Shown here: positions 1 to 32,000 of the stretch, piece after piece
How positions within the stretch are numbered: position 1 is the stretch's first letter
Layout: each line of letters begins with the position of its first letter
Position numbers and translations under genes: made by a program
Notes under the pieces: model-generated
Databases searched by the model: none
Seen by the model: only the letters and a program-made list of their open reading frames with translations
What the model was told of the DNA's origin: nothing
Assembly: GCA_016196885.1 (NCBI GenBank)
Contig: JACPWU010000003.1
Coordinates: forward strand, 30,001-62,000
Reading direction: 5' to 3'
Length of the DNA: 32,000 nt
Source: Chlamydiota bacterium
GTDB taxonomy: Bacteria; Auribacterota; JACPWU01

Positions 1-1
1 C

Positions 2-3000
2 TTGATAGGATTGATCACATTTGTCGCAGGGGTGATTTTCACACAAGTGACAGGTTTTTCTTTCACATTTCCCTTGTTTATTCTCCTCGAGGTAGTTTCT
101 ATCGTAGTTCCTTCGCTCATTCATGCCATCCATGACATTCGCTTCTGGTTCGGTCATGAAGAATTGACCTTGCATAGTGCGGGCAATGTGTCATTGCAAG
201 ACCTGACCCCAAATAGACTGCTTCAGAAATATTTGGATGAAGGGACCATGCTTCAGATAACACTTGTAAATGGAGCGGGTATACGCGTTTTATTCGGTCA
301 GATTGAGAAGATAGAAGTTTCCGGATATTCCCCAGTTTTTTATTTGAAGGGGTCCCTTTTGCCAGTTCCTATTCAAGATAATGTCAAAGTTAAACCTGTT
401 ACAAAAGCTGAAATCTATAAATCGGTTAGAAAATCTTTGGGGGAACTTGCAGGCGAGTCGTATTTTGGGAAGAAGTTTTTAAAAACATTGATAGAAATTC
501 CAGATGCCATCAACAAGTTTCTGAGTGGGGTGGATAGCCATGGTCAGCTAGAGTTGAAAGAGAGATTTCCAACAGCTGCTCAGTCTTATCAAGGTGCGCT
601 CGCAGCATGCTTTTCTGAAAAGGGGAGTACAAAGCTTGCTTATCTATTGATGAGACAATATAAATTGCCTGATGATCTTCGAAAAAGGGACAGCATTCCC
701 TTTCTTTTCGATGAAAAATTGTCAGAAACGGGAGGGCTTTCAAAATGGGTGGAAGATGTATTTGTTTTAGAGGGAGAAGCTTTTGAAACTTTGATCAATC
801 AGCAATATGAATCAAGTGTCCGATATATTGGGGGAGTATCAGCGATGAAAATGGATGATTTCATTCGGGATGTTGAAGGGGATAAATCAAAATTCAAGAT
901 GTCTCTCATTCATGCGCTGGTGGTCTCTTATAAGGATCTCGAAGGTCGAATGCCTATCGAGACATTTAAGACTCTGCTCGTCAGAGTTGTCATGGAGGCT
1001 TATACGGAATCTCACCTGAAGAATGCGCATCACGCCTTAACCATTGGTTTAGGACTATTGAGGGAAATGAAGTCACCCAAGACATTTTTCAGAGTCTTGT
1101 ATCATGAATTTGGGCATAACCTCCTAGAAATGGTTCATTATTTAGAATACAAAACTTTCTTAGAAAAAGCCCAGAACGAATTAATCAGTGATTTAATGAT
1201 GTGTTCTGTCCAGGGTGAGGGCGTTCATGATATTCGAGAGGCGATTGGATTTTTACAATATGCTTCTGCCGGTATGACGGCCGATGTTAATCGGGGTCAG
1301 GCGTTTAGTCCTCATGATTTGGCAAGGGCCCAATTGATGAAATTATTCAACAGAATTGGAGAGGCAAATGAGCGCCGTGCAAAACAAGGACTTCCAGCGG
1401 TTCGATTGAACTTTAAAGAGTTATTGTTCAGTGCACTGGAGCTGGGTTTTGATGAAAAAGGTGATTTTTCACAGTGGTTTAATCAAGTGATTCAAAAGGC
1501 GTTACGTCCTCAAAAGACTTTTGTGCTGGAAGGGGGAGTAACAGTTTTTTCTCAACAGCAATTAATGACACGATGGGATAAGTTTAAAAGAATAGCCCTC
1601 CTCTCTCTTTATGGTTTAATCCCCGTCGTAGTACTTCCCATCATTATTTTATATAGGTTGCGTATTTTAAAGAAGTCCTTCCTTCAAAATTTTGTTCATT
1701 GGATGAGGGCATTCATCGGTAAACGAGGCCAAGTGAACTCACTGGATTGGCTGCCGGGAGAATTAGAACATCTTGACGTTTCAAGAGGAGTACGATTGTC
1801 AGAAGTGACTGCCAAACGCATTGGAACTCGAGCAAATGAAAAAGATGTCAAATGGGATCGGAGCAATGAAGTTGATATTACAAATGAAGTGCAGGCATCT
1901 TTAATCGAAGTGATTCAGGTTGTGCTTGGAAATGCTCATGTGGATGAGGATGCCACAAGAGCGCCACCGGGTCTGGAAAGACATTCTACATACGAACAAA
2001 TTTTGAGGAACGTTAGCGAGGCTCTCGAACGTGGAAAAATCAGAATTGTTTATGCCGATTTTGACAATGATGATGTTGAGGCGACGCGTGTTTTTGAAGA
2101 CGGTGTGCTGACGGTGGTGATAAATCGAAAGGCCTTAGATTTGGAGATCATCCTCTCCTACGTCGCCCACGAGTTTGGCGAAGAAAAAGCAGGCCTCTTA
2201 CACCCTGAAGTCGCCAGTGGCCTTGAGCCCTTCATTCGCTGGAGGCTTTCCGGAGGAAAGGATTTTATTCCGCGCAGAATAGAACGGGCTGTCGGGCTAG
2301 CTGTCTTAAAAGCATTAAATGGGGATATGACGGCTCAACAATATTTAGAAGATTTTTTAAATGGTTATCAATACGACCGTGAGAAATATGGACGAGAAGG
2401 AGAAGAAGTTGCCAATGAATTCTCTCGCGAGGTTAGGGGATGTTGTGAAGATGCTATTGTGAGAGATATCAGAGAGCTGACTCAATCAGGTTCTCTTTCT
2501 ATTCTTAGGAATATACCTGGAGGGCTTTTCAAACTTTTGATTGACGTGGTTAATTCGTCTGCTCACTACAAAGGAGAAAGTGAGTTGATAGAATTAAGAG
2601 ATAAAATGCTTCAAGAAAGAGGTGTTGATCTAAATAAACCACCTTCTGGGGCGGCAAGATATGCCGATGTATCGGATGCGGTTAAAATCTTAGCGGGAGA
2701 TATCTTACGAGATCCAAAACAAATCACTCTTATTTCTGGCATTCCAGGCTCTGGTAAAACAACATTTGGACAAAGGTTGACAGAGGAATTAAGATCGCGT
2801 TCTTCTTATTTTCGTGTTGAGTTGATTGAAACAGATAATATTCACTCTTCTTTAGAGTATGAAGAAGGAGTGATTTATATCATTGAAGGATCAGCTCTTC
2901 AACAATCCAATTTTCAAGAATATATTGGTAGCTCTATTTTGAAACATGCTTCCCATTCTTCTTTCAGAAGAGTTGGGATGTATGCCCCTGTTGAAGCAGT

Positions 3001-4435
3001 AAAGACAAGAATACAAGGACGGAGCAGGGATAAAATGGATATTGATTTGTACTGGCAGGCCTATGATCGAATGCTTTATTGGTATTTGGCAGAGGATTTT
3101 TCTCAATATCAAATGGTGGTGCTTAATTATTCATTAGGAAAAGAGGGTCTGCAGGAACTTGAAAAAGCAGGCTATCCGATTCTTAGATCTATCGATGATC
3201 AATCTTTACCCCCTCTTCGCCCCGGTCAAGATCGTTACAAAGTCATCACCGTCTGCCGTGCAAATATTTTTAGAAGTCAGATGCTTCAACTTTTCTTGCA
3301 GAAGATGTTTGAAAAATTGGGATTTGGGTCTCTTTTTGAGGTGAGCTCAAGAGGATTCACTGAACATATTTATAGAGATCCATGGCGCACTCTGTATAAA
3401 GAGTATATTCCAACGAGAGAACGTGTCTATTCCTCTTTAGTGGACAGGGGAGGTCCAGGTCGAAGAGCAGCGGATGAATATTATTTTTTAAAAGAAAGGG
3501 CAGAATTTTTAGGAGATGCTGATATTCAATCTGCCAGTTTAATTTTAGTTGCCGATCAGAATATTAAAGATCGTCTTTCAGAAAAGAATCCAGATCTAGG
3601 TGATCGAGTTCGTTTGATGACTGATTTATTTCCTGAGGGTCATGATCTTTATGGAAAAGATTTGCCGGATCTTCCAGTCAATGGACCTGCTGTAGGGATT
3701 CCTTCTTTAAATGGTGCCCAACTCTGGAAACTTTTAGAAGTTGTAATATCCAATTATCAAAAAGCTTTTGTCCAAAGAATAGACCCCTTCTTCTCCGCCT
3801 TTCAGAAATTTCTGCGGTTGAAATTAAAGCCCACCCAAGCGGGTGAGAAGCCGCGCCTTATTATCATGGATGCTGGGATATTGCAGGGGGAGGGGAACGT
3901 TGAAAGAATGAAAGTGACTTTACGTGCTTTGAGAGATGAGATCGAGAGGAGTCAGGATCAAAATCTAAAAGTTTGGATTACGGGCCTAGATGCCCAAGGG
4001 GCTGCCTTAAATTTATTCTCAGAATTTAAAGAAGAAAAATGGTTTAAATTTATGGATTTGACAAGGGGGGATCAAACACTTACGGATCTTCTAGGTGAAG
4101 AAAGAATAGACCATGAAAATGTGACTGCAGCCTATCTTGACCTTGAAGAACACCGAGCTTTTTTTAAGGGCTTAACGATTCAAAAAGTCGTGGTCCGAAA
4201 GCCGGGTGAAGGAGAAATCCTTTCATTCTCTGCTGTTTTCATGGCCTGCCTTGCTGACAATTATGATGAATTACTCGCTCAATTTGATGATCCTGAGCAA
4301 CGCGCTCAGGTAGAGCAAGTGATTGCGCAAGTGAGAGAGGGTAATTTAACGGCTTTGTTTGTGAAACCTGTCCGTGTGTCTGATGCTTTACAAGGGAAGA
4401 TAAGCGCGAGAGAAGAGGCACAGACCAACATGTAG
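2..4435 (+). CDS. 3' part (1477 codons, 5'-truncated by the window edge) of a very large multidomain protein of unknown function
   Basis: This is the longest closed ORF in the track and is open at the left edge; the antisense ORFs are short. Motifs read from the translation: YHEFGHNLLEM (HExxH, nt 1103-1117), hydrophobic IALLSLYGLIPVVVLPIIILY (about nt 1600-1670), Walker A GIPGSGKTT (nt 2738-2764), and CX5R(S) VCRANIFRS (nt 3254-3277). Confidence 0.85.
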   Translation: MIGLITFVAGVIFTQVTGFSFTFPLFILLEVVSIVVPSLIHAIHDIRFWFGHEELTLHSAGNVSLQDLTPNRLLQKYLDEGTMLQITLVNGAGIRVLFGQIEKIEVSGYSPVFYLKGSLLPVPIQDNVKVKPVTKAEIYKSVRKSLGELAGESYFGKKFLKTLIEIPDAINKFLSGVDSHGQLELKERFPTAAQSYQGALAACFSEKGSTKLAYLLMRQYKLPDDLRKRDSIPFLFDEKLSETGGLSKWVEDVFVLEGEAFETLINQQYESSVRYIGGVSAMKMDDFIRDVEGDKSKFKMSLIHALVVSYKDLEGRMPIETFKTLLVRVVMEAYTESHLKNAHHALTIGLGLLREMKSPKTFFRVLYHEFGHNLLEMVHYLEYKTFLEKAQNELISDLMMCSVQGEGVHDIREAIGFLQYASAGMTADVNRGQAFSPHDLARAQLMKLFNRIGEANERRAKQGLPAVRLNFKELLFSALELGFDEKGDFSQWFNQVIQKALRPQKTFVLEGGVTVFSQQQLMTRWDKFKRIALLSLYGLIPVVVLPIIILYRLRILKKSFLQNFVHWMRAFIGKRGQVNSLDWLPGELEHLDVSRGVRLSEVTAKRIGTRANEKDVKWDRSNEVDITNEVQASLIEVIQVVLGNAHVDEDATRAPPGLERHSTYEQILRNVSEALERGKIRIVYADFDNDDVEATRVFEDGVLTVVINRKALDLEIILSYVAHEFGEEKAGLLHPEVASGLEPFIRWRLSGGKDFIPRRIERAVGLAVLKALNGDMTAQQYLEDFLNGYQYDREKYGREGEEVANEFSREVRGCCEDAIVRDIRELTQSGSLSILRNIPGGLFKLLIDVVNSSAHYKGESELIELRDKMLQERGVDLNKPPSGAARYADVSDAVKILAGDILRDPKQITLISGIPGSGKTTFGQRLTEELRSRSSYFRVELIETDNIHSSLEYEEGVIYIIEGSALQQSNFQEYIGSSILKHASHSSFRRVGMYAPVEAVKTRIQGRSRDKMDIDLYWQAYDRMLYWYLAEDFSQYQMVVLNYSLGKEGLQELEKAGYPILRSIDDQSLPPLRPGQDRYKVITVCRANIFRSQMLQLFLQKMFEKLGFGSLFEVSSRGFTEHIYRDPWRTLYKEYIPTRERVYSSLVDRGGPGRRAADEYYFLKERAEFLGDADIQSASLILVADQNIKDRLSEKNPDLGDRVRLMTDLFPEGHDLYGKDLPDLPVNGPAVGIPSLNGAQLWKLLEVVISNYQKAFVQRIDPFFSAFQKFLRLKLKPTQAGEKPRLIIMDAGILQGEGNVERMKVTLRALRDEIERSQDQNLKVWITGLDAQGAALNLFSEFKEEKWFKFMDLTRGDQTLTDLLGEERIDHENVTAAYLDLEEHRAFFKGLTIQKVVVRKPGEGEILSFSAVFMACLADNYDELLAQFDDPEQRAQVEQVIAQVREGNLTALFVKPVRVSDALQGKISAREEAQTNM
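2717..3110 (+). other. P-loop NTPase module, uridine-kinase/phosphoribulokinase-like (domain of the 2-4435 ORF)
   Basis: KQITLISGIPGSGKTTFGQRL ... RVELIETDNI ... VIYIIEGSAL ... RIQGRSRD. The order is Walker A, then hhhhD, then hhhhEG, then an Arg-rich lid. Family assigned by eye only. Confidence 0.5.
3236..3690 (+). other. Low-molecular-weight phosphotyrosine phosphatase / ArsC-fold module (domain of the 2-4435 ORF)
   Basis: YKVITVCRANIFRSQMLQLFL ... FEVSSRGF ... ILVADQNIKDRL ... GKDLPDLP. This matches the V-C-x5-R-S phosphate-binding loop, the S-x-G motif and a downstream acidic loop in the positions expected for LMW-PTPs. Confidence 0.6.
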
Positions 4436-4466
4436 GGACGCGCCTTGAGTTCAGCGTTTCCCTTGC

Positions 4467-4645
4467 TTTCACCTGAAAATAGTCTTTAGTCATTCTTATA
4501 CAATGACTCATGATGACTTGTAGTCGCCCGATTTATCGGGCAATGCCCAATGCCACAATGTCATAGACCGCCCCATAAATGGGGCGACTACAAGGGTAAT
4601 TTTCATCCCCCTTTGTGCCGACCTCAGTCGGCATGAATGTTTCAT
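4467..4645. repeat. Left copy (179 bp) of a long inverted repeat; composite of several hairpins
   Basis: Base-by-base comparison shows 4467-4645 is the reverse complement of 7466-7634, with 2 mismatches (4555, 4611) and one 10-bp indel (4594-4603 is extra here). Internal hairpins: agtcatt/aatgact (4488-4508), gcccgat/atcgggc (4526-4541), cgcccca/tggggcg (about 4569-4586), tgccgac/gtcggca (4616-4633). There is a long-range stem gtagtcgcc/ggcgactac (4520-4528 / 4583-4591) and a tandem heptamer caatgcc x2 (4541-4554). Confidence 0.95.
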
Positions 4646-4674
4646 TGTATGATGTATAGATGTAAGGAGGGGAT

Positions 4675-4950
4675 ATGAGCGCCGTAGGTTTTGTGAGGGT
4701 TAATTTTATTTTGCCCAAAAATCTTTATCAAGCTTTAAAGGCTCTGGTTCCTGAAAGAAAAAGGAGCAAGCTGGTTACAAATTTGATTCAAAAGGAATTA
4801 AAGCGGGTGGAGAACAATCTTTACAAGGTGGCCAGAGCTGTGGAAAAAGATAAGAAGCTGCATCAGGAGATGCAAATATGGGACGTCACCTTAAACGATG
4901 GATTAGATGACCACGAATTTCAAGTTCTGGAAAGGAACACCCTCCGTTGA
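4675..4950 (+). CDS. Ribbon-helix-helix (CopG/MazE-like) antitoxin whose frame now runs on into the first codons of a decayed MazF-type toxin
   Basis: GGAGG at 4666-4670 precedes the ATG at 4675. The N-terminus VRVNFILPKNLYQALKALVPERKRSKLVTNLIQKEL has the RHH strand-helix-helix pattern. The tail QIWDVTLNDGLDDHEFQ resembles a MazF/PemK N-terminus (GdIw.v.l.P..G.E). Confidence 0.55.
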   Translation: MSAVGFVRVNFILPKNLYQALKALVPERKRSKLVTNLIQKELKRVENNLYKVARAVEKDKKLHQEMQIWDVTLNDGLDDHEFQVLERNTLR

Positions 4951-5105
4951 CAATTCAAGTTACCTGCATGGGAAGACCTGCTATTGCAGTGATTGATCAA
5001 ATCAGAGCGGTTGATAAATCAAGAATTGTGAAACTTTGTGATGAGCTTCATTCTCAAGAAATGTTGAGTTTAGAAGCGGCTCTTAGAGCAGTGCTGGGGT
5101 TGTAA
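4870..5105 (+). pseudogene. MazF/PemK-family toxin remnant (internal deletion plus frame change)
   Basis: The N-terminal piece is in the antitoxin frame (MQIWDVTLNDGLDDHEFQ, from 4870). The C-terminal piece is in another frame (codons from 4923): HPPLTIQVTCMGRPAIAVIDQIRAVDKSRIVKLCDELHSQEMLSLEAALRAVLGL, stop at 5103-5105. This is the typical MazF C-terminal half (.dQiR.vDk.Ri....g.l). The central ~30-40 aa (RP.lVvs..TS) is missing, so about 236 nt remain where roughly 330 nt would be expected. Confidence 0.5.
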
Positions 5106-5143
5106 ACGGGTGATGGATATATTTTTTTAAATGAGTAAAATCA

Positions 5144-5166
5144 GATTATATGATAATATGATTATC
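5144..5166 (+). promoter_or_regulatory. Possible operator/promoter of the Phd-VapC operon
   Basis: AT-rich gattatatgataatatgattatc, with ATATGAT repeated at 5148-5154 and 5156-5162, lies just upstream of GGAGG (5173-5177) and the ATG at 5184. TA operons are usually autoregulated at such repeats. No experimental basis. Confidence 0.25.
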
Positions 5167-5183
5167 AGTTCTGGAGGTGTTCT

Positions 5184-5462
5184 ATGAAAAATGTTCTTGC
5201 GGTAACGGAGATGGCTCGGCATTTTGCGGAGTATATCAATCGTGTAGCTTATCGGGGCGAGTGTTTTGTGCTTTTGCGTGGAAAAAAGGCGGTTGCAGAA
5301 ATTAAGCCTGTTTTAGGGGGAAAGCGCCTGAGGGAGTTGCCGGATATTTTAAAGTCGCTGTCTCATTTATCTGAAGAAGAGGCCGTTTCTTTTAGGCGGG
5401 ATGTAGATCTTTTAAGAAGAAAATCCAGGAAAGAATCCTTGAGGGATCCATGGGCGTCTTGA
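5184..5462 (+). CDS. Phd/YefM-type antitoxin
   Basis: MKNVLAVTEMARHFAEYINRVAYRGECFVLLRGKKAVAEIKPV matches the Phd/YefM N-terminal fold pattern. There is a good SD, and the ORF overlaps the downstream PIN gene by 13 nt. Confidence 0.7.
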   Translation: MKNVLAVTEMARHFAEYINRVAYRGECFVLLRGKKAVAEIKPVLGGKRLRELPDILKSLSHLSEEEAVSFRRDVDLLRRKSRKESLRDPWAS

Positions 5463-5854
5463 TTGATTCAAGTGTATTGATAGAGCTTGAAAGGGGTCGA
5501 GAAGACTCTGCAAAGCTGATCAAAGGGCGAGAGGATGATGAGTTTTTTATATCTGTTGTGACCGCGAGCGAGCTACTTCATGGAGTTTTTCGCGCCAAGC
5601 ATGCCAGTGATCGAACCCGACGTTCCGCTTTTGTAGAGGGTGTTTTGGGCCAATTTCCTCTGATTGACATTGATTTGATGGTGGCTCGGATTCATGCCCG
5701 ATTATATTCAGATCTTGAGTCTAAAGGAACTAAAATTGGAATGAAGGACTCTTGGTTGGCGGCCACGGCAATTGCCTATGATCATACTTTGATGACCTTT
5801 AATATAAAAGACTTCAAAAGGGTGTCCGGCCTCAAAGTAGAATCTCCAGGGTGA
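5450..5854 (+). CDS. vapC: PIN-domain ribonuclease toxin VapC
   Basis: MGVLIDSSVLIELERG (first acidic residue), VVTASELLHG, KDSWLAATAIAY and TFNIKDF give the four conserved acidic positions of VapC in the canonical order. The ORF is translationally coupled to the antitoxin. Confidence 0.8.
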   Translation: MGVLIDSSVLIELERGREDSAKLIKGREDDEFFISVVTASELLHGVFRAKHASDRTRRSAFVEGVLGQFPLIDIDLMVARIHARLYSDLESKGTKIGMKDSWLAATAIAYDHTLMTFNIKDFKRVSGLKVESPG

Positions 5855-5912
5855 CTTTTATTTACTTCAAGCAGCAGATTGTTCTTGGAAGCTTTGTGAT
5901 ATGATCAAAACT

Positions 5913-6314
5913 CTATTCTTCAAGAGCCTGCTTTAAGAATCGGTCCATTTCTTCCACAAATTCCTGGGCCTCGATGAGGGCCTTCTCTGCTACTTCTTGG
6001 TCAATGGCAGAATAAATCTCATAATCGCCGTTCTCGCGATCGTCTTTGAGATTGGATAGATAGCGACCGAATTTACGATCCACTTTCCCTGTTTTTACGA
6101 AATGAAGGCCGAAGAGGTTGACCAATCCCTGATGTGTTTGAGCGGACAAGCCTTCTGTGAGAAGAACAGCTTGTGCAGCATGAAAAGCGGCATAATAGGC
6201 TCTTGAAACCGCATCGTCATAGGCTTTCAGTTTTACAAGCGATTCAGTCACTGAAAGTTTTTCCTTGGCCTTCTCAATATATCCCTGAATGAGGGAAGAA
6301 GTTTTTTTATCCAA
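5913..6314 (-). CDS. hepT: HEPN-domain toxin of an MNT-HEPN pair
   Basis: AYDDAVSRAYYAAFHAAQAVLLTEGL ... HQGLVNLF ... LKDDRENGDYE is the HEPN helical pattern with an R-x4-6-(H/Y) type motif. The ORF overlaps the upstream nucleotidyltransferase gene by 8 nt. Confidence 0.7.
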   Translation of the reverse strand: MDKKTSSLIQGYIEKAKEKLSVTESLVKLKAYDDAVSRAYYAAFHAAQAVLLTEGLSAQTHQGLVNLFGLHFVKTGKVDRKFGRYLSNLKDDRENGDYEIYSAIDQEVAEKALIEAQEFVEEMDRFLKQALEE

Positions 6315-6624
6315 TTTTGATGCCTTCTTTTTGAATATGTTCCATAAAAGGGGTTGGAATCTGTCTCAAGCGATCAAATTCAGTTCTCTTGAAAAATTTC
6401 AGAGAGATCACCTTTCCTGTTTCTAAGAGGATGTCTAAGACGATGTCGTAGAGTGCATCTTTGAATTCGAGGTCCATTCTAGACAGGACGATCAAAACAT
6501 CATAGTCAGAATCAGGTCGAGCATCGCCCCTGGCCCTGGAGCCAAAAAGGTAAAGCTCCTCCATGGGCCCCTTCAATCGAAGGGTTTCTTGAATGAATCT
6601 TTGCAAGATAGGGTCTATGATCAT
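6307..6624 (-). CDS. mntA: Minimal nucleotidyltransferase (MNT) antitoxin
   Basis: LFGSRARGDARPDSDYDVLIV is the G-S-x9-12-D-x-D nucleotidyltransferase signature. Size is ~105 aa, and it lies upstream of and overlaps the HEPN gene. Confidence 0.8.
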   Translation of the reverse strand: MIIDPILQRFIQETLRLKGPMEELYLFGSRARGDARPDSDYDVLIVLSRMDLEFKDALYDIVLDILLETGKVISLKFFKRTEFDRLRQIPTPFMEHIQKEGIKIG

Positions 6625-6658
6625 GGGGGCATTATATCATATTGTGTGTAAAAGAAAG

Positions 6659-6706
6659 ATCTCTCGTCCCCAGCCCTTTGTGAACAAAGGGCTGGGGACG
6701 AGAGAT
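6659..6706. repeat. Perfect 48-bp palindrome (22-bp arms, 4-nt loop) between two divergent TA operons
   Basis: atctctcgtccccagccctttg tgaa caaagggctggggacgagagat, read directly. The right end continues ...gagagatgaca, sharing the tgtcatctc terminus of the 11707-11802 element. Confidence 0.9.
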
Positions 6707-6774
6707 GACACGCAATTTAACGCGTTTGTATTAGTTCGGCTAGGTATTTGACATTGCTATTCAAGATATTTTTG

Positions 6775-6783
6775 TGTTACAAT
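6775..6783 (+). promoter_or_regulatory. Possible extended -10 (TGT TACAAT) for the RHH-PIN operon
   Basis: tgttacaat at 6775-6783. A ttgaca at 6748-6753 is 24 nt away, which is too far for a canonical -35. The position argues that the ATG at 6812 (GGGAGG at 6796-6801), not 6782, is the real start. Confidence 0.3.
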
Positions 6784-6811
6784 GTCTTACATAAAGGGAG
6801 GATTGCCTCGA

Positions 6812-7030
6812 ATGAATACGACATTGACCATACGGATCCCAAGCCGTCTTCGCAGGGAACTCAAGGAGATGAGTAAGCTTGAGCATGTGCCCATGAGTGA
6901 ACTTGTTCGGGTTTCTTTGGCCAATTTTGTTTCTTTGAGAAAATTTCGTAAGCTAAGACAGCAAGTGCTCCCCTTTGCCGAGGCCCAAGGGCTTCTCTCA
7001 GACGAAGATGTTTTCAGAGTTCTTTCATGA
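6812..7030 (+). CDS. Ribbon-helix-helix (CopG-like) antitoxin
   Basis: MNTTLTIRIPSRLRRELKEMSKLEHVPMSELVRVSLANFV shows the RHH pattern. The start is moved from the track's 6782 to 6812 because of the SD spacing. The stop overlaps the PIN start (ATGA at 7027-7030). Confidence 0.65.
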   Translation: MNTTLTIRIPSRLRRELKEMSKLEHVPMSELVRVSLANFVSLRKFRKLRQQVLPFAEAQGLLSDEDVFRVLS

Positions 7031-7434
7031 AGGTTCTTCTGGATAGCAATGTGATTGTTGCTGCCTTTGCGGCTCGTGGATTATGCCATGCCCTATTCGA
7101 GGTTTGTCTCGCAAAGCACCAGATCGTACTGGGCCCTTACATTGTAGATGAGGTCAAAAAGGCCCTTCGAGAGAAGATAAAACTTCCTTCAGGGAAAATT
7201 GAAGAAATAGTTTTCTTTCTTAAATCTCGCGCCTTTTTTGTTGAACCTGTCAGATTATCTGAAAATCCATGTCGTGATGCGAAAGATCTTCAAATTCTCG
7301 CATTGGCTGTGAGCGCAAAAGCGAGGTGCCTTATAACAGGTGATAAGGACTTGCTTTTTCTCAAGAGGTATCAATCCATTTTAATTTTGACCCCGCGTGA
7401 GTTCTGGGATTTTTCTAAAACTTATAAAGATTAA
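7027..7434 (+). CDS. PIN-domain toxin (the PIN family with a GDKDLL motif)
   Basis: MKVLLDSNVIVAAF ... DAKDLQILALAV ... LITGDKDLLFL is typical of the putative toxin PIN family. The gene is coupled to the RHH gene. Its last codons and stop (7432-7434) lie inside the 29-bp direct repeat. Confidence 0.75.
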   Translation: MKVLLDSNVIVAAFAARGLCHALFEVCLAKHQIVLGPYIVDEVKKALREKIKLPSGKIEEIVFFLKSRAFFVEPVRLSENPCRDAKDLQILALAVSAKARCLITGDKDLLFLKRYQSILILTPREFWDFSKTYKD

Positions 7435-7456
7435 GCAGCCGATCGTTCCTGGATGT
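7428..7456. repeat. Copy A of a perfect 29-bp direct repeat
   Basis: agattaagcagccgatcgttcctggatgt is identical at 7428-7456 and 7689-7717, checked base by base. Confidence 0.95.
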
Positions 7457-7465
7457 TCAATTGCT

Positions 7466-7634
7466 ATGAAACATTCATGCCGACTGAGGTCGGCACAAAA
7501 GGGGATGTTGTAGTCGCCCCATTTATGGGGCGGTCTATGACATTGGGGCATTGGGCATTGCCCGATAAATCGGGCGACTACAAGTCATCATGAGTCATTG
7601 TATAAGAATGACTAAAGACTATTTTCAGGTGAAA
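7466..7634. repeat. Right copy (169 bp) of the long inverted repeat
   Basis: Reverse complement of 4467-4645 (see the left copy). The identity breaks exactly at 7465/7466 and 7634/7635. Confidence 0.95.
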
Positions 7635-7688
7635 TGCGGGCTAGGGACGATGTCAACATTCTATTTTGGTGGAATGCTAATTTGCGAT

Positions 7689-7717
7689 AGATTAAGCAGC
7701 CGATCGTTCCTGGATGT
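7689..7717. repeat. Copy B of the perfect 29-bp direct repeat
   Basis: Identical to 7428-7456. It contains the stop codon and the last 8 codons of the XRE antitoxin gene (minus strand). Confidence 0.95.
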
Positions 7718-7952
7718 CCCAGCTGGGAAAAAGGAGCACAGATGGGTGACATTTAAGTGCTCGAGCCAGCGCCTTTGCCCGTTCAACGCCCAATTTAATG
7801 TGTCCTTTCTCAAGGGCAGATAGGGTGGGCTGGGGAATGCCACTTAAATAAGCCAGTTTGTTTTGACTAAAATTCTGGAGCTCTCTCAAAATACGTACAG
7901 ATTCTCCAACAGATACTTCAACGCTTCTTCTTGCGATTCTGTAATCTTTCAT
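7692..7952 (-). CDS. XRE-family helix-turn-helix antitoxin (HigA-like)
   Basis: VRILRELQNFSQNKLAYLSGIPQPTLSALEKGHIKLGVERAKALARAL is a Cro/C1-type HTH. It lies immediately downstream (1-nt gap) of a RelE-superfamily toxin gene. Confidence 0.75.
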   Translation of the reverse strand: MKDYRIARRSVEVSVGESVRILRELQNFSQNKLAYLSGIPQPTLSALEKGHIKLGVERAKALARALKCHPSVLLFPSWDIQERSAA

Positions 7953-7953
7953 T

Positions 7954-8235
7954 TTACTTTCTCCTGTAATCGTGTGCTGTGATATCCATTACCTTCACGT
8001 ATATCTTGTCGCTTTCTCTCCAATAAATCACACGATATTGAAGACCGAGTCGTGACGAGCGGTATCCCTCCCATGAACCTTTCAGAGCTTCATCGTGAAA
8101 GCCTTTAATCTGACGTAAGCCCATGGGGCCTGAAATGCTAACAATGTCTTTCCACTTCTCATATCGTTTCAAAATCTCTATCGGGATCCGAAAAAGTTTC
8201 TTCGTTAACGCTTGATGTTCATAAACAATCCACAT
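7954..8235 (-). CDS. RelE/ParE-superfamily mRNA-interferase toxin (HigB-like; toxin-first gene order)
   Basis: FHDEALKGSWEGYRSSRLGLQYRVIYWRESDKIYVKVMDITAHDY matches the L.G....(R)S.Rl....R.iY......i.v..i..HdY core of the RelE/HigB family. Length is 93 aa. Confidence 0.65.
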   Translation of the reverse strand: MWIVYEHQALTKKLFRIPIEILKRYEKWKDIVSISGPMGLRQIKGFHDEALKGSWEGYRSSRLGLQYRVIYWRESDKIYVKVMDITAHDYRRK

Positions 8236-8251
8236 ACTATGTTTATACTAT
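8234..8251 (-). promoter_or_regulatory. Possible operator at the start of the HigB-like operon
   Basis: atactat is repeated at 8234-8240 and 8245-8251, 11 bp apart (one helical turn), at the 5' end of the minus-strand operon. AT-rich sequence lies beyond it. Confidence 0.2.
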
Positions 8252-8300
8252 ATCTTTTTTATTATGTCCAGGAAATGAATGTACGAAAACATTATCACTT

Positions 8301-8392
8301 GTCATTCCCGCAATCTTCAACGAAGTAGCCCCTATGGGGTAAGCGGGAATCCAAAAGGCTGGATCCCCCCGACAAAAGCACTCGGGGATGAC
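8301..8392. repeat. MITE-like palindromic unit, copy 1 (gtcattcccgc ... gcgggaatcc ... ggatcccc ... ctcggggatgac)
   Basis: Two internal dyads (cattcccgc/gcgggaatc and atccccga/tcggggat) and gtcat/atgac termini. A tandem second copy follows 11 nt later. Confidence 0.7.
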
Positions 8393-8403
8393 ACCGAGTA
8401 TGG

Positions 8404-8491
8404 GTCATTCCCGCAGGCTTCAAGCGGGAATCCAGAATGGATCCCCGACAACCCCGAAGGTGGCTGCTTCGCTGAAGCACTCGGGGATGAC
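8404..8491. repeat. MITE-like palindromic unit, copy 2
   Basis: Same architecture as 8301-8392: gtcattcccgcaggcttcaagcgggaatcc ... ggatccccgac ... cactcggggatgac. Confidence 0.7.
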
Positions 8492-8737
8492 CCAAACGAG
8501 AGTTAAGGCTGTGACGTAAGTTTTATCGCAACTATTTTACTACAAATAGGTTACATAAATAACAGTTTTCAATCTCAAATCACTCTTTATTTTCTTTAAA
8601 TTATTTTTTCTTTTTTTACTTTTTCCCTTTTCCCTGTGTCTTGAGTATTGAGCCTTTGTAAGCTTTTTTATTTGCTCAAGTGTCTGTTGCAAAATAAGTT
8701 GTACATTTTTGTAACTGGAAAGGGGAAAGCACAAGGC

Positions 8738-10330
8738 ATGACCCACAAAGCCGTCTACGCCATTTCTAGGTTCTCTCTGGCTTTCATCTTCCTTTTCTGG
8801 CAATTCCCCCTCTATGCAACTCATGTGGGAAGTCATGATGGCAACTGCAGCGATTATCCGGGTGAGGATTGCTATCAGGCCATTCAAATCAGCGGAGAGG
8901 TAGAGGGCTACAGTGAATTTGATTATGCCTATCACAATTGTGGGCATAACGTCGTGAGCGGCTTTAGTTTGAACGGTAGTACGGGCAGTATCTTTACCTC
9001 GCCTAATCATATCAAGGTGACCTTTAACGATAACAATCTGAATCGCTCCATTCGTATTTATACCGACAATTATACGCAGGATGAAGTCTGTAGATATGGG
9101 AATTATGGCTCCTTAGAGGGTTCTGAGTGCGGGGGCGAGTTGATTCCTGAGACCGATTGCCCGTGTTATCCGGATGTGACGTGTGCGTCTTCTAGTTCTG
9201 TACGTATGAATGGAGGGCTTTTTAAATGGTTTAACCGAGGCGCGGAAGAAAGTGTGAATCTTTATCCCGATGGTGAACTTTCTACCGATGATGATGATAA
9301 AGATGGGGATCCCTATGATTCCGATGAATGGGATGAAAAATATACGAAAGGGGTGGACACCTTTATTAACAAAGGAGGGGAAGACAATGCCACCAATGGA
9401 TATCCTACAGGAAATTCCCCTTGCTACGATGAAGAGGATTTGGATTGTAATGGAAATGAAGATGATGGGACGAATGATTCTCGGGATGAGATCTACACGC
9501 CTGGAAGGGATATTTTTGTGGATGTGGGGGGTGAAGAGTGTGATGAGGATGCCAATGGGGATGGCTTAGAGGATGATGGAACAGAGGATGATATTGATGA
9601 AATTTATACCAAGGGCTTTGACACATTTATAGATGTGGGGGGTGAAGAGTCGGATGACGATGGAGATGGGATTGACGAGGTTTATACCTCGGGGACTGAC
9701 ATTTTTAATGTCTCAAACAGCACGACCAATAGCAGAACTGATTTGGGAGGTGAGGAGAGCGATGAGGATTTAGATGGAGATGGCCATGAGGATGATGGGA
9801 CAGATGACAACAAAGATGAGCTGTACACGGAAGGGCCCGCTGGGGATAAGGCCTTAAATAATAAATCTCCCGGAGCCTCTCTCCTTTGGGTCGTCCAGGA
9901 AGAAGATGAGGATGTAGACACAGATGGGGATGGAATTACCTTTGAGCCCTATACCTTTGTGGGAAACAGTACAATTGAGGGCTATGTGACGGACATTCAT
10001 CAGGAGAATGATACAGGGACGCTCAGTTATTGTGAAAAGTTCAATACCCAATACGCCAATGTTGCCTTTTCTATTTTTGAGCAGGGGGCCCTTTTGGCGG
10101 CCTTTCCGGAATGCGCACCTGCCAATCAAGACACAAATGGAAATGGAGAGCCCGGGGAATGCGGTGACGATGATGGGGCTGGAAGTGATCCTCCGGATGG
10201 TGTGAAGGAGTATGACTTTAGACAAGTTAAGGATGGAGAATTTGTGATCTTTCTGGGAGCCGATTTTCGCAGTGCTACTGCCGGGTATTATTGGGCCTAT
10301 TTGGTGATCGAGATTTATACGGAGGTGTGA
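8738..10330 (+). CDS. Secreted acidic repeat protein, paralogue 1 (530 aa) of a novel family; candidate fibre subunit
   Basis: The start is set at ATG 8738 (the track's TTG at 8648 adds 30 non-signal residues). Signal peptide: MTHKAVYAISRFSLAFIFLFWQFPLYA. Blocks shared with 10522-11583: DGNCSDYPGEDCYQAIQISGEVEGY, IKVTFNDNNLNRSIRIYTDNY, IEGYVTDIH, and FVIFLGADFRSATAGYYWAYLVIEIYTEV at the C-terminus. Confidence 0.8.
   Translation: MTHKAVYAISRFSLAFIFLFWQFPLYATHVGSHDGNCSDYPGEDCYQAIQISGEVEGYSEFDYAYHNCGHNVVSGFSLNGSTGSIFTSPNHIKVTFNDNNLNRSIRIYTDNYTQDEVCRYGNYGSLEGSECGGELIPETDCPCYPDVTCASSSSVRMNGGLFKWFNRGAEESVNLYPDGELSTDDDDKDGDPYDSDEWDEKYTKGVDTFINKGGEDNATNGYPTGNSPCYDEEDLDCNGNEDDGTNDSRDEIYTPGRDIFVDVGGEECDEDANGDGLEDDGTEDDIDEIYTKGFDTFIDVGGEESDDDGDGIDEVYTSGTDIFNVSNSTTNSRTDLGGEESDEDLDGDGHEDDGTDDNKDELYTEGPAGDKALNNKSPGASLLWVVQEEDEDVDTDGDGITFEPYTFVGNSTIEGYVTDIHQENDTGTLSYCEKFNTQYANVAFSIFEQGALLAAFPECAPANQDTNGNGEPGECGDDDGAGSDPPDGVKEYDFRQVKDGEFVIFLGADFRSATAGYYWAYLVIEIYTEV
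9332..9850 (+). repeat. Five in-frame tandem acidic repeats, DE(I/V/L/K)YT.G.D.F..(V/K)GGE(E/D).D.D..GDG.EDDGT.D
   Basis: Units start at 9332, 9485, 9596, 9674 and 9815, all in the CDS frame. Unit lengths vary (153, 111, 78 and 141 nt). The D-x-D-x-D-G strings resemble calcium-binding loops of the thrombospondin type 3 kind. Confidence 0.8.
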
Positions 10331-10338
10331 GGAAGTGG

Positions 10339-10354
10339 CTAAGTGCTTAAGTCT
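10339..10354. repeat. Tandem 8-mer ctaagtgc ttaagtct just after the paralogue 1 stop
   Basis: The same motif (ttaagtgc x2) occurs after the paralogue 2 gene at 11654-11669. The shared 13-mer taagtgcttaagt is at 10340-10352 and 11655-11667. Confidence 0.7.
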
Positions 10355-10521
10355 TTAAGATGTAAAGCATTAGGGATAAAAAAAGAAGTGTTTTTTACTT
10401 TTCTGTTTCGAAAGTTGTCTTAATGGGTAGGAAGGTTGCTTTAATCGAGGAAATGCAGCTACTTGTGTAGCGCGTGGAGGTTAAAGGACTTTCTAATATG
10501 TGTAAAAAGGAGGAGAAAGAG

Positions 10522-11583
10522 ATGAAAAGGTTCTCAAAGATGAAAGGCGTGACCTACGCGCTGTTGGTGTTGTGCAGTTTGTGGGGAATGCCTTCTTATG
10601 CAAGTCATGGCCATGATGGAAATACAGATAATTGTAGTGATTTCCCGGGCGAAGATTGCTATGAAGGAATTCAGATGAGTGGTGAACTGGAGGGTTATAC
10701 GGTGTTTAATGTGGTATTGCATGATGCTTTCCATACTGAAGTGCCAGGTAGTATTTCTGTTGCTCCAGTGGATTTGAATGGCGATGGAACAGCCAGTGGA
10801 TCTGAATTGGTGACCACGGGTGACAAACATATTATCGTTAGTTTTGATGATAACAATGTCAAACGTGATATCCAGATTTACATGGATAATTATGAGGGTG
10901 ATGCGGATCTAAATGGTGTTCCTGATTATCAGCAGTACGAGGAAGGTTCTATTGTAACCGGGGCCAGCCCGTCTACTTTGATGAAAAGTGGCTTGATCGG
11001 TGCAGTTGATCCCGATTATGTGGTTCCTGCCTTCTGGCATATTGCGGAGGGTGATGGAACGCCTGTGGCTGTTACAGGTAACTCTGGAGTTGAAGGCTAT
11101 GTCACAGATATCCATGCGGAAGATGTGGATCCATTAAGCTCAAATTACAATAAGTACAGCTTCCTGGATTCCTACGCCAATATGGCTTTCGCAATTCTGG
11201 GGCAGAATGCCGCTCTTGCAGCCAGCTCTGGTGTGTGTGCTACGACAGATACAAACGGGGATGGAAACATTGACTGTAATACAGGTTATGACACAAACGG
11301 TGATGGAGTTGTTGATACGTACCGTTCTGATTCTGCTGGATGTTCAACAGAGGATACCAACAAGGATGGAGTTGCTGGAGAATGCGGTGTGCTTGACTCG
11401 ACTGATCTGAACCAGGATGGTTCGACAACGGATCTTCTCTATGACTTTAAGAACATCAGCAGTGGTTCTTTCCAGGTTACAGTGGGTGCGGACTATCGTG
11501 GTTTCCCTGCTCAGAACTACGAAGGTACTCTCAACGTTGAGATTTATACTGAGTTGACAGGCGATACCAATCATCACTTCTAA
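10522..11583 (+). CDS. Secreted protein, paralogue 2 (353 aa) of the same novel family; candidate fibre subunit
   Basis: AAGGAGGAG at 10507-10515 lies 6 nt before the ATG at 10522 (the track start of 10474 is a GTG). Signal peptide: MKRFSKMKGVTYALLVLCSLWGMPSYA. Shared blocks: DNCSDFPGEDCYEGIQMSGELEGY, IIVSFDDNNVKRDIQIYMDNY, VEGYVTDIH, and FQVTVGADYRGFPAQNYEGTLNVEIYTEL near the C-terminus. Confidence 0.85.
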   Translation: MKRFSKMKGVTYALLVLCSLWGMPSYASHGHDGNTDNCSDFPGEDCYEGIQMSGELEGYTVFNVVLHDAFHTEVPGSISVAPVDLNGDGTASGSELVTTGDKHIIVSFDDNNVKRDIQIYMDNYEGDADLNGVPDYQQYEEGSIVTGASPSTLMKSGLIGAVDPDYVVPAFWHIAEGDGTPVAVTGNSGVEGYVTDIHAEDVDPLSSNYNKYSFLDSYANMAFAILGQNAALAASSGVCATTDTNGDGNIDCNTGYDTNGDGVVDTYRSDSAGCSTEDTNKDGVAGECGVLDSTDLNQDGSTTDLLYDFKNISSGSFQVTVGADYRGFPAQNYEGTLNVEIYTELTGDTNHHF

Positions 11584-11653
11584 GAGGGTGTAAAACTTCT
11601 TCTTTCTCTGTCCCCCGAAGATGGTATGTCGCGGGGGCGGGGAGGGAGGGGTT

Positions 11654-11669
11654 TTAAGTGCTTAAGTGC
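11654..11669. repeat. Tandem 8-mer ttaagtgc x2 downstream of paralogue 2
   Basis: Read directly. It is the partner of 10339-10354. Confidence 0.7.
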
Positions 11670-11706
11670 GTGGGTGTCTAGGTTATTATCATAAGCAAGT
11701 AGCGCT

Positions 11707-11802
11707 TGTCATCTCGAGGAGCAGTTTTTTGCGACGAGAGATCTTTGTCTTAGAATTAGAGCAAGATTTCTCCCCTTCGTTGCACTCAGGGTCGAAATGA
11801 CA
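11707..11802. repeat. MITE-like element (~96 bp) with imperfect terminal inverted repeats tgtcatctcgag / gtcgaaatgaca
   Basis: Termini match at 10 of 12 positions in inverted orientation. It lies in an intergenic spacer and contains no ORF. Confidence 0.5.
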
Positions 11803-11849
11803 ATGGCTTTAGGATATTTAAAGATTCAAAAAAGGAAAGAGGGTTTTTT

Positions 11850-12689
11850 ATGAAGTTTAAAATTTTGACCATTTTAATATTAAGTTTGCTTTTTCCTGTG
11901 AGTAGCGTTTTTGCTGTGGGTTTAAGGGTGAGCCCGGGAAGAGCCACAGTGGTTTTAAAGCCAGGTGAGCAAAAAGAAGGGGTTTATCATATTAAAAATA
12001 CATCGAATACGACTCAAAAGATTTTGGTTCAGGCTGAGGATTGGGTTCAATTTCGACAAGGCAAGCCTCGTGTTCGAGCTGAGGGATGGCTTAATTTTGA
12101 GAAGACAGAATTTGTTTTAGATGTGGGAGAGGAAACAGAGCTAAAGTACAAGGTTCTTTTGGATAAGGATTTTAGAGGGGAAAAAGTGGCCCAGGTTTTT
12201 TTTACCCCTGTTCCGACGGGGGATTCCAGTCAGGGTGTTTCGATTCGTGTTCGTTCGGGTGTTTTGTTGATGGCCATTGCGAAGGAGGACATTCAGGTTA
12301 AGGCTGAGATTGGGATGGTTTCTTGGACCCAACAGAAGGATGGCGTTTCTGCTTTGCAAATTCAGATCAAGGATGCAGGCAATGTCCATATTAAATTAGG
12401 CGGTGAAGTAAAGGTTTTGAATGAAAAGGGGGATGTGATTTGGAAAGGGGTTTTGGACCCGGCCCAGACGCCGGGCCTTTTTGCCGGGGAAGAGAGGCCC
12501 TATTCGCTTCCCTTTAATATGAAAGTTTTGAAAGAGTCGGAGAAATATCTTTGTGTGATTGAATTGGATTATGGCGTGAATGATGCGAAGGGACTTTCTG
12601 TTTCGAAGAAGTTGGATTTGAGATTGGTGGCGAATGAGGTTGTTTTTGCCGAGAGGGTGGGAATACCAGTCGTGAGTCGTGAGTCGTGA
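11850..12689 (+). CDS. Secreted two-beta-sandwich protein, PapD-like periplasmic chaperone-like (alternatively a DUF916/DUF3324-like surface protein)
   Basis: Signal peptide: MKFKILTILILSLLFPVSSVFA. The first domain, LRVSPGRATVVLKPGEQKEGVYHIKNTSNTTQKILVQAEDW ... VAQVFFTPVP ... SIRVRSGVLLMAI, follows the alternating-strand pattern of pilus chaperone domain 1. The second domain, ALQIQIKDAGNVHIKLGGEVKVL ... YLCVIELDYG, also follows the alternating-strand pattern. The coding call is strong; the function call is weak. Confidence 0.6.
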   Translation: MKFKILTILILSLLFPVSSVFAVGLRVSPGRATVVLKPGEQKEGVYHIKNTSNTTQKILVQAEDWVQFRQGKPRVRAEGWLNFEKTEFVLDVGEETELKYKVLLDKDFRGEKVAQVFFTPVPTGDSSQGVSIRVRSGVLLMAIAKEDIQVKAEIGMVSWTQQKDGVSALQIQIKDAGNVHIKLGGEVKVLNEKGDVIWKGVLDPAQTPGLFAGEERPYSLPFNMKVLKESEKYLCVIELDYGVNDAKGLSVSKKLDLRLVANEVVFAERVGIPVVSRES

Positions 12690-12690
12690 G
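12669..12690. repeat. Heptamer array (gtcgtga) x3 that supplies the last codons and stop of the 11850-12689 gene
   Basis: gtcgtgagtcgtgagtcgtgag encodes VVSRES-stop. The same heptamer array occurs in frame in the giant ORF at 19021. Confidence 0.9.
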
Positions 12691-12700
12691 TGCTTTGCTT

Positions 12701-12736
12701 GTCATTGCGAGGAAGCTGTAGGCAGGCGAAGCAATC
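12701..12736. repeat. Short palindromic unit gtcattgcgagg ... cgaagcaatc
   Basis: The attgc/gcaat dyad with a gtcat terminus has the same style as the other gtcat-type units in this window. Confidence 0.5.
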
Positions 12737-12770
12737 TTGAGTTTTGGAGAGCATTCTGGAAGTTTGTTAT

Positions 12771-12848
12771 GTAGTCGCCCCATTTATGGGGCTGCCCGAT
12801 GAATCGGGCGACTACAAAAGAGGGCTGCCCGATGAATCGGGCGACTAC
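12771..12848. repeat. Two tandem hairpin units of the gtagtcgcc / gcccgat..atcgggc / ggcgactac family, as found in the long inverted repeats
   Basis: gtagtcgccccatttatggggctgcccgatgaatcgggcgactac, followed by gggctgcccgatgaatcgggcgactac. The building blocks are shared with 4520-4591 and 7510-7581. Confidence 0.8.
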
Positions 12849-12928
12849 AAAAAAAGCATGATGGGGAGAACTTTCATTGCATATGATGGTCTCGAATACG
12901 GGTTCGCAATGGCAGAGTGGTGGGATAG

Positions 12929-15900
12929 GTGATGAGTATGGATTTATCCTCTGAAACAAATGCTAAAAATTTTAAGGGTGTTTATGCCCTTTTGCCAGGG
13001 TTCTTTTTTTTTCTTTTTCTCTCCTTTTCTTCCCATTCTCTCTTTGCCTCTTTTGTAGATTCCGATTCTGACCGCATGGACGATGCATGGGAAGGTGCGC
13101 ATGGCCTTAATCCAAGCGATGCATCCGATGGAACAGTAGATTCAGATGGGGATGGGATCATGAATGATGAAGAGTATTTTACCAACCACGATCCCCATGC
13201 CCCCGATCCAACTCTGAGTGACTCAGAGTTGGTGGATCTTGCCGCGAGAAAGGCCTTTCTTTATTTCTGGGAGCAGGCGAAGGTTCCAAGCACGGGTGGA
13301 GTGACAGAGCCTATTTTGATTCCAGATCACTCTGATTTTAATGGGGGGAGTCCCGCTACCTATTACAGCATTGCGGCGATTGGATTTGGTTTAGCTGCAA
13401 TGGTTGTGGCCGATGACCGTGACTGGATAGATCATGTTTCTGCGTATAACCGAATTGATGCGACTTTAAAATTTTTTAGGAGTTTACAGACCAGCACAGA
13501 TGATCAGAAGGTCAAGCATGGTTATTTCTATCACTCTTATGATGTGAATGGAATTCGAACGTCTGGGAGTGAACTTTCAACGATGGATCATGCCATTTTT
13601 GTGGCGGGGGCTCTCTTAGCGGGCCAATATTATCGTGGGACTGAAATAAAGGATTTGGCTGACGAAATTTATTCTTCAACCGAGTGGAATTGGGCCTGGG
13701 ATGGGTCTTTTTTATATAGGGGCTGGGTCGAGGATGGCGGCCCTGTGGAAGGCGGAAGTTGGGTGGGAGGTAGCGCGAAATGGGACAGTTATGCCCAAGA
13801 GATTATTCTTCTTAACTTGGCCATTGGAAACCAAGGGGCGTATAACATTCCGCAAGTCGCTTGGTCTAACATTGCCCGACCTTTGGAACAATATGGTTCT
13901 TTTCCTTCTTATATTCATGTGGGGTCTCTTTATGCCCACCAGTATTCCCATCTTTTTTTGGATTTGAAGAGTCGGCCCGATGCCTTGGGCTATGATTATT
14001 TTGAAAATTCAAGAGTGGCCACAGAGGTCAATCGGCAGTTTGCGATAGATTTGAATTTAAAGGATCCTTTGAAATATGAAACTTATGGGGAAAATGTGTG
14101 GGGGCTTTCTGCAGCGAATGCCTCGAAGGGGTACCAATCTTTGGAGCCCATTCTTTCGACAGAGGATGAGGCTGTGATTGAGGCGTACAATGATTCTGGA
14201 ACGGTTGCGCCTTTTGCCCCCCTGGGTTCTTTACCTTTTACTCCAGAAGAGTCTCTCGGGGCATTGAGAGAAATGTATGAGAATCGAAATTCTTTCTTGA
14301 GTGCTCAGACAATTTGGGGACGTCACGGTTTTTTGAATGCATTTAATACCGGCACAGCTTCAGGAGGACAGAAACCCTATTTTAGCACGCAGGTGATAGG
14401 AATTGATTTGGGCCCGATTGTAGGAATGGCGGAAGATTACAGAACGGGTCTTTTGTGGAAATATTTTTTTAGATCGGCGATTGCCGAGTCGGGCATGGCC
14501 AACATGGGGTTCAGTACCGAGCCGGTCGAACCCCATGTTTTAAATTTTGACAGCGGGTCGGATCCCAACGATTTTGGGGGAGATTCGGGGGGGATTGGGG
14601 GGGGCGATGTTTCTTATGTGACGGATACGCCCGATGGATCGGAATTCTCTGCCCAGGTGAGTGGTTCAAATATCGGAGATGGGGCTTTCATGGGGCTTGC
14701 GGGGCATTCCATTCATCCCTGGGATGGATTTTCAATTTGGGTGAGGGCTTTGTCCGAGGGGGGGTCTTTAGAAGTCGGACTCAAAGATACAGATGGAAAT
14801 CAGTGGACGGTGTCGCTTGCAAGTTATCATCCTCAAGGGGCACTCACACAATCTTGGACGCAAGTGAAAATTCCTTTGGAGCCTTTTGTGGAGGCGGGGG
14901 TACGACTCACCCGTTTGGATGAAATCTTTTTTGTGTTTACTTCTAGTGGCGGCGTTATCCAAGTGGACGATGTTGGATTTTTGGAAGATGTATTTTCCCC
15001 GGATTCCCCACAAGATTTTAAGGCTCAATTTGTGACTCCCGATCGAGTCGAACTTTCTTGGCAAGAAAGTCCTTCTAAGGATGTGGTGGGTTATAAAATT
15101 TATCGCAAAAAGAGTTCTGGAAATTTTGAGGAATTAACGGCCAATGAGAATGGCTATGTTTATTTAGGAACTTCTTATACAGATACTGCGATTGATCCCT
15201 CTCAACAATACACCTATCGCGTGATCGCCCTTGACAATTCTCAAGATTCAGATGATTCGGATGATGGCTTGGAAAGTGAGCCAGCTGAAGATCAAGCCTA
15301 TACCTCAGATAAAGATGGGGATGGTTTGGATGATCAGGAGGAGGCAACTTTGGGGACTGATCCGAATAATTCCGACAGCGATGGAGATGGCGTGAGTGAT
15401 GGAGAGGAAGTGAATCAGAATGGGACGAATCCAAAAGACGCGGATACAGATGACGATGGTTTCACCGATGGCCAGGAGGCCTCGACAAATTCTGACCCTA
15501 AAGATCCAGAGAGCCAGCCAACCCAGATCACGATTACAGCGGATAACCGTTATGTCTTGTATGTGAATGGGGTCAAGGTGGGTGAGGATGACAATTGGAG
15601 TACGGTGGAAAAGTATGTTGTAGATTTGAAGCCGGGAGGAAATGTAGCGATTGAGGCGATAGACTCAGGGGGAATCGCAGGTTTGGCAGTGAATATTTCC
15701 AATGGGACTCAAGTGCAGGTTTCGAATTTTATTTGGCAATGTTCGCTTCAAGCTTCTTCAGGATGGGAGACCGAGGGCTTTGATCATTCGAGCTGGGTGG
15801 GGGCCACAGAACATTTTCAGGTGGGAGGAGGACCGTGGGGAAGGATGGACAGTTTCAATTCTAAGACCCGGTGGATTTGGTCATCGGATGCCTTAAAGGA

Positions 15901-17803
15901 TGATCGTGTTTGTTTCTGGACAACGTATGATCCAACTTTAAATGGTTTGATTAAGGTGACGGCCGATAATGCTTTTCGTTTGTATCTGAATGGGACTGAA
16001 ATGACAGAAGGAGATGATTGGTCAAAAGTTAAGTTTGTACAGGCTGTTCTGACGCCGGGAGATATTCTTGGGATTGACGCTTGGGATCAAGGAGGGGTGG
16101 CATCTCTGATTGCTGAAGTAGATATCATGGACAGCAATGGGGAAAAACAGTTTTTCACGACCGATACAACCTGGACGCTTTCAACTTCTGAAATGAGTGG
16201 TTGGGAGACACAGGATTTCGATGATTCTAGCTGGTCCGGTGCGACGGTGATCGCACAAAAGGGGGATCCTCCTTGGGGAAATTCAGGGACCTTATCGTCT
16301 ATTGATTCTTCGGCAAAATGGATTTGGGGCCAGGATTCTCAAGGAATCAATGAGGTATGGATTCGAAAGGAGATTCCCAACGCCATCTTCACTTTGACCG
16401 TAGATAATTCTTTTGAGCTTTACCAAAACGGGGTTTATTTGCTTTCCAATTCTGATTGGAGTCATCCCCAAAGTGTAGGGGTTTATCTTCAAGAAGGGGA
16501 TGTGCTTGCGGTCAAAGGAGTGGATGCTGGGGGGATCGCTGGTTTTTTGGGATCGGTGGCATTTCTGGATGGTTCAAGTTCCATTCTCACCAATTCCAGT
16601 TGGAAGGCATCTTTGGGACCCTACAATGATCCTTCGTGGACCCAGGCGAGTTTCGACGATTCTTCTTGGGGCTATTCCATTTCTATGGGAGCCAATGGAA
16701 TTGCCCCTTGGGGGACCGTGGAACACATTGACGGGAGTGCACAGTGGATTTGGGGGAACGATCCTGTGAATCAAGACCAAGCCTATTTTAGATTTGTGGT
16801 GGGTGCTACGAATACTTCAGACGTTACGACGCTTAAGATCACGGCGGACAATGCCTTTGAGTTCTATCACAATGGGGTTCTGGTTGCGACGGGAAGTGAT
16901 TGGACAAAGGCCGTTCTTTTGTCTCTCAAATTGAGTGCAGGAGATACCTTGGCCTTCAAATGTCTTGATTATGGCGGGAAGGCAGGTTTTTTGGTGGAGG
17001 GGGTACAAGGAGGAAAGCGATTTATTTCCAACAGTGATGACTGGAAGGTTTCGACTCAGGAAATAAACGGTTGGAATCAAAAGGGCTATGATGCCTCTGA
17101 TTGGACGCCTGCCTCAAATTATGGCTATTATGGGGCGAGTCCCTGGTTTAAAAATGTGGTTAATTTTACGGCCGAGGACGCCAATTGGCTATGGTCTAGT
17201 CACAATGTGACCAACGGGCCTATTGATCCTGTGATTTATATGACAAGGCTTGTGATGGGGTTTGAGGCCAATGTTTTTAATACAGACGATGGAAGTTCTG
17301 CAGATGGGATCAATTTTAGAGCGCTGTCTTTAGGGATGGTCAATTCGGGCCAAGCCGTGGAAATTAAATTTGCAGGACATTATCACTATGACGGCCTTCC
17401 TCATCAGGTCATTAATCTTCATACGGAAAATGAAGATGGGCGAGATGGCTTGGTCGGGGTGAGTGACTCACAAGCGCATATTCCTGTTTTTTGGGTTGTG
17501 ACTCCGCAAAGGGTGAGTGATGCCGAAGACACGGATCAAGACGGAGTCGCAAACAATTATGACTTCAGTGGGGATCCCTCTGAAGAGGCCTATTTGATAG
17601 ATGTCACAAATCCTGATCTCTACAGCTATGGGAATGCCGCCTATAAGCTAGACGGATTCCATGGGAATTTAGCGAATTTTGGGGGATCGTCTCGGACTGC
17701 AGATGAAGGTAAAATTTATCTCTATTTCGGAGCTGATTTTTCATATGCGAAGGCTCAAAAGTATAAAACCACCCTCTACGTGGACATGGTGACCCTGTCT
17801 TAA
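12929..17803 (+). CDS. 1624-aa secreted multidomain protein; candidate two-part adhesin
   Basis: Domain order: TSP3-like acidic repeats, (alpha/alpha)6 glycoside-hydrolase-like domain, beta-sandwich CBM-like domain, FN3, TSP3 repeats, four jelly-roll repeats, then a C-terminal module shared with the two small paralogues. The ORF is in the track (GTG 12929 / ATG 12932). Hydrophobic N-terminus: YALLPGFFFFLFLSFSSHSLFASF. Domains were read from the translation (see the sub-features). The antisense ORFs are short. Confidence 0.9.
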   Translation: MMSMDLSSETNAKNFKGVYALLPGFFFFLFLSFSSHSLFASFVDSDSDRMDDAWEGAHGLNPSDASDGTVDSDGDGIMNDEEYFTNHDPHAPDPTLSDSELVDLAARKAFLYFWEQAKVPSTGGVTEPILIPDHSDFNGGSPATYYSIAAIGFGLAAMVVADDRDWIDHVSAYNRIDATLKFFRSLQTSTDDQKVKHGYFYHSYDVNGIRTSGSELSTMDHAIFVAGALLAGQYYRGTEIKDLADEIYSSTEWNWAWDGSFLYRGWVEDGGPVEGGSWVGGSAKWDSYAQEIILLNLAIGNQGAYNIPQVAWSNIARPLEQYGSFPSYIHVGSLYAHQYSHLFLDLKSRPDALGYDYFENSRVATEVNRQFAIDLNLKDPLKYETYGENVWGLSAANASKGYQSLEPILSTEDEAVIEAYNDSGTVAPFAPLGSLPFTPEESLGALREMYENRNSFLSAQTIWGRHGFLNAFNTGTASGGQKPYFSTQVIGIDLGPIVGMAEDYRTGLLWKYFFRSAIAESGMANMGFSTEPVEPHVLNFDSGSDPNDFGGDSGGIGGGDVSYVTDTPDGSEFSAQVSGSNIGDGAFMGLAGHSIHPWDGFSIWVRALSEGGSLEVGLKDTDGNQWTVSLASYHPQGALTQSWTQVKIPLEPFVEAGVRLTRLDEIFFVFTSSGGVIQVDDVGFLEDVFSPDSPQDFKAQFVTPDRVELSWQESPSKDVVGYKIYRKKSSGNFEELTANENGYVYLGTSYTDTAIDPSQQYTYRVIALDNSQDSDDSDDGLESEPAEDQAYTSDKDGDGLDDQEEATLGTDPNNSDSDGDGVSDGEEVNQNGTNPKDADTDDDGFTDGQEASTNSDPKDPESQPTQITITADNRYVLYVNGVKVGEDDNWSTVEKYVVDLKPGGNVAIEAIDSGGIAGLAVNISNGTQVQVSNFIWQCSLQASSGWETEGFDHSSWVGATEHFQVGGGPWGRMDSFNSKTRWIWSSDALKDDRVCFWTTYDPTLNGLIKVTADNAFRLYLNGTEMTEGDDWSKVKFVQAVLTPGDILGIDAWDQGGVASLIAEVDIMDSNGEKQFFTTDTTWTLSTSEMSGWETQDFDDSSWSGATVIAQKGDPPWGNSGTLSSIDSSAKWIWGQDSQGINEVWIRKEIPNAIFTLTVDNSFELYQNGVYLLSNSDWSHPQSVGVYLQEGDVLAVKGVDAGGIAGFLGSVAFLDGSSSILTNSSWKASLGPYNDPSWTQASFDDSSWGYSISMGANGIAPWGTVEHIDGSAQWIWGNDPVNQDQAYFRFVVGATNTSDVTTLKITADNAFEFYHNGVLVATGSDWTKAVLLSLKLSAGDTLAFKCLDYGGKAGFLVEGVQGGKRFISNSDDWKVSTQEINGWNQKGYDASDWTPASNYGYYGASPWFKNVVNFTAEDANWLWSSHNVTNGPIDPVIYMTRLVMGFEANVFNTDDGSSADGINFRALSLGMVNSGQAVEIKFAGHYHYDGLPHQVINLHTENEDGRDGLVGVSDSQAHIPVFWVVTPQRVSDAEDTDQDGVANNYDFSGDPSEEAYLIDVTNPDLYSYGNAAYKLDGFHGNLANFGGSSRTADEGKIYLYFGADFSYAKAQKYKTTLYVDMVTLS
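13229..14515 (+). other. (alpha/alpha)6-barrel glycoside-hydrolase-like domain of the putative-glucoamylase / beta-1,2-glucanase (GH144-like) type
   Basis: AARKAFLYFWEQA, YYSIAAIGFGLAAMVVA, HGYFYHSYDVNG, LSTMDHAIFVAGALLAGQYY, YAHQYSHLFLDL, WGRHGFLNAFN and QVIGIDLGPIVGMAEDYRTGLLWKYF. The last block resembles the iDqGp...miEN.r.G..W signature I associate with this family. Assigned from memory; not searched. Confidence 0.5.
14995..15241 (+). other. Fibronectin type III domain
   Basis: SPDSPQDFKAQFVTPDRVELSWQESPSKDVVGYKIYRKK ... TSYTDTAIDPSQQYTYRVIALDNS shows the classic FN3 W, Y.(I/V).R and Y.Y.V pattern. Confidence 0.75.
15526..17262 (+). repeat. Four tandem ~140-148-aa domain repeats (galactose-binding-like / jelly-roll type by motif)
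   Basis: Units start near 15526 (ITITADNRYVLYVNG), 15947 (LIKVTADNAFRLYLNG), 16384 (IFTLTVDNSFELYQNG) and 16827 (TLKITADNAFEFYHNG). Each continues with DW ... D.GG(I/V)AG ... W ... GW(E/N).(Q/E).(F/Y)D.S.W..A ... PWG ... W(I/L)W. Confidence 0.85.
17262..17800 (+). other. C-terminal module homologous to the two small secreted paralogues
   Basis: GQAVEIKFAGHYHY aligns with IKVTFNDNN / IIVSFDDNN. IPVFWVVTP aligns with VPAFWHIAE. EAYLIDVTNPDLYSYGNAAYKLDGF aligns with VEGYVTDIH...SYANMAFAILGQ. KIYLYFGADFSYAKAQKYKTTLYVDMVTLS aligns with FQVTVGADYRGFPAQNYEGTLNVEIYTEL. Aligned by eye. Confidence 0.55.
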
Positions 17804-17949
17804 GATATCTCTTTCTATCATAACCAAATCTCTTCCAATAGGTTAAATTCATTAAAAATCCTTCAAATAAATCATTTCTTTTTTGACCTTTTTCACCTCT
17901 GAAATGTCCTTATTTGTGAGTACTTTAAATCAGGTACTTATAGGCACTT

Positions 17950-20900
17950 ATGATAAATTCTTCACCTAAAAGGACCAGAGGGTTCCACCTCGGGTTGAAG
18001 TGTGTTTCCACACTGACCCTGATGGCCTTCTTTTTTACCTCCGTATGTGAAACTTCCCTTTTTGCGCAAGAAGGGTTGAAAGTTGGAAGTTGGAAGTTGG
18101 AAGGAAAGGAAAATAAATCCCCTCAGGTTTTTTCTTCCAACCTCAAACCTCCCACTTCCAACTTGCTTTCAAGCGTCTCTATTCCCTCCGTCAGAGGAGA
18201 TGTCCTTCAGCGTTTTCAAGGTAAAGACGATCGTTTGGTGATTCAACTTCAAGACGTGCATTGCCATTTCGAGGCGCAGTCTAATTCGGCCAAGATTATC
18301 AAAGGGTTAATGGATGAACATGGATCCCATGGGCTTCACATGGTGGCAGTCGAAGCAGCAGGCGAGCCTGTGGACACTTCTCTTTTGACTTCTTTCCCGG
18401 ATCCCAAACTCCGAAAAATGTTTGCCGATTATCTCATGAAAATCGGAAAAATTTCTGGAGCTGAATATCTTTCAATCATTCAAGACAAGCCCCTTCCCCT
18501 CGAGGGAATCGAGAACATGTGGAATTATTTTCGACATGTTGTGCAGTTTAATCAGGGTCAGGTGGTGAAGGAAAAGGCGGAACCGATTTTAAATAAAATT
18601 CAAAAGGCGATTTTAGAATTGCGTAAAAAAGTTTATTCCGCAGAGATGAGGAAGTTTCTGAATCAGTCTGAGGCTTATGAAAAGGGAGATATGGAGTTGG
18701 GGGAGTATATAAAACAGTTAAAAGTTGAAAGTTCGAAGTTGAAAGAAAAAGATAAAAACTCCTTGTCATCTTCCAACATCCAACTTTCAACATCCAACAT
18801 TCCTTCCTCCTCCAGCTATCCCAACATTTCTCTCATGCTCCAGATGAAGAAACTAGAGGACAAAATAGATCTCAAGCAAGTTGAAAAAGAAAGAGTCAAA
18901 CTTTTAGAAGATTTAAGCCACAAACTCGTCAAAGAAGAGATGGTGGAGCTGATGACGAAGAGTTTGTACTACAGACTCGAGAAGATGGATGCGTGGGAAT
19001 ATTATGAATATTTAAAGACTGTCGTGAGTCGTGAGTCGTTAGGGGTGAGGGGTCAGAATTCAACGTTAGAGAAAACTTATCCTAACCTTATGAAATACAT
19101 CGAAATGACAGAAATATTTCACGAGATCAAGAGTGATGAGCTTTTGAAGGAGTGTGAAAAGATATCGGAGGAAGTACAAGATAAGTTGTTAAAGACCAAA
19201 GAAGAAAAGGCGCTCAGGCAAATCGAAAAAGACTTTATTATTTTGAGAAACTTTTTTGAATTGGAGATGAAGAAGAGCGAGTTTCAGTATTATGTGGAGA
19301 ATAAGGAGAGGGTTTCGGCTGAGAATATAGTGGAAGGCTTAGAGAAGTTGGAGGGTCAAGGGTCAAGGGTCAAGGGTCAGGATAACTCCCCTCGGTCCCC
19401 TCTTAATTTAAGAGGGGAGGAAAAACAAAAACAAGAGAGAGAGCAAGTAGAGAGTTCCTCCCCTATTTTAAAAGCGGGGGAAAAGCAAAGGCAGGTAACG
19501 TTCTCTCCCCTTAGTTTAAGGGGAGATGGAGGGGTTACAAATGACGACATCACCTTCCTTGACTCTCATCTCAAATCCCTCGAACAATTCTATCGCTACT
19601 CAGACAATCGTGAAGAGGCGATGGTCCAGAACACGCTCCGGAAAATGAAAGAGAACAAGAGTCCGATTGCGATTTTGTATGCAGGAGGATTTCACACTGA
19701 TGGACTGAGCAAGCGTTTGGAGCAAGAAGGAGTGTCTTACGTCGTAGTTGCTCCGCGCATCACTCAATTCAAACTTAAGACCCCGTATTTATCCATTATC
19801 AAGAATGAGCCTTCGAAATTAGAGAAAATGTTGATGGATTTGAATAAAAAAGAAGGGTCCAACCTGGCTGCGATTTTGATTAGCATGAAGCCGGAGGAAT
19901 TAGAAAAAATTATTTCAGATTTTCAGCTTGCTGACACTGACCTCGTCACTGTTTGGATTCGCGATACGATTCGTTTGCTTCGTACTGATAGAACCATGGC
20001 TCTTTTGATTTTAAAAACCTTGATGCTAAAAGATCAGTTAAAAAATTTAAGTGCCTTGGCTCATGTGGGTGACAAGATTCAGGATTTGGAGAAAAGCTGG
20101 TTAAATGAATTCAAGAGGCTTTCGGGAGAAAATAATTTTAATTCAGAAGAAGTTGAAGTCATTGAATTTAAATTGGATCGAGATGTTGTGGTGAATGGCA
20201 ATACAATCACCCTTCAAGTTTTGATCAGTGGCAAACAATCTTTGACCGTGACTCTAAATGTTCATGAAGGCATCGAACAAATGATGAATCGTATCGAAGA
20301 TGCTTTTAAGCCTGTGGCTCTAATACCTCCGGCTTCAGGAGAAAAGGGGGAAGTAAAAAAGTCAGGAGTGCCGCCATGGGTAAAAGCAGTATTTTCTTTT
20401 TTTCTTGTTTTTTTAACTAAATCGCTTTCTGCGGCTCCGAGTGTTTTTGTCAAAGCCCCTCTTTTTGATCCAGGAATGGATTTGGTTGCCTTGCACAGTC
20501 ATTTTGCGATTTGGGGTTCGATGTGGACGTATGCAGCGGTCATTGCGATCCCGCTCGGATTGGTTTTTATGTTTTGGGCCTTGGGCAAGATTAAGTCTCG
20601 ATGGGTGGAGGCAAGAATAAGAGCGATTGTGGAAGAGGTGGAGCAACCGCAACTTCTTTCAGAAACGATTTCTTCAGGAACAGTTTCTTCCCGAGTTCAT
20701 CTTTTTGATTTTGAATTCGCTTCAGATATTCCTCAATCTGAAAGAGAGCGTGCCTCAGCATTTTTTCAGGATGTTCTAGGTGATGAGCTTCAAATGTGGG
20801 AAAGAAATTTGCTCCGTCAATATCCAGTTTTAGATTCAAGGGAATTGAGATTTCATGTTCGATTTGTAAATGAAACTCCATCTGAAAAATGGGCTCTGAA

Positions 20901-23900
20901 AATGGAAGAGGGAGGTCTGGTTGTTAATTTAGGGGCCTTTCTTTCTGCTAAGGGCGCAAAAGCAAATTTAAGGTCTTATTTTGAAAGACTGAAGGTGGAG
21001 CGTGAAAGAGATTTGTCTGGGCGCAGAGATTTGATTGCACTCCCTCAGCAAGTTTTGAAGGGAGACGGTAGACTTTTTGTTGATTATTCGAGCGGGATTC
21101 GAAAGGTGTTGGTCAGCCAAGAAAACGCAGGTTCTTTATGGAGATTGGCAGGGCAGATCAAGGGACATCCGCAAAGAGTCGTACCTTTGTTGGATCAATT
21201 GGAATCTCAGGCGGTGACAGCTGTTCTTTATGATAGAGAGGGTCAGCCCTTTTCGCTTTTGATCTATGTGCCTGGTTTTACAGATCAGGTCTACGACTGT
21301 CCCTTGATTCGGGACCGGACAAGATATGATGAACTTCTTTCGGTTTATCGTTCGCTCTCTTCTATTCCTTCAGTGGAAATGGTCAGGAGGAATGATGTTT
21401 CTGTAGAAGATGTGAAAGATCTTTTAGGGGACAGAGATCATGTTGAGTTTTTTGTGAGATGGGCTTCAAAGGCGGCAGAGAAGAAGCGTCCTTCTTTCTG
21501 GAATGTTTTGCGTGCTTTGGCATTGTGGATGACAAAGGGAGAGCGAGAACGATTTGATGAGATGCTGGAAAAATACTTTGGCACTTCCTGGTTGGGTCGG
21601 TTGATGGCAATGGGTTTTTGTCTCTTCATAGGGACTGCGTTCAGCGCCATCATCATTGGTTGTCTTGGTTCTCCGACGAAAGCTGATGCAGCTTATTTTG
21701 ATGTTTCGTCTCATGGGGGAACTCTTTCTGCTGAGGTTCAAAAAGCACCTTCTCAGAAAGGGGGAGACGTAGAAAGTGAGGGAGACATTCAGGCGGATAT
21801 CGAAAGATTAGAAAAGGGAATACAAGCTTTAAACGAGGAAAATGCTTCTGCGACCTCAGGCTCTGGCGCAAAAGAAGAGAAAGCACCTCCCGTAGAAGAA
21901 GTAAAAAAGACTGAAGGGGGAAAGAAGAAGGCCGAACCTGAATGGACGAAGAAAAAGAGAGAGGAGTATGAAAGAGATTTGGCAAAAGAGAGAGAGGCTT
22001 TTAAGAAAAAGGCAGGTGCACCTCATTCAGAAAATCTTACGCTTCAGCCTACAGAAAATCTTACTGACTTAAAAGGAAAAATACAGGCGATAGAAGAACA
22101 AAAAAGACTTGAAGAGTTAACCATTGATACCCTCGAATATTTAAGTGCCCAGCTTCGAGTGGAAACCCTGAATCAACAAGCCGCAAGTCTTGAGCAGGAA
22201 ATCGTGGCCTTAAAAGATCAGTTGAATCAGGAAGAAAAACTTTCTCCGACTGATAAAGAGAGTCTTCAGAAAAGACTTCATGGAAAAGAAGAAAAGTTTC
22301 AGACATGTCAACAGTCTCTTCAGGAATTAAACGCTGAGATAAATGCCATGAGGCATGATTCAAAAATCGAAGAGGGTTTTAAAGAAAAATCAGATGAAGA
22401 ATTGGAGAAAGCCATGAAAGGGCATCTTAAGGAATATTTTATTCTTCATGTCAGATTACAACGTTATCAAGCAATGATGCAAGATCTCTTGGGTACAAAA
22501 AAGAGAGATTCCGGTGTTCAAGCGCAATCCAGTTCCTCTGCCAAAGTTCAATTAATTCCTTCTTCTCAAGATTTAAAACCTGCTCAGGGTTCTTCCCCCC
22601 AGAGTTTGCGTGAGTCTATTAAATATTTTATTGAGAGAGGGGTGAAACATTTTGATGAGATGAGTCAGGATGATGATGCGCTGGCCCAGTATCTTTATGA
22701 TCAATATCGTTTGAAGGGCAGGGGTGAGTTAAAAGGAGAAGTTAGGATTGGGTGGCAGAATTATTATTCTTATGGGACTGCTGGATCTGATTCCTATGAA
22801 GCTCAATCGGAAGAGGATGTGGTGGCGACTTTGTTTTTCGACAAGACGATTGATAATGCAAAAAAAGAGCAAATGAAATCAGCCTTTTGGCGTTTAGAAG
22901 CTCAACATCGTATGCAGCTTCAGGGACAATATGACGCCTGGGCTGGGATTTATCAATTGACGGGAGAAGTGCTGAAGGCAAAAGCCAATATTGAAGTTCA
23001 GAAAAAATTTGAGACAGAGGCTAAATCTTTGGTGGATCAAATGCAGGAGCGTTTCTTGAAACCCCGCGAGATGGATGAGGCTCAAGGGGGGGACCCCAGG
23101 ATTTTTCAAACGCGATACTTGAATCGTTGGCATGAAGCTCAGGCCAGCCGTATTCAGGCTGAAGAAGCTTATGAGACAGCTTGCTTAAGACTAAAAGGGC
23201 TTTCCGGAATGGCTGTTGATGATGAGATTCAAATACCCGGCTCTTTGGAGGAGTGGAGTGTATTTGATATTGAATCTCTTTTTAAAGAGATTTCTGAGGA
23301 ATTAAAAAATGAGGGAGTGAATGCAAAGTTTATGGATCAAAGCGTTCAAATTAGCACTGCTTTGGTGAATGAGGCTGCCTTTTGGAAAAAGGAATTGGAC
23401 GAGAATGACGTTTCGCTTGAGATGAAATTGGGAGCAGGCTTACAGGGGCGATGGAACATGGATACTTCGGGTGGTTTTGAATGGCCGTTTAATCCCTTTG
23501 TTTCTGGAGAATTTGAGTTAAAAATTTCTCTCCTCGATTGTGTTGCAAAGGCTCAAGGAAGGGTGGGTGAAGTCATTAATCAAATGGCGGTTCTGAGGAT
23601 GGATGAGGCAAAAAAAGGTTTGTACTTTAAGTATTTAAATGCCCAGGCTGAGCTGGAGGCAGCCCAGAGAATTTTGAAGGTTTTAGAGAAGGTTTTAGAG
23701 GTTGAGTTGAAAGAAATGAGTGTGGAGCCTCCGGTGCTGCAAAGTGATTTGGAGCTTGAGTGGGACCGGATTGGCGTGAGTCGGAATTTGGAGATCGCTC
23801 GCAATGAGGCTTTGGCAAGAATTGCCAGTGCCCGACTCAAAATGACGGGGTACCGCGCTCAGATACCTCCTGAAGAGTTGAAAAAAGTAGACGCGCTCGT

Positions 23901-26900
23901 TGATTTTGATCAATTGTTCGGCCCTGATTTTGGGGCTTTGAATGTTTCAGCTTTTCTCAAAGCTTTGGCCACAGAATGGGTGGGTGGTGAGGTGACGGAT
24001 TTGACTTCTGTTCCGTGGGAAAAAATTTTCCCATCCGACATGGCTGAACGGATGAAAGGAATAAAGGATTATGATCATGATTTAAGAATAGACGCCAATC
24101 AAGATCTCCTGAAAAAAATCATAGAAAAAATGAATGAATTGATTCAACAGGAGGATTTTCTTTTTCGTCATCCCTCTATAGGTTCTTTAAGTTTCGATGG
24201 TTCTGCTATGCAATTTTTAAATATTCTGATTCAGGATGGAGTGCTGAATGCTCAGGACTACCATCCAAAACAAGATTTGACTCCAGAAGAAAAATTCCAA
24301 ATTTATACTTTGAATCGTTTGGTTTTAGAAGAGAAATATCCTGAAGTTTTTAAAGTTCAACTTTCTTTTCCTATCGCAGCCCAGAAGGCTGTTCAAGGTT
24401 CGGGCGCTTTAAGGGGACAAGAGTTGGAGGAACAAGCTCATACCGCACGAGGGAAAGTAGCTTTTAACAGTCGGATTCCGGTTGTTCAGGGAGGGCTGAA
24501 TGTCAATTTTAATCTGGGAACTTATGGGGATCCGATTGGATACCGTTTTGATCAGGGCCAACCGTTCATTGGGGACAATCCTCACGCCCATTTGACTTTG
24601 ACGGGGGGCACCTCTCTTTGGTTGGCGGCGACTGGACCTCTCCCTATCTTTGGAAAAACGTCCGAACAAAGGGCTCATGTGAAGGCTGAAAAGGGATGGA
24701 TTCAAGCGCGTGAAGAGGAAATTACAAATCAATTGATGGAGGGTTTGTATAACGTCTTTAAAAATGTAGCATTGGCTCAATCGGATCTTCAGAGACTTCA
24801 AAAAGAACTTGCAGAATTAAGGGCGTTTAAAGAATTGCTTGAGAGAAAACACACAGAGGTGCCTTTGACTGAAGAGCAATACCTTTCTCAAGCTCAAAAG
24901 GTTTGGCTCAGAATCATGGAAAAGAGAATTGAAATTAACCGCATGGAAAGCACCCTTGAAGGTTATCGGATAGATGTTTTGAGTCGAATGGGTGATGAAC
25001 ATTTAAAAGGTCAATTTCTAGATTGGCCGAAAGAGCCGTCTGAGCAGAGGGCCAGAATGATTCAGATGGGGAAAGAGGTTGCTTCTGGAATAATTCCTCA
25101 ATCTAATTTGAATTTGGAAACCGCACAGGTGAATGTAGCGAGAGAGGTTTTGGGCAATACCAGTGCTGCTCCTACAATCACTTGGACTGTCGGCGCAGCA
25201 GCAGGACCCTCTTTCCCTGAACTTTTCAGAGCTGAGGATCAAAATGAGGCCTGGAGGGTGCTTCCGTTTCTTGCGGGTTGGGTGGGTATTCATGGGACAT
25301 TGCCGCAGCCTGGCCTGAAAAAAGCTCAAGTGAATGCAGCACAACAAAAAGTTTTTGAGGAAGAGGGAGAACTGGAACGGTTAAAACAGGAACAAACAGC
25401 GGAGGAGCTTTTGGACTGGAGAGAGTATACCCGTTTAGAAGTTCAGGTAGATGAAATATCTGAATTGTTAGCGGAGGCAAAATCCCTCTATCAGGATATT
25501 CAGGAAGATTTAAAAATTCCGGGACAGTGGGGGAAGCAGTATCAGCCTGAGAACCTTTTGAGGGTGATGAATTTAATTTCGATGGTTGAAGAGGAATGGA
25601 CTCGTGTGGAGTGGTCCCTCAATGGTTTTAAGCATGTGAATTTAAGAAAGTTGGGTGTGGATGAAAGTAATTTCGAAGAGAGAAAAGCTCAAGCTCTTGC
25701 AAGGCTTGAAAAGGGTGAGGTGCCTCAGACAGGAGTTGCATCTAGTTCTTCGCAAAATCTTGCTCAGGCGCGGTCTCAAACGACTCTCAATCCTCAAGGC
25801 CCGCATTCTTTGATTCAAGTAGCCCAAAGAGCCATTCTCTACCACCCCAATGTGGAAAGCGCTTATTTAAAGGTTCAGGCGCTTGAGGCGAAGAAGAAAG
25901 AGGCTCAAGCCCATAAGTGGCCAGCAGTGACTTTATCTGGGGGTGCGAGGAGTGATTCTCCCAAGCTGGCGAATGAACGCTATCCCTCTATTTATAATAG
26001 CGGATATGCTGGATATGAGCCGGGGATTGAAGGACAAAAACCAGAATGGCCGCCAAAAGTTCAGGCGAGTGGTTCGGCGACAGGCAATGTTCGTTTTTGG
26101 GATGATTCAGAGGTCAGAGAAGTAGAGGCAGAATTAGGGGCGGCTCGAGCAGACTTAATGCAAGCTGTTTTAAATGCTTTTTATGAAAGCGTTCTTCTTT
26201 ACTATGATCTTGTTTTTGAAATGGAAAAAGCCAAAGCTTACTCCCAAGATTCAGAACATAAATATGCCTTGGCGCGGTCCATGTGGTTGAGAGAAAGACT
26301 TTTGTTGGCCTCCCAGATTGATACCCATGAAGTGGGTATTGAAGCCTTAACTTCTCTTTTAAGGCTTTCACCCTCCGGAATGGGGCAGGCTCAAAATCGT
26401 GCCAGAAGTTTGTTGATGATTGATTTTGATTTGGTCCCGTCAGAAGGCCTGCCTGATATTTCTTCTTTGGTGGCTCAAATGCATTCGGTTCTTTCTACGG
26501 GAACAGGCAGTACGGAAATTGAAAATCTTTTAAAAGAATTATGTGCTCGAGATCCAAAGTCGGTTATTTTTCAGGCCTTGGGAGAGAAGGAAAGAGCGGC
26601 CGGGCAGGCGGTTCGTCGCGATCGTCTGGGAACCTGGCAATTGGTTTTTGATTCCCCGGATTGGCGAAAAGGTCAGGTGGAAGCGATGCTGACGTGGACA
26701 AAAGTTTTTTTGGATGGCGGAAAGAAAGAATCAGCGATTCAGTTGCATAAAAGATTGGAAAAGAAGGCAAAAAGAGAGGCAAAAGAATATGAGAGACAAC
26801 AACTTCTCGATGTGGCGCAGGCTTTCAAGGAAGTTCTTTCTCAAGCAGGGCTTTTAGAGGTTGAGCTAGAAAAAATTAAAGTTTCTGAGAAGCAAGTTGA

Positions 26901-29900
26901 GCTTTTAATGGAGCGTTTAGATGTGCCTTCCAACGATCAAGCAAATCCTCATGATCTTAAAACACACGCGTCCGATGTGCAGGACTCTTTTAGCAAATTG
27001 CTTGAGGCCTGGACGATTTTAAGAGATGTTCAAGTGAGTTCTCAAACCGCCGTGGCTGAGATGGAAAGAAGGTTTTGGACACTCAAGAAAACCCTTGCCC
27101 TGGCCCAGGCCCATGGTTCTCCAGATCCTGAACGCAAGAGATATCTGGATGAGGTACAAGCCTTTCTCGATTCAACGCATGTGGCTGAAGTATCTGCAAC
27201 TGCGCCTGTACAGGTCGAGCCTGCGACAAAGCTTTCGACAGAATTAAGAGAGGGATTGAAAGCGCAAAAGGCTTTGGATAAAAAGTTAGAGGAAGGGACA
27301 GAGGAGCCGAGAGTTCCTGTCTCCAGACCCGTCGAGCTTCCCTCTCGTGTGGGAGTTCAAAGGAATCAAGTTCCTGCTTTTAAGAGTCTGGTTCCAGAAC
27401 CGCCTTTGGAATATCAAGCTCGTGACGAGACGTTGCCGGAAGCCAAAAAAGAGAACCATCGTGCAGAGCCAAAACCAGAGGAGCCTCCGAAACCCAATGT
27501 GGGAGAGGAGGAACATACGTTTTTGAATCCGGAGGGCTGGGTGTGGAGGTCTATGCGTTGGTGTAGGGGATGGAAAATAGGACGGTCTATTTTAAATTGG
27601 TTAGGAGAAGATGAGGTTGTAGCTACTTTGGAACGTCTTCATCTTCTTGAAAATGGACAACAATTGCTGCGTCGTCAAAGAGAAATTGAGGTGGATGATG
27701 CCAGTCGTATTAAAGAATTGAAAAAAAAGGGAACCCAGGCTCAGGAGAGAAAAGCAAGGGAAGAACTTCGTGAAATACGAACTCGACTTGAAGAAGAACG
27801 TGAACAGATTTTTGAAGAGCACTATGGGCTTTTTCTTCACACGGTGGATTACACTCAGGCTCATCATGACAAGCTCGAGGAGAGAACGAAAACAGAGCCC
27901 TATATTCTTTGGCGGTCTTTTATTGATCTTCCCATGTTTCCAACTTACCCGGATCCGATTGAGTTGAAAAATGTGCCCTGGATTGTTCAGAAGATGAGGA
28001 ATGCCATGTCTGCAGGTCATTTTTCAGGGATTGATCCTCGTATTATTACGGAAAACGGTTTGAAATGGGTTTTCAACACGTATGGTCAAATTCGGGGTCG
28101 ATCTCCCCAGGACATGAATGATTATTTTGATGCGTGGACTCTTTTGGGATCACATATAGATCAGAAATTGGCTTCTTTGAGAAAGGAGTTGGGTTTAGAA
28201 AATTCAGATGAAAGGGAATGGAATGATTGGCTGAATGGGACTTTTTTCCCGAATGGTTTTGCCTCGACTTTTTCGGGTTTACTCGGGATTGAGCGTTCTT
28301 CAGCTCTGACAGATCAGGAACTTGGAAATCCTCATGCAGGTATCAGGCGCTTGGGCTATTTCAGTGCGTTATCTTCTTTGGCTGTGAAGATGCGACACGA
28401 AAATCCAAAAGATTCCATGGAGACGATGATAGGAAAAATGGTTGCCCCCGGAGGCGATTTAGATCACTCGTTTGACTGGATGAAGACCCGGGCTCTTCAT
28501 TTTGGTCAGGGGACGCTTTCTCTTCAAAGCGACGAGAAATTTATCAAGGATGATCTTCATTATCAGGAAAGTATTTTTGTGGATGAATTCTCTCAATTGA
28601 AAGAACGAAAATTCGCCCAGGCGGTCATTGATCATACCGATGCGGCAAGAATTCTATATTCCGTGATGTATAGCTCTGACTTTGGAATTGTGGATAAGAA
28701 TGGGAGCGGTTTGGAACATGCAGACCTTGAGACTTTAAGACGTAAGCTCTCCATGTCAGATGACTATGAGAGTCAAAGCTTTGTTTTGTCTATTGCCAGC
28801 GTTGCCATGGCACATCATATTTCTCCTGAAAAAATGCTTGATTTAGCCGGTAAGGCCCGCCGTGTGATGGGACCCGAAATTGCAAATATTTATGCGTCTC
28901 GCCTGACGCGTGAGGCCTTTTTGACAGAACCTTATTTTGCTCAGGATGCTGGTAAATTAAGACATCTTGTTCGAGCTCAAAAATTTCATAAGGAGAAGGC
29001 TCAGGCTTTGCTTGCTCAAGGCGATACTGCAATGGCTGCAGAAAATGAGAAAATGGCCAAGGAATATCGAGAACGAGCACAGATAGAAGAGCAGGCTCTC
29101 AAGAAACGTTTGGTGCGTTCCCTTCTCATGTATTGGACAAACTGGGCTGTTGAATTTTTGCTCGAGCGTGAAAAAGATCCCAAGGTTGATCCCATTGAAG
29201 AGTTAAAGAAATTTTTTAGATTGTTACCCCAATATCAGGCAGTGATGAGCAATGATCCGATGGGGCTTTATCCCGATCGGTCTTTTGACATCATGAACCC
29301 CAGGGATTCTGGAGTTCTGGTTTATTGGACGAAAATAGGTGCCATTCGGGGAATGGAGGCCCAGGAGCTTCGAACCCTTCACCATCGCATGGTGTCCATT
29401 GGAAGCATGGATGTTTTTCGGCGTGTATTGAAGCTTTTTGACATTCATGCGGGTAACGAGTTAGATCCAGAAAATAGAGATCAGATGGGAGCGGCCATGA
29501 TGTATGCCGTTAGAGCAAATAAATGGAATTGGGGAGATTCAGACGTGATTCGCTACTTAGAAAATGTAGAGTGGATTTTGAAGAATCAAGAGATGAAGCT
29601 CACCATGATTGAACAGTGGTATTTGGGGGGGGAGGTAGAGAAGGCAGAACGAATGGCTGCCTTTTTTTGGAAGGACATGTCTTCGTTGGAAGAAGTTTTG
29701 ACCGCACGAGCTGGGCGACCCGATCAGGAGTGGCGTGTTTCAAATGATCAATTACGAATGCTTTGGACGGCGGGTCATGAAAAGGCTCAGGACATTGATC
29801 TCAAATATGGAAAAGACTATAAGAAGGCCTTGCTTTATTCAATGGTTAGTTTGGTGGATGAATTTATGGTCCGGTGGGGGGTTGATCAAGTTTCCTTGGT

Positions 29901-32000
29901 TCAATTGGAGCAAGGCGTCAATCGATTTCTGGATCGTGTAAAGACTGAATGGAAAAAGGCAGAGATTTCCTCCGATAAACTTTTCTGGCAGAGAATGAAT
30001 CGCCAGGATGTGGCGTTGGCTTTTGTCATCACATTGAGACGGCAGGGATTGTCCACAGAAAATGCCTTTGCGCATCTTCAAGATCTTCAACGAGCCGTGG
30101 AACGGAGTCAATCTAGTTTAAACTATTTAGAATCATTGCTAGGTTCTGAGACTTCAAATCAGGTACGTGAAGCGGTTGAACGAGGAGATCGACAGGCTTT
30201 ACTTCTCTTGAAAAGAGAGATTATGGATGGATCGAAGGTTTGTATTGATCCTAATGTCGATCGATATTTAATATCCCTTCTGCAGTTTATTTCAAGTGAG
30301 GGTGCTGTCCATATGGACCTCATGCTAGATAAGATGGCCGAAGTGCTCAAGGCCCATCGTAAATCTCATCTTTCTTTACAGACCGATCTTGTCCCAGGTC
30401 TTCAGATTTGGCAGGCAGAAATGTCGGTTTATGGCTGGGGGGAACTTGAGAAGGTTTTTGGGAAAGACATCCTTCAACAAATTCAAGAGGCTGTGAGGCT
30501 TGACAAGCCAGAAGATGTTGCGAAAATTACACTTTCTCCTGACATTCGTCACCGGGCCGAAGAGGCCATGGTGGGATCCAGCCGAGGAAGGCCGGTGGAG
30601 CAATATATTCGATATGTCCTTCTGATTTTAGAAATCGAGAAGGCTCCCTTGACACTCCCCTTTCATGAAGTGACTTTTTTTGGAGAAGATTTTTTTAAGC
30701 GAGGCGCCTCTCCTACTTTCATTTTGGATTATTTTAAGGCCAGAACTTACCTAAGATCCAGTTATTCTCTTTATCATCGTGCCGCGGGCAATTTTGAAAG
30801 TTTGGAGCCGTTTATTGAGGAAGTGGATCGCGAGAATAAAACGATCATGGGTTCACAGAAAGAGAGAAGGCTTTTTGTCCAACCTCTAACCCCCCCCGAG
30901 AAATTGTCACCGGGGGAAGAGGGGTCCTATCTTTATCGCTTCGAAATGGGACTCGATTCCTATTTTGACATGGGTAATCATGATATTCAGATGTCGGCCT
31001 TGATTGTTCGCGGCGAACGAGAGATGTTATGGAAATTTGAAGAAATGAGGGTGAAGCATATTCCTGAGCTTAGGGAACAGTTGGCTGAGGCAAGAGAGCG
31101 CGGAGATGAAAAATTAATCGAGCAACTCGAAAAGGCTTTAGAGAAATGGAAAGAGGCTCGGATCGTGCCGTTTACTTATCGGGAAGTAAAAGAATTTCTC
31201 GAAGCAATTAAAAAGGGGGAAATGGATAAGCATGAGATTGATCTATTTTTTGAAACCGCTCTTTATTTTCAAACCAAACTTTTGGATTCGGGTCTCGTGA
31301 CGCTGGACTACTTTAATGGTGTGTCCTATTTAGTGAATCATTTTTGGAACGAACCCGGCCTTTTTGAGTGGCTGATGCAGTATCGTACGGAAACTAAAAT
31401 TGTTGAATTGTGGACCCAAGAGCCTGACAAAAAGGATTTGGGGCCGGAGGGAAACCGCTGGAAAATCTATTCACTTTTGGGACGCATGATTGCTCAAGGA
31501 ACTCCGTCTAGCGAATTGGTTGAGCGCCTGGTGAATCTTGATTTAGAACTTTCAGGGAAAGGGGTTCCCAATGATCGGTCAAAAACTCGGATGAAAGAGG
31601 GCATTGAAGCATTTCAAATTTTGAGGGATGTGATGATAGAAATGTTGGGGCCGAGCCTTCATAATCAAGAAAAGAAGACGGCCTTTCGCCGTTTGATTGA
31701 GGAATTGCTTGAGAGCCCATCTTCTTTAGGTCCATCTTTAGAAAATTGGCTTTGGGGTGTTCTGGAAAGCCGTATTGGAATCACGGAGGCTCAAGATTGG
31801 AAATTAAATAAAGAACGACTCTCTCAAGTTAGAAAGGATGATGAAAAGACAAAGGCGGATACGGCTGATCGTGCAAATGCCATTATGAGAGAACGTCCCA
31901 ACCTTTTAATGAAGACAGATCTTAAAAAATCTGATTTGCGTCTTTTAGGAATGGATCCAAAAACGGCGGATGAGTTCTGGCAATATTTAACTCAATCAGG
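17950..32000 (+). CDS. 5' part (4683 codons, still open at the window end) of a giant secreted/envelope protein
   Basis: Hand translation of the frame starting at ATG 17950 (in-frame TAG at 17941-17943 just upstream) gives no stop up to base 31998. The track contains no ORF in this frame across these 14 kb, and fragments of 60 aa or more would be listed if stops existed. It contains only short antisense ORFs. N-terminus MINSSPKRTRGFHLGLKCVSTLTLMAFFFTSVCETSLFA|QE is signal-peptide-like. No clear SD was seen. Confidence 0.9.
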   Translation, partial: MINSSPKRTRGFHLGLKCVSTLTLMAFFFTSVCETSLFAQEGLKVGSWKLEGKENKSPQVFSSNLKPPTSNLLSSVSIPSVRGDVLQRFQGKDDRLVIQLQDVHCHFEAQSNSAKIIKGLMDEHGSHGLHMVAVEAAGEPVDTSLLTSFPDPKLRKMFADYLMKIGKISGAEYLSIIQDKPLPLEGIENMWNYFRHVVQFNQGQVVKEKAEPILNKIQKAILELRKKVYSAEMRKFLNQSEAYEKGDMELGEYIKQLKVESSKLKEKDKNSLSSSNIQLSTSNIPSSSSYPNISLMLQMKKLEDKIDLKQVEKERVKLLEDLSHKLVKEEMVELMTKSLYYRLEKMDAWEYYEYLKTVVSRESLGVRGQNSTLEKTYPNLMKYIEMTEIFHEIKSDELLKECEKISEEVQDKLLKTKEEKALRQIEKDFIILRNFFELEMKKSEFQYYVENKERVSAENIVEGLEKLEGQGSRVKGQDNSPRSPLNLRGEEKQKQEREQVESSSPILKAGEKQRQVTFSPLSLRGDGGVTNDDITFLDSHLKSLEQFYRYSDNREEAMVQNTLRKMKENKSPIAILYAGGFHTDGLSKRLEQEGVSYVVVAPRITQFKLKTPYLSIIKNEPSKLEKMLMDLNKKEGSNLAAILISMKPEELEKIISDFQLADTDLVTVWIRDTIRLLRTDRTMALLILKTLMLKDQLKNLSALAHVGDKIQDLEKSWLNEFKRLSGENNFNSEEVEVIEFKLDRDVVVNGNTITLQVLISGKQSLTVTLNVHEGIEQMMNRIEDAFKPVALIPPASGEKGEVKKSGVPPWVKAVFSFFLVFLTKSLSAAPSVFVKAPLFDPGMDLVALHSHFAIWGSMWTYAAVIAIPLGLVFMFWALGKIKSRWVEARIRAIVEEVEQPQLLSETISSGTVSSRVHLFDFEFASDIPQSERERASAFFQDVLGDELQMWERNLLRQYPVLDSRELRFHVRFVNETPSEKWALKMEEGGLVVNLGAFLSAKGAKANLRSYFERLKVERERDLSGRRDLIALPQQVLKGDGRLFVDYSSGIRKVLVSQENAGSLWRLAGQIKGHPQRVVPLLDQLESQAVTAVLYDREGQPFSLLIYVPGFTDQVYDCPLIRDRTRYDELLSVYRSLSSIPSVEMVRRNDVSVEDVKDLLGDRDHVEFFVRWASKAAEKKRPSFWNVLRALALWMTKGERERFDEMLEKYFGTSWLGRLMAMGFCLFIGTAFSAIIIGCLGSPTKADAAYFDVSSHGGTLSAEVQKAPSQKGGDVESEGDIQADIERLEKGIQALNEENASATSGSGAKEEKAPPVEEVKKTEGGKKKAEPEWTKKKREEYERDLAKEREAFKKKAGAPHSENLTLQPTENLTDLKGKIQAIEEQKRLEELTIDTLEYLSAQLRVETLNQQAASLEQEIVALKDQLNQEEKLSPTDKESLQKRLHGKEEKFQTCQQSLQELNAEINAMRHDSKIEEGFKEKSDEELEKAMKGHLKEYFILHVRLQRYQAMMQDLLGTKKRDSGVQAQSSSSAKVQLIPSSQDLKPAQGSSPQSLRESIKYFIERGVKHFDEMSQDDDALAQYLYDQYRLKGRGELKGEVRIGWQNYYSYGTAGSDSYEAQSEEDVVATLFFDKTIDNAKKEQMKSAFWRLEAQHRMQLQGQYDAWAGIYQLTGEVLKAKANIEVQKKFETEAKSLVDQMQERFLKPREMDEAQGGDPRIFQTRYLNRWHEAQASRIQAEEAYETACLRLKGLSGMAVDDEIQIPGSLEEWSVFDIESLFKEISEELKNEGVNAKFMDQSVQISTALVNEAAFWKKELDENDVSLEMKLGAGLQGRWNMDTSGGFEWPFNPFVSGEFELKISLLDCVAKAQGRVGEVINQMAVLRMDEAKKGLYFKYLNAQAELEAAQRILKVLEKVLEVELKEMSVEPPVLQSDLELEWDRIGVSRNLEIARNEALARIASARLKMTGYRAQIPPEELKKVDALVDFDQLFGPDFGALNVSAFLKALATEWVGGEVTDLTSVPWEKIFPSDMAERMKGIKDYDHDLRIDANQDLLKKIIEKMNELIQQEDFLFRHPSIGSLSFDGSAMQFLNILIQDGVLNAQDYHPKQDLTPEEKFQIYTLNRLVLEEKYPEVFKVQLSFPIAAQKAVQGSGALRGQELEEQAHTARGKVAFNSRIPVVQGGLNVNFNLGTYGDPIGYRFDQGQPFIGDNPHAHLTLTGGTSLWLAATGPLPIFGKTSEQRAHVKAEKGWIQAREEEITNQLMEGLYNVFKNVALAQSDLQRLQKELAELRAFKELLERKHTEVPLTEEQYLSQAQKVWLRIMEKRIEINRMESTLEGYRIDVLSRMGDEHLKGQFLDWPKEPSEQRARMIQMGKEVASGIIPQSNLNLETAQVNVAREVLGNTSAAPTITWTVGAAAGPSFPELFRAEDQNEAWRVLPFLAGWVGIHGTLPQPGLKKAQVNAAQQKVFEEEGELERLKQEQTAEELLDWREYTRLEVQVDEISELLAEAKSLYQDIQEDLKIPGQWGKQYQPENLLRVMNLISMVEEEWTRVEWSLNGFKHVNLRKLGVDESNFEERKAQALARLEKGEVPQTGVASSSSQNLAQARSQTTLNPQGPHSLIQVAQRAILYHPNVESAYLKVQALEAKKKEAQAHKWPAVTLSGGARSDSPKLANERYPSIYNSGYAGYEPGIEGQKPEWPPKVQASGSATGNVRFWDDSEVREVEAELGAARADLMQAVLNAFYESVLLYYDLVFEMEKAKAYSQDSEHKYALARSMWLRERLLLASQIDTHEVGIEALTSLLRLSPSGMGQAQNRARSLLMIDFDLVPSEGLPDISSLVAQMHSVLSTGTGSTEIENLLKELCARDPKSVIFQALGEKERAAGQAVRRDRLGTWQLVFDSPDWRKGQVEAMLTWTKVFLDGGKKESAIQLHKRLEKKAKREAKEYERQQLLDVAQAFKEVLSQAGLLEVELEKIKVSEKQVELLMERLDVPSNDQANPHDLKTHASDVQDSFSKLLEAWTILRDVQVSSQTAVAEMERRFWTLKKTLALAQAHGSPDPERKRYLDEVQAFLDSTHVAEVSATAPVQVEPATKLSTELREGLKAQKALDKKLEEGTEEPRVPVSRPVELPSRVGVQRNQVPAFKSLVPEPPLEYQARDETLPEAKKENHRAEPKPEEPPKPNVGEEEHTFLNPEGWVWRSMRWCRGWKIGRSILNWLGEDEVVATLERLHLLENGQQLLRRQREIEVDDASRIKELKKKGTQAQERKAREELREIRTRLEEEREQIFEEHYGLFLHTVDYTQAHHDKLEERTKTEPYILWRSFIDLPMFPTYPDPIELKNVPWIVQKMRNAMSAGHFSGIDPRIITENGLKWVFNTYGQIRGRSPQDMNDYFDAWTLLGSHIDQKLASLRKELGLENSDEREWNDWLNGTFFPNGFASTFSGLLGIERSSALTDQELGNPHAGIRRLGYFSALSSLAVKMRHENPKDSMETMIGKMVAPGGDLDHSFDWMKTRALHFGQGTLSLQSDEKFIKDDLHYQESIFVDEFSQLKERKFAQAVIDHTDAARILYSVMYSSDFGIVDKNGSGLEHADLETLRRKLSMSDDYESQSFVLSIASVAMAHHISPEKMLDLAGKARRVMGPEIANIYASRLTREAFLTEPYFAQDAGKLRHLVRAQKFHKEKAQALLAQGDTAMAAENEKMAKEYRERAQIEEQALKKRLVRSLLMYWTNWAVEFLLEREKDPKVDPIEELKKFFRLLPQYQAVMSNDPMGLYPDRSFDIMNPRDSGVLVYWTKIGAIRGMEAQELRTLHHRMVSIGSMDVFRRVLKLFDIHAGNELDPENRDQMGAAMMYAVRANKWNWGDSDVIRYLENVEWILKNQEMKLTMIEQWYLGGEVEKAERMAAFFWKDMSSLEEVLTARAGRPDQEWRVSNDQLRMLWTAGHEKAQDIDLKYGKDYKKALLYSMVSLVDEFMVRWGVDQVSLVQLEQGVNRFLDRVKTEWKKAEISSDKLFWQRMNRQDVALAFVITLRRQGLSTENAFAHLQDLQRAVERSQSSLNYLESLLGSETSNQVREAVERGDRQALLLLKREIMDGSKVCIDPNVDRYLISLLQFISSEGAVHMDLMLDKMAEVLKAHRKSHLSLQTDLVPGLQIWQAEMSVYGWGELEKVFGKDILQQIQEAVRLDKPEDVAKITLSPDIRHRAEEAMVGSSRGRPVEQYIRYVLLILEIEKAPLTLPFHEVTFFGEDFFKRGASPTFILDYFKARTYLRSSYSLYHRAAGNFESLEPFIEEVDRENKTIMGSQKERRLFVQPLTPPEKLSPGEEGSYLYRFEMGLDSYFDMGNHDIQMSALIVRGEREMLWKFEEMRVKHIPELREQLAEARERGDEKLIEQLEKALEKWKEARIVPFTYREVKEFLEAIKKGEMDKHEIDLFFETALYFQTKLLDSGLVTLDYFNGVSYLVNHFWNEPGLFEWLMQYRTETKIVELWTQEPDKKDLGPEGNRWKIYSLLGRMIAQGTPSSELVERLVNLDLELSGKGVPNDRSKTRMKEGIEAFQILRDVMIEMLGPSLHNQEKKTAFRRLIEELLESPSSLGPSLENWLWGVLESRIGITEAQDWKLNKERLSQVRKDDEKTKADTADRANAIMRERPNLLMKTDLKKSDLRLLGMDPKTADEFWQYLTQS
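18075..18162. repeat. Inverted pair of 4-unit heptamer arrays (gttgaaa, then gttggaa x3 / ttccaac ctcaaac ctcccac ttccaac) in frame inside the giant ORF
   Basis: Arrays at 18075-18102 and 18135-18162 are separated by 32 nt. Translated as LKVGSWKLEGKENKSPQVFSSNLKPPTSN. Confidence 0.85.
18717..18798. repeat. Second inverted pair of 4-unit heptamer arrays (gttaaaa gttgaaa gttcgaa gttgaaa / ttccaac atccaac tttcaac atccaac) in frame in the giant ORF
   Basis: Arrays at 18717-18744 and 18771-18798 are separated by 26 nt. Translated as LKVESSKLKEKDKNSLSSSNIQLSTSN. Confidence 0.85.
19021..19055. repeat. Five tandem heptamers (gtcgtga x2, gtcgtta, ggggtga, ggggtca) in frame in the giant ORF
   Basis: Read directly. 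Translated as VVSRESLGVRGQ. Confidence 0.85.
19353..19380. repeat. Heptamer array gggtcaa x3 plus gggtcag in frame in the giant ORF
   Basis: Read directly. Translated as (E)GQGSRVKGQ. Confidence 0.9.
19397..19525. repeat. Three short hairpin units of one family inside the giant ORF
   Basis: cccctcttaatttaagagggg (19397-19417) and ctccccttagtttaaggggag (19505-19525) are palindromic. cctcccctattttaaaagcggggg (about 19458-19481) is an imperfect palindrome. Translated as SPLNLRGE, SSPILKAGE and SPLSLRGD. Confidence 0.75.
22603..27120 (+). other. Six tandem TolC / outer-membrane-factor (OEP)-like repeats, equal to three TolC-protomer equivalents in one chain (domain of the giant ORF)
   Basis: The best unit is 25800-27120. 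It reads LIQVAQRAILYHPNVESAYLKVQALEAKKKEAQAHKWPAVTLSGG ... GNVRFWDDSEVREVEAELGAARADLMQAVLNAFYESVLLYYDLV. It then reads LLKELCARDPKSVIFQALGEKERAAGQAVRRDRLGTWQLVF ... MLTWTKVFLDGGKKESAIQLHKRLEKKAKREAKEYERQQLLDVAQAF. Four earlier units show the same helix, strand, strand, long-helix, helix pattern, starting near 22603, 23272, 24375 and 25020. Confidence 0.5.

Follow-up and report, generated by a model that had tools for sequence, protein, structure and literature searches.

A cluster of four co-directional genes, all on the + strand at 8738-17803 of the window (the whole 32,000-nucleotide stretch of DNA that was analysed), encodes two small proteins and one large protein that share a module and, between them, a two-domain homologue of the WxL-interacting proteins (WxLIPs) of Gram-positive bacteria, with the large protein also carrying a GH144-like domain. 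Clusters of this kind are found in about 14 independent lineages, represented by Omnitrophota-type MAGs and metagenome contigs. The explanation that we favour, and to which we give about an even chance, is that the four genes specify proteins that are secreted and assembled at the surface into a complex on the WxL/Csc plan, in a presumed-diderm bacterium of Omnitrophota type (PVC), and that the complex displays a beta-1,2-glucanase-like enzyme by means of strand complementation. The features, with the evidence for each, are as follows.

8738..10330, + strand: 530-aa small module protein, predicted secreted, very acidic (ORF, paralogy, family HMM, pI and repeats)
10522..11583, + strand: 353-aa small module protein, predicted secreted, acidic (ORF, BLASTP paralogy, family HMM)
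11850..12689, + strand: 279-aa two-beta-sandwich protein, predicted secreted, remote WxLIP homologue (HMMER, Pfam, PDB, hhalign)
12929..17803, + strand: 1624-aa multidomain protein, predicted secreted (Pfam, NCBIfam, PDB sequence matches, repeat positions)
13190..14521, + strand: GH144/SGL-like (alpha/alpha)6 'Glycoamylase' domain, aa 88-531 of the large protein (PF10091, PDB)
15527..17251, + strand: four tandem ~145-aa lectin/CBM-like repeats, ITADN.F.LY.NG ... W.W (Pfam, NCBIfam, PDB, motif positions)
17252..17803, + strand: shared module at the C-terminus of the large protein, aa ~1442-1624 (hhalign, AlphaFold2, Foldseek)

The four ORF calls agree with the NCBI calls for the same contig; an alternative GTG start at 10474 would lengthen the 353-aa protein to 369 aa. 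Read by eye, the sequence of each of the four proteins opens with a basic n-region, which is followed by a hydrophobic segment and a cleavage motif of small residues, an arrangement suggestive of Sec export and thus of secretion for all four. Downstream of the cluster, a very long ORF begins at 17944 and extends past the end of the window, and in this genome the cluster is flanked by two giant genes. The window corresponds to the NCBI MAG contig JACOUD010000054.1 ('Chlamydiae bacterium'), but 14586-14814 is missing from the public record, and because of this gap the large gene is split in two there. The gene is intact in the window version, and collinear with a 1618-aa orthologue from a sister MAG; repeats were sought as an explanation for the 229-nt assembly difference, and none were found. 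In a scan for promoters and terminators the window was indistinguishable from shuffled sequence, and it contains no LPXTG gene.

The original prediction held that the two small proteins share a framework that reappears at the end of the large one, and this is borne out by the alignments. The motifs quoted for the small proteins are all present, and the 530-aa and 353-aa proteins are paralogues, with BLASTP E-values of 2e-25 (N-terminal block) and 5e-16 (C-terminal block). Once mature, the 353-aa protein amounts to little more than the module with its Asp-rich loops. In the case of the 530-aa protein (pI ~4, 23% D+E), the module is interrupted by an insert of ~270 aa, which consists of about five repeats rich in D, E and G that end in DE(I/V/L)YT. 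For the final ~185 aa of the large protein, pairwise BLASTP against the small proteins is marginal (8e-4), and the relationship is carried by hhalign (94% probability, E 9.5e-8, 101 columns), by six collinear blocks in a MAFFT alignment of the small proteins with the large-protein C-terminus, and by a family HMM that, at other loci, detects the module as the C-terminal part of large proteins with E-values from 1e-17 to 1e-32. In every large protein the module is the final domain. At locus L032 a copy is also found at the N-terminus of a 576-aa protein with a CHU_C tail.

The subunit family was not recognised when the cluster was first described, and database comparisons give it no name either. 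The small proteins have no Pfam or NCBIfam match of any kind, and the module has none in these collections even at E<=10; the Pfam families for SCPU, DUF4402 and fimbrial subunits match neither the small proteins nor the module, and the module profile finds no match among PDB sequences. Judged by these searches, the shared module is a previously undescribed one that belongs to no Pfam or NCBIfam family.

The cluster is a conserved unit, as had been predicted, and its recurrence came to light through profile searches. Word-indexed searches with the 279-aa protein and with the module alignment returned only two sister MAGs, the module search being swamped by Asp-rich words, and the sole homologue found in this way for the 353-aa protein was its sister-MAG orthologue. 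An exhaustive HMMER search with a two-sequence profile of the 279-aa protein gave 1204 representatives at E<=1e-3, mostly of 250-290 aa. A scan of a genome collection for the cluster yielded only one locus, because the pattern used was narrow; a first metagenome scan was empty, and a later one added 31 loci. Iterated local HMMs identified 33 module ORFs across 19 loci, and within the close WxLIP-like clade each of the 17 informative loci has a module ORF directly adjoining the WxLIP-like gene. The recurring set consists of small module proteins (1-4 paralogues per locus), a two-domain protein of ~270 aa and a large protein ending in the module. For instance, L009, assigned to Omnitrophota via a cluster-member name, encodes three small module proteins, a 1869-aa PF10091 protein with a C-terminal module and the WxLIP-like protein, and in L012, from an Omnitrophota MAG, the WxLIP-like protein is accompanied by a single small module protein and by a PF10091 protein of 1418 aa that ends with the module. 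On the short contig of L007, the closest other WxLIP-like gene is followed by the N-terminus of a large-protein homologue, and the sister MAG carries all four genes of the cluster and the giant gene as well. Among metagenome loci, the conserved cluster is present in L021-L034, L046 and L049.

For the 279-aa protein, a PapD-like chaperone had been proposed, and here fold class and sequence give different answers. The protein is PapD-like at the level of fold class only, as a two-domain Ig-like protein of the PapD/ASH/MSP class, whereas its relatives by sequence are WxL-interacting proteins and include no match to chaperone-usher proteins. Among 90 members of the family, the commonest Pfam matches are WxLIP_PGBD (seven members) and WxLIP_HBD (six), with ASH, Cep192 and PapD_N, which are of the same fold class, matching fewer; PapD_N is found in 2 of the 90, and weakly (3e-4). 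A profile of the 90 sequences matches EfmWxLIP1 in the PDB (9i25_C and 9i1y_A, E 5e-8) over both domains, and matches none of the chaperone-usher chaperones in the PDB, even at E<=10. When the family was compared by hhalign with eight Gram-positive proteins annotated 'DUF916 and DUF3324', the match again spanned both domains (98.2%, E 4e-14, 233 columns). The window protein itself gives nothing above the Pfam threshold, and no PapD_N or PapD_C match (PF00345 and PF02753), while its sister orthologue gives a faint match to WxLIP_PGBD (DUF916). A C-terminal transmembrane helix, present in all eight Gram-positive WxLIPs examined, is absent from the 279-aa family, and part of the N-terminal motif NQIDK..YFDLK is missing from the window homologue. 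Since the family profile and hhalign both match WxLIPs and there is no TM helix, the 279-aa protein is, by profile comparison, a remote and anchor-less homologue of the WxL-interacting proteins (DUF916/PGBD plus DUF3324/HBD). By sequence it is not a PapD-family chaperone.

In Firmicutes, WxL clusters encode a small WxL protein, a large WxL protein and a WxLIP; the mature small WxL proteins consist of the domain alone and are acidic, and the large ones combine N-terminal binding domains with a C-terminal WxL domain (PMC9772566, PMC10599100, PMC1534035). In an AlphaFold2 prediction, a hairpin of the WxLIP is converted into a strand and occupies a gap in the beta-sandwich of the WxL domain, inserted in parallel as in the donation of the G1 strand by chaperones (PMC10599100), and PDB entry 9i25 includes both WxLIP1 and a 'WxL domain surface protein'. 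That the module might itself be a WxL domain was considered and rejected at the level of sequence. No module protein matches PF13731 (WxL) at E<=10, and hhalign, with module profiles of 12 and then 33 sequences against a 14-sequence WxL profile, gives a probability of 0.6%, with an E-value of 0.1 for the 33-sequence profile. The module holds a single W-x-(V/I) and no dual W-x-L motif; the last strand alone is similar (AQ.Y.TtL.vEiyT in the module, A..Y.tTLtW.L in WxL).

An AlphaFold2 model of the C-terminal module of the 1624-aa protein, built on a 21-row alignment, is compact and beta-rich with about nine strands, and is confident as a monomer (pLDDT ~90 over construct residues 58-240, pTM 0.72); a model of the mature 353-aa protein on a 5-row alignment reached a pLDDT of only 33.5 and was discarded. 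In Foldseek comparisons of the module model with the PDB, donor-strand-complemented pilins and filaments rank first, with CfaB (4y2l) at the top (E 1e-3, prob 0.99) and CfaE/6k73, CS17, CupE, CsuA/B, FimA, FimI, PapA, Caf1, PsaA, CanA and the Sulfolobus 0406 thread also ranking highly, but the scores are marginal, none falling below E 1e-3, with query TM values of 0.28-0.33 and an rmsd of 7-10 Å. The list also holds a GH123 beta-sandwich domain and a CBM3, and its first 50 entries do not include 9i25_A, the WxL chain of known structure. The model thus lends the module a weak resemblance to donor-strand-complemented pilins. The likeness to pilins put forward in the original prediction is accordingly retained at the level of marginal structural matches, and finds no counterpart among fimbrial, SCPU or DUF4402 sequences.

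These matches bear on whether the cluster might encode a true donor-strand-exchange fibre, in which the small proteins would polymerise head-to-tail via an N-terminal donor strand, the large enzyme or lectin would sit at the tip by way of its subunit-like C-terminal domain, the 279-aa protein would act as a periplasmic chaperone, and exit would be through a route other than an usher, such as a T2SS secretin. We regard such a fibre as rather unlikely. The pilin-led Foldseek ranking is what would be expected of it, and immediately after the signal peptide the small proteins have a conserved alternating strand, (I/V)x(I/V)xAxGx(V/L)xG, which the large proteins encoded at L009 and L012 lack, as for a tip subunit. 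However, L022, L024 and L028 encode large proteins that do have this strand, and therefore the distinction between tip and rod is weaker; in the window's large protein, the segment aligned to this strand is part of the preceding lectin repeat. Likewise, the lack of a membrane anchor in the WxLIP homologue suits a soluble chaperone, the presence of several small paralogues at some loci suits a polymer, and the parallel strand insertion predicted for WxLIP and WxL is reminiscent of G1-strand donation, but the 279-aa family has no sequence match to the chaperone-usher chaperones in the PDB, the Foldseek scores are marginal, and the module is predicted with confidence as a nine-stranded monomer. 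The genomic context also argues against a fibre. The prediction that the window lacks an usher-sized gene is correct, there being no gene of ~800 aa of this kind and no PF00577 match among its ORFs, and across the 19 loci neither an usher nor any other recurrent family of outer-membrane barrel size was found.

The giant TolC-like ORF that follows the cluster had been suggested as the outer-membrane component, and this suggestion is not supported. The ORF adjoins the cluster only in two sister MAGs, and is therefore not a conserved partner; it is absent beside the cluster in L009, L012, L022, L026, L032 and L033, and was rejected as a conserved component of this kind. Beyond the module and WxLIP-like genes, the only recurrent neighbours are T2SS genes, downstream of the cluster in L012, L022 and L026 (together with a secretin gene upstream in L009), and a sugar ABC transporter downstream of it in L032-34. 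Sugar transporters also adjoin L017, and a CBM30/11 protein adjoins the cluster in L012.

The large protein was originally likened to the two-domain tip adhesins FimH and PapG. The part of this comparison that holds is the combination of small proteins with a large protein that has the same C-terminal module; the remainder of the large protein is of a different kind. Its domains run in the order of TSP3-type Ca-binding motifs, the GH144-like domain, fn3, three TSP3 repeats, the four lectin/CBM67-PA14-like repeats and the module. The GH144-like domain matches PF10091 with an E-value of 5.4e-44 and, in the PDB, XCC2207 (8xul, 1e-43), 4gl3 (4e-33) and an endo-beta-1,2-glucanase (5gzh, 3.7e-23). 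The lectin-like repeats match PA14 and Bac_rhamnosid_N in Pfam, the alpha-L-rhamnosidase family NF041573 in NCBIfam (four stretches), and the lectin chains 6t0q and 6kbj in the PDB (E ~3e-13). On these matches the 1624-aa protein is a predicted GH144-like enzyme with lectin-type repeats, and not a classical adhesin. Its substrate may be a beta-1,2-glucan. The domain is also a usual component of the large module proteins at other loci, PF10091 being present in those of the window, L001, L007, L009, L012, L022, L024/26/27 and L028.

The near-constant linkage of the module to PF10091 raises the alternative that the module is a new CBM or a surface-anchoring beta-sandwich, that the small proteins are SGBP-like glycan binders working beside the GH144-like enzyme, and that the 279-aa protein is one more binder with an Ig-like fold, there being neither strand complementation nor a defined complex. 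The CBM30/CBM11 and sugar ABC transporter genes nearby fit such an arrangement, as do the GH123 domain and the CBM3 in the Foldseek list and the N-terminal copy of the module in the 576-aa protein of L032. What this alternative leaves unexplained is the strict adjacency of a WxLIP homologue in 17 of 17 informative loci of the close clade. Moreover, the module is always last in the large proteins, pilins and not CBMs lead the structural matches, and such relatives of the 279-aa protein as have been characterised all work by binding a partner domain, so that we consider a simple set of glycan-binding proteins to be distinctly unlikely.

A surface complex on the WxL/Csc plan is the reading that we prefer, and from homology and gene context we infer its binding mode, localisation, substrate and export route. 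All four proteins would be exported by Sec, as their N-termini indicate. The WxLIP homologue would then bind the module, in both small proteins and in the large enzyme alike, through insertion or complementation of a beta-strand, a mode proposed because strand insertion has been predicted for the homologous EfmWxLIP1:WxL pair and the complex has been solved (9i25). Such binding may stabilise the partners and join them into a hetero-oligomer, in which the small, acidic, module-only proteins would be the scaffold or anchor units and the 1624-aa protein would be the cargo, with its C-terminal module holding it at the cell surface. The outer membrane would probably be crossed via the T2SS whose genes recur near the cluster, and the sugars released may be taken up, for instance by the sugar ABC transporter that adjoins some loci. 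Several observations count against this complex, namely that the module is not detectably a WxL domain, that the WxLIP homologue lacks the TM helix and part of the N-terminal motif, and that distant members of the 279-aa family, in L035, L038 and L040, occur without any module gene.

Clusters of WxL and WxLIP genes are regarded as a feature of Firmicutes. Indeed, more than 91% of known WxL sequences come from this phylum (PMC9772566). The present results indicate that the WxLIPs have a large unannotated sister family, with about 1200 representatives at 50% identity, and that in Omnitrophota-type bacteria this sister family is paired with a different, unannotated, pilin-like domain and a GH144-like enzyme. 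Two studies of Omnitrophota giant genes make no mention of this cluster, or of GH144, glucoamylase, WxL or DUF916. The cluster provides a concrete surface system for a phylum whose nanobacteria are mostly uncultured and may be predators, and suggests that strand complementation by accessory proteins without an usher may be widespread in the surface complexes of both monoderm and diderm bacteria. The giant-gene context has been suspected of a role in cell-wall attack (bioRxiv 10.1101/2023.11.21.568195). A more far-reaching scenario, which we judge improbable, is that the module represents a new class of donor-strand-complemented pilin-like subunit, assembled without an usher by a soluble WxLIP/PapD-like chaperone and exported by the T2SS to form fibres on Omnitrophota nanobacteria with a beta-1,2-glucanase-like enzyme at the tip, as part of an apparatus for attack on prey or host beside the giant genes. 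If true, a fibre with a WxLIP/PapD-like chaperone would represent an evolutionary bridge from the WxL complexes of Gram-positive bacteria to chaperone-usher pili.

Three known systems invite comparison with the window cluster. Cellulosome display and the SGBPs of Bacteroidota PULs likewise feature a glycoside hydrolase with a terminal module common to non-catalytic partners, and carbohydrate-binding and sugar-import genes lie alongside, as they do in window-type loci. However, the window cluster has no homology to dockerin, cohesin, SusC or SusD, and the analogy is a functional one only. Chaperone-usher pili, including CFA/I (CfaA-B-C-E), the archaic Csu and CupE systems and type 1 Fim, share with the window cluster an accessory protein that has two Ig domains and belongs to the PapD/ASH fold class, and small subunits produced together with a two-part protein that has a subunit-like C-terminal domain, and their pilins are the best PDB matches of the module model, at marginal scores. 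In contrast to these pili, window-type loci have no usher and an accessory protein with no sequence match to chaperones, and the subunit is larger than a pilin, at ~185-250 aa and about nine strands.

The WxL/Csc clusters of Enterococcus, Listeria and Lactiplantibacillus differ from the window cluster in other respects. The window module is without the dual W-x-L, the PF13731 match and the hhalign support of a WxL domain; the WxLIP homologue has no TM anchor, and no LPXTG partner accompanies it; the host is of Omnitrophota type and presumed diderm, with T2SS genes nearby instead of a sortase; and the cargo in nearly every window-type locus is a GH144-like enzyme. Yet the central two-domain protein is homologous in the two systems, and in both it is accompanied by one to several small acidic proteins that consist of the shared domain alone and by one large protein in which the shared domain comes last, after binding or enzymatic domains. 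The gene order of small, WxLIP, large is also the same, being LPXTG, small WxL, WxLIP, large WxL in eight annotated Gram-positive loci and small, small, WxLIP-like, large in the window, and a carbohydrate theme is common to both (Siezen 2006, PMC1534035; sugar transporters at L017 and L032-34). The closest known plan is thus that of the Gram-positive WxL/Csc cluster, and not that of a chaperone-usher operon.

The four-gene cluster is flanked on both sides by giant genes, each of which is only partly contained in the window:

2-4435, upstream giant gene, encoding the last 1477 residues of a 6016-aa protein
17944-32000, downstream giant ORF, start of a 9014-aa ORF

The 6016-aa protein has intein and P-loop NTPase matches, and the 9014-aa ORF a single OEP/TolC-like match only. 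Giant genes of this kind are a typical Omnitrophota feature, although the NCBI label of the MAG is 'Chlamydiae'.

Between the upstream giant gene and the cluster, toxin-antitoxin-type genes (PIN; HEPN plus nucleotidyltransferase; PIN_3) form an island of 2.8 kb, which is enclosed by a pair of inverted repeats of ~179 nt that are 93% identical (4467-4645 and 7466-7634). An exact 29-nt direct repeat is also present (7428-7456 and 7689-7717). The island could represent a mobile or invertible cassette. In the sister MAG (locus L001), the gene directly upstream of the cluster (L001 7358-8089) encodes a prepilin-type (N_methyl) protein of 243 aa, which contains a Gly/Ser-rich linker; the window lacks this gene, and the island occupies its place.

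Within the cluster, 229 nt of the gene for the 1624-aa protein (14586-14814) are missing in the public record JACOUD010000054.1, with the result that the gene is split in two there, the products being 566 and 996 aa long. The search for flanking repeats at 14586-14814 found none that might account for the difference. In the case of the 530-aa protein, residues ~190-390 (window 9300-9900) consist of approximately five tandem D/E/G-rich repeats of ~35 aa, each closing with DE(I/V/L)YT, inserted at a loop that carries a single P.YTG motif in other family members. This arrangement looks like a lineage-specific expansion, and is possibly calcium-binding.

At the metagenome locus L032, a 576-aa protein (11950-13680) joins an N-terminal module, the domain shared by three of the cluster proteins, to a C-terminal CHU_C domain of the type IX secretion type, and the module family is therefore also found outside the T2SS/Omnitrophota context. 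Some distant genes of the 279-aa, WxLIP-like family (at L035, L038, and L040) stand alone between housekeeping genes, presumably ruvX (YqgF) and mltG (YceG), which their N-termini resemble by eye; thus, members of this family do not always go together with a module partner. The L040 gene adjoins two small proteins resembling outer-membrane beta-barrels.

At L036 (7170-13573), a distant WxLIP-like member of 486 aa has four small secreted proteins encoded before it and a 725-aa SdrD_B/CarboxypepD_reg protein after it. This gene set may be a further variant of the plan seen in the cluster, with a different partner domain. The small secreted proteins have ends such as ...WTVTYTLTAQ and ...WRITYTITSI, which recall the last strand of WxL.

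Follow-up and report, generated by a model that had tools for sequence, protein, structure and literature searches.

Gene content of the window and the open frame

The window, by which we mean the whole 32,000-nucleotide stretch analyzed here, comes from an organism listed in GenBank, under that database's own label, as a Chlamydiae/Chlamydiota bacterium, and it holds parts of two very large genes, as the original prediction had proposed. The ORF at its left edge is the tail of a 6,016-residue product, and the right part of the window is occupied up to its last base by the gene considered here. The latter is preceded by a toxin-antitoxin island, by three secreted proteins that match no family and by a glycoamylase/PA14 protein, which in the GenBank contig described below is called in a 996-residue form. 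The principal features are as follows:

2..4435, + strand: second giant gene, C-terminal 1,477 residues of a 6,016-residue product (intein, P-loop NTPase motif)
12929..17803, + strand: upstream neighbor, a secreted 1,624-residue protein with Glycoamylase, fn3, TSP3 and PA14/rhamnosidase-N-like repeats (Pfam, NCBIfam)
17950..31998, + strand: 5' part of the giant gene (4,683 codons), with a stop-free frame, a 9,014-residue gene call and coding-type GC; alternative start at TTG 17995

Genes for adaptors (HlyD/MFP) or inner-membrane transporters are absent from positions 1-17803 of the window, and the 18 kb upstream of the giant gene yielded neither type II secretion genes nor type IV pilus-like ones.

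Translation of the window showed that the frame preceded by an in-frame TAG at 17941-17943 is open proper from 17944 to 31998, and that from the ATG at 17950-17952 it proceeds to the window end through 4,683 codons with 0 stops, just as had been claimed; an in-frame TAA, TAG or TGA between 17950 and 31998, which the original prediction had named as the observation that would speak against it, was looked for and none is present. The resulting 4,683-residue translation begins MINSSPKRTRGF and finishes EFWQYLTQS, the final two bases of the window (GG) being the beginning of the next codon, which had previously been taken as G. With a per-codon stop probability of 0.063, derived from the base composition of the window, the log10 probability of a stop-free run of 4,683 codons is -132.6 (i.e. 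~1e-133), and the remaining five frames contain 164-329 stops each across 17950-31998. The GC content by codon position (0.54/0.35/0.41) is like that of the other genes in the window and is constant in each 2-kb slice.

The gene had escaped the ORF track of the window, in which, as noted earlier, the region has no + strand ORF and only antisense ORFs of at most 139 residues; the listing agrees with this. The description of the track excludes ORFs running off an end, which fits the earlier suspicion that it reports closed ORFs only, and the giant gene is missing from it because its ORF is not closed inside the window. The region concerned, originally given as 44 percent of the window, comprises 14,051 of the 32,000 bases (43.9%). 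ORF tracks limited to closed ORFs hide precisely the largest genes.

The complete gene in a second assembly

The complete gene is provided by assembly GCA_016178005.1, labelled a Chlamydiota MAG, whose contig JACOUD010000054.1 is 100% identical to the window across 14815-27803. In this GenBank contig the giant gene is a single call with a 9,014-residue product that is wholly internal to the contig, at record positions of about 47825-74914, in agreement with the proposal that one giant gene runs off the window edge. The call begins at a TTG corresponding to window position 17995, 15 codons downstream of the ATG at 17950; counted from the called TTG the gene comprises 9,014 codons, and from the ATG 9,029, with an ORF of ~27 kb. 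Its end falls at a window-equivalent position of about 45039, adding ~4,346 further residues past the window, and given the complete call of 9,014 residues the window carries ~52% of the gene. The same population is represented by two GenBank MAGs and by the Logan assemblies of two runs.

A chimeric join within the giant gene is unlikely because no base differs between the window and the GenBank contig in the above interval, a DNA repeat search found no long repeats inside the gene, and both composition and GC skew are uniform. That assembly errors occur at this locus is nevertheless indicated by a 229-nt indel that separates the window (at 14586-14814) from the GenBank contig in a gene neighboring the giant gene. 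This indel, the metagenomic source and the fact that there are neither homologues nor expression data for the giant gene are the observations on which one could base an alternative in which the stretch is an artefact, be it a chimera of the assembly, a pseudogene in decay or DNA that codes for nothing and is open by chance. However, the minute probability of the stop-free run and the gene-like codon-position GC throughout all 2-kb slices, together with the 13 kb of the window that are identical to the GenBank contig, the full 9,014 codons to which that contig extends the open frame and the absence of repeats able to cause joins, leave this alternative the very slightest of chances, and it is close to refuted. 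The 27-kb stretch is a genuine single protein-coding gene of an uncultured bacterium, which is Chlamydiota by its GenBank label.

Domain layout and the putative OEP repeats

The window encodes the first 4,683 residues of the product, in which the following regions can be distinguished, all on the + strand:

17950..18066: aa 1-39, putative signal-peptide-like N-terminus, as read from the translation
18067..20520: aa 40-857, unannotated and, judging from the topology, predicted to be extracytoplasmic
20521..20592: aa 858-881, strongly hydrophobic, transmembrane (TM) helix (Kyte-Doolittle 19-mer score 2.05)
20593..21594: aa 882-1215, unannotated inter-TM domain, for which the positive-inside rule predicts a cytoplasmic location
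21595..21669: aa 1216-1240, second strongly hydrophobic (TM) helix (Kyte-Doolittle 2.28)
21787..22629: aa 1280-1560, charged and coiled-coil-like by composition, with weak SMC-like coiled-coil matches
22702..24339: aa 1585-2130, first TolC-protomer equivalent (R1+R2), weakly supported (OEP E 0.011, 16 bits)
24340..25779: aa 2131-2610, second TolC-protomer equivalent (R3+R4), borderline (OEP E 2.3e-4, 21.5 bits, 2 stretches)
25780..27174: aa 2611-3075, third TolC-protomer equivalent (R5+R6), well supported (OEP E 4e-14, 53.3 bits, 2 stretches)
27175..27549: aa 3076-3200, linker with a proline-rich stretch at ~3120-3195 (composition scan)
27550..31998: aa 3201-4683, helix-rich, with no relatives detected in the searches described below

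The N-terminus shows a K/R-rich n-region and a hydrophobic STLTLMAFFFTSV followed by SLFA|QE, a pattern suggestive of a signal peptide. The two TM helices are the only strong ones that Kyte-Doolittle analysis recovered in the 4,683 residues, and the first is followed by a K/R-rich GKIKSRWVEARIR. No Pfam, NCBIfam or PDB match was obtained for aa 40-857, and an initial impression of a TIKI/ChaN-type domain in the N-terminal region was unsupported in all searches. The proline-rich stretch is the only one in the 4,683 residues and lies directly behind the sixth OEP repeat. Across aa 1-4683 OEP is the sole Pfam family above threshold, and the whole 9,014-residue product has no Pfam match on record. 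Self-BLASTP detected no internal repeats in the giant protein. PADLOC, PHROGs, Rfam and tRNA scans of the gene gave no matches, and a phage or defence origin was dropped on this account.

Homology searches with aa 3201-4683, 1551-3083 and 2611-3077 returned nothing even at E <= 10, and phmmer, run exhaustively with aa 1881-3080 on 1.84 billion representatives, retrieved 0 matches, a weak negative because the giant protein is itself absent from the libraries searched. Likewise, an exact-DNA search with the final 53 nt of the window had 0 matches in the GTDB representative genomes and JGI metagenomes, degenerate-peptide locus searches with aa 3685-4683 in GTDB representatives and JGI metagenomes recovered no relatives, and a literature search on the accession found nothing. 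Protein libraries seem to lack giant and end-truncated products, and giant genes would therefore look like orphans by construction.

Analysis of aa 1585-3075 with Pfam revealed six successive segments (R1-R6), spaced by 200-370 residues, each of which matches the OEP family (PF02321, gathering score 22 bits). When these are taken as three pairs, the third unit exceeds the gathering score, the second is borderline (21.5 bits, with 22.6 bits in another slice) and the first stays below it at 16 bits; the individual E-values are 0.38 and 0.72 for R1 and R2, 0.005 and 0.02 for R3 and R4, and 9e-6 and 1e-7 for R5 and R6. Since only one family of 24,736 was asked about, the per-family probabilities amount to ~4e-7, 9e-9 and 2e-18 for units 1-3. 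OEP is the top Pfam match of the first unit, which has an extra insert of ~150 residues at its end. The reversed sequences of the three units gave no OEP match, and in a slice-wise Pfam analysis the OEP matches are confined to slices spanning aa 1801-3050, with none in the other helix-rich slices. In NCBIfam the third unit matched the TolC family model TIGR01844 (E 1.5e-6) with 27.5 bits, a score that does not reach the 225-bit cutoff, and units 1 and 2 (aa 1585-2610) had no match. An alignment of 10 proteobacterial outer membrane factor (OMF) sequences, used with hhalign and as a local HMM built from it, gave weak local matches that are co-linear in the third unit at 2620-2666 and 2908-2991. 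Finally, inspection of the translation showed the TolC strand-to-helix junction motif (of the type LPIFDGG...A..V..A) in every repeat:

R1: TLFFDKTIDNAKK
R2: ISLLDCVAKAQGRV
R3: LPIFGKTSEQRAHV
R4: LPQPGLKKAQV
R5: VRFWDDSEVREV
R6: KVFLDGGKKESAI

The three units are co-linear on alignment, with 28% identity between the third and the second. By these scores the third pair is a solid, the second a borderline and the first a weak OEP match.

This gradation bears on how many of the units are genuine. It could be that only aa 2611-3075 represent a true TolC-like protomer, and that the two upstream units are degenerate or unrelated helical segments: only the third unit clears the gathering score widely and matches TIGR01844, the other two are sub-threshold or borderline, and pairwise hhalign comparisons between the units were not significant. 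We nevertheless regard a single protomer as distinctly the less likely reading, given that OEP is the top family for units 1 and 2 as well and is absent from their reversed sequences, that all six repeats fit in spacing, junction motifs and co-linear alignment, and that the remainder of this helix-rich protein is without OEP matches. A single protomer per chain would imply a conventional homotrimeric channel with three 9,014-residue chains hanging off one barrel.

More radically, the OEP likeness might be convergent or spurious, and the protein a giant helical or coiled-coil scaffold or adhesin of the surface or periplasm that is devoid of a channel. The OEP family is helix-rich and prone to weak matches, most of the protein is unannotated helix, and TolC was not found among PDB entries by sequence and profile searches. 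The structure models are likewise unusable: AlphaFold2 reached a pLDDT of 37 for aa 1581-2780 without an alignment and of 48 for aa 2611-3075 with a 3-row alignment, and Foldseek with the latter model recovered generic long helices only. In secondary structure these low-confidence models show non-helical stretches alternating with helices of 45-67 residues, a TolC-like pattern that we count in favor of the main reading. Against a spurious likeness, the sequence has non-helical hairpin segments, rich in glycine and aromatic residues, at the positions expected of the TolC strands. Two curated libraries moreover match the third unit, Pfam across 2 stretches at 53 bits and NCBIfam through TIGR01844; no reversed control gave an OEP match, and the N-terminal OMF motif aligns in register. 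A protein with no channel at all is hence improbable in our judgment, and an OEP module of six repeats is the reading adopted below.

Proposed product and comparison with known systems

We consider it reasonably probable that the giant gene encodes an envelope protein with a TolC-type channel module, most likely composed of six OEP repeats; its topology, the single-chain barrel and the function are what we infer from the layout. The product would be exported by the Sec system and anchored by membrane helices in the cell envelope. Its signal-peptide-like N-terminus would be followed by ~800 extracytoplasmic residues, two inner-membrane helices flanking a loop domain of ~335 residues with a predicted cytoplasmic location, a coiled coil in the periplasm and then the TolC-type outer-membrane channel module, with the proline-rich linker and thousands of unannotated residues lying beyond it. 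The six OEP repeats most likely constitute three TolC-protomer equivalents in one chain, in which case a single molecule could close a 12-stranded barrel and a 12-helix tunnel, a structure for which a homotrimer is normally required. [quoted passage not shown] When a host or prey cell is contacted, the protein may also cooperate with its secreted neighbors, which are glycan-active and calcium-binding-like.

A much bolder version, which we deem improbable, would have one polypeptide cross both membranes and form a complete single-chain pseudo-trimeric duct of the TolC type, with the proline-rich linker threading the protein's own remaining ~5,800 residues to the surface. Were this true, it would be a self-contained TolC-based 'autotransporter' of a giant surface protein, a secretion design undescribed so far. 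A chain with three protomer equivalents would also provide a concrete idea, open to test, of how giant surface proteins of one bacterial class or more get to the outer membrane or are kept there.

These architectural features are reminiscent of several known systems. The type V autotransporters are comparable as an analogy of mechanism only, in that passenger and outer-membrane pore reside on one polypeptide; they form the pore from a porin-like barrel of 12 strands at the C-terminus (PF03797) and not from a TolC-type barrel with a tunnel, and Pfam detected no PF03797-type domain in aa 1-4683. In the giant adhesins that are secreted by type I systems and kept in a TolC-like pore, such as LapA-LapE, MpIBP and SiiE, a megadalton-class surface protein is likewise coupled physically to a TolC-type duct. 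However, adhesin and duct are two different polypeptides in those systems, the former built of tandem Ig-like and RTX repeats, whereas here the duct would be part of the same chain, which has no internal repeats. An RTX/Ig adhesin was accordingly dropped as a candidate, there being no repeats by self-BLASTP or at the DNA level and no HemolysinCabind or Big match in Pfam.

By textbook accounts, a channel of the TolC type is obligately homotrimeric and assembled from small stand-alone proteins. A canonical OMF has ~450-500 residues and two repeats, stands alone and works as a homotrimer (PMC8277102, PMC7396618). With the OMFs of tripartite efflux and type I secretion systems, like TolC, OprM and CusC (PF02321, TIGR01844), the giant protein shares the putative tandem OEP repeats, each predicted as a beta-hairpin followed by long helices, a junction motif like LPIFDGG, and a third unit that is above the Pfam threshold and matches the TolC subfamily model. 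It differs from them in having up to six repeats in a 9,014-residue chain that also contains inner-membrane helices, so that its aa 1585-3075 module sits within a far larger product and not in a protomer with a signal peptide or lipobox to itself, in its very low similarity (27.5 bits vs 225) and in not having adaptor or transporter genes in the 18 kb upstream.

The Omnitrophota possess giant ORFs of the Archaeovorin and Dockerin types, whose products have been proposed to act when a host or prey is contacted (bioRxiv 10.1101/2023.11.21.568195; PMC10066038; bioRxiv 10.64898/2026.06.07.730766); TolC is unmentioned in these three sources. The present protein resembles them in being very long, mostly unannotated, poorly conserved, membrane-associated and derived from an uncultured bacterium of the PVC group, as well as in adjoining secreted carbohydrate-active or binding proteins. 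The thresholds of these sets are at least 30,000 residues (West-Roberts et al.) and an ORF of >20 kb in an Omnitrophota genome (Seymour et al.), whereas the present product has 9,014 residues and its ORF, while 27 kb long, comes from a bacterium labelled Chlamydiota in GenBank. In aa 1-4683 there are only two strong TM helices, where that type has numerous ones next to a divergent SecA_DEAD domain, and Pfam detected neither SecA_DEAD nor dockerin, C39 or glycosyl-hydrolase domains there; an assignment to the Archaeovorin/Dockerin type was dropped, as its defining domains and its context, a type II secretion or type IV pilus-like locus immediately upstream, are absent. Its origin from a groundwater-type MAG of the uncultured PVC group (Chlamydiota-labelled) strengthens the link between huge proteins and a host-associated lifestyle.

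Giant genes as such are known, and with 9,014 residues the product belongs to the huge-protein class of >5,000 residues, of which >41,000 are already catalogued (PMC11573180). A TolC-type channel within a giant chain, possibly with three subunit equivalents, would be a design not described before. If true, a natural chain with three protomer equivalents in a 1-MDa protein anchored in the inner membrane would represent a new architecture for a trans-envelope conduit.

The open frame and its complete counterpart in GenBank

The frame that follows the in-frame TAG at 17941-17943 and begins with the ATG at 17950 (+) translates through position 31998 into 4,683 residues with 0 stops, and its termini are those quoted in the original prediction of a giant gene at this site. 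With a random-codon stop probability of 0.063, derived from the base composition of the window, a run of 4,683 codons would stay open by chance with a probability of ~1e-133; the remaining five frames have 164-329 stops over this stretch. The codon-position GC of the ORF (0.54/0.35/0.41) is like that of the other genes in the window and constant across 2-kb slices. The ORF listing shows no + strand ORF over this stretch, only antisense ORFs of at most 139 aa; it omits ORFs that run past a sequence end, and the seeming emptiness of 44% of the window had been correctly explained in this way.

Exact-protein look-ups of two small neighbors led to a near-identical GenBank contig, JACOUD010000054.1 (86,830 bp; assembly GCA_016178005.1). 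The neighbor proteins are attributed in GenBank to a 'Chlamydiae/Chlamydiota bacterium' MAG and each has two accessions (longest contig 105 kb), indicating that they are carried by two MAGs; the toxin-antitoxin genes of the window are also present on Logan contigs from two sequencing runs. The window differs from JACOUD010000054.1 by one SNP and by 229 extra nt at 14586-14814, and its positions 14815-27803 are 100% identical to that contig. The gene table of the public contig records a TTG start equivalent to window position 17995 and a product of 9,014 residues, with no Pfam match on record. Thus, the giant gene is complete there, with a length of ~27 kb and an end near window-equivalent 45039, about 52% of it lying inside the window; the gene itself had therefore already been deposited in GenBank.

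The possibility that the giant gene is an artefact, such as a chimeric join or a pseudogene, is disfavoured by the coding statistics, the base-for-base match to the GenBank contig, the uniform GC and GC skew, and a search for long direct or inverted repeats within the gene that found none. These same observations uphold the claim of a single gene, and both the original observation and its interpretation hold. Two heptanucleotide tracts of ~four copies each occur in the 5' part of the ORF, GTTGGAA at 18075-18103 and a perfect AGGGTCA at 19352-19379. As gain or loss of one unit shifts the frame, slipped-strand phase variation is conceivable from the sequence.

No homologues were recovered by word-indexed protein searches or by exhaustive phmmer against 1.84 billion representatives, nor relatives by degenerate-peptide scans of genomes and metagenomes, and PDB searches with the giant-protein sequence gave no match. 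The 9,014-aa product was itself not recovered by either protein search engine, even as a self-hit, though it is in the gene-position table and its neighbors are in the collection. The libraries searched thus seem to be short of giant and end-truncated products, and for this reason an 'orphan' status is not established; such gaps bias 'no homologue' results for giant genes.

Architecture of the giant protein and its TolC-like repeats

By inspection, the N-terminal sequence resembles a Sec signal peptide. There are two strongly hydrophobic 19-mers (aa 863-881 and 1218-1236, counted from the ATG at 17950), and the K/R-rich flanks of both point to the segment between them, which would place aa 40-857 outside the cytoplasm, aa 882-1215 inside and the remainder again outside. 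The regions that follow are:

aa 1280-1560: charged, coiled-coil-like stretch with SMC-like matches only
aa 1585-3075: long helices preceded, in six places, by a non-helical hairpin-like segment rich in Gly and aromatic residues
about aa 3120-3195: the sole proline-rich stretch among the 4,683 residues, directly after the sixth repeat
aa 3201-4683: helix-rich region without a match to anything

The TolC repeat (OEP, PF02321) is the only Pfam family above threshold in the whole 4,683-aa fragment. In a scan of 650-aa slices it was returned only by the two slices covering aa 1801-3050, and other helix-rich slices lacked it. Six single-repeat segments (R1-R6), delimited by the hairpin positions, all returned OEP, as did the three TolC-protomer equivalents that they form:

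Matches to Pfam OEP (cutoff 22 bits; unit E-values corrected for 24,736 families)
Unit 1, aa 1585-2130 (R1, E 0.38; R2, E 0.72): E 0.011, 16 bits
Unit 2, aa 2131-2610 (R3, E 0.005; R4, E 0.02): E 2.3e-4, 21.5 bits, two stretches
Unit 3, aa 2611-3075 (R5, E 9e-6; R6, E 1e-7): E 4e-14, 53.3 bits, two stretches

NCBIfam supports unit 3 only (TIGR01844 TolC family, E 1.5e-6, far under its 225-bit cutoff), BLASTP found no internal repeats in the 4,683 residues, and pairwise hhalign among the units was not significant. Reversed-sequence controls of all three units gave no OEP match in Pfam, a recognisable version of the TolC strand-to-helix junction motif can be read directly in each of the six repeats, and the three units align co-linearly, units 3 and 2 being 28% identical. 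For units 1 and 2 the E-values make the matches look more marginal than they are, since asking whether a unit is OEP concerns one family rather than the 24,736 corrected for, yet these matches lie below curated thresholds. An alignment of ten outer membrane factors (OMFs: E. coli TolC, CusC and eight plasmid-borne OMFs) gave weak hhalign/HMM matches only, which are co-linear within unit 3: aa 2620-2666 match the canonical N-terminal 'L..A...NP.L..A' helix running into the first strand, and aa 2908-2991 match second-repeat positions. Local matches of units 1 and 2 to this alignment were not significant (E about 0.3). As no homologues could be collected, AlphaFold2 was run without a useful alignment, with a resulting pLDDT of 37 over aa 1581-2780 and of 48 over aa 2611-3075. 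These low-confidence models alternate non-helical stretches with helices of 45-67 residues, which fits TolC without being independent evidence, and Foldseek with such a model returned generic long-helix proteins only. On balance, all six repeats are judged somewhat more probably genuine than not.

Gene neighborhood

The order upstream is the 6,016-aa gene, the toxin-antitoxin island, the secreted proteins and the 1,624-aa protein:

2-4435: tail of a second giant gene (C-terminal 1,477 aa; full product 6,016 aa in the GenBank contig)
island: PemK-like, PIN, HEPN/nucleotidyltransferase, PIN_3 and HTH genes
8738-10330 and 10522-11583: a pair of secreted, acidic paralogues (530 and 353 aa)
11850-12689: secreted beta-rich protein (279 aa) with a signal peptide
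12929-17803: secreted 1,624-aa protein with Glycoamylase, fn3, TSP3 and four PA14/rhamnosidase-N-like modules

The first of these bears out the prediction that the window holds parts of two very large genes; an intein (PF14890) is present in it, and a P-loop/STAND-like NTPase motif is weakly recognised at aa 905-958 of the fragment. Inverted repeat arms of ~170 nt (4467-4645 and 7466-7634; 98-99% complementary) flank part of the island, with the PemK-like, PIN/VapC, HEPN and nucleotidyltransferase genes and the antitoxin upstream of PIN_3; this segment is a candidate invertible or mobile cassette. Four intergenic copies of a 31-nt hairpin motif, GGGCTGCCCGATGAATCGGGCGACTACAAAA, are present, at 4565-4595, at 7555-7585 and as a tandem pair at 12789-12852 upstream of the glycoamylase gene; the motif has no Rfam match and may represent either a REP-like element or a terminator.

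The acidic paralogues, for which no family match was found, share an N-terminal Cys-containing module (DGN.SD.PGEDCY..IQ.SGE.EGY) and have strongly acidic, Asp-rich, calcium-binding-like tails. The only match of the 279-aa protein is a faint one to the archaeal pilin model UpsA (E 0.07); the adjacent secreted proteins may have in it a partner of chaperone- or pilin-like type. The glycoamylase/PA14 gene is a single ORF with the 229 nt at 14586-14814 present; in JACOUD010000054.1, where these are missing, a frameshift splits it into gene calls of 566 and 996 aa, probably reflecting an assembly deletion in that contig or a polymorphic population. Genes for an efflux adaptor, a transporter or type II secretion were not found upstream of the giant gene in the window.

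Functional implications and comparison with known systems

The best-supported reading is that of a real envelope protein with its own TolC-type outer-membrane channel module. In canonical TolC a homotrimer supplies twelve strands and twelve helices (PMC8277102, PMC7396618); if all six repeats are genuine, one chain would provide the same complement. A conventional homotrimer based on unit 3 alone is one rival, consistent with this being the unit above the Pfam cutoff, and a spurious resemblance to OEP is another, besides an artefact; the recovery of OEP by all six segments speaks for the single-chain TolC-like duct, which is plausible, though not yet demonstrated. Together with the inner-membrane helices, such a module would fasten the molecule to the two membranes. 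What follows it, the Pro-rich linker and then thousands of residues, could stay in the periplasm or, more speculatively, pass via the duct to the surface. Involvement in host- or prey-cell contact is suggested only by analogy, to giant ORFs of other PVC-group bacteria and from the glycan-related secreted neighbors.

An RTX/Ig-repeat adhesin identity was rejected for the giant protein, whose 4,683 residues in the window show no internal repeats. One of its units falls within the Pfam OEP-repeat definition; the protein departs from canonical OMFs in lacking their stand-alone size, matches to curated full-length models and operon partners. In the limited collection of literature searched, no OMF with several protomers in one chain is described. 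Huge proteins of bacteria have been extensively catalogued, with upwards of 41,000 UniProt entries longer than 5,000 aa and an enrichment in the PVC phyla (PMC11573180). The giant ORFs of Omnitrophota are poorly conserved and membrane-associated, with secretion and carbohydrate-active genes alongside, and the reports on them make no mention of TolC (bioRxiv 10.1101/2023.11.21.568195; PMC10066038; bioRxiv 10.64898/2026.06.07.730766). Unlike these, the present gene lacks the SecA_DEAD, dockerin and C39 domains that define them, has no secretion-system neighbors on the upstream side and is much shorter. Giant genes are a known kind, and the novelty of the present one is its architecture.

Follow-up and report, generated by a model that had tools for sequence, protein, structure and literature searches.

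Known proteins of the diderm envelope

The protomers of outer membrane factors (OMFs) share a fold in which a short upper helix, a β-hairpin, a ~65-residue helix and a ~35-residue helix occur twice over. Periplasmic adaptors form hexamers. Domain II of TolA and the spacer of TonB are anchored in the inner membrane and reach across the periplasm as charged helical or Pro/Lys/Glu-rich regions. VirB10 of type IV secretion is reported to place one chain in both membranes by means of a short helical antenna and is a 14-mer. To our knowledge, there is no established route for lipoprotein signals that are internal to a protein. Some OMFs are lipoproteins, such as the NodT-type Bucl8, in which the lipoprotein signal is N-terminal (PMC7682875).

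A 32,000-nucleotide stretch of a Chlamydiota bacterium genome (contig JACPWU010000003.1, positions 30,001 to 62,000), here called the window, contains the start of a giant ORF that appears to combine several of these elements. The ORF begins with an ATG at position 17950 of the window and extends on the + strand over 9,029 codons, ending at contig position 75039. All features described below lie on the + strand and are numbered as in the window. Its sequence features suggest an inner-membrane anchor, a tether and a TolC-type channel in one chain, an unusual layout for which no published description was found.

The path proposed for the chain is moderately probable in our assessment. It includes re-entry through the membrane, exit at a lipoprotein-like third hydrophobic segment and a tether to a TolC-like duct. 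The signal peptide would export a shared N-terminal module, after which segment 2 (aa 857-879) would halt transfer and return the chain to the cytoplasm. A 332-aa orphan domain would remain inside the cell, and segment 3 (aa 1215-1240) would take the chain out again. Segment 3 may either be kept as a membrane helix or be lipid-modified, with perhaps a cut at this site. Beyond it, a flexible charged periplasmic tether of ~310 aa, containing one α-hairpin and three other helices, would link the inner membrane to a six-repeat TolC-like outer-membrane duct in the same chain. The role of this tether would be like that of the TolA or TonB spacers, unlike that of an HlyD/AcrA adaptor.

The giant ORF and its N-terminal module

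The ORF opens with a Sec-type signal peptide (aa 1-39, 17950..18066), whose n-region is basic and whose core is hydrophobic, ending in FAQE. The xFAQE/D ending is common to 12 paralogous giant ORFs and to the canonical TolC of the genome on contig C64, and we infer from the sequence that the peptide is cleaved here and the chain exported. The N-terminal module that follows (~750 aa, 18067..20319) is defined by BLASTP paralogy and predicted to be exported. It is common to at least 13 giant ORFs of the genome, with BLASTP identities of 22-62% to the paralogues over aa ~12-750, and the paralogy ends at ~aa 740-750. Invariant positions across 10 paralogues are D102, H104, Q110, E135, E172 and G579-G580-F581-H582. 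The module has no Pfam or PDB sequence match.

Searches for relatives of the next part of the protein returned nothing: aa 800-1999 has none among 1.84 billion representatives. None came up either by word-indexed search, by scans of genome and metagenome contigs, or in 40 related genomes. As the stretch has no detectable relatives, none of its features has support from conservation.

Hydrophobic segments and predicted topology

Three hydrophobic segments had been predicted from the DNA, and all three lie where they were placed, with segment 1 at aa 811-834 (20380..20451), segment 2 at aa 855-879 (20512-20586) and segment 3 at aa 1214-1240 (21589-21669). They were compared by 19-residue Kyte-Doolittle (KD) peaks and by summed Hessa-type insertion energies. 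Segment 1 is marginal, with a KD peak of 1.56, two internal lysines and a best summed insertion energy of +4.9 kcal/mol. The predicted membrane helix of segment 2 (aa 857-879, 20518..20586) reaches a KD of 2.05 and +0.7 kcal/mol, and that of segment 3 (aa 1215-1240, 21592..21669) a KD of 2.28 and -1.6 kcal/mol. Based on these peaks and energies, segments 2 and 3 look like transmembrane helices and segment 1 does not; the latter probably does not span the membrane. The idea of a membrane anchor thus survives for two of the three segments. In the single-sequence AlphaFold2 model, which is of low confidence, helices cover all three.

Between segments 2 and 3 lies the orphan α/β domain (aa 883-1214, 20596..21591), whose predicted cytoplasmic location is taken from the flanking segments. 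Searches of Pfam, PHROGs, PDB sequences and the protein atlas gave no match to it, nor did its own genome. The AlphaFold2 model proposes mixed helices and strands with a pLDDT <50. Neither Pfam nor NCBIfam has a family matching aa 807-1214, and no ABC, RND or MFS transporter or ATPase domain is recognised there.

The charges around the segments suggest an orientation for each. Segment 2 has a Trp at both ends and five Lys/Arg in the 15-20 residues after it compared to none in the 20 before, and is predicted to be a stop-transfer helix running from outside to inside. Segment 3 has four Lys/Arg before and one after, with a predicted inside to outside orientation. A stretch of 4,570 aa without transmembrane segments then runs to a segment at aa 5811-5829, which is directly followed by five Lys/Arg and no Asp/Glu. 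The seven segments from this point on show alternating charge (5/0, 5/5, 6/1, 0/0, 7/5, 0/0). As the charge pattern agrees when read from both flanks, the 4,570-aa stretch is placed outside. Charges, signal peptide and lipobox agree in putting both the tether and the TolC-like part outside the cytoplasm, and we infer this location from them. Of the two outcomes that would have refuted the original prediction, a cytoplasmic TolC-like region and a lack of membrane helices, the sequence cues point to neither. Among the paralogues, the charges on either side of the first membrane segment are inconsistent, which limits the positive-inside argument.

Hydrophobicity by itself sets segments 2 and 3 only modestly beyond chance, with flanking charges and lipobox adding to it. 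When aa 41-5800 are shuffled at constant composition, the value of segment 2 is reached in 13-39% of trials, that of segment 3 in 2-12%. These frequencies would suit a different reading, in which the segments are helices buried inside soluble domains, or the membrane is crossed by both segment 1 and segment 2, so that the helices and TolC-like repeats form a cytoplasmic scaffold and no channel. Segment 1 is indeed helical and only 22 aa upstream of segment 2, and published work cautions that transmembrane calls in such giant proteins are unreliable. However, if both segments spanned, 10 Lys/Arg would be outside against two inside and the lipobox would face the cytoplasm, and the insertion energy of segment 1 is unfavourable to spanning. 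In addition, members of the OEP family are outer-membrane proteins and its profile is found only in diderm genomes among the controls. Overall, a cytoplasmic scaffold is quite improbable.

A lipobox at the end of segment 3

Segment 3 has the anatomy of a lipoprotein (type II) signal peptide, yet it is internal, with its cysteine at residue 1238. Arg1217 precedes a core of aa 1218-1236, and a Ser/Gly/Pro/Thr-rich stretch follows. The pattern [LVI][ASTVI][GAS]C has a single match in all 9,029 aa, which is the lipobox IIGC (aa 1235-1238, 21652-21663) at the C-terminal end of segment 3. When the residues of segment 3 are shuffled among themselves, this placement has P = 0.016. Under the proposed topology Cys1238 lies at the periplasmic, outer end of the segment. 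The genome has genes for Lgt, LspA and BamA.

The ORF may encode a polyprotein that is cut into envelope proteins, with segment 3 as a working internal lipoprotein signal that separates the tether and TolC-like part from the first 1,237 residues as a lipoprotein. In that case, anchor and duct would not belong to one mature chain. The position of the lipobox at the correct face of segment 3, the typical disordered lipoprotein linker after it and the presence of Lgt and LspA are consistent with such processing. The N-terminal module, common to 13 giants, also carries hydrolase-like invariant His/Glu/Asp residues, and cleavage has already been proposed for the giant proteins of Omnitrophota (10.1101/2023.11.21.568195). 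However, the module matches no protease family. Of two candidate junction motifs, RSExR does not occur here and SLG occurs only six times, never at the border of a module. In addition, after a cut at Cys1238 ~20 later segments would still hold the remainder in the inner membrane. Overall, this reading is rather unlikely.

The opposite case, one uncut chain in both membranes, is also unlikely. Inner-membrane anchors would then flank the 4,570-residue periplasmic stretch at either end, and the chain would combine an internal lipoprotein-type signal, as an extra lipid anchor, with a complete TolC-type duct of six repeats. If true, such a chain would by itself make up a trans-envelope conduit, through which a product of the protein's C-terminal membrane domains might pass.

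The proposed charged tether and its α-hairpin

On the proposed path, segment 3 is followed by the tether. The 313 aa downstream of the segment are 34% charged and begin with charged low-complexity linkers and two short helices in the AlphaFold2 model (aa 1241-1369, 21670..22056). A helical block with a hairpin and a third helix follows (aa 1370-1518, 22057..22503; heptad score and AlphaFold2 model), then a Ser/Gln-rich linker into the TolC-like region that is modelled as coil (aa 1519-1552, 22504..22605). The linkers around the helices are rich in Gly, Pro, Ser, Lys and Glu. Single-sequence AlphaFold2 places helices at aa 1277-1298, 1334-1352, 1370-1426, 1433-1468 and 1482-1518, with coil between them. 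Over aa 800-1560 this model is of poor quality, with a mean pLDDT of 44, and confidence is confined to aa ~1390-1470 (pLDDT 67-92). Crude heptad scoring picks out just aa 1368-1432 and 1437-1470, and Pfam finds only coiled-coil families on the helical block, all sub-threshold. Hence the coiled coil of ~300 aa that was originally envisaged holds as a charged helical stretch, but its helices amount to ~150 aa (aa 1370-1518) and are interrupted. That it runs directly into TolC-like repeat 1 is borne out, with the TolC-like unit beginning at aa ~1553.

The helices at aa 1370-1426 and 1433-1468 form an α-hairpin of ~55-60 Å. A comparison with the hairpins of HlyD-type adaptors had been suggested at the outset. 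In VIA-align, aa ~1386-1479 match HlyD (5c21, Z 10.8) and LipC (5nen, Z 10.3), but no better than CHMP4B (ESCRT-III), SMC, prefoldin and designed hairpins, which score in the same range (Z 10-11.5). As many unrelated hairpins match at this level, the modelled shape is generic for antiparallel helical hairpins.

This result bears on the reading from which the analysis began, that an inner-membrane component, an adaptor-like coiled coil and an outer-membrane channel are fused in one uncut chain and act jointly as a tripartite pump or secretion duct. The order of anchor, helical hairpin and TolC-like duct is that of a pump, the HlyD and LipC hairpins are among the structural matches, and membrane segments flank the TolC-like part on both sides. 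However, the hairpin matches are tied with those of many unrelated hairpins, each chain has a single hairpin, and aa 883-1214 belong to no transporter family. No adaptor family is found in the gene either. HlyD_D23, HlyD_3 and lipoyl families have no match in it at E ≤ 0.1, and no HlyD-family profile (PF16576, PF13437, lipoyl PF13533) matches aa 807-1551 at E ≤ 10. A six-frame search of the genome with adaptor profiles found only separate genes (on contigs C63, C48, C10 and C23), so the genome has its own adaptor genes beside ordinary TolCs. What stands of the fused tripartite system is membrane segments, charged helices and a TolC-like module in one frame; the adaptor and transporter domain do not. 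We regard the fused pump as very doubtful.

A literal fusion of the three pump components is not supported, with no HlyD/AcrA-type family matching in the gene and no ABC/RND/MFS family matching the domain between segments 2 and 3.

The TolC-like region

The region after the tether is TolC-like by Pfam, hhalign, a guided model with Foldseek and language-model features. It consists of six repeats in three protomer-equivalents from aa ~1553 to ~3060 (~1,510 aa), with repeat limits set by eye. Protomer-equivalent 1 (aa 1553-1975, 22606..23874) holds repeats 1 and 2 and is assigned by guided AlphaFold2, Foldseek and hhalign. Protomer-equivalents 2 (aa 2135-2575, 24352..25674, repeats 3 and 4) and 3 (aa 2615-3060, 25792..27129, repeats 5 and 6) are assigned by Pfam OEP and hhalign. 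A Pro/Glu/Lys-rich spacer, recognised by reading the sequence, follows at aa 3061-3190 (27130..27519). After the TolC-like module the chain continues for ~6,000 residues, including many membrane segments.

With the Pfam OEP profile (cut-off 22 bits), unit 1 (aa 1552-2100) scores 16.1 bits (E 0.01), below the cut-off, unit 2 (aa 2101-2600) 22.7 bits (E 1e-4), and unit 3 (aa 2601-3100) 52 bits in two stretches (E 1e-13). In hhalign against the TolCs of the same genome, units 1 and 2 align collinearly (E 0.015 and 0.02) and unit 3 over its full length (Prob 87, E 4e-6). With a deeper TolC profile, E values on unit 1 reached only 0.005-0.13. An AlphaFold2 model of aa 1545-2000 was guided by a TolC-family alignment and hence is not independent (pLDDT 73.6, pTM 0.68). 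Its two long helices measure 71 and 62 aa and its two shorter ones 37 and 39 aa, and helices and strands follow the TolC order. Foldseek with this guided model of unit 1 found 39 PDB chains at E ≤ 1e-3, and all 30 of the 30 listed are outer-membrane factors; the match to TolC (1ek9) has E 1.3e-9 and TM 0.56-0.59. In a language-model feature search of the protein atlas with aa 1553-3060, the best 30 matches are all TolC/OEP-type clusters (~0.97).

Comparison with known systems

The region after the tether resembles OMFs (TolC, OprM, CusC, VceC; PF02321) in its OEP repeats and in a predicted fold like that of TolC. As in lipoprotein OMFs such as Bucl8, a hydrophobic signal with a lipobox cysteine precedes the repeats. 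OMFs, however, are homotrimers of two-repeat subunits of ~430-500 aa, with a closed 12-strand β-barrel and a 12-helix tunnel, whereas here six repeats in three different protomer-equivalents lie in one ORF and thousands of residues with membrane segments follow the module. The tandem arrangement makes the region a variant and sets it apart from standard OMFs. The signal of lipoprotein OMFs, like type II signals generally, is N-terminal in the precursor. Here it is internal, at residue ~1238 of 9,029 aa, and a tether of ~310 aa separates the cysteine from the first repeat.

Adaptors (AcrA, MacA, HlyD, EmrA, LipC) have a membrane or lipid anchor followed by an antiparallel α-hairpin; the modelled hairpin here, generic in shape, has ~36-40 residues per arm. 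Their lipoyl, β-barrel and membrane-proximal domains have no counterpart here, where each chain has one copy of the hairpin. Similarly, the inner-membrane transporter of a tripartite system has a recognisable transporter or ATPase domain, while here there are only two membrane segments.

TolA and TonB resemble the predicted anchor and the long charged helical or extended region, and the rigid spacers of the TonB type are resembled by the spacer after the TolC-like part. Family profiles do not detect a TolA or TonB C-terminal domain. TolA and TonB bind at their far end, whereas here the far end would be covalently joined to the outer-membrane module. VirB10 has an inner-membrane anchor and an outer-membrane part in one chain, as would be the case here if the chain is uncut. 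However, where VirB10 inserts a helical antenna, here a single chain would supply an entire TolC-type barrel.

N-terminal module and genomic setting

The giant ORF lies in a 2.23-Mb, 94%-complete genome (window C24:30001-62000) that contains many giant ORFs. It opens with an ATG at window position 17950, directly after an in-frame stop, and extends to contig position 75039, a length of 9,029 codons. As residue n lies at window nt 17950+3(n-1), the membrane segments and tether considered here correspond to aa 807-1551. The first ~740 residues are common to at least 13 giant ORFs of the genome at 22-62% identity, and this paralogy ends at aa ~740-750, just upstream of the region of interest. Every giant sharing the N-terminal module starts with a signal-peptide-like segment ending xFAQE/D, as does an ordinary TolC on contig C64. 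This predicted signal peptide implies export of the module. Across 10 aligned copies of the module (window 17950-20319 in this ORF) D102, H104, Q110, E135, E172, and G579-G580-F581-H582 are invariant, a pattern that resembles an enzyme active site. Pfam and PDB profile searches gave the module no name, and a likeness to Tiki/TraB was confirmed neither by Pfam across 10 paralogues nor by the PDB profile search.

Upstream, a second giant ORF, 6,021 codons in total, has its 3' part in window 2-4435. A P-loop NTPase signature at ~aa 905-958 of its window-internal part shows only as weak, below cut-off Pfam matches of AAA/STAND type. Between this ORF and a surface-protein cluster sits a pair of small PIN-domain genes (window 5450-5854 and 7027-7434; Pfam PIN E 2e-14 and PIN_3 E 1e-12), which are probably toxins of toxin-antitoxin systems.

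Membrane segments and predicted topology

The original prediction of three hydrophobic segments is borne out by the Kyte-Doolittle (KD) profile, although only two of them hold up as membrane helices. Each was described by its 19-aa KD peak and by an insertion energy summed on a Hessa-type scale. Segment 1 (aa 811-834) peaks at 1.56 with an insertion energy of +4.9 kcal/mol and two internal lysines, values on which it is not credible as a membrane helix in its own right. Segment 2 (aa 855-879; 2.05, +0.7 kcal/mol) and segment 3 (aa 1214-1240; 2.28, -1.6 kcal/mol) are credible candidates. Composition shuffles of aa 41-5800 match the values of segment 2 in 13-39% of trials and those of segment 3 in 2-12%. 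Because shuffles of so long a chain can match the segments, hydrophobicity alone is modest evidence. Long hydrophobic runs are avoided by natural soluble proteins, so the shuffles probably overstate chance.

Four cues agree on a predicted topology: the signal peptide, the charges flanking the segments, the charges at the far end, and a lipobox. Segment 2 has no Lys/Arg in the preceding 20 residues and five just after it, while segment 3 has four before and one after. The next hydrophobic segment begins only at aa 5811 and is followed by five Lys/Arg and no acidic residues. Loops through the seven segments from this point alternate (5/0, 5/5, 6/1, 0/0, 7/5, 0/0). Given the flank charges at both ends, the 4,570-aa stretch between them (aa 1241-5810) reads as outside. 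First membrane segments of the paralogues have inconsistent charge flanks and were excluded from this argument.

In the seven-segment cluster itself (L012:3382-4266, in a locus outside the window; aa 5811-6105), loops rich in Lys/Arg alternate cleanly with loops poor in them. Here, 4,570 residues on, the chain would re-enter the inner membrane. Pfam matches nothing in the last 4,346 aa of the protein, and gives no support to an OpgH-like reading of this part.

The lipobox, IIGC (Cys1238; window 21652-21663), is the only match in 9,029 aa of a protein with only 25 cysteines. It falls at the C-terminal end of segment 3 (P = 0.016 given the segment's own composition), with Arg1217 before the segment core and a Ser/Gly/Pro/Thr-rich stretch after the lipobox. 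Under the proposed topology this end of segment 3 is predicted to be periplasmic. Genes for BamA, Lgt, and LspA are present in the genome. Were segments 1 and 2 both to span the membrane, 10 Lys/Arg would lie outside against two inside, and the lipobox and the outer-membrane-type module would end up in the cytoplasm.

Proposed tether and modelled hairpin

The 313 residues following segment 3 are 34% charged, compared with 27% in the whole protein. By a simple heptad score, only aa 1368-1432 and 1437-1470 of the tether stand out. AlphaFold2 run on the single sequence of aa 800-1560 gives a model of poor overall quality (mean pLDDT 44), which places helices of 22, 19, 57, 36, and 37 residues at 1277-1298, 1334-1352, 1370-1426, 1433-1468, and 1482-1518. 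Between them the model has coil rich in Gly/Pro/Ser/Lys/Glu, ~120 residues in all. From the heptad score and the modelled helices, what had been described as a coiled coil of ~300 aa becomes ~150 aa of helices inside flexible linkers.

Only aa ~1390-1470 are modelled with confidence (pLDDT 67-92), as an antiparallel hairpin. Comparison with the hairpins of periplasmic adaptors had been proposed, and against 48,161 PDB representatives HlyD and LipC are indeed matched. However, they tie with CHMP4B, SMC, prefoldin, and designed hairpins (Z 10-11.5), and the modelled shape looks generic. The genome's own TolCs, one of which has a long N-terminal extension, show no BLAST match to the tether.

The TolC-like region

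A TolC-like repeat was expected directly after the helical stretch, and unit 1, the first of three protomer-equivalents, does start at aa ~1553. Read by eye, the TolC pattern of a ~22-aa upper helix, a beta-hairpin, a 60-70-aa helix, and a ~35-aa helix occurs six times, twice in each unit. Unit 1 (aa 1553-1975) reaches 16 bits against Pfam OEP (PF02321; cut-off 22), unit 2 (aa 2135-2575) 22.7 bits, and unit 3 (aa 2615-3060) 52 bits. With the genome's own six TolCs as the hhalign reference, all three align collinearly over their full length at E 0.015, 0.02, and 4e-6 (Prob 87), respectively, against E 0.5-0.7 for two other stretches of the giant protein used as controls.

An AlphaFold2-type model of unit 1, which depends on the 96-row TolC alignment that guided it, has a pLDDT of 73.6 and a pTM of 0.68. 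Among PDB chains, Foldseek gives this model 39 matches at E <= 1e-3; 30/30 of those listed are outer-membrane factors (OMFs). Similarly, a language-model feature search with aa 1553-3060 returned TolC/OEP-type clusters for 30/30 of the matches listed (~0.97). An HMM made from six TolCs of this genome was not strong enough, a deep TolC profile reached only E 0.005-0.13 with the register right, and self-BLAST of aa 1501-3500 found no sequence-level internal repeats. A beta-strand amphipathicity scan recovered 4-5 of 12 expected strands, with too much noise for it to serve as a test.

Units 1 and 2 are separated by an insert of ~160 aa (aa 1976-2134; window 23875-24351), and units 2 and 3 lie ~40 aa apart. 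After the last repeat comes a Pro/Glu/Lys-rich spacer (aa ~3061-3190; window 27130-27519), which is similar to the rigid periplasmic spacers of TonB type. The closest named relative of the genome's canonical TolC (L001:1456-2955, minus strand), at 60% identity, is labelled a Chlamydiota MAG.

Relatives

No relative was found for aa 807-1551 in a word-indexed search against longer proteins, for aa 800-1999 in a full HMMER search, for aa 2101-3300 in 79 genomes of the phylum, or for aa 2610-3060 among proteins of similar length. Genome and metagenome contig scans also found none, and 40 related genomes gave a single coiled-coil match (E 5e-4). Look-alikes were also absent from other genomic stretches, and a PDB sequence search returned nothing meaningful. 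Without relatives of aa 800-1999 or aa 2101-3300, every inference rests on one sequence. A phylum-wide OEP search, whose best rows all came from ordinary-sized frames, is uninformative on other giants. Two published accounts of Omnitrophota giant genes do not mention TolC, and one of them found no predicted beta-barrels in a set of 916 long proteins. In the passages of a tripartite-system review that deal with fusion, duplication, and repeats, the OMF protomer consists of two structural repeats and a single-chain OMF form is absent.

Proposed architecture

The original prediction saw in this gene a possible fusion of three pump components. The HlyD_D23, HlyD_3, and lipoyl adaptor families have no match in it, and ordinary adaptor genes adjoin ordinary TolC genes on three other contigs (C63, C23, C10). 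The 332-aa orphan domain between segments 2 and 3 has no match to transporter families, nor to anything in Pfam, PDB sequences, the atlas, PHROGs, or its own genome. With neither an adaptor nor a transporter family present, such a fusion is ruled against.

Most likely, segment 2 would act as a stop-transfer signal, keeping the orphan domain in the cytoplasm, and segment 3 as a lipoprotein-signal-like helix that re-exports the chain. The flexible tether with its one hairpin would then join the inner membrane to a single-chain TolC-like duct. Its coil and helices give the tether ample length to span the distance between the inner membrane and the point in the mid-periplasm where a TolC-type tunnel begins, and the spacer after the duct is also consistent with a module suspended between two anchors. 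Segment 3 may be lipid-modified or cut, and the giant may be a polyprotein; candidate junction motifs were not found in it.

If true, this anchored arrangement would raise the question of how a single-chain TolC module gets to the outer membrane. It also offers a concrete test case of whether the giants of uncultured small-celled bacteria use internal export signals, and whether they are cut or stay whole. TolC-type channels are known as free-standing trimers that separate adaptor proteins link to inner-membrane partners. Here the channel would be part of one chain, with an internal lipoprotein-type signal ahead of it and a tether to the inner membrane, a different way of building and positioning an outer-membrane duct.

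Follow-up and report, generated by a model that had tools for sequence, protein, structure and literature searches.

The 32,000-nucleotide stretch of DNA analysed here (the window) carries two palindromic elements, el1 and el2, in which tandem arrays of 7-nt units face inverted arrays across a loop, and both are translated in frame within a giant gene (Table 1). Our overall explanation, in which we place moderate confidence, is that they belong to a family of hairpin repeats that was acquired in frame, inherited by gene duplication and kept as translatable sequence.

Table 1. Repeat features of the window and the reading frame that hosts them.
Feature	Position	Strand	Composition or basis
Perfect GTCGTGA x3 array	12669-12690	+	At end of ORF 11850-12689; third unit gives TGA stop
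Giant ORF, 5' 14 kb	17950-32000	+	Open frame, translation, gene call, homologues, paralogues
el1, heptamer-array palindrome	18075-18162	+	Left array 18075-18102, loop 18103-18134, inverted array 18135-18162
el2, same family as el1	18717-18798	+	Left array 18717-18744, loop 18745-18770, inverted array 18771-18798
Site 3, six heptamers in frame	19021-19062	+	GTCGTGA x2, GTCGTTA, GGGGTGA, GGGGTCA, GAATTCA
Site 4, in-frame composite	19352-19526	+	AGGGTCA x4 and three CCCCT...AGGGG hairpins

Both elements have the design described in the initial annotation, four heptamers followed by a spacer of 26-32 nt and four inverted heptamers. This was confirmed on the sequence, by TRF, which found all four period-7 arrays (4.1-4.4 copies each), and by the inverted arms, which measure 33 nt in el1 (82% complementary) and 30 nt in el2 (80%). 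The left array of el1 consists of GTTGAAA and three GTTGGAA units and is separated by a 32-nt spacer from TTCCAAC/CTCAAAC/CTCCCAC/TTCCAAC; that of el2 reads GTTAAAA/GTTGAAA/GTTCGAA/GTTGAAA, with a 26-nt spacer before TTCCAAC/ATCCAAC/TTTCAAC/ATCCAAC. Searching for a three-unit pattern with at most two mismatches gave six matches, against none in 100 shuffles. The two elements (82-88 nt) can be aligned end to end, loop included, within unrelated flanks, and are homologous palindromes. Predicted RNA hairpins reached -32.4 kcal/mol for el1 (z -1.8) and -21.3 kcal/mol for el2 (z -5.5). Neither direct repeats nor a target-site duplication were seen flanking el1 or el2. An Rfam search of the elements returned no family, only sub-threshold matches to plant miRNA precursors that can be attributed to the long hairpin shape. 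An internal promoter, whose -35 boxes would be TTGAAA units, was considered and rejected, as was a terminator; the promoter and terminator scans of the elements were both empty. An assembly artefact was also rejected, because the paralogues and a second, independent NCBI assembly have the same sequence; a record look-up for independent assemblies of the element region with the 1,621-aa neighbouring protein gave no match.

The frame that holds el1 and el2 is open from 17944 to 32000 and beyond. The host gene, said in the initial annotation to be longer than 14 kb, does exceed that length, as its product comprises 9,014 aa from a TTG start at 17995 (NCBI assembly GCA_016178005.1). Translation of residues ~1-40 gives a signal-peptide-like N-terminus, from which the protein is predicted to be secreted; an uncharacterised domain at residues ~75-610 carries the motifs QDVHCHFEAQ and AGGFHT. 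The open frame and the translation also confirmed that these palindromic DNA repeats are read in frame, with exactly the peptides that had been given: el1 encodes LKVGSWKLEGKENKSPQVFSSNLKPPTSN, directly behind the signal peptide, and el2 encodes LKVESSKLKEKDKNSLSSSNIQLSTSN. A transposase domain turned up neither in the ORFs of the window nor among the genes called around the window.

We compared the domain with three distant homologues, P0001-P0003, and with two paralogues from the same MAG, P0004 and P0005. In a 4-way alignment, the loop and right arm of el2 correspond to gaps in all three distant homologues; its left arm aligns to K/E-rich residues, so that this part could be native sequence. 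The GTCGTGA run of site 3 faces a gap of exactly 7 aa (21 nt) in P0001 and P0003; most of the AGGGTCA/hairpin block of site 4 lies within a gap of P0001-P0003. The comparison with homologues lacking the insert, which had been proposed as a check, therefore gave absence of el2 and of sites 3 and 4, but not of el1: the stretch from signal peptide to domain is variable in all distant homologues, and absence cannot be judged there. AF2 models the four repeat sites as low-confidence loops between confident flanks, with pLDDT below 50 at residues 31-70, 269-287, 364-368 and 472-520.

Between paralogues, sites 3 and 4 differ in the sequence of their units, in their length and in the hairpins that they contain. 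Site 3, which encodes VVSRESLGVRGQNS, is represented in a paralogue by a different, longer heptamer hairpin, ACATCGT x4 ... CGAAGTA x3 (L134 7075-7200; -38.7 kcal/mol, z -4.0). At site 4 the four AGGGTCA units (19352-19379) are perfect and the hairpins at 19397-19417, 19460-19479 and 19504-19526 encode SPLNLRGE, SPILKAGE and SPLSLRGD; in the paralogue the array is degenerate and the middle hairpin is missing. The GTCGTGA array at 19021-19042 is 95% identical to that at 12669-12690, where the upstream ORF ends in ...PVVSRES*. Through one G-to-T change the 19021 copy reads ...VVSRESL, so that a single array type provides the stop signal of one gene and coding sequence in the next.

In P0004 and P0005, el1 and el2 occupy the same positions as in the giant gene, el1 directly following the signal peptide in all three paralogues. 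That three paralogues share these two sites indicates that the copies were multiplied by gene duplication and not by recent transposition; by this comparison, el1 and el2 appear to be old, fixed insertions. Between el2 and its paralogue, nucleotide identity reaches 94.8% (background 62-73%) and 27 of 28 synonymous codons are identical (background roughly half), the raised identity running ~170 nt past the element. Across the three paralogues the length of el2 is equal and 29 of its 33 residues are invariant, which is rivalled only by the QDVHCHFEAQSNSAK motif. The alignments thus show few stretches of the domain to be as conserved as el2, at synonymous sites as well; el1 is conserved at background level only. 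Plain junk does not predict the DNA conservation of el2, which needs gene conversion or selection, and we infer that it reflects gene conversion between paralogues.

Members of the family were also found in another genome. In L100 (Candidatus Omnitrophota nzgw332), a 1,943-aa ORF unrelated to the giant protein apart from the elements contains at least five in-frame copies or variants, two of which, c1 and c2, have nearly identical loops within unrelated flanks. The loops of el1, el2 and the L100 copies have a AAAAATAAAAC-like motif in common, and leave-one-genome-out nhmmer profiles recovered each genome's copies. Every clear copy scored 5-18 bits higher in the coding orientation than in antisense, compared with an asymmetry of ~1 bit for most hairpins from other phyla; the A-rich loop could owe its orientation to selection for hydrophilic codons. 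GTTGRAA arrays as such occur in at least 120 genomic stretches from many phyla. An inverted partner within 150 nt accompanies 23 of 127 arrays, among which only the one of L100 lies in a long ORF, and all eight metagenome hairpins lie outside long ORFs. The hairpins of many phyla are intergenic, with similar arms and unrelated loops. Even copies within one of these genomes have arms but not loops in common, so that local generation fits them as well as copy-paste does.

In the source genome the scan covered ~43 kb (the window and L134) and found the family in no unrelated gene and in no intergenic DNA. Within these ~43 kb, copies were seen only at the two sites in three paralogues, so that mobility within this genome is no more than a possibility. 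A peptide-profile search of a 5.8-billion-protein index with the element peptides of the window and L100 yielded no match; this null carries little weight, since the index lacks even a self-match for the giant protein. The initial annotation had proposed that the repeat families of the intergenic DNA also colonise ORFs. Heptamer arrays and array palindromes do occur in what was counted as intergenic DNA of this genome (12669-12690; L134 3766-4036), in agreement with the general part of that proposal. Its stronger form, the same families in both places, was not supported: the intergenic DNA of the window contains no GTTGGAA-type hairpin, and the families present there are others.

From these results we propose that el1 and el2 would represent a small family of hairpin repeats with arms of GTTSGAA / TTCSAAC 7-nt units and an A-rich loop. 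An ancestor of the protein subfamily would have acquired them in frame in tolerant stretches, the post-signal-peptide linker and inter-helix loops, probably by an insertion or copy-paste event. Gene duplication would then have passed them to three or more paralogues within one genome, where they would persist because they are translatable. The arrays may evolve by slipped-strand turnover, only frame-preserving and stop-free outcomes surviving.

An origin in situ, with no mobile element involved, is unlikely, but several observations agree with it. Polymerase slippage biased to 7-nt units would have produced the arrays and intrastrand template switching (quasi-palindrome) the inverted arm, the likeness between copies arising from convergent units and coding constraints. 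Bacteria have an excess of heptamer SSRs, for which slippage has been put forward as an explanation (PMC4692102, PMC4679880). The hairpin copies of other genomes, with common arms and differing loops, and the AGGGTCA array, perfect in the window and degenerate in the paralogue, would fit the same process. The heptamers of site 3 differ between two paralogues and the 5' end of P0001 bears other heptamer arrays, GCTTAYM, which points to a hot spot at which arrays arise locally. However, el1, el2 and the L100 copies have an oriented A-rich loop in common besides the arms, the near-identical loops of c1 and c2 stand within unrelated flanks, and five copies in one unrelated ORF are hard to explain as separate local events. 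We regard as improbable that these are functional nucleic-acid elements within the coding sequence, maintained by nucleotide-level selection, for example for ribosome pausing ~40 codons after the signal peptide or as sites at which a 27-kb mRNA is processed or stabilised. The DNA, synonymous-codon and residue conservation of el2 would be explained in this way, as would that of the first CCCCT hairpin (19360-19419; 16 of 16 synonymous codons identical to the paralogue) and the position of el1 right behind the signal peptide in all three paralogues. Yet a covariation test on the 8-copy alignment detected no compensatory base-pair change, and with two arm substitutions the el2 hairpin of the paralogue reaches only -10.9 kcal/mol, compared with -21.3 kcal/mol in the window. 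The background-level conservation of el1 and the lack of any Rfam family, promoter or terminator signal also argue against such a function, and raised identity ~170 nt beyond el2 is what a gene-conversion tract would produce.

A phase switch, in which gain or loss of a 7-nt unit turns a giant surface protein off and on, was raised in the initial annotation and now seems very improbable. Its premise that a single-unit change would shift the frame was borne out: one unit more or less at any array leads to a stop within 2-50 codons, and three units keep the frame. The unit length, no multiple of three, and the position of el1 just behind the signal peptide, a typical site of contingency repeats, would also suit a switch. 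Contingency loci, however, have a long perfect tract of non-3 units in the 5' part of the gene; el1 lies near the 5' end with a 7-nt unit, but perfect tandem units number only three in el1 and none in el2. The proposed search of sibling genomes for unit-number variation revealed none: no difference in sequence or length separates two sibling assemblies over 14815-22918, and thus across el1 and el2, or over the paralogue, and the length of el2 is the same in the paralogues. Logan contigs do not cover this region. The composition of the units points in the same direction. Since 7 and 3 have no common factor, a GTTGGAA array yields the cyclic peptide VGSWKLE in whichever frame it is read; the inverted arm reads FQLPTSN, without stops. 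A TGA can fall in frame at only one of three units, and in each copy checked this unit, read as AGT-TNN-AAG, is substituted (TGG in el1, TCG in el2, TCG in L100 copies c2 and c3), indicating selection for continuous translation. As a tentative extension, which we would not put beyond a possibility, a distinct translated heptamer-hairpin family may exist in PVC-group bacteria (MAGs labelled Chlamydiota and Omnitrophota), one that repeatedly joins very large secreted proteins and is kept at the nucleotide level, either as functional RNA/DNA elements or as raw material and recombination hot spot for linkers.

Most known cases of in-frame "selfish" palindromes, a classic curiosity, come from Rickettsia, and convergent pairs of heptamer arrays make up a class of intergenic repeats in bacteria that is still unexplained. 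The present locus joins the two classes, being a translated array palindrome that is inherited via paralogues and recurs in a second, unrelated giant ORF; among the known convergent heptamer arrays, el1 and el2 are a variant that is in frame and RPE-like. They provide a concrete case of non-coding-type repeats turning into protein sequence in giant genes, and the nucleotide conservation of el2 raises a question that can be tested, namely whether palindromes undergo gene conversion or the hairpin has a function. In two papers on giant genes in Omnitrophota we found no mention of such elements.

RPEs (Ogata et al. 2000, 2002), according to the account in PMC10969869, are palindromes of ~100-150 bp inside ORFs that leave the frame open and encode a fold-compatible peptide in unrelated proteins, with dozens of copies in unrelated genes of a single genome. 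The likeness to RPEs noted in the initial annotation was supported in part. El1 and el2 are somewhat shorter, but they too form hairpins, are read in frame in an open ORF and occupy structurally tolerant sites; el2 and sites 3 and 4 are absent from distant homologues, and the family recurs in the unrelated ORF of L100. In contrast, RPEs are defined Rickettsia families and not tandem heptamers; the host here is a PVC-group MAG (NCBI label Chlamydiota), and the source-genome copies seen lie at two homologous sites in three paralogues.

TAACTGA direct repeats of Beggiatoaceae, Cyanobacteria and Bacteroidetes form scattered arrays of 2-6 units, with stops in the forward orientation and an open reverse, and are almost all direct and just upstream of start codons, with one indirect case only (MacGregor 2015, PMC4679880). 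They resemble el1 and el2 as short heptamer arrays with forward stops and an open reverse, but are not in-frame palindromes. REP/REPIN and MITE-type elements are small non-autonomous hairpin repeats, sometimes nested, and ERIC/MITE copies are occasionally found in frame within genes (PMC3116915, PMC10969869). El1 and el2 share the small hairpin form with them, but have arms of tandem heptamers, and no transposase was found in the window or the neighbouring gene calls. Small dispersed repeats of Nostoc were reportedly treated by Elhai et al. in 2008. Among intergenic arrays, the heptamer SSRs of Xanthomonas (GGGAATC) and Nostoc (GGGGAYT) prefer ~4 units and form 70-75 convergent, stem-loop-capable pairs per genome; they are G-rich, quadruplex-forming and under-represented in ORFs, some overlapping stop codons (Rehm et al. 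2015, PMC4692102). Cyanobacterial STRR heptamers can be grouped with these arrays as a related known system. El1 and el2 likewise have ~4 tandem 7-nt units with a nearby inverted array, but their GTTGGAA/TTCCAAC units contain no G3 tract, and the whole palindrome lies within an ORF and is translated.

The reading frame that is open from 17944 up to the window's end holds two palindromes, el1 and el2, each made of a heptamer array, a spacer and an inverted heptamer array. The initial annotation had claimed two such in-frame elements, and both their design and the peptides that it gave for them were confirmed. Tandem Repeats Finder assigned a period of 7 and 4.1-4.4 copies to each of the four arrays, and an inverted-repeat search returned arms of 33 nt (82% complementary) for el1 and 30 nt (80%) for el2. 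A three-unit pattern with up to 2 mismatches matched the window six times, always within el1 or el2, and gave no match in 100 shuffles. Since el1 and el2 can be aligned end to end, loop included, whereas their flanks cannot, they are two copies of one family. Two further repeat sites, sites 3 and 4, lie with them within 1.6 kb of the giant ORF; comparable arrays were absent from the other 12.4 kb of this ORF in the window and from the window's other ORFs.

Repeat features of the window and of L134, a contig of the same MAG
Feature	Position	Composition	Remark
el1 left array	18075-18102	GTTGAAA + GTTGGAA x3	sequence reading 17900-19000
el1 right array	18135-18162	four TTCCAAC-type units	after 32-nt spacer
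el2 left array	18717-18744	GTTAAAA/GTTGAAA/GTTCGAA/GTTGAAA
el2 right array	18771-18798	TTCCAAC/ATCCAAC/TTTCAAC/ATCCAAC	after 26-nt spacer
Site 3	19021-19062	six-heptamer run, first GTCGTGA x2, GTCGTTA
Site 4	19352-19526	perfect AGGGTCA x4, then three CCCCT...AGGGG hairpins
Intergenic palindrome family	4517-4594, 7508-7583, 12764-12855; L134 3829-3914	GTAGTCGCCCSATTTATSGGGC / GCCCSATRAATSGGGCGACTAC

A neighbouring ORF of the window was matched verbatim on contig JACOUD010000054.1 of GCA_016178005.1, a MAG whose proteins carry the NCBI label "Chlamydiae/Chlamydiota bacterium". Over 1850-22918 the window and this contig differ only by one mismatch and by an indel of 229 bp at 14586-14814; the giant gene called on the contig encodes 9,014 aa. 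The 229-bp stretch, present in the window and missing from JACOUD010000054.1, begins at a G-rich 10/11-nt tandem repeat (14574-14604); through its lack, a 1,624-aa glycoamylase/TSP3 ORF is broken into genes of 566 and 996 aa in the NCBI assembly. The difference is due either to a collapsed assembly or to a true polymorphism. The giant protein starts with a signal-peptide-like N-terminus, directly followed by el1. At residues ~75-610 lies an uncharacterised domain that bears the motifs QDVHCHFEAQ and AGGFHT. This domain gave no match in Pfam, NCBIfam, PDB or by fold, and its distant homologues, P0001-P0003, show 24-32% identity. QDxHxxxEAQ and GG(F/Y)H are invariant in the domain (window 17950-19830; P0004). 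The domain stands by itself in P0001, is joined to a histidine kinase in P0004 and heads the 9,014-aa protein. It may act outside the cytoplasm, as a sensor or an enzyme module.

In a four-way alignment, P0001-P0003 all have gaps opposite the el2 loop with its right arm, opposite the GTCGTGA run and opposite most of site 4. The GTCGTGA run represents exactly 7 extra aa (21 nt, 3 units) relative to P0001 and P0003, and el1 falls in a variable stretch between the signal peptide and the domain. An AlphaFold2 model (mean pLDDT 69.6) gave confident helices and strands except at 31-70, 269-287, 364-368, 472-520 and the termini; in this prediction, the four internal low-confidence segments coincide precisely with el1, el2 (loop and right arm), site 3 and site 4. 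We take these patterns as evidence that the repeats were added to the protein.

A profile of the el1 and el2 peptides, run against 1.84 billion cluster representatives, had only two true matches, P0004 and P0005, both from the window's own MAG and with identical copies in the sibling MAG. These proteins are paralogues of the N-terminal domain with el1 and el2 at the same positions, indicating that the six copies in this genome derive from gene duplication and not from six insertions. Codon alignment of the window with the P0004 gene on L134 gave a background of 62-73% nucleotide identity, with about half of the same-amino-acid codons identical. Whereas el1 stayed at this level (66.7%), identity was raised across about 18670-18970, and el2 was 94.8% identical, including 27 of 28 same-amino-acid codons. 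In the first CCCCT hairpin, all 16 such codons were identical. Among the three paralogues 29 of the 33 el2 residues are invariant, a conservation rivalled only by the QDVHCHFEAQSNSAK motif. We read the conservation of el2 as suggesting that the palindromes were centres of gene conversion; it could also stem from selection acting on the nucleotide sequence.

A GTTGGAA array gives a cyclic VGSWKLE in all frames because 7 and 3 share no factor, and the inverted arm reads FQLPTSN, free of stops. The GTTGAAA unit brings TGA into frame once per three units. The unit read as AGT-TNN-AAG is altered in both elements, to TGG in el1 and TCG in el2, and TCG also occurs there in two copies at L100, a locus of a Candidatus Omnitrophota MAG. 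The GTCGTGA array shows this most clearly: a perfect three-unit copy at 12669-12690 closes ORF 11850-12689 as ...VVSRES*, the TGA coming from the third unit, and its counterpart at 19021-19042, in the same phase, differs by one G-to-T change and is read through as VVSRESL. The altered units thus look like a signature of selection for read-through.

Site 3 is (GTCGTGA)3(GGGGTSA)2 in the window where the paralogue on L134 has a longer, different heptamer hairpin, ACATCGT x4 ... CGAAGTA x3 (-38.7 kcal/mol, z -4.0). The array of site 4 is perfect in the window and degenerate in the paralogue, and one of its hairpins is found in the window only. Yet another heptamer array, about 14 GCTTAYM units with inverted units before them, occupies the 5' end of the P0001 gene. 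L134 also carries an intergenic array palindrome at 3766-4036, whose TTCGTCG-type/CGACGAA-type arms (34 nt, 79% complementary) lie 203 nt apart with a GTAGTCGCC palindrome nested between them, and whose right array stops 3 nt short of the ATG of a GlmS-like gene. These differences show array turnover on an evolutionary time scale, with the loops of the N-terminal domain as apparent hot spots. At the P0001 locus (L001 1261-1450), the GCTTAYM heptamers, with a 36-nt super-period and preceded by GTAAGC-type units, code for the hydrophobic N-terminus (LIAYSLRLIAVFLTAYRLQLK...); this signal-peptide-like region may itself be repeat-derived, or the start may have been called too far upstream.

The intergenic GTAGTCGCCCSATTTATSGGGC / GCCCSATRAATSGGGCGACTAC palindromes are unrelated to the heptamer hairpins. 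At two places, upstream of genes, they are followed by a conserved AAAGCATGATGGGRAGAACTTTCAT stretch (window 12855-12900, L134 3915-3955). Gene calls of locus L122 place at window 4436-8647 a cluster in which small genes of toxin-antitoxin type (PemK, two PIN, HEPN plus nucleotidyltransferase, HTH) stand between two giant genes, the upstream one (6,016 aa) having an intein-splicing match and a region of P-loop NTPase type. Within the toxin-antitoxin region, at 6659-6706, two perfectly complementary 23-nt arms (ATCTCTCGTCCCCAGCCCTTTGT / ACAAAGGGCTGGGGACGAGAGAT) form an inverted repeat around a loop of 2 nt.

When one genome per species was scanned for runs of three GTTGRAA units, at least 120 stretches were found, the matches listed including Bacteroidota, Acidobacteriota, Cyanobacteria, Patescibacteria, Planctomycetota and others. 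Among these matches, 23 of 127 arrays had an inverted partner within 150 nt, as in el1 and el2, and only one of the 23, L100, lay in a long ORF. This ORF (1,943 aa, 5' end open at the locus edge) is unrelated to the window protein except for the elements; of these, five or more copies or variants stand in frame there and give peptides like EVGSSKLEGRAKKDQNKNVSSSNFQLPTSN. Profiles built from the copies of either the window or the L100 genome recover those of the other, and the coding orientation scores 5-18 bits above the opposite strand in every clear copy, against about 1 bit in most hairpins of other phyla. The loops of the family have a AAAAATAAAAC-like core in common. A metagenome scan with the two-arm pattern returned only 8 contigs, and in none of them did the hairpin fall within a long ORF; at L133, one lies between two co-directional genes. 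Copies in other genomes are alike in their arms and not in their loops. Hairpins with similar arms therefore form a widespread intergenic class, and the subfamily that is in frame and conserves its loop was found, among the genomes scanned, only in two PVC-group MAGs. Three proteins of the representative library (P0007, P0010, P0012) are nothing but long heptamer arrays in translation, such as HRTSNIQHPTSNIE repeats; they probably stem from spurious ORFs called over ATCCAAC/ATCGAAC-type arrays.

We lean, with some reserve, towards array palindromes that would have been fixed in frame long ago in loops of a secreted domain and passed down through the paralogues. Selection would have kept them open for translation, and gene conversion would have made them partly uniform. 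Heptamer SSRs are over-represented in bacteria generally, with slippage as the proposed cause (PMC4679880). That the elements arose only locally, through slippage and template switching, seems unlikely to us. As RNA, el1 is predicted to fold into a hairpin of -32.4 kcal/mol (z -1.8) and el2 into one of -21.3 kcal/mol (z -5.5). Two arm substitutions in a paralogue weaken that of el2 to -10.9 kcal/mol, no compensatory base-pair changes were found in the element copies, and we regard a functional RNA or DNA hairpin as improbable.

The initial annotation had also raised phase variation by gain or loss of one unit. Its frame arithmetic was right, since such a change at any array leads to a stop within 2-50 codons, while a change of three units keeps the frame. 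However, el1 has just three perfect units and el2 none, el2 is of equal length in all paralogues, and every unit able to put TGA in frame is substituted. Unit number did not vary between the two sibling assemblies: their sequences agree fully across the elements, in the giant gene as well as in the paralogue. These data give no support to a phase switch, which we consider very improbable, and fixation in frame followed by inheritance through the paralogues remains our preferred reading.

Published accounts of giant genes in Omnitrophota that we checked mention neither palindromes nor heptamers. In-frame palindromic insertions are known from the Rickettsia palindromic elements (RPEs) and occasionally from ERIC and MITE elements (PMC10969869). 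The intergenic GGGAATC/GGGGAYT repeats of Xanthomonas and Nostoc consist of ~4 heptamers and a convergent second array, form 70-75 inverted pairs per genome, are under-represented in ORFs and sometimes overlap stop codons (PMC4692102). We could not show that the el1/el2 locus belongs to either family. The likeness to RPEs that had been proposed is partly supported, as it holds for translated palindromes in tolerant loops. RPEs have many dispersed copies per genome; the six copies seen here, with no others found in the window or L134, occupy the same two sites in three paralogues and spread by gene duplication, not by separate insertions. With the Xanthomonas and Nostoc class the locus shares the convergent heptamer-array build, but el1 and el2 fall outside its G-quadruplex and intergenic definition.

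What the first reader, a model, noticed from the sequence alone, without database searches (positions are those of the whole stretch)
22603..27120. Six tandem TolC-like repeats in one polypeptide: a possible covalent single-chain TolC pseudo-trimer
I read six consecutive units with the OEP/TolC repeat pattern within the giant ORF. The pattern is a helix ending in a Pro-anchored short strand, a second amphipathic strand ending in a Gly/Asp turn, a ~60-aa continuous helix and a return helix.

- R1 (~22603-23215): strands EVRIGWQNYYSYG and VVATLFFDKTIDN.
- R2 (~23272-23860): VSLEMKLGAGLQGRW and FVSGEFELKISLLD.
- R3 (~24375-24995): GGLNVNFNLGTYG and HLTLTGGTSLWLAATG.
- R4 (~25020-25660): TITWTVGAAAG and WRVLPFLAGWVGIHG.
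- R5 (~25800-26440): WPAVTLSGGARSD and ATGNVRFWDDS.
- R6 (~26520-27120): TWQLVFDSPDW and VEAMLTWTKVFLDGG.

Canonical TolC is a homotrimer in which each protomer has two such repeats and contributes 4 strands to a 12-stranded barrel. Six repeats would give 12 strands, so one chain could in principle form a complete channel-tunnel. Linkers separate the three protomer equivalents at ~23860-24375 and at ~25660-25800 (the latter low complexity). To my knowledge such a fused architecture, embedded in a protein of more than 4600 aa, has not been described.
Basis: partly seen in the sequence, partly recalled or inferred. Interest (0 to 1): 0.88.

Follow-up and report, generated by a model that had tools for sequence, protein, structure and literature searches.

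The report
Three TolC-like protomers fused in one chain
A 9,014-residue protein of an uncultured chlamydia carries six consecutive TolC-type repeats, where normal TolC has two per subunit, so one chain could perhaps build an outer-membrane channel that normally needs three subunits; the fold itself could not be confirmed.

Summary
Each of the six units at the stated coordinates gives a Pfam OEP (PF02321) match, in the same register. None of 61 natural decoy windows, 6 reversed units or the inter-unit linker does. Support is uneven. The third pair (R5+R6) scores E=2e-13. The second pair (R3+R4) scores E=1.6e-5 and passes Pfam's cut-off. The first pair (R1+R2) is weak alone (E=0.29) and rests on register, decoys and anatomy. 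All six units share the same layout, with long helices of 59-69 aa like TolC H3/H7. The single-chain 12-stranded barrel is an inference from 3 x 2 repeats and was not shown. AlphaFold2 failed without an alignment (pLDDT 39). With an OEP alignment it gave only a moderate model (pLDDT 65), with no strands formed. Foldseek's top hits were all OEP channels, but with TM about 0.3. The host is a Chlamydiota MAG. The region has no detectable homologue among 1.84 billion representative proteins. I rate it a new variant of a known kind, with the function open.

The parts
17950..18069 (+). N-terminal Sec-type signal-like segment of the giant ORF. The public gene call starts at nt 17995.
   Evidence: Reading of the translation; hydropathy peak at aa 25; gene call. 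Inference only.
20380..20600 (+). Hydrophobic segments centred on aa 822 and 874, candidate inner-membrane helices.
   Evidence: Kyte-Doolittle peaks of 1.56 and 2.05. Topology is inferred.
21600..21675 (+). Strongest hydrophobic segment (aa ~1220-1240), ending in the lipobox-like motif IIIGC. It is a possible internal signal-anchor that would place everything downstream in the periplasm.
   Evidence: The motif was read by eye; processing was not tested.
21800..22600 (+). Charged coiled-coil-like spacer (aa ~1290-1550) between the membrane anchor and the first OEP unit.
   Evidence: Translation. Only weak coiled-coil family hits and no OEP hit.
22603..23208 (+). R1 (aa 1554-1755). S1 EVRIGWQNYYSYG, S2 VVATLFFDKTID, long helix 67 aa, return helix 37 aa.
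   Evidence: Pfam OEP E=0.28, profile positions 65-144; anatomy.
23263..23853 (+). R2 (aa 1774-1970). S1 DVSLEMKLGAGLQGRW, S2 FVSGEFELKISLLD, long helix 59 aa, return helix 40 aa.
   Evidence: Pfam OEP E=0.69. S2 has a period-2 hydrophobic moment in the 99th percentile of the protein.
23854..24363 (+). Linker domain of ~170 aa between protomer equivalents 1 and 2.
   Evidence: No OEP hit. Function unknown.
24364..24993 (+). R3 (aa 2141-2350). Long helix 66 aa.
   Evidence: Pfam OEP E=0.0038, profile positions 6-146. R3+R4 together E=1.6e-5.
25039..25656 (+). R4 (aa 2366-2571). Long helix 66 aa.
   Evidence: Pfam OEP E=0.025, profile positions 16-145.
25657..25803 (+). Linker of 49 aa, partly low-complexity, between protomer equivalents 2 and 3.
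   Evidence: Translation.
25804..26379 (+). R5 (aa 2621-2812). S1-S2 loop of 39 aa, long helix 69 aa, short kinked return helix.
   Evidence: Pfam OEP E=6.9e-6; anatomy.
26512..27117 (+). R6 (aa 2857-3058). S1-S2 loop of 3 aa, long helix 67 aa.
   Evidence: Pfam OEP E=1.7e-7. R5+R6 together: Pfam OEP E=2e-13 and TIGR01844 TolC E=2.4e-5.
27118..27540 (+). Pro/Glu/Lys-rich extended linker of ~140 aa directly after the last OEP unit.
   Evidence: Translation.
27541..31998 (+). Helix-rich region of ~1,490 aa with no recognisable family. The ORF continues for ~4,350 aa beyond the window.
   Evidence: No Pfam or PDB hits; product length 9014 aa.

Best explanation
Residues ~1554-3058 of a 9,014-aa envelope protein of a Chlamydiota MAG are three very divergent tandem copies of a complete TolC/OEP protomer, six structural repeats in all. 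Most likely they pack around a pseudo-threefold axis into one channel-tunnel in the bacterial outer membrane: 12 beta strands plus a 12-helix periplasmic barrel of TolC length, made from a single chain. Upstream hydrophobic segments would tether the chain to the inner membrane. The channel would then act as the outer-membrane anchor, and possibly the exit duct, for the very large C-terminal part. Shown: homology of the six units to OEP, and their common anatomy. Inferred: closure into one barrel, membrane topology, and any transport role.
For: All six units hit Pfam OEP in register. P2 scores 25.3 bits and P3 51 bits, both above the cut-off of 22. Adding P1 to P2 raises the score to 31.1 bits with a third matched stretch. 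Decoys are clean: 0/6 reversed units and 0/61 natural windows. TIGR01844 TolC matches P3. Long helices measure 67, 59, 66, 66, 69 and 67 aa, close to the ~70 residues I count for H3/H7 in the E. coli TolC sequence. Hairpin segments are rich in G/P/aromatic residues (G+P 0.07-0.28, against 0.01-0.05 in the helices), and 6 of 12 strands lie above the 86th percentile for period-2 amphipathicity. The number of repeats is exactly 3 x 2, and the linkers (170 and 49 aa) lie where TolC's termini meet at the equatorial domain (established TolC structure, own knowledge). Positive charges flank the TM segments such that aa >1240 would be periplasmic (inference). Foldseek's best PDB matches for the P1 model are all OEP-family channels.
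Against: R1 and R2 are individually not significant (E=0.28 and 0.69). The reverse search, a profile of the six units against PDB, found nothing significant; VceC appeared only at E=1.8. In-house OEP profiles recovered only R5, R3 and R6 above decoys. Single-sequence AF2 gave pLDDT 39, also on the positive control P3. AF2 with an OEP alignment gave pLDDT 65, hairpins below 50 and no strands, and Foldseek TM was only ~0.3 with E>=0.03. That alignment also biases the model towards OEP. No homologues exist to test covariation. Half of the 12 putative strands have unremarkable amphipathicity. Nothing tests whether the three pairs assemble within one chain.
Confidence: 0.5

Rival explanations
1. 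The six repeats are real, but the giant protein trimerises. The three P1 copies, three P2 copies and three P3 copies each form a canonical homotrimeric TolC-like channel, giving three channels per complex.
For: Every characterised OEP is a homotrimer (review PMC8277102). Linkers of 49 and 170 aa are long enough to bridge neighbouring barrels (inference).
Against: P1, P2 and P3 share no detectable pairwise similarity, and their loops differ widely (3 to 39 aa). That fits more naturally with three non-equivalent positions in one barrel. This arrangement would also need three 9,014-aa chains held in register.
Confidence: 0.2
2. Only R3-R6 (two protomer equivalents) are true OEP repeats, and R1-R2 are an unrelated helical region. 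The chain then supplies 8 strands and needs a partner or a different stoichiometry.
For: P1 alone scores E=0.29, 11.4 bits, with one matched stretch. In-house profiles rank R1 and R2 among decoys.
Against: R1 and R2 each hit OEP specifically and in register, while 0 of 67 decoys do. Their element lengths match R3-R6. R2 S2 has the strongest beta amphipathicity of all 12 strands.
Confidence: 0.15
3. The repeats are decayed OEP relics that no longer form a membrane barrel and serve only as a long helical stalk or spacer in a surface or secreted giant protein.
For: Divergence is extreme, the protein is an orphan, and AF2 formed no strands.
Against: The hairpin segments, the loop-flanking D/G turns and the uniform helix lengths are kept in all six units. 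That conservation is not expected without constraint on the fold.
Confidence: 0.15

Closest known systems
TolC / OprM / CusC outer membrane factors (Pfam OEP PF02321; TIGR01844 TolC family)
   Same: The same structural repeat: up-helix, beta hairpin, ~67-aa down-helix, return helix. The profile matches are in register, and the pairs of repeats are of protomer size (~435 aa).
   Different: Known members carry two repeats per chain and act as homotrimers of ~450-500 aa. Here six repeats sit in one chain inside a 9,014-aa protein, with no adjacent adaptor or pump genes in the window. Sequence divergence is extreme.
Bucl8 of Burkholderia (TolC-like protein with a C-terminal collagen-like extension; PMC8277102)
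   Same: An OEP module followed by a C-terminal extension that is presented beyond the channel.
   Different: Bucl8 is still a two-repeat protomer that trimerises. Its extension is short compared with the >5,900 aa here.
Inverse autotransporters (type Ve secretion; intimin/invasin), own knowledge
   Same: An N-terminal outer-membrane barrel is followed by a large C-terminal passenger. Here a ~140-aa Pro-rich linker directly follows the barrel module.
   Different: The barrel fold is unrelated (a 12-stranded monomeric beta barrel without an alpha tunnel). Passage of the passenger through the channel is pure speculation here.

Membership tests
OEP / TolC family (PF02321) | Significant match to the family profile | tested here: met
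   P3: 51 bits, E=2e-13. P2: 25.3 bits, E=1.6e-5, against a cut-off of 22. P1 falls below the cut-off (11.4 bits).
OEP / TolC family (PF02321) | Repeat anatomy: beta hairpin followed by a ~67-residue helix and a return helix, two repeats per protomer | tested here: met
   Long helices of 59-69 aa and return helices of 36-54 aa (R5 shorter and kinked) in all six units. AF2 secondary structure places 65-68-aa helices at the same positions.
OEP / TolC family (PF02321) | Four transmembrane strands per protomer forming a 12-stranded barrel | tested here: inconclusive
   The hairpin segments have non-helical composition, and half of the strands show strong period-2 amphipathicity. AF2 modelled these segments at pLDDT <50 without strands.
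OEP / TolC family (PF02321) | Three-dimensional fold superposable on solved OMFs | tested here: inconclusive
   The Foldseek top hits are OprJ/N, SilC, TolC, MtrE, OprM, VceC and CusC, but with E 0.03-0.5 and TM ~0.3. The model was built from an OEP alignment.
OEP / TolC family (PF02321) | Homotrimer of two-repeat protomers | tested here: not met
   Six repeats lie in one chain. Oligomeric state cannot be tested with these tools.
Tripartite efflux / type I secretion system | Partner adaptor (MFP) and inner-membrane pump genes nearby | tested here: not met
   No such families were found among the window's ORFs. DNA downstream of the gene was not available.

The most novel reading that the evidence does not exclude
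One polypeptide spans the whole chlamydial envelope. It is anchored in the inner membrane and forms a complete single-chain TolC-type channel in the outer membrane. It then threads its own ~5,900-aa C-terminal part through that channel via the Pro-rich linker. This would be a TolC-based self-export ('autotransporter-like') route.
Probability: 0.1. Interest if true: 0.92.

Novelty: new variant of a known kind. Interest (0 to 1): 0.72.

Why it matters
A natural single-chain TolC would show that the trimeric channel-tunnel can be encoded and folded as one asymmetric polypeptide. That bears on how BAM assembles oligomeric barrels and on how the OEP fold evolved by duplication. It would also offer a scaffold for engineering non-symmetric channels. 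In addition, it gives the first functional foothold in a 9,014-aa 'dark' protein of an uncultured chlamydia.

Tried and rejected
- Searches for homologues of the region all found nothing: word-indexed search, exhaustive phmmer on 1.84e9 representatives, and genome and metagenome contig scans.
- phmmer against PDB found nothing.
- Pairwise BLAST among the units showed no similarity. TolC's own two halves give only E=0.02.
- hhalign of single protomers against a 3-sequence OEP alignment had no power.
- In-house HMMs built from 14-22 proteobacterial OEPs recovered only R5, R3 and R6.
- A profile of the six units against PDB gave nothing significant.
- A homologue search seeded with E. coli TolC/CusC/MdtP returned only near-identical enterobacterial TolCs.
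- Single-sequence AF2 was uninformative.
- The rest of the gene could not be retrieved.
- An Omnitrophota origin, which I first guessed, is rejected: the neighbouring proteins are deposited as Chlamydiota.
Full report
**The gene and its source**

The window holds a frame-1 reading frame open from nt 17944 to the window end, 4685 aa. Exact look-ups of neighbouring small proteins place the window on contig JACOUD010000054.1 of assembly GCA_016178005.1. The source names these proteins 'Chlamydiae/Chlamydiota bacterium' MAG. On that contig the gene is called from window nt 17995 with a product of 9014 aa and no Pfam hit on record. The window therefore shows about the first half. The downstream half could not be retrieved.

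**The observation**

Scanned as separate pieces, each of the six claimed units matches Pfam OEP (PF02321):

| Unit | E-value |
|---|---|
| R1 | 0.28 |
| R2 | 0.69 |
| R3 | 0.0038 |
| R4 | 0.025 |
| R5 | 6.9e-6 |
| R6 | 1.7e-7 |

The 160-aa linker gives no match. The matched profile ranges end at position ~138-146 in five of the six units, and extrapolating R5's match (which ends at 131) puts it in the same register. That position coincides with the P/G-containing tip turn read from the sequence.

As protomer-sized pieces the scores are as follows:

| Piece | E-value | Bits | Matched stretches |
|---|---|---|---|
| P3 (R5+R6) | 2e-13 | 51 | 2 |
| P2 (R3+R4) | 1.6e-5 | 25.3 | 2 |
| P1 (R1+R2) | 0.29 | 11.4 | 1 |
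| P1 + linker + P2 | 2.6e-7 | 31.1 | 3 |

Pfam's curated cut-off is 22 bits, so P3 and P2 pass and P1 does not. NCBIfam TIGR01844 (TolC family) matches P3 at 2.4e-5.

**Controls**

E-values near 0.3-0.7 are at noise level for 'any family', so I tested specificity.
- None of the six reversed units hits OEP at E<=10.
- None of eight other pieces of the giant protein hits OEP at E<=1.
- Among 67 windows of ~220 aa taken from all large ORFs of the window, exactly six members match OEP at E<=1, namely the six units.

As a set, the six repeats are well supported. R1 and R2 individually remain weak.

**Anatomy**

Each unit has four elements: an up-helix of ~40 aa, a non-helical hairpin segment rich in G/P/aromatic residues, a long helix, and a return helix.
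- The long helices are 67, 59, 66, 66, 69 and 67 aa.
- The return helices are 36-54 aa; in R5 the return helix is short and kinked.
- The S1-S2 loops are 14, 14, 20, 15, 39 and 3 aa.
- Six of the twelve putative strands lie above the 86th percentile of period-2 hydrophobic moment for this protein. The others are unremarkable.
- The units share no pairwise BLAST similarity, so the triplication is ancient.

**Structure prediction**

Single-sequence AF2 of P2+P3 failed, with pLDDT 39 even on the positive control P3. Only its secondary structure is usable. It places a single 65-aa helix in R3 and long but broken helices in R4-R6 at the expected places.

No homologues of the region exist. I therefore aligned P1 with P2, P3 and 124 ordinary OEPs (A6) and predicted P1 from that alignment.
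- Mean pLDDT was 65 and pTM 0.48.
- Helices scored 70-87, including helices of 67 and 68 aa.
- The hairpin regions scored below 50, and no strands formed.

Foldseek against PDB returned OEP channels as nearly all top hits (OprJ/N, SilC, TolC, MtrE, OprM, VceC, CusC). However, E was 0.03-0.5 and TM about 0.3. This result is weak, and the alignment biases it towards OEP. I count it as consistent with the claim, not as proof.

**Interpretation**

Six OEP repeats equal three protomer equivalents. Joined by linkers at the point where TolC's termini meet, they could close one 12-stranded barrel. That remains an inference. A trimer of chains making three separate channels is not excluded.

The surrounding sequence contains:
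- a Sec-like signal;
- hydrophobic segments at aa ~822, ~874 and ~1229, the last ending in the lipobox-like motif IIIGC;
- a charged spacer;
- a ~140-aa Pro-rich linker after R6.

This suggests a chain anchored in the inner membrane whose OEP module lies in the periplasm and outer membrane. No adaptor or pump genes are present in the window. The remaining ~3,200 aa visible here match nothing in Pfam or PDB.

**Novelty**

A comprehensive review of outer membrane factors describes only trimeric two-repeat proteins. Its oddest case is Bucl8, which has a C-terminal extension. Four literature searches found no natural single-chain form. I could not query domain-architecture databases, so precedent among unannotated sequences cannot be excluded.

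Noticed in passing
window 4467-4645 and 7466-7634: A ~179-nt inverted repeat (98-99% complementary) brackets a ~2.8-kb block of small toxin-antitoxin-type genes (PemK-like, PIN, a HEPN/nucleotidyltransferase pair; the second PIN_3 gene overlaps the right arm). It looks like a mobile or invertible cassette.
   Followed up: partly
window 14586-14814: The window carries 229 bp that are absent from the public contig JACOUD010000054.1. With them the glycoamylase/fn3/TSP3/PA14 gene is one 1624-aa ORF; without them it is called as two genes (566 + 996 aa). This is either an assembly difference or a population variant.
   Followed up: partly
window 2-4435: This is the C-terminal end of another giant protein (6016 aa on the public contig). 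It has a P-loop NTPase region, a weak low-molecular-weight phosphatase match and, upstream of the window, an intein. Two giant genes thus lie within 14 kb of each other.
   Followed up: no
window 21600-21675 (aa ~1220-1240): An internal hydrophobic helix ends in a lipobox-like IIIGC motif about 310 aa before the first OEP unit. This recalls the N-terminal lipidation of NodT-type OEPs and raises the possibility of internal processing.
   Followed up: no
whole giant ORF (17944-31998): The 9014-aa product is listed as a called gene on the public contig. Yet neither protein search found it, not even as a self-match, so very long proteins may be missing from those libraries.
   Followed up: no
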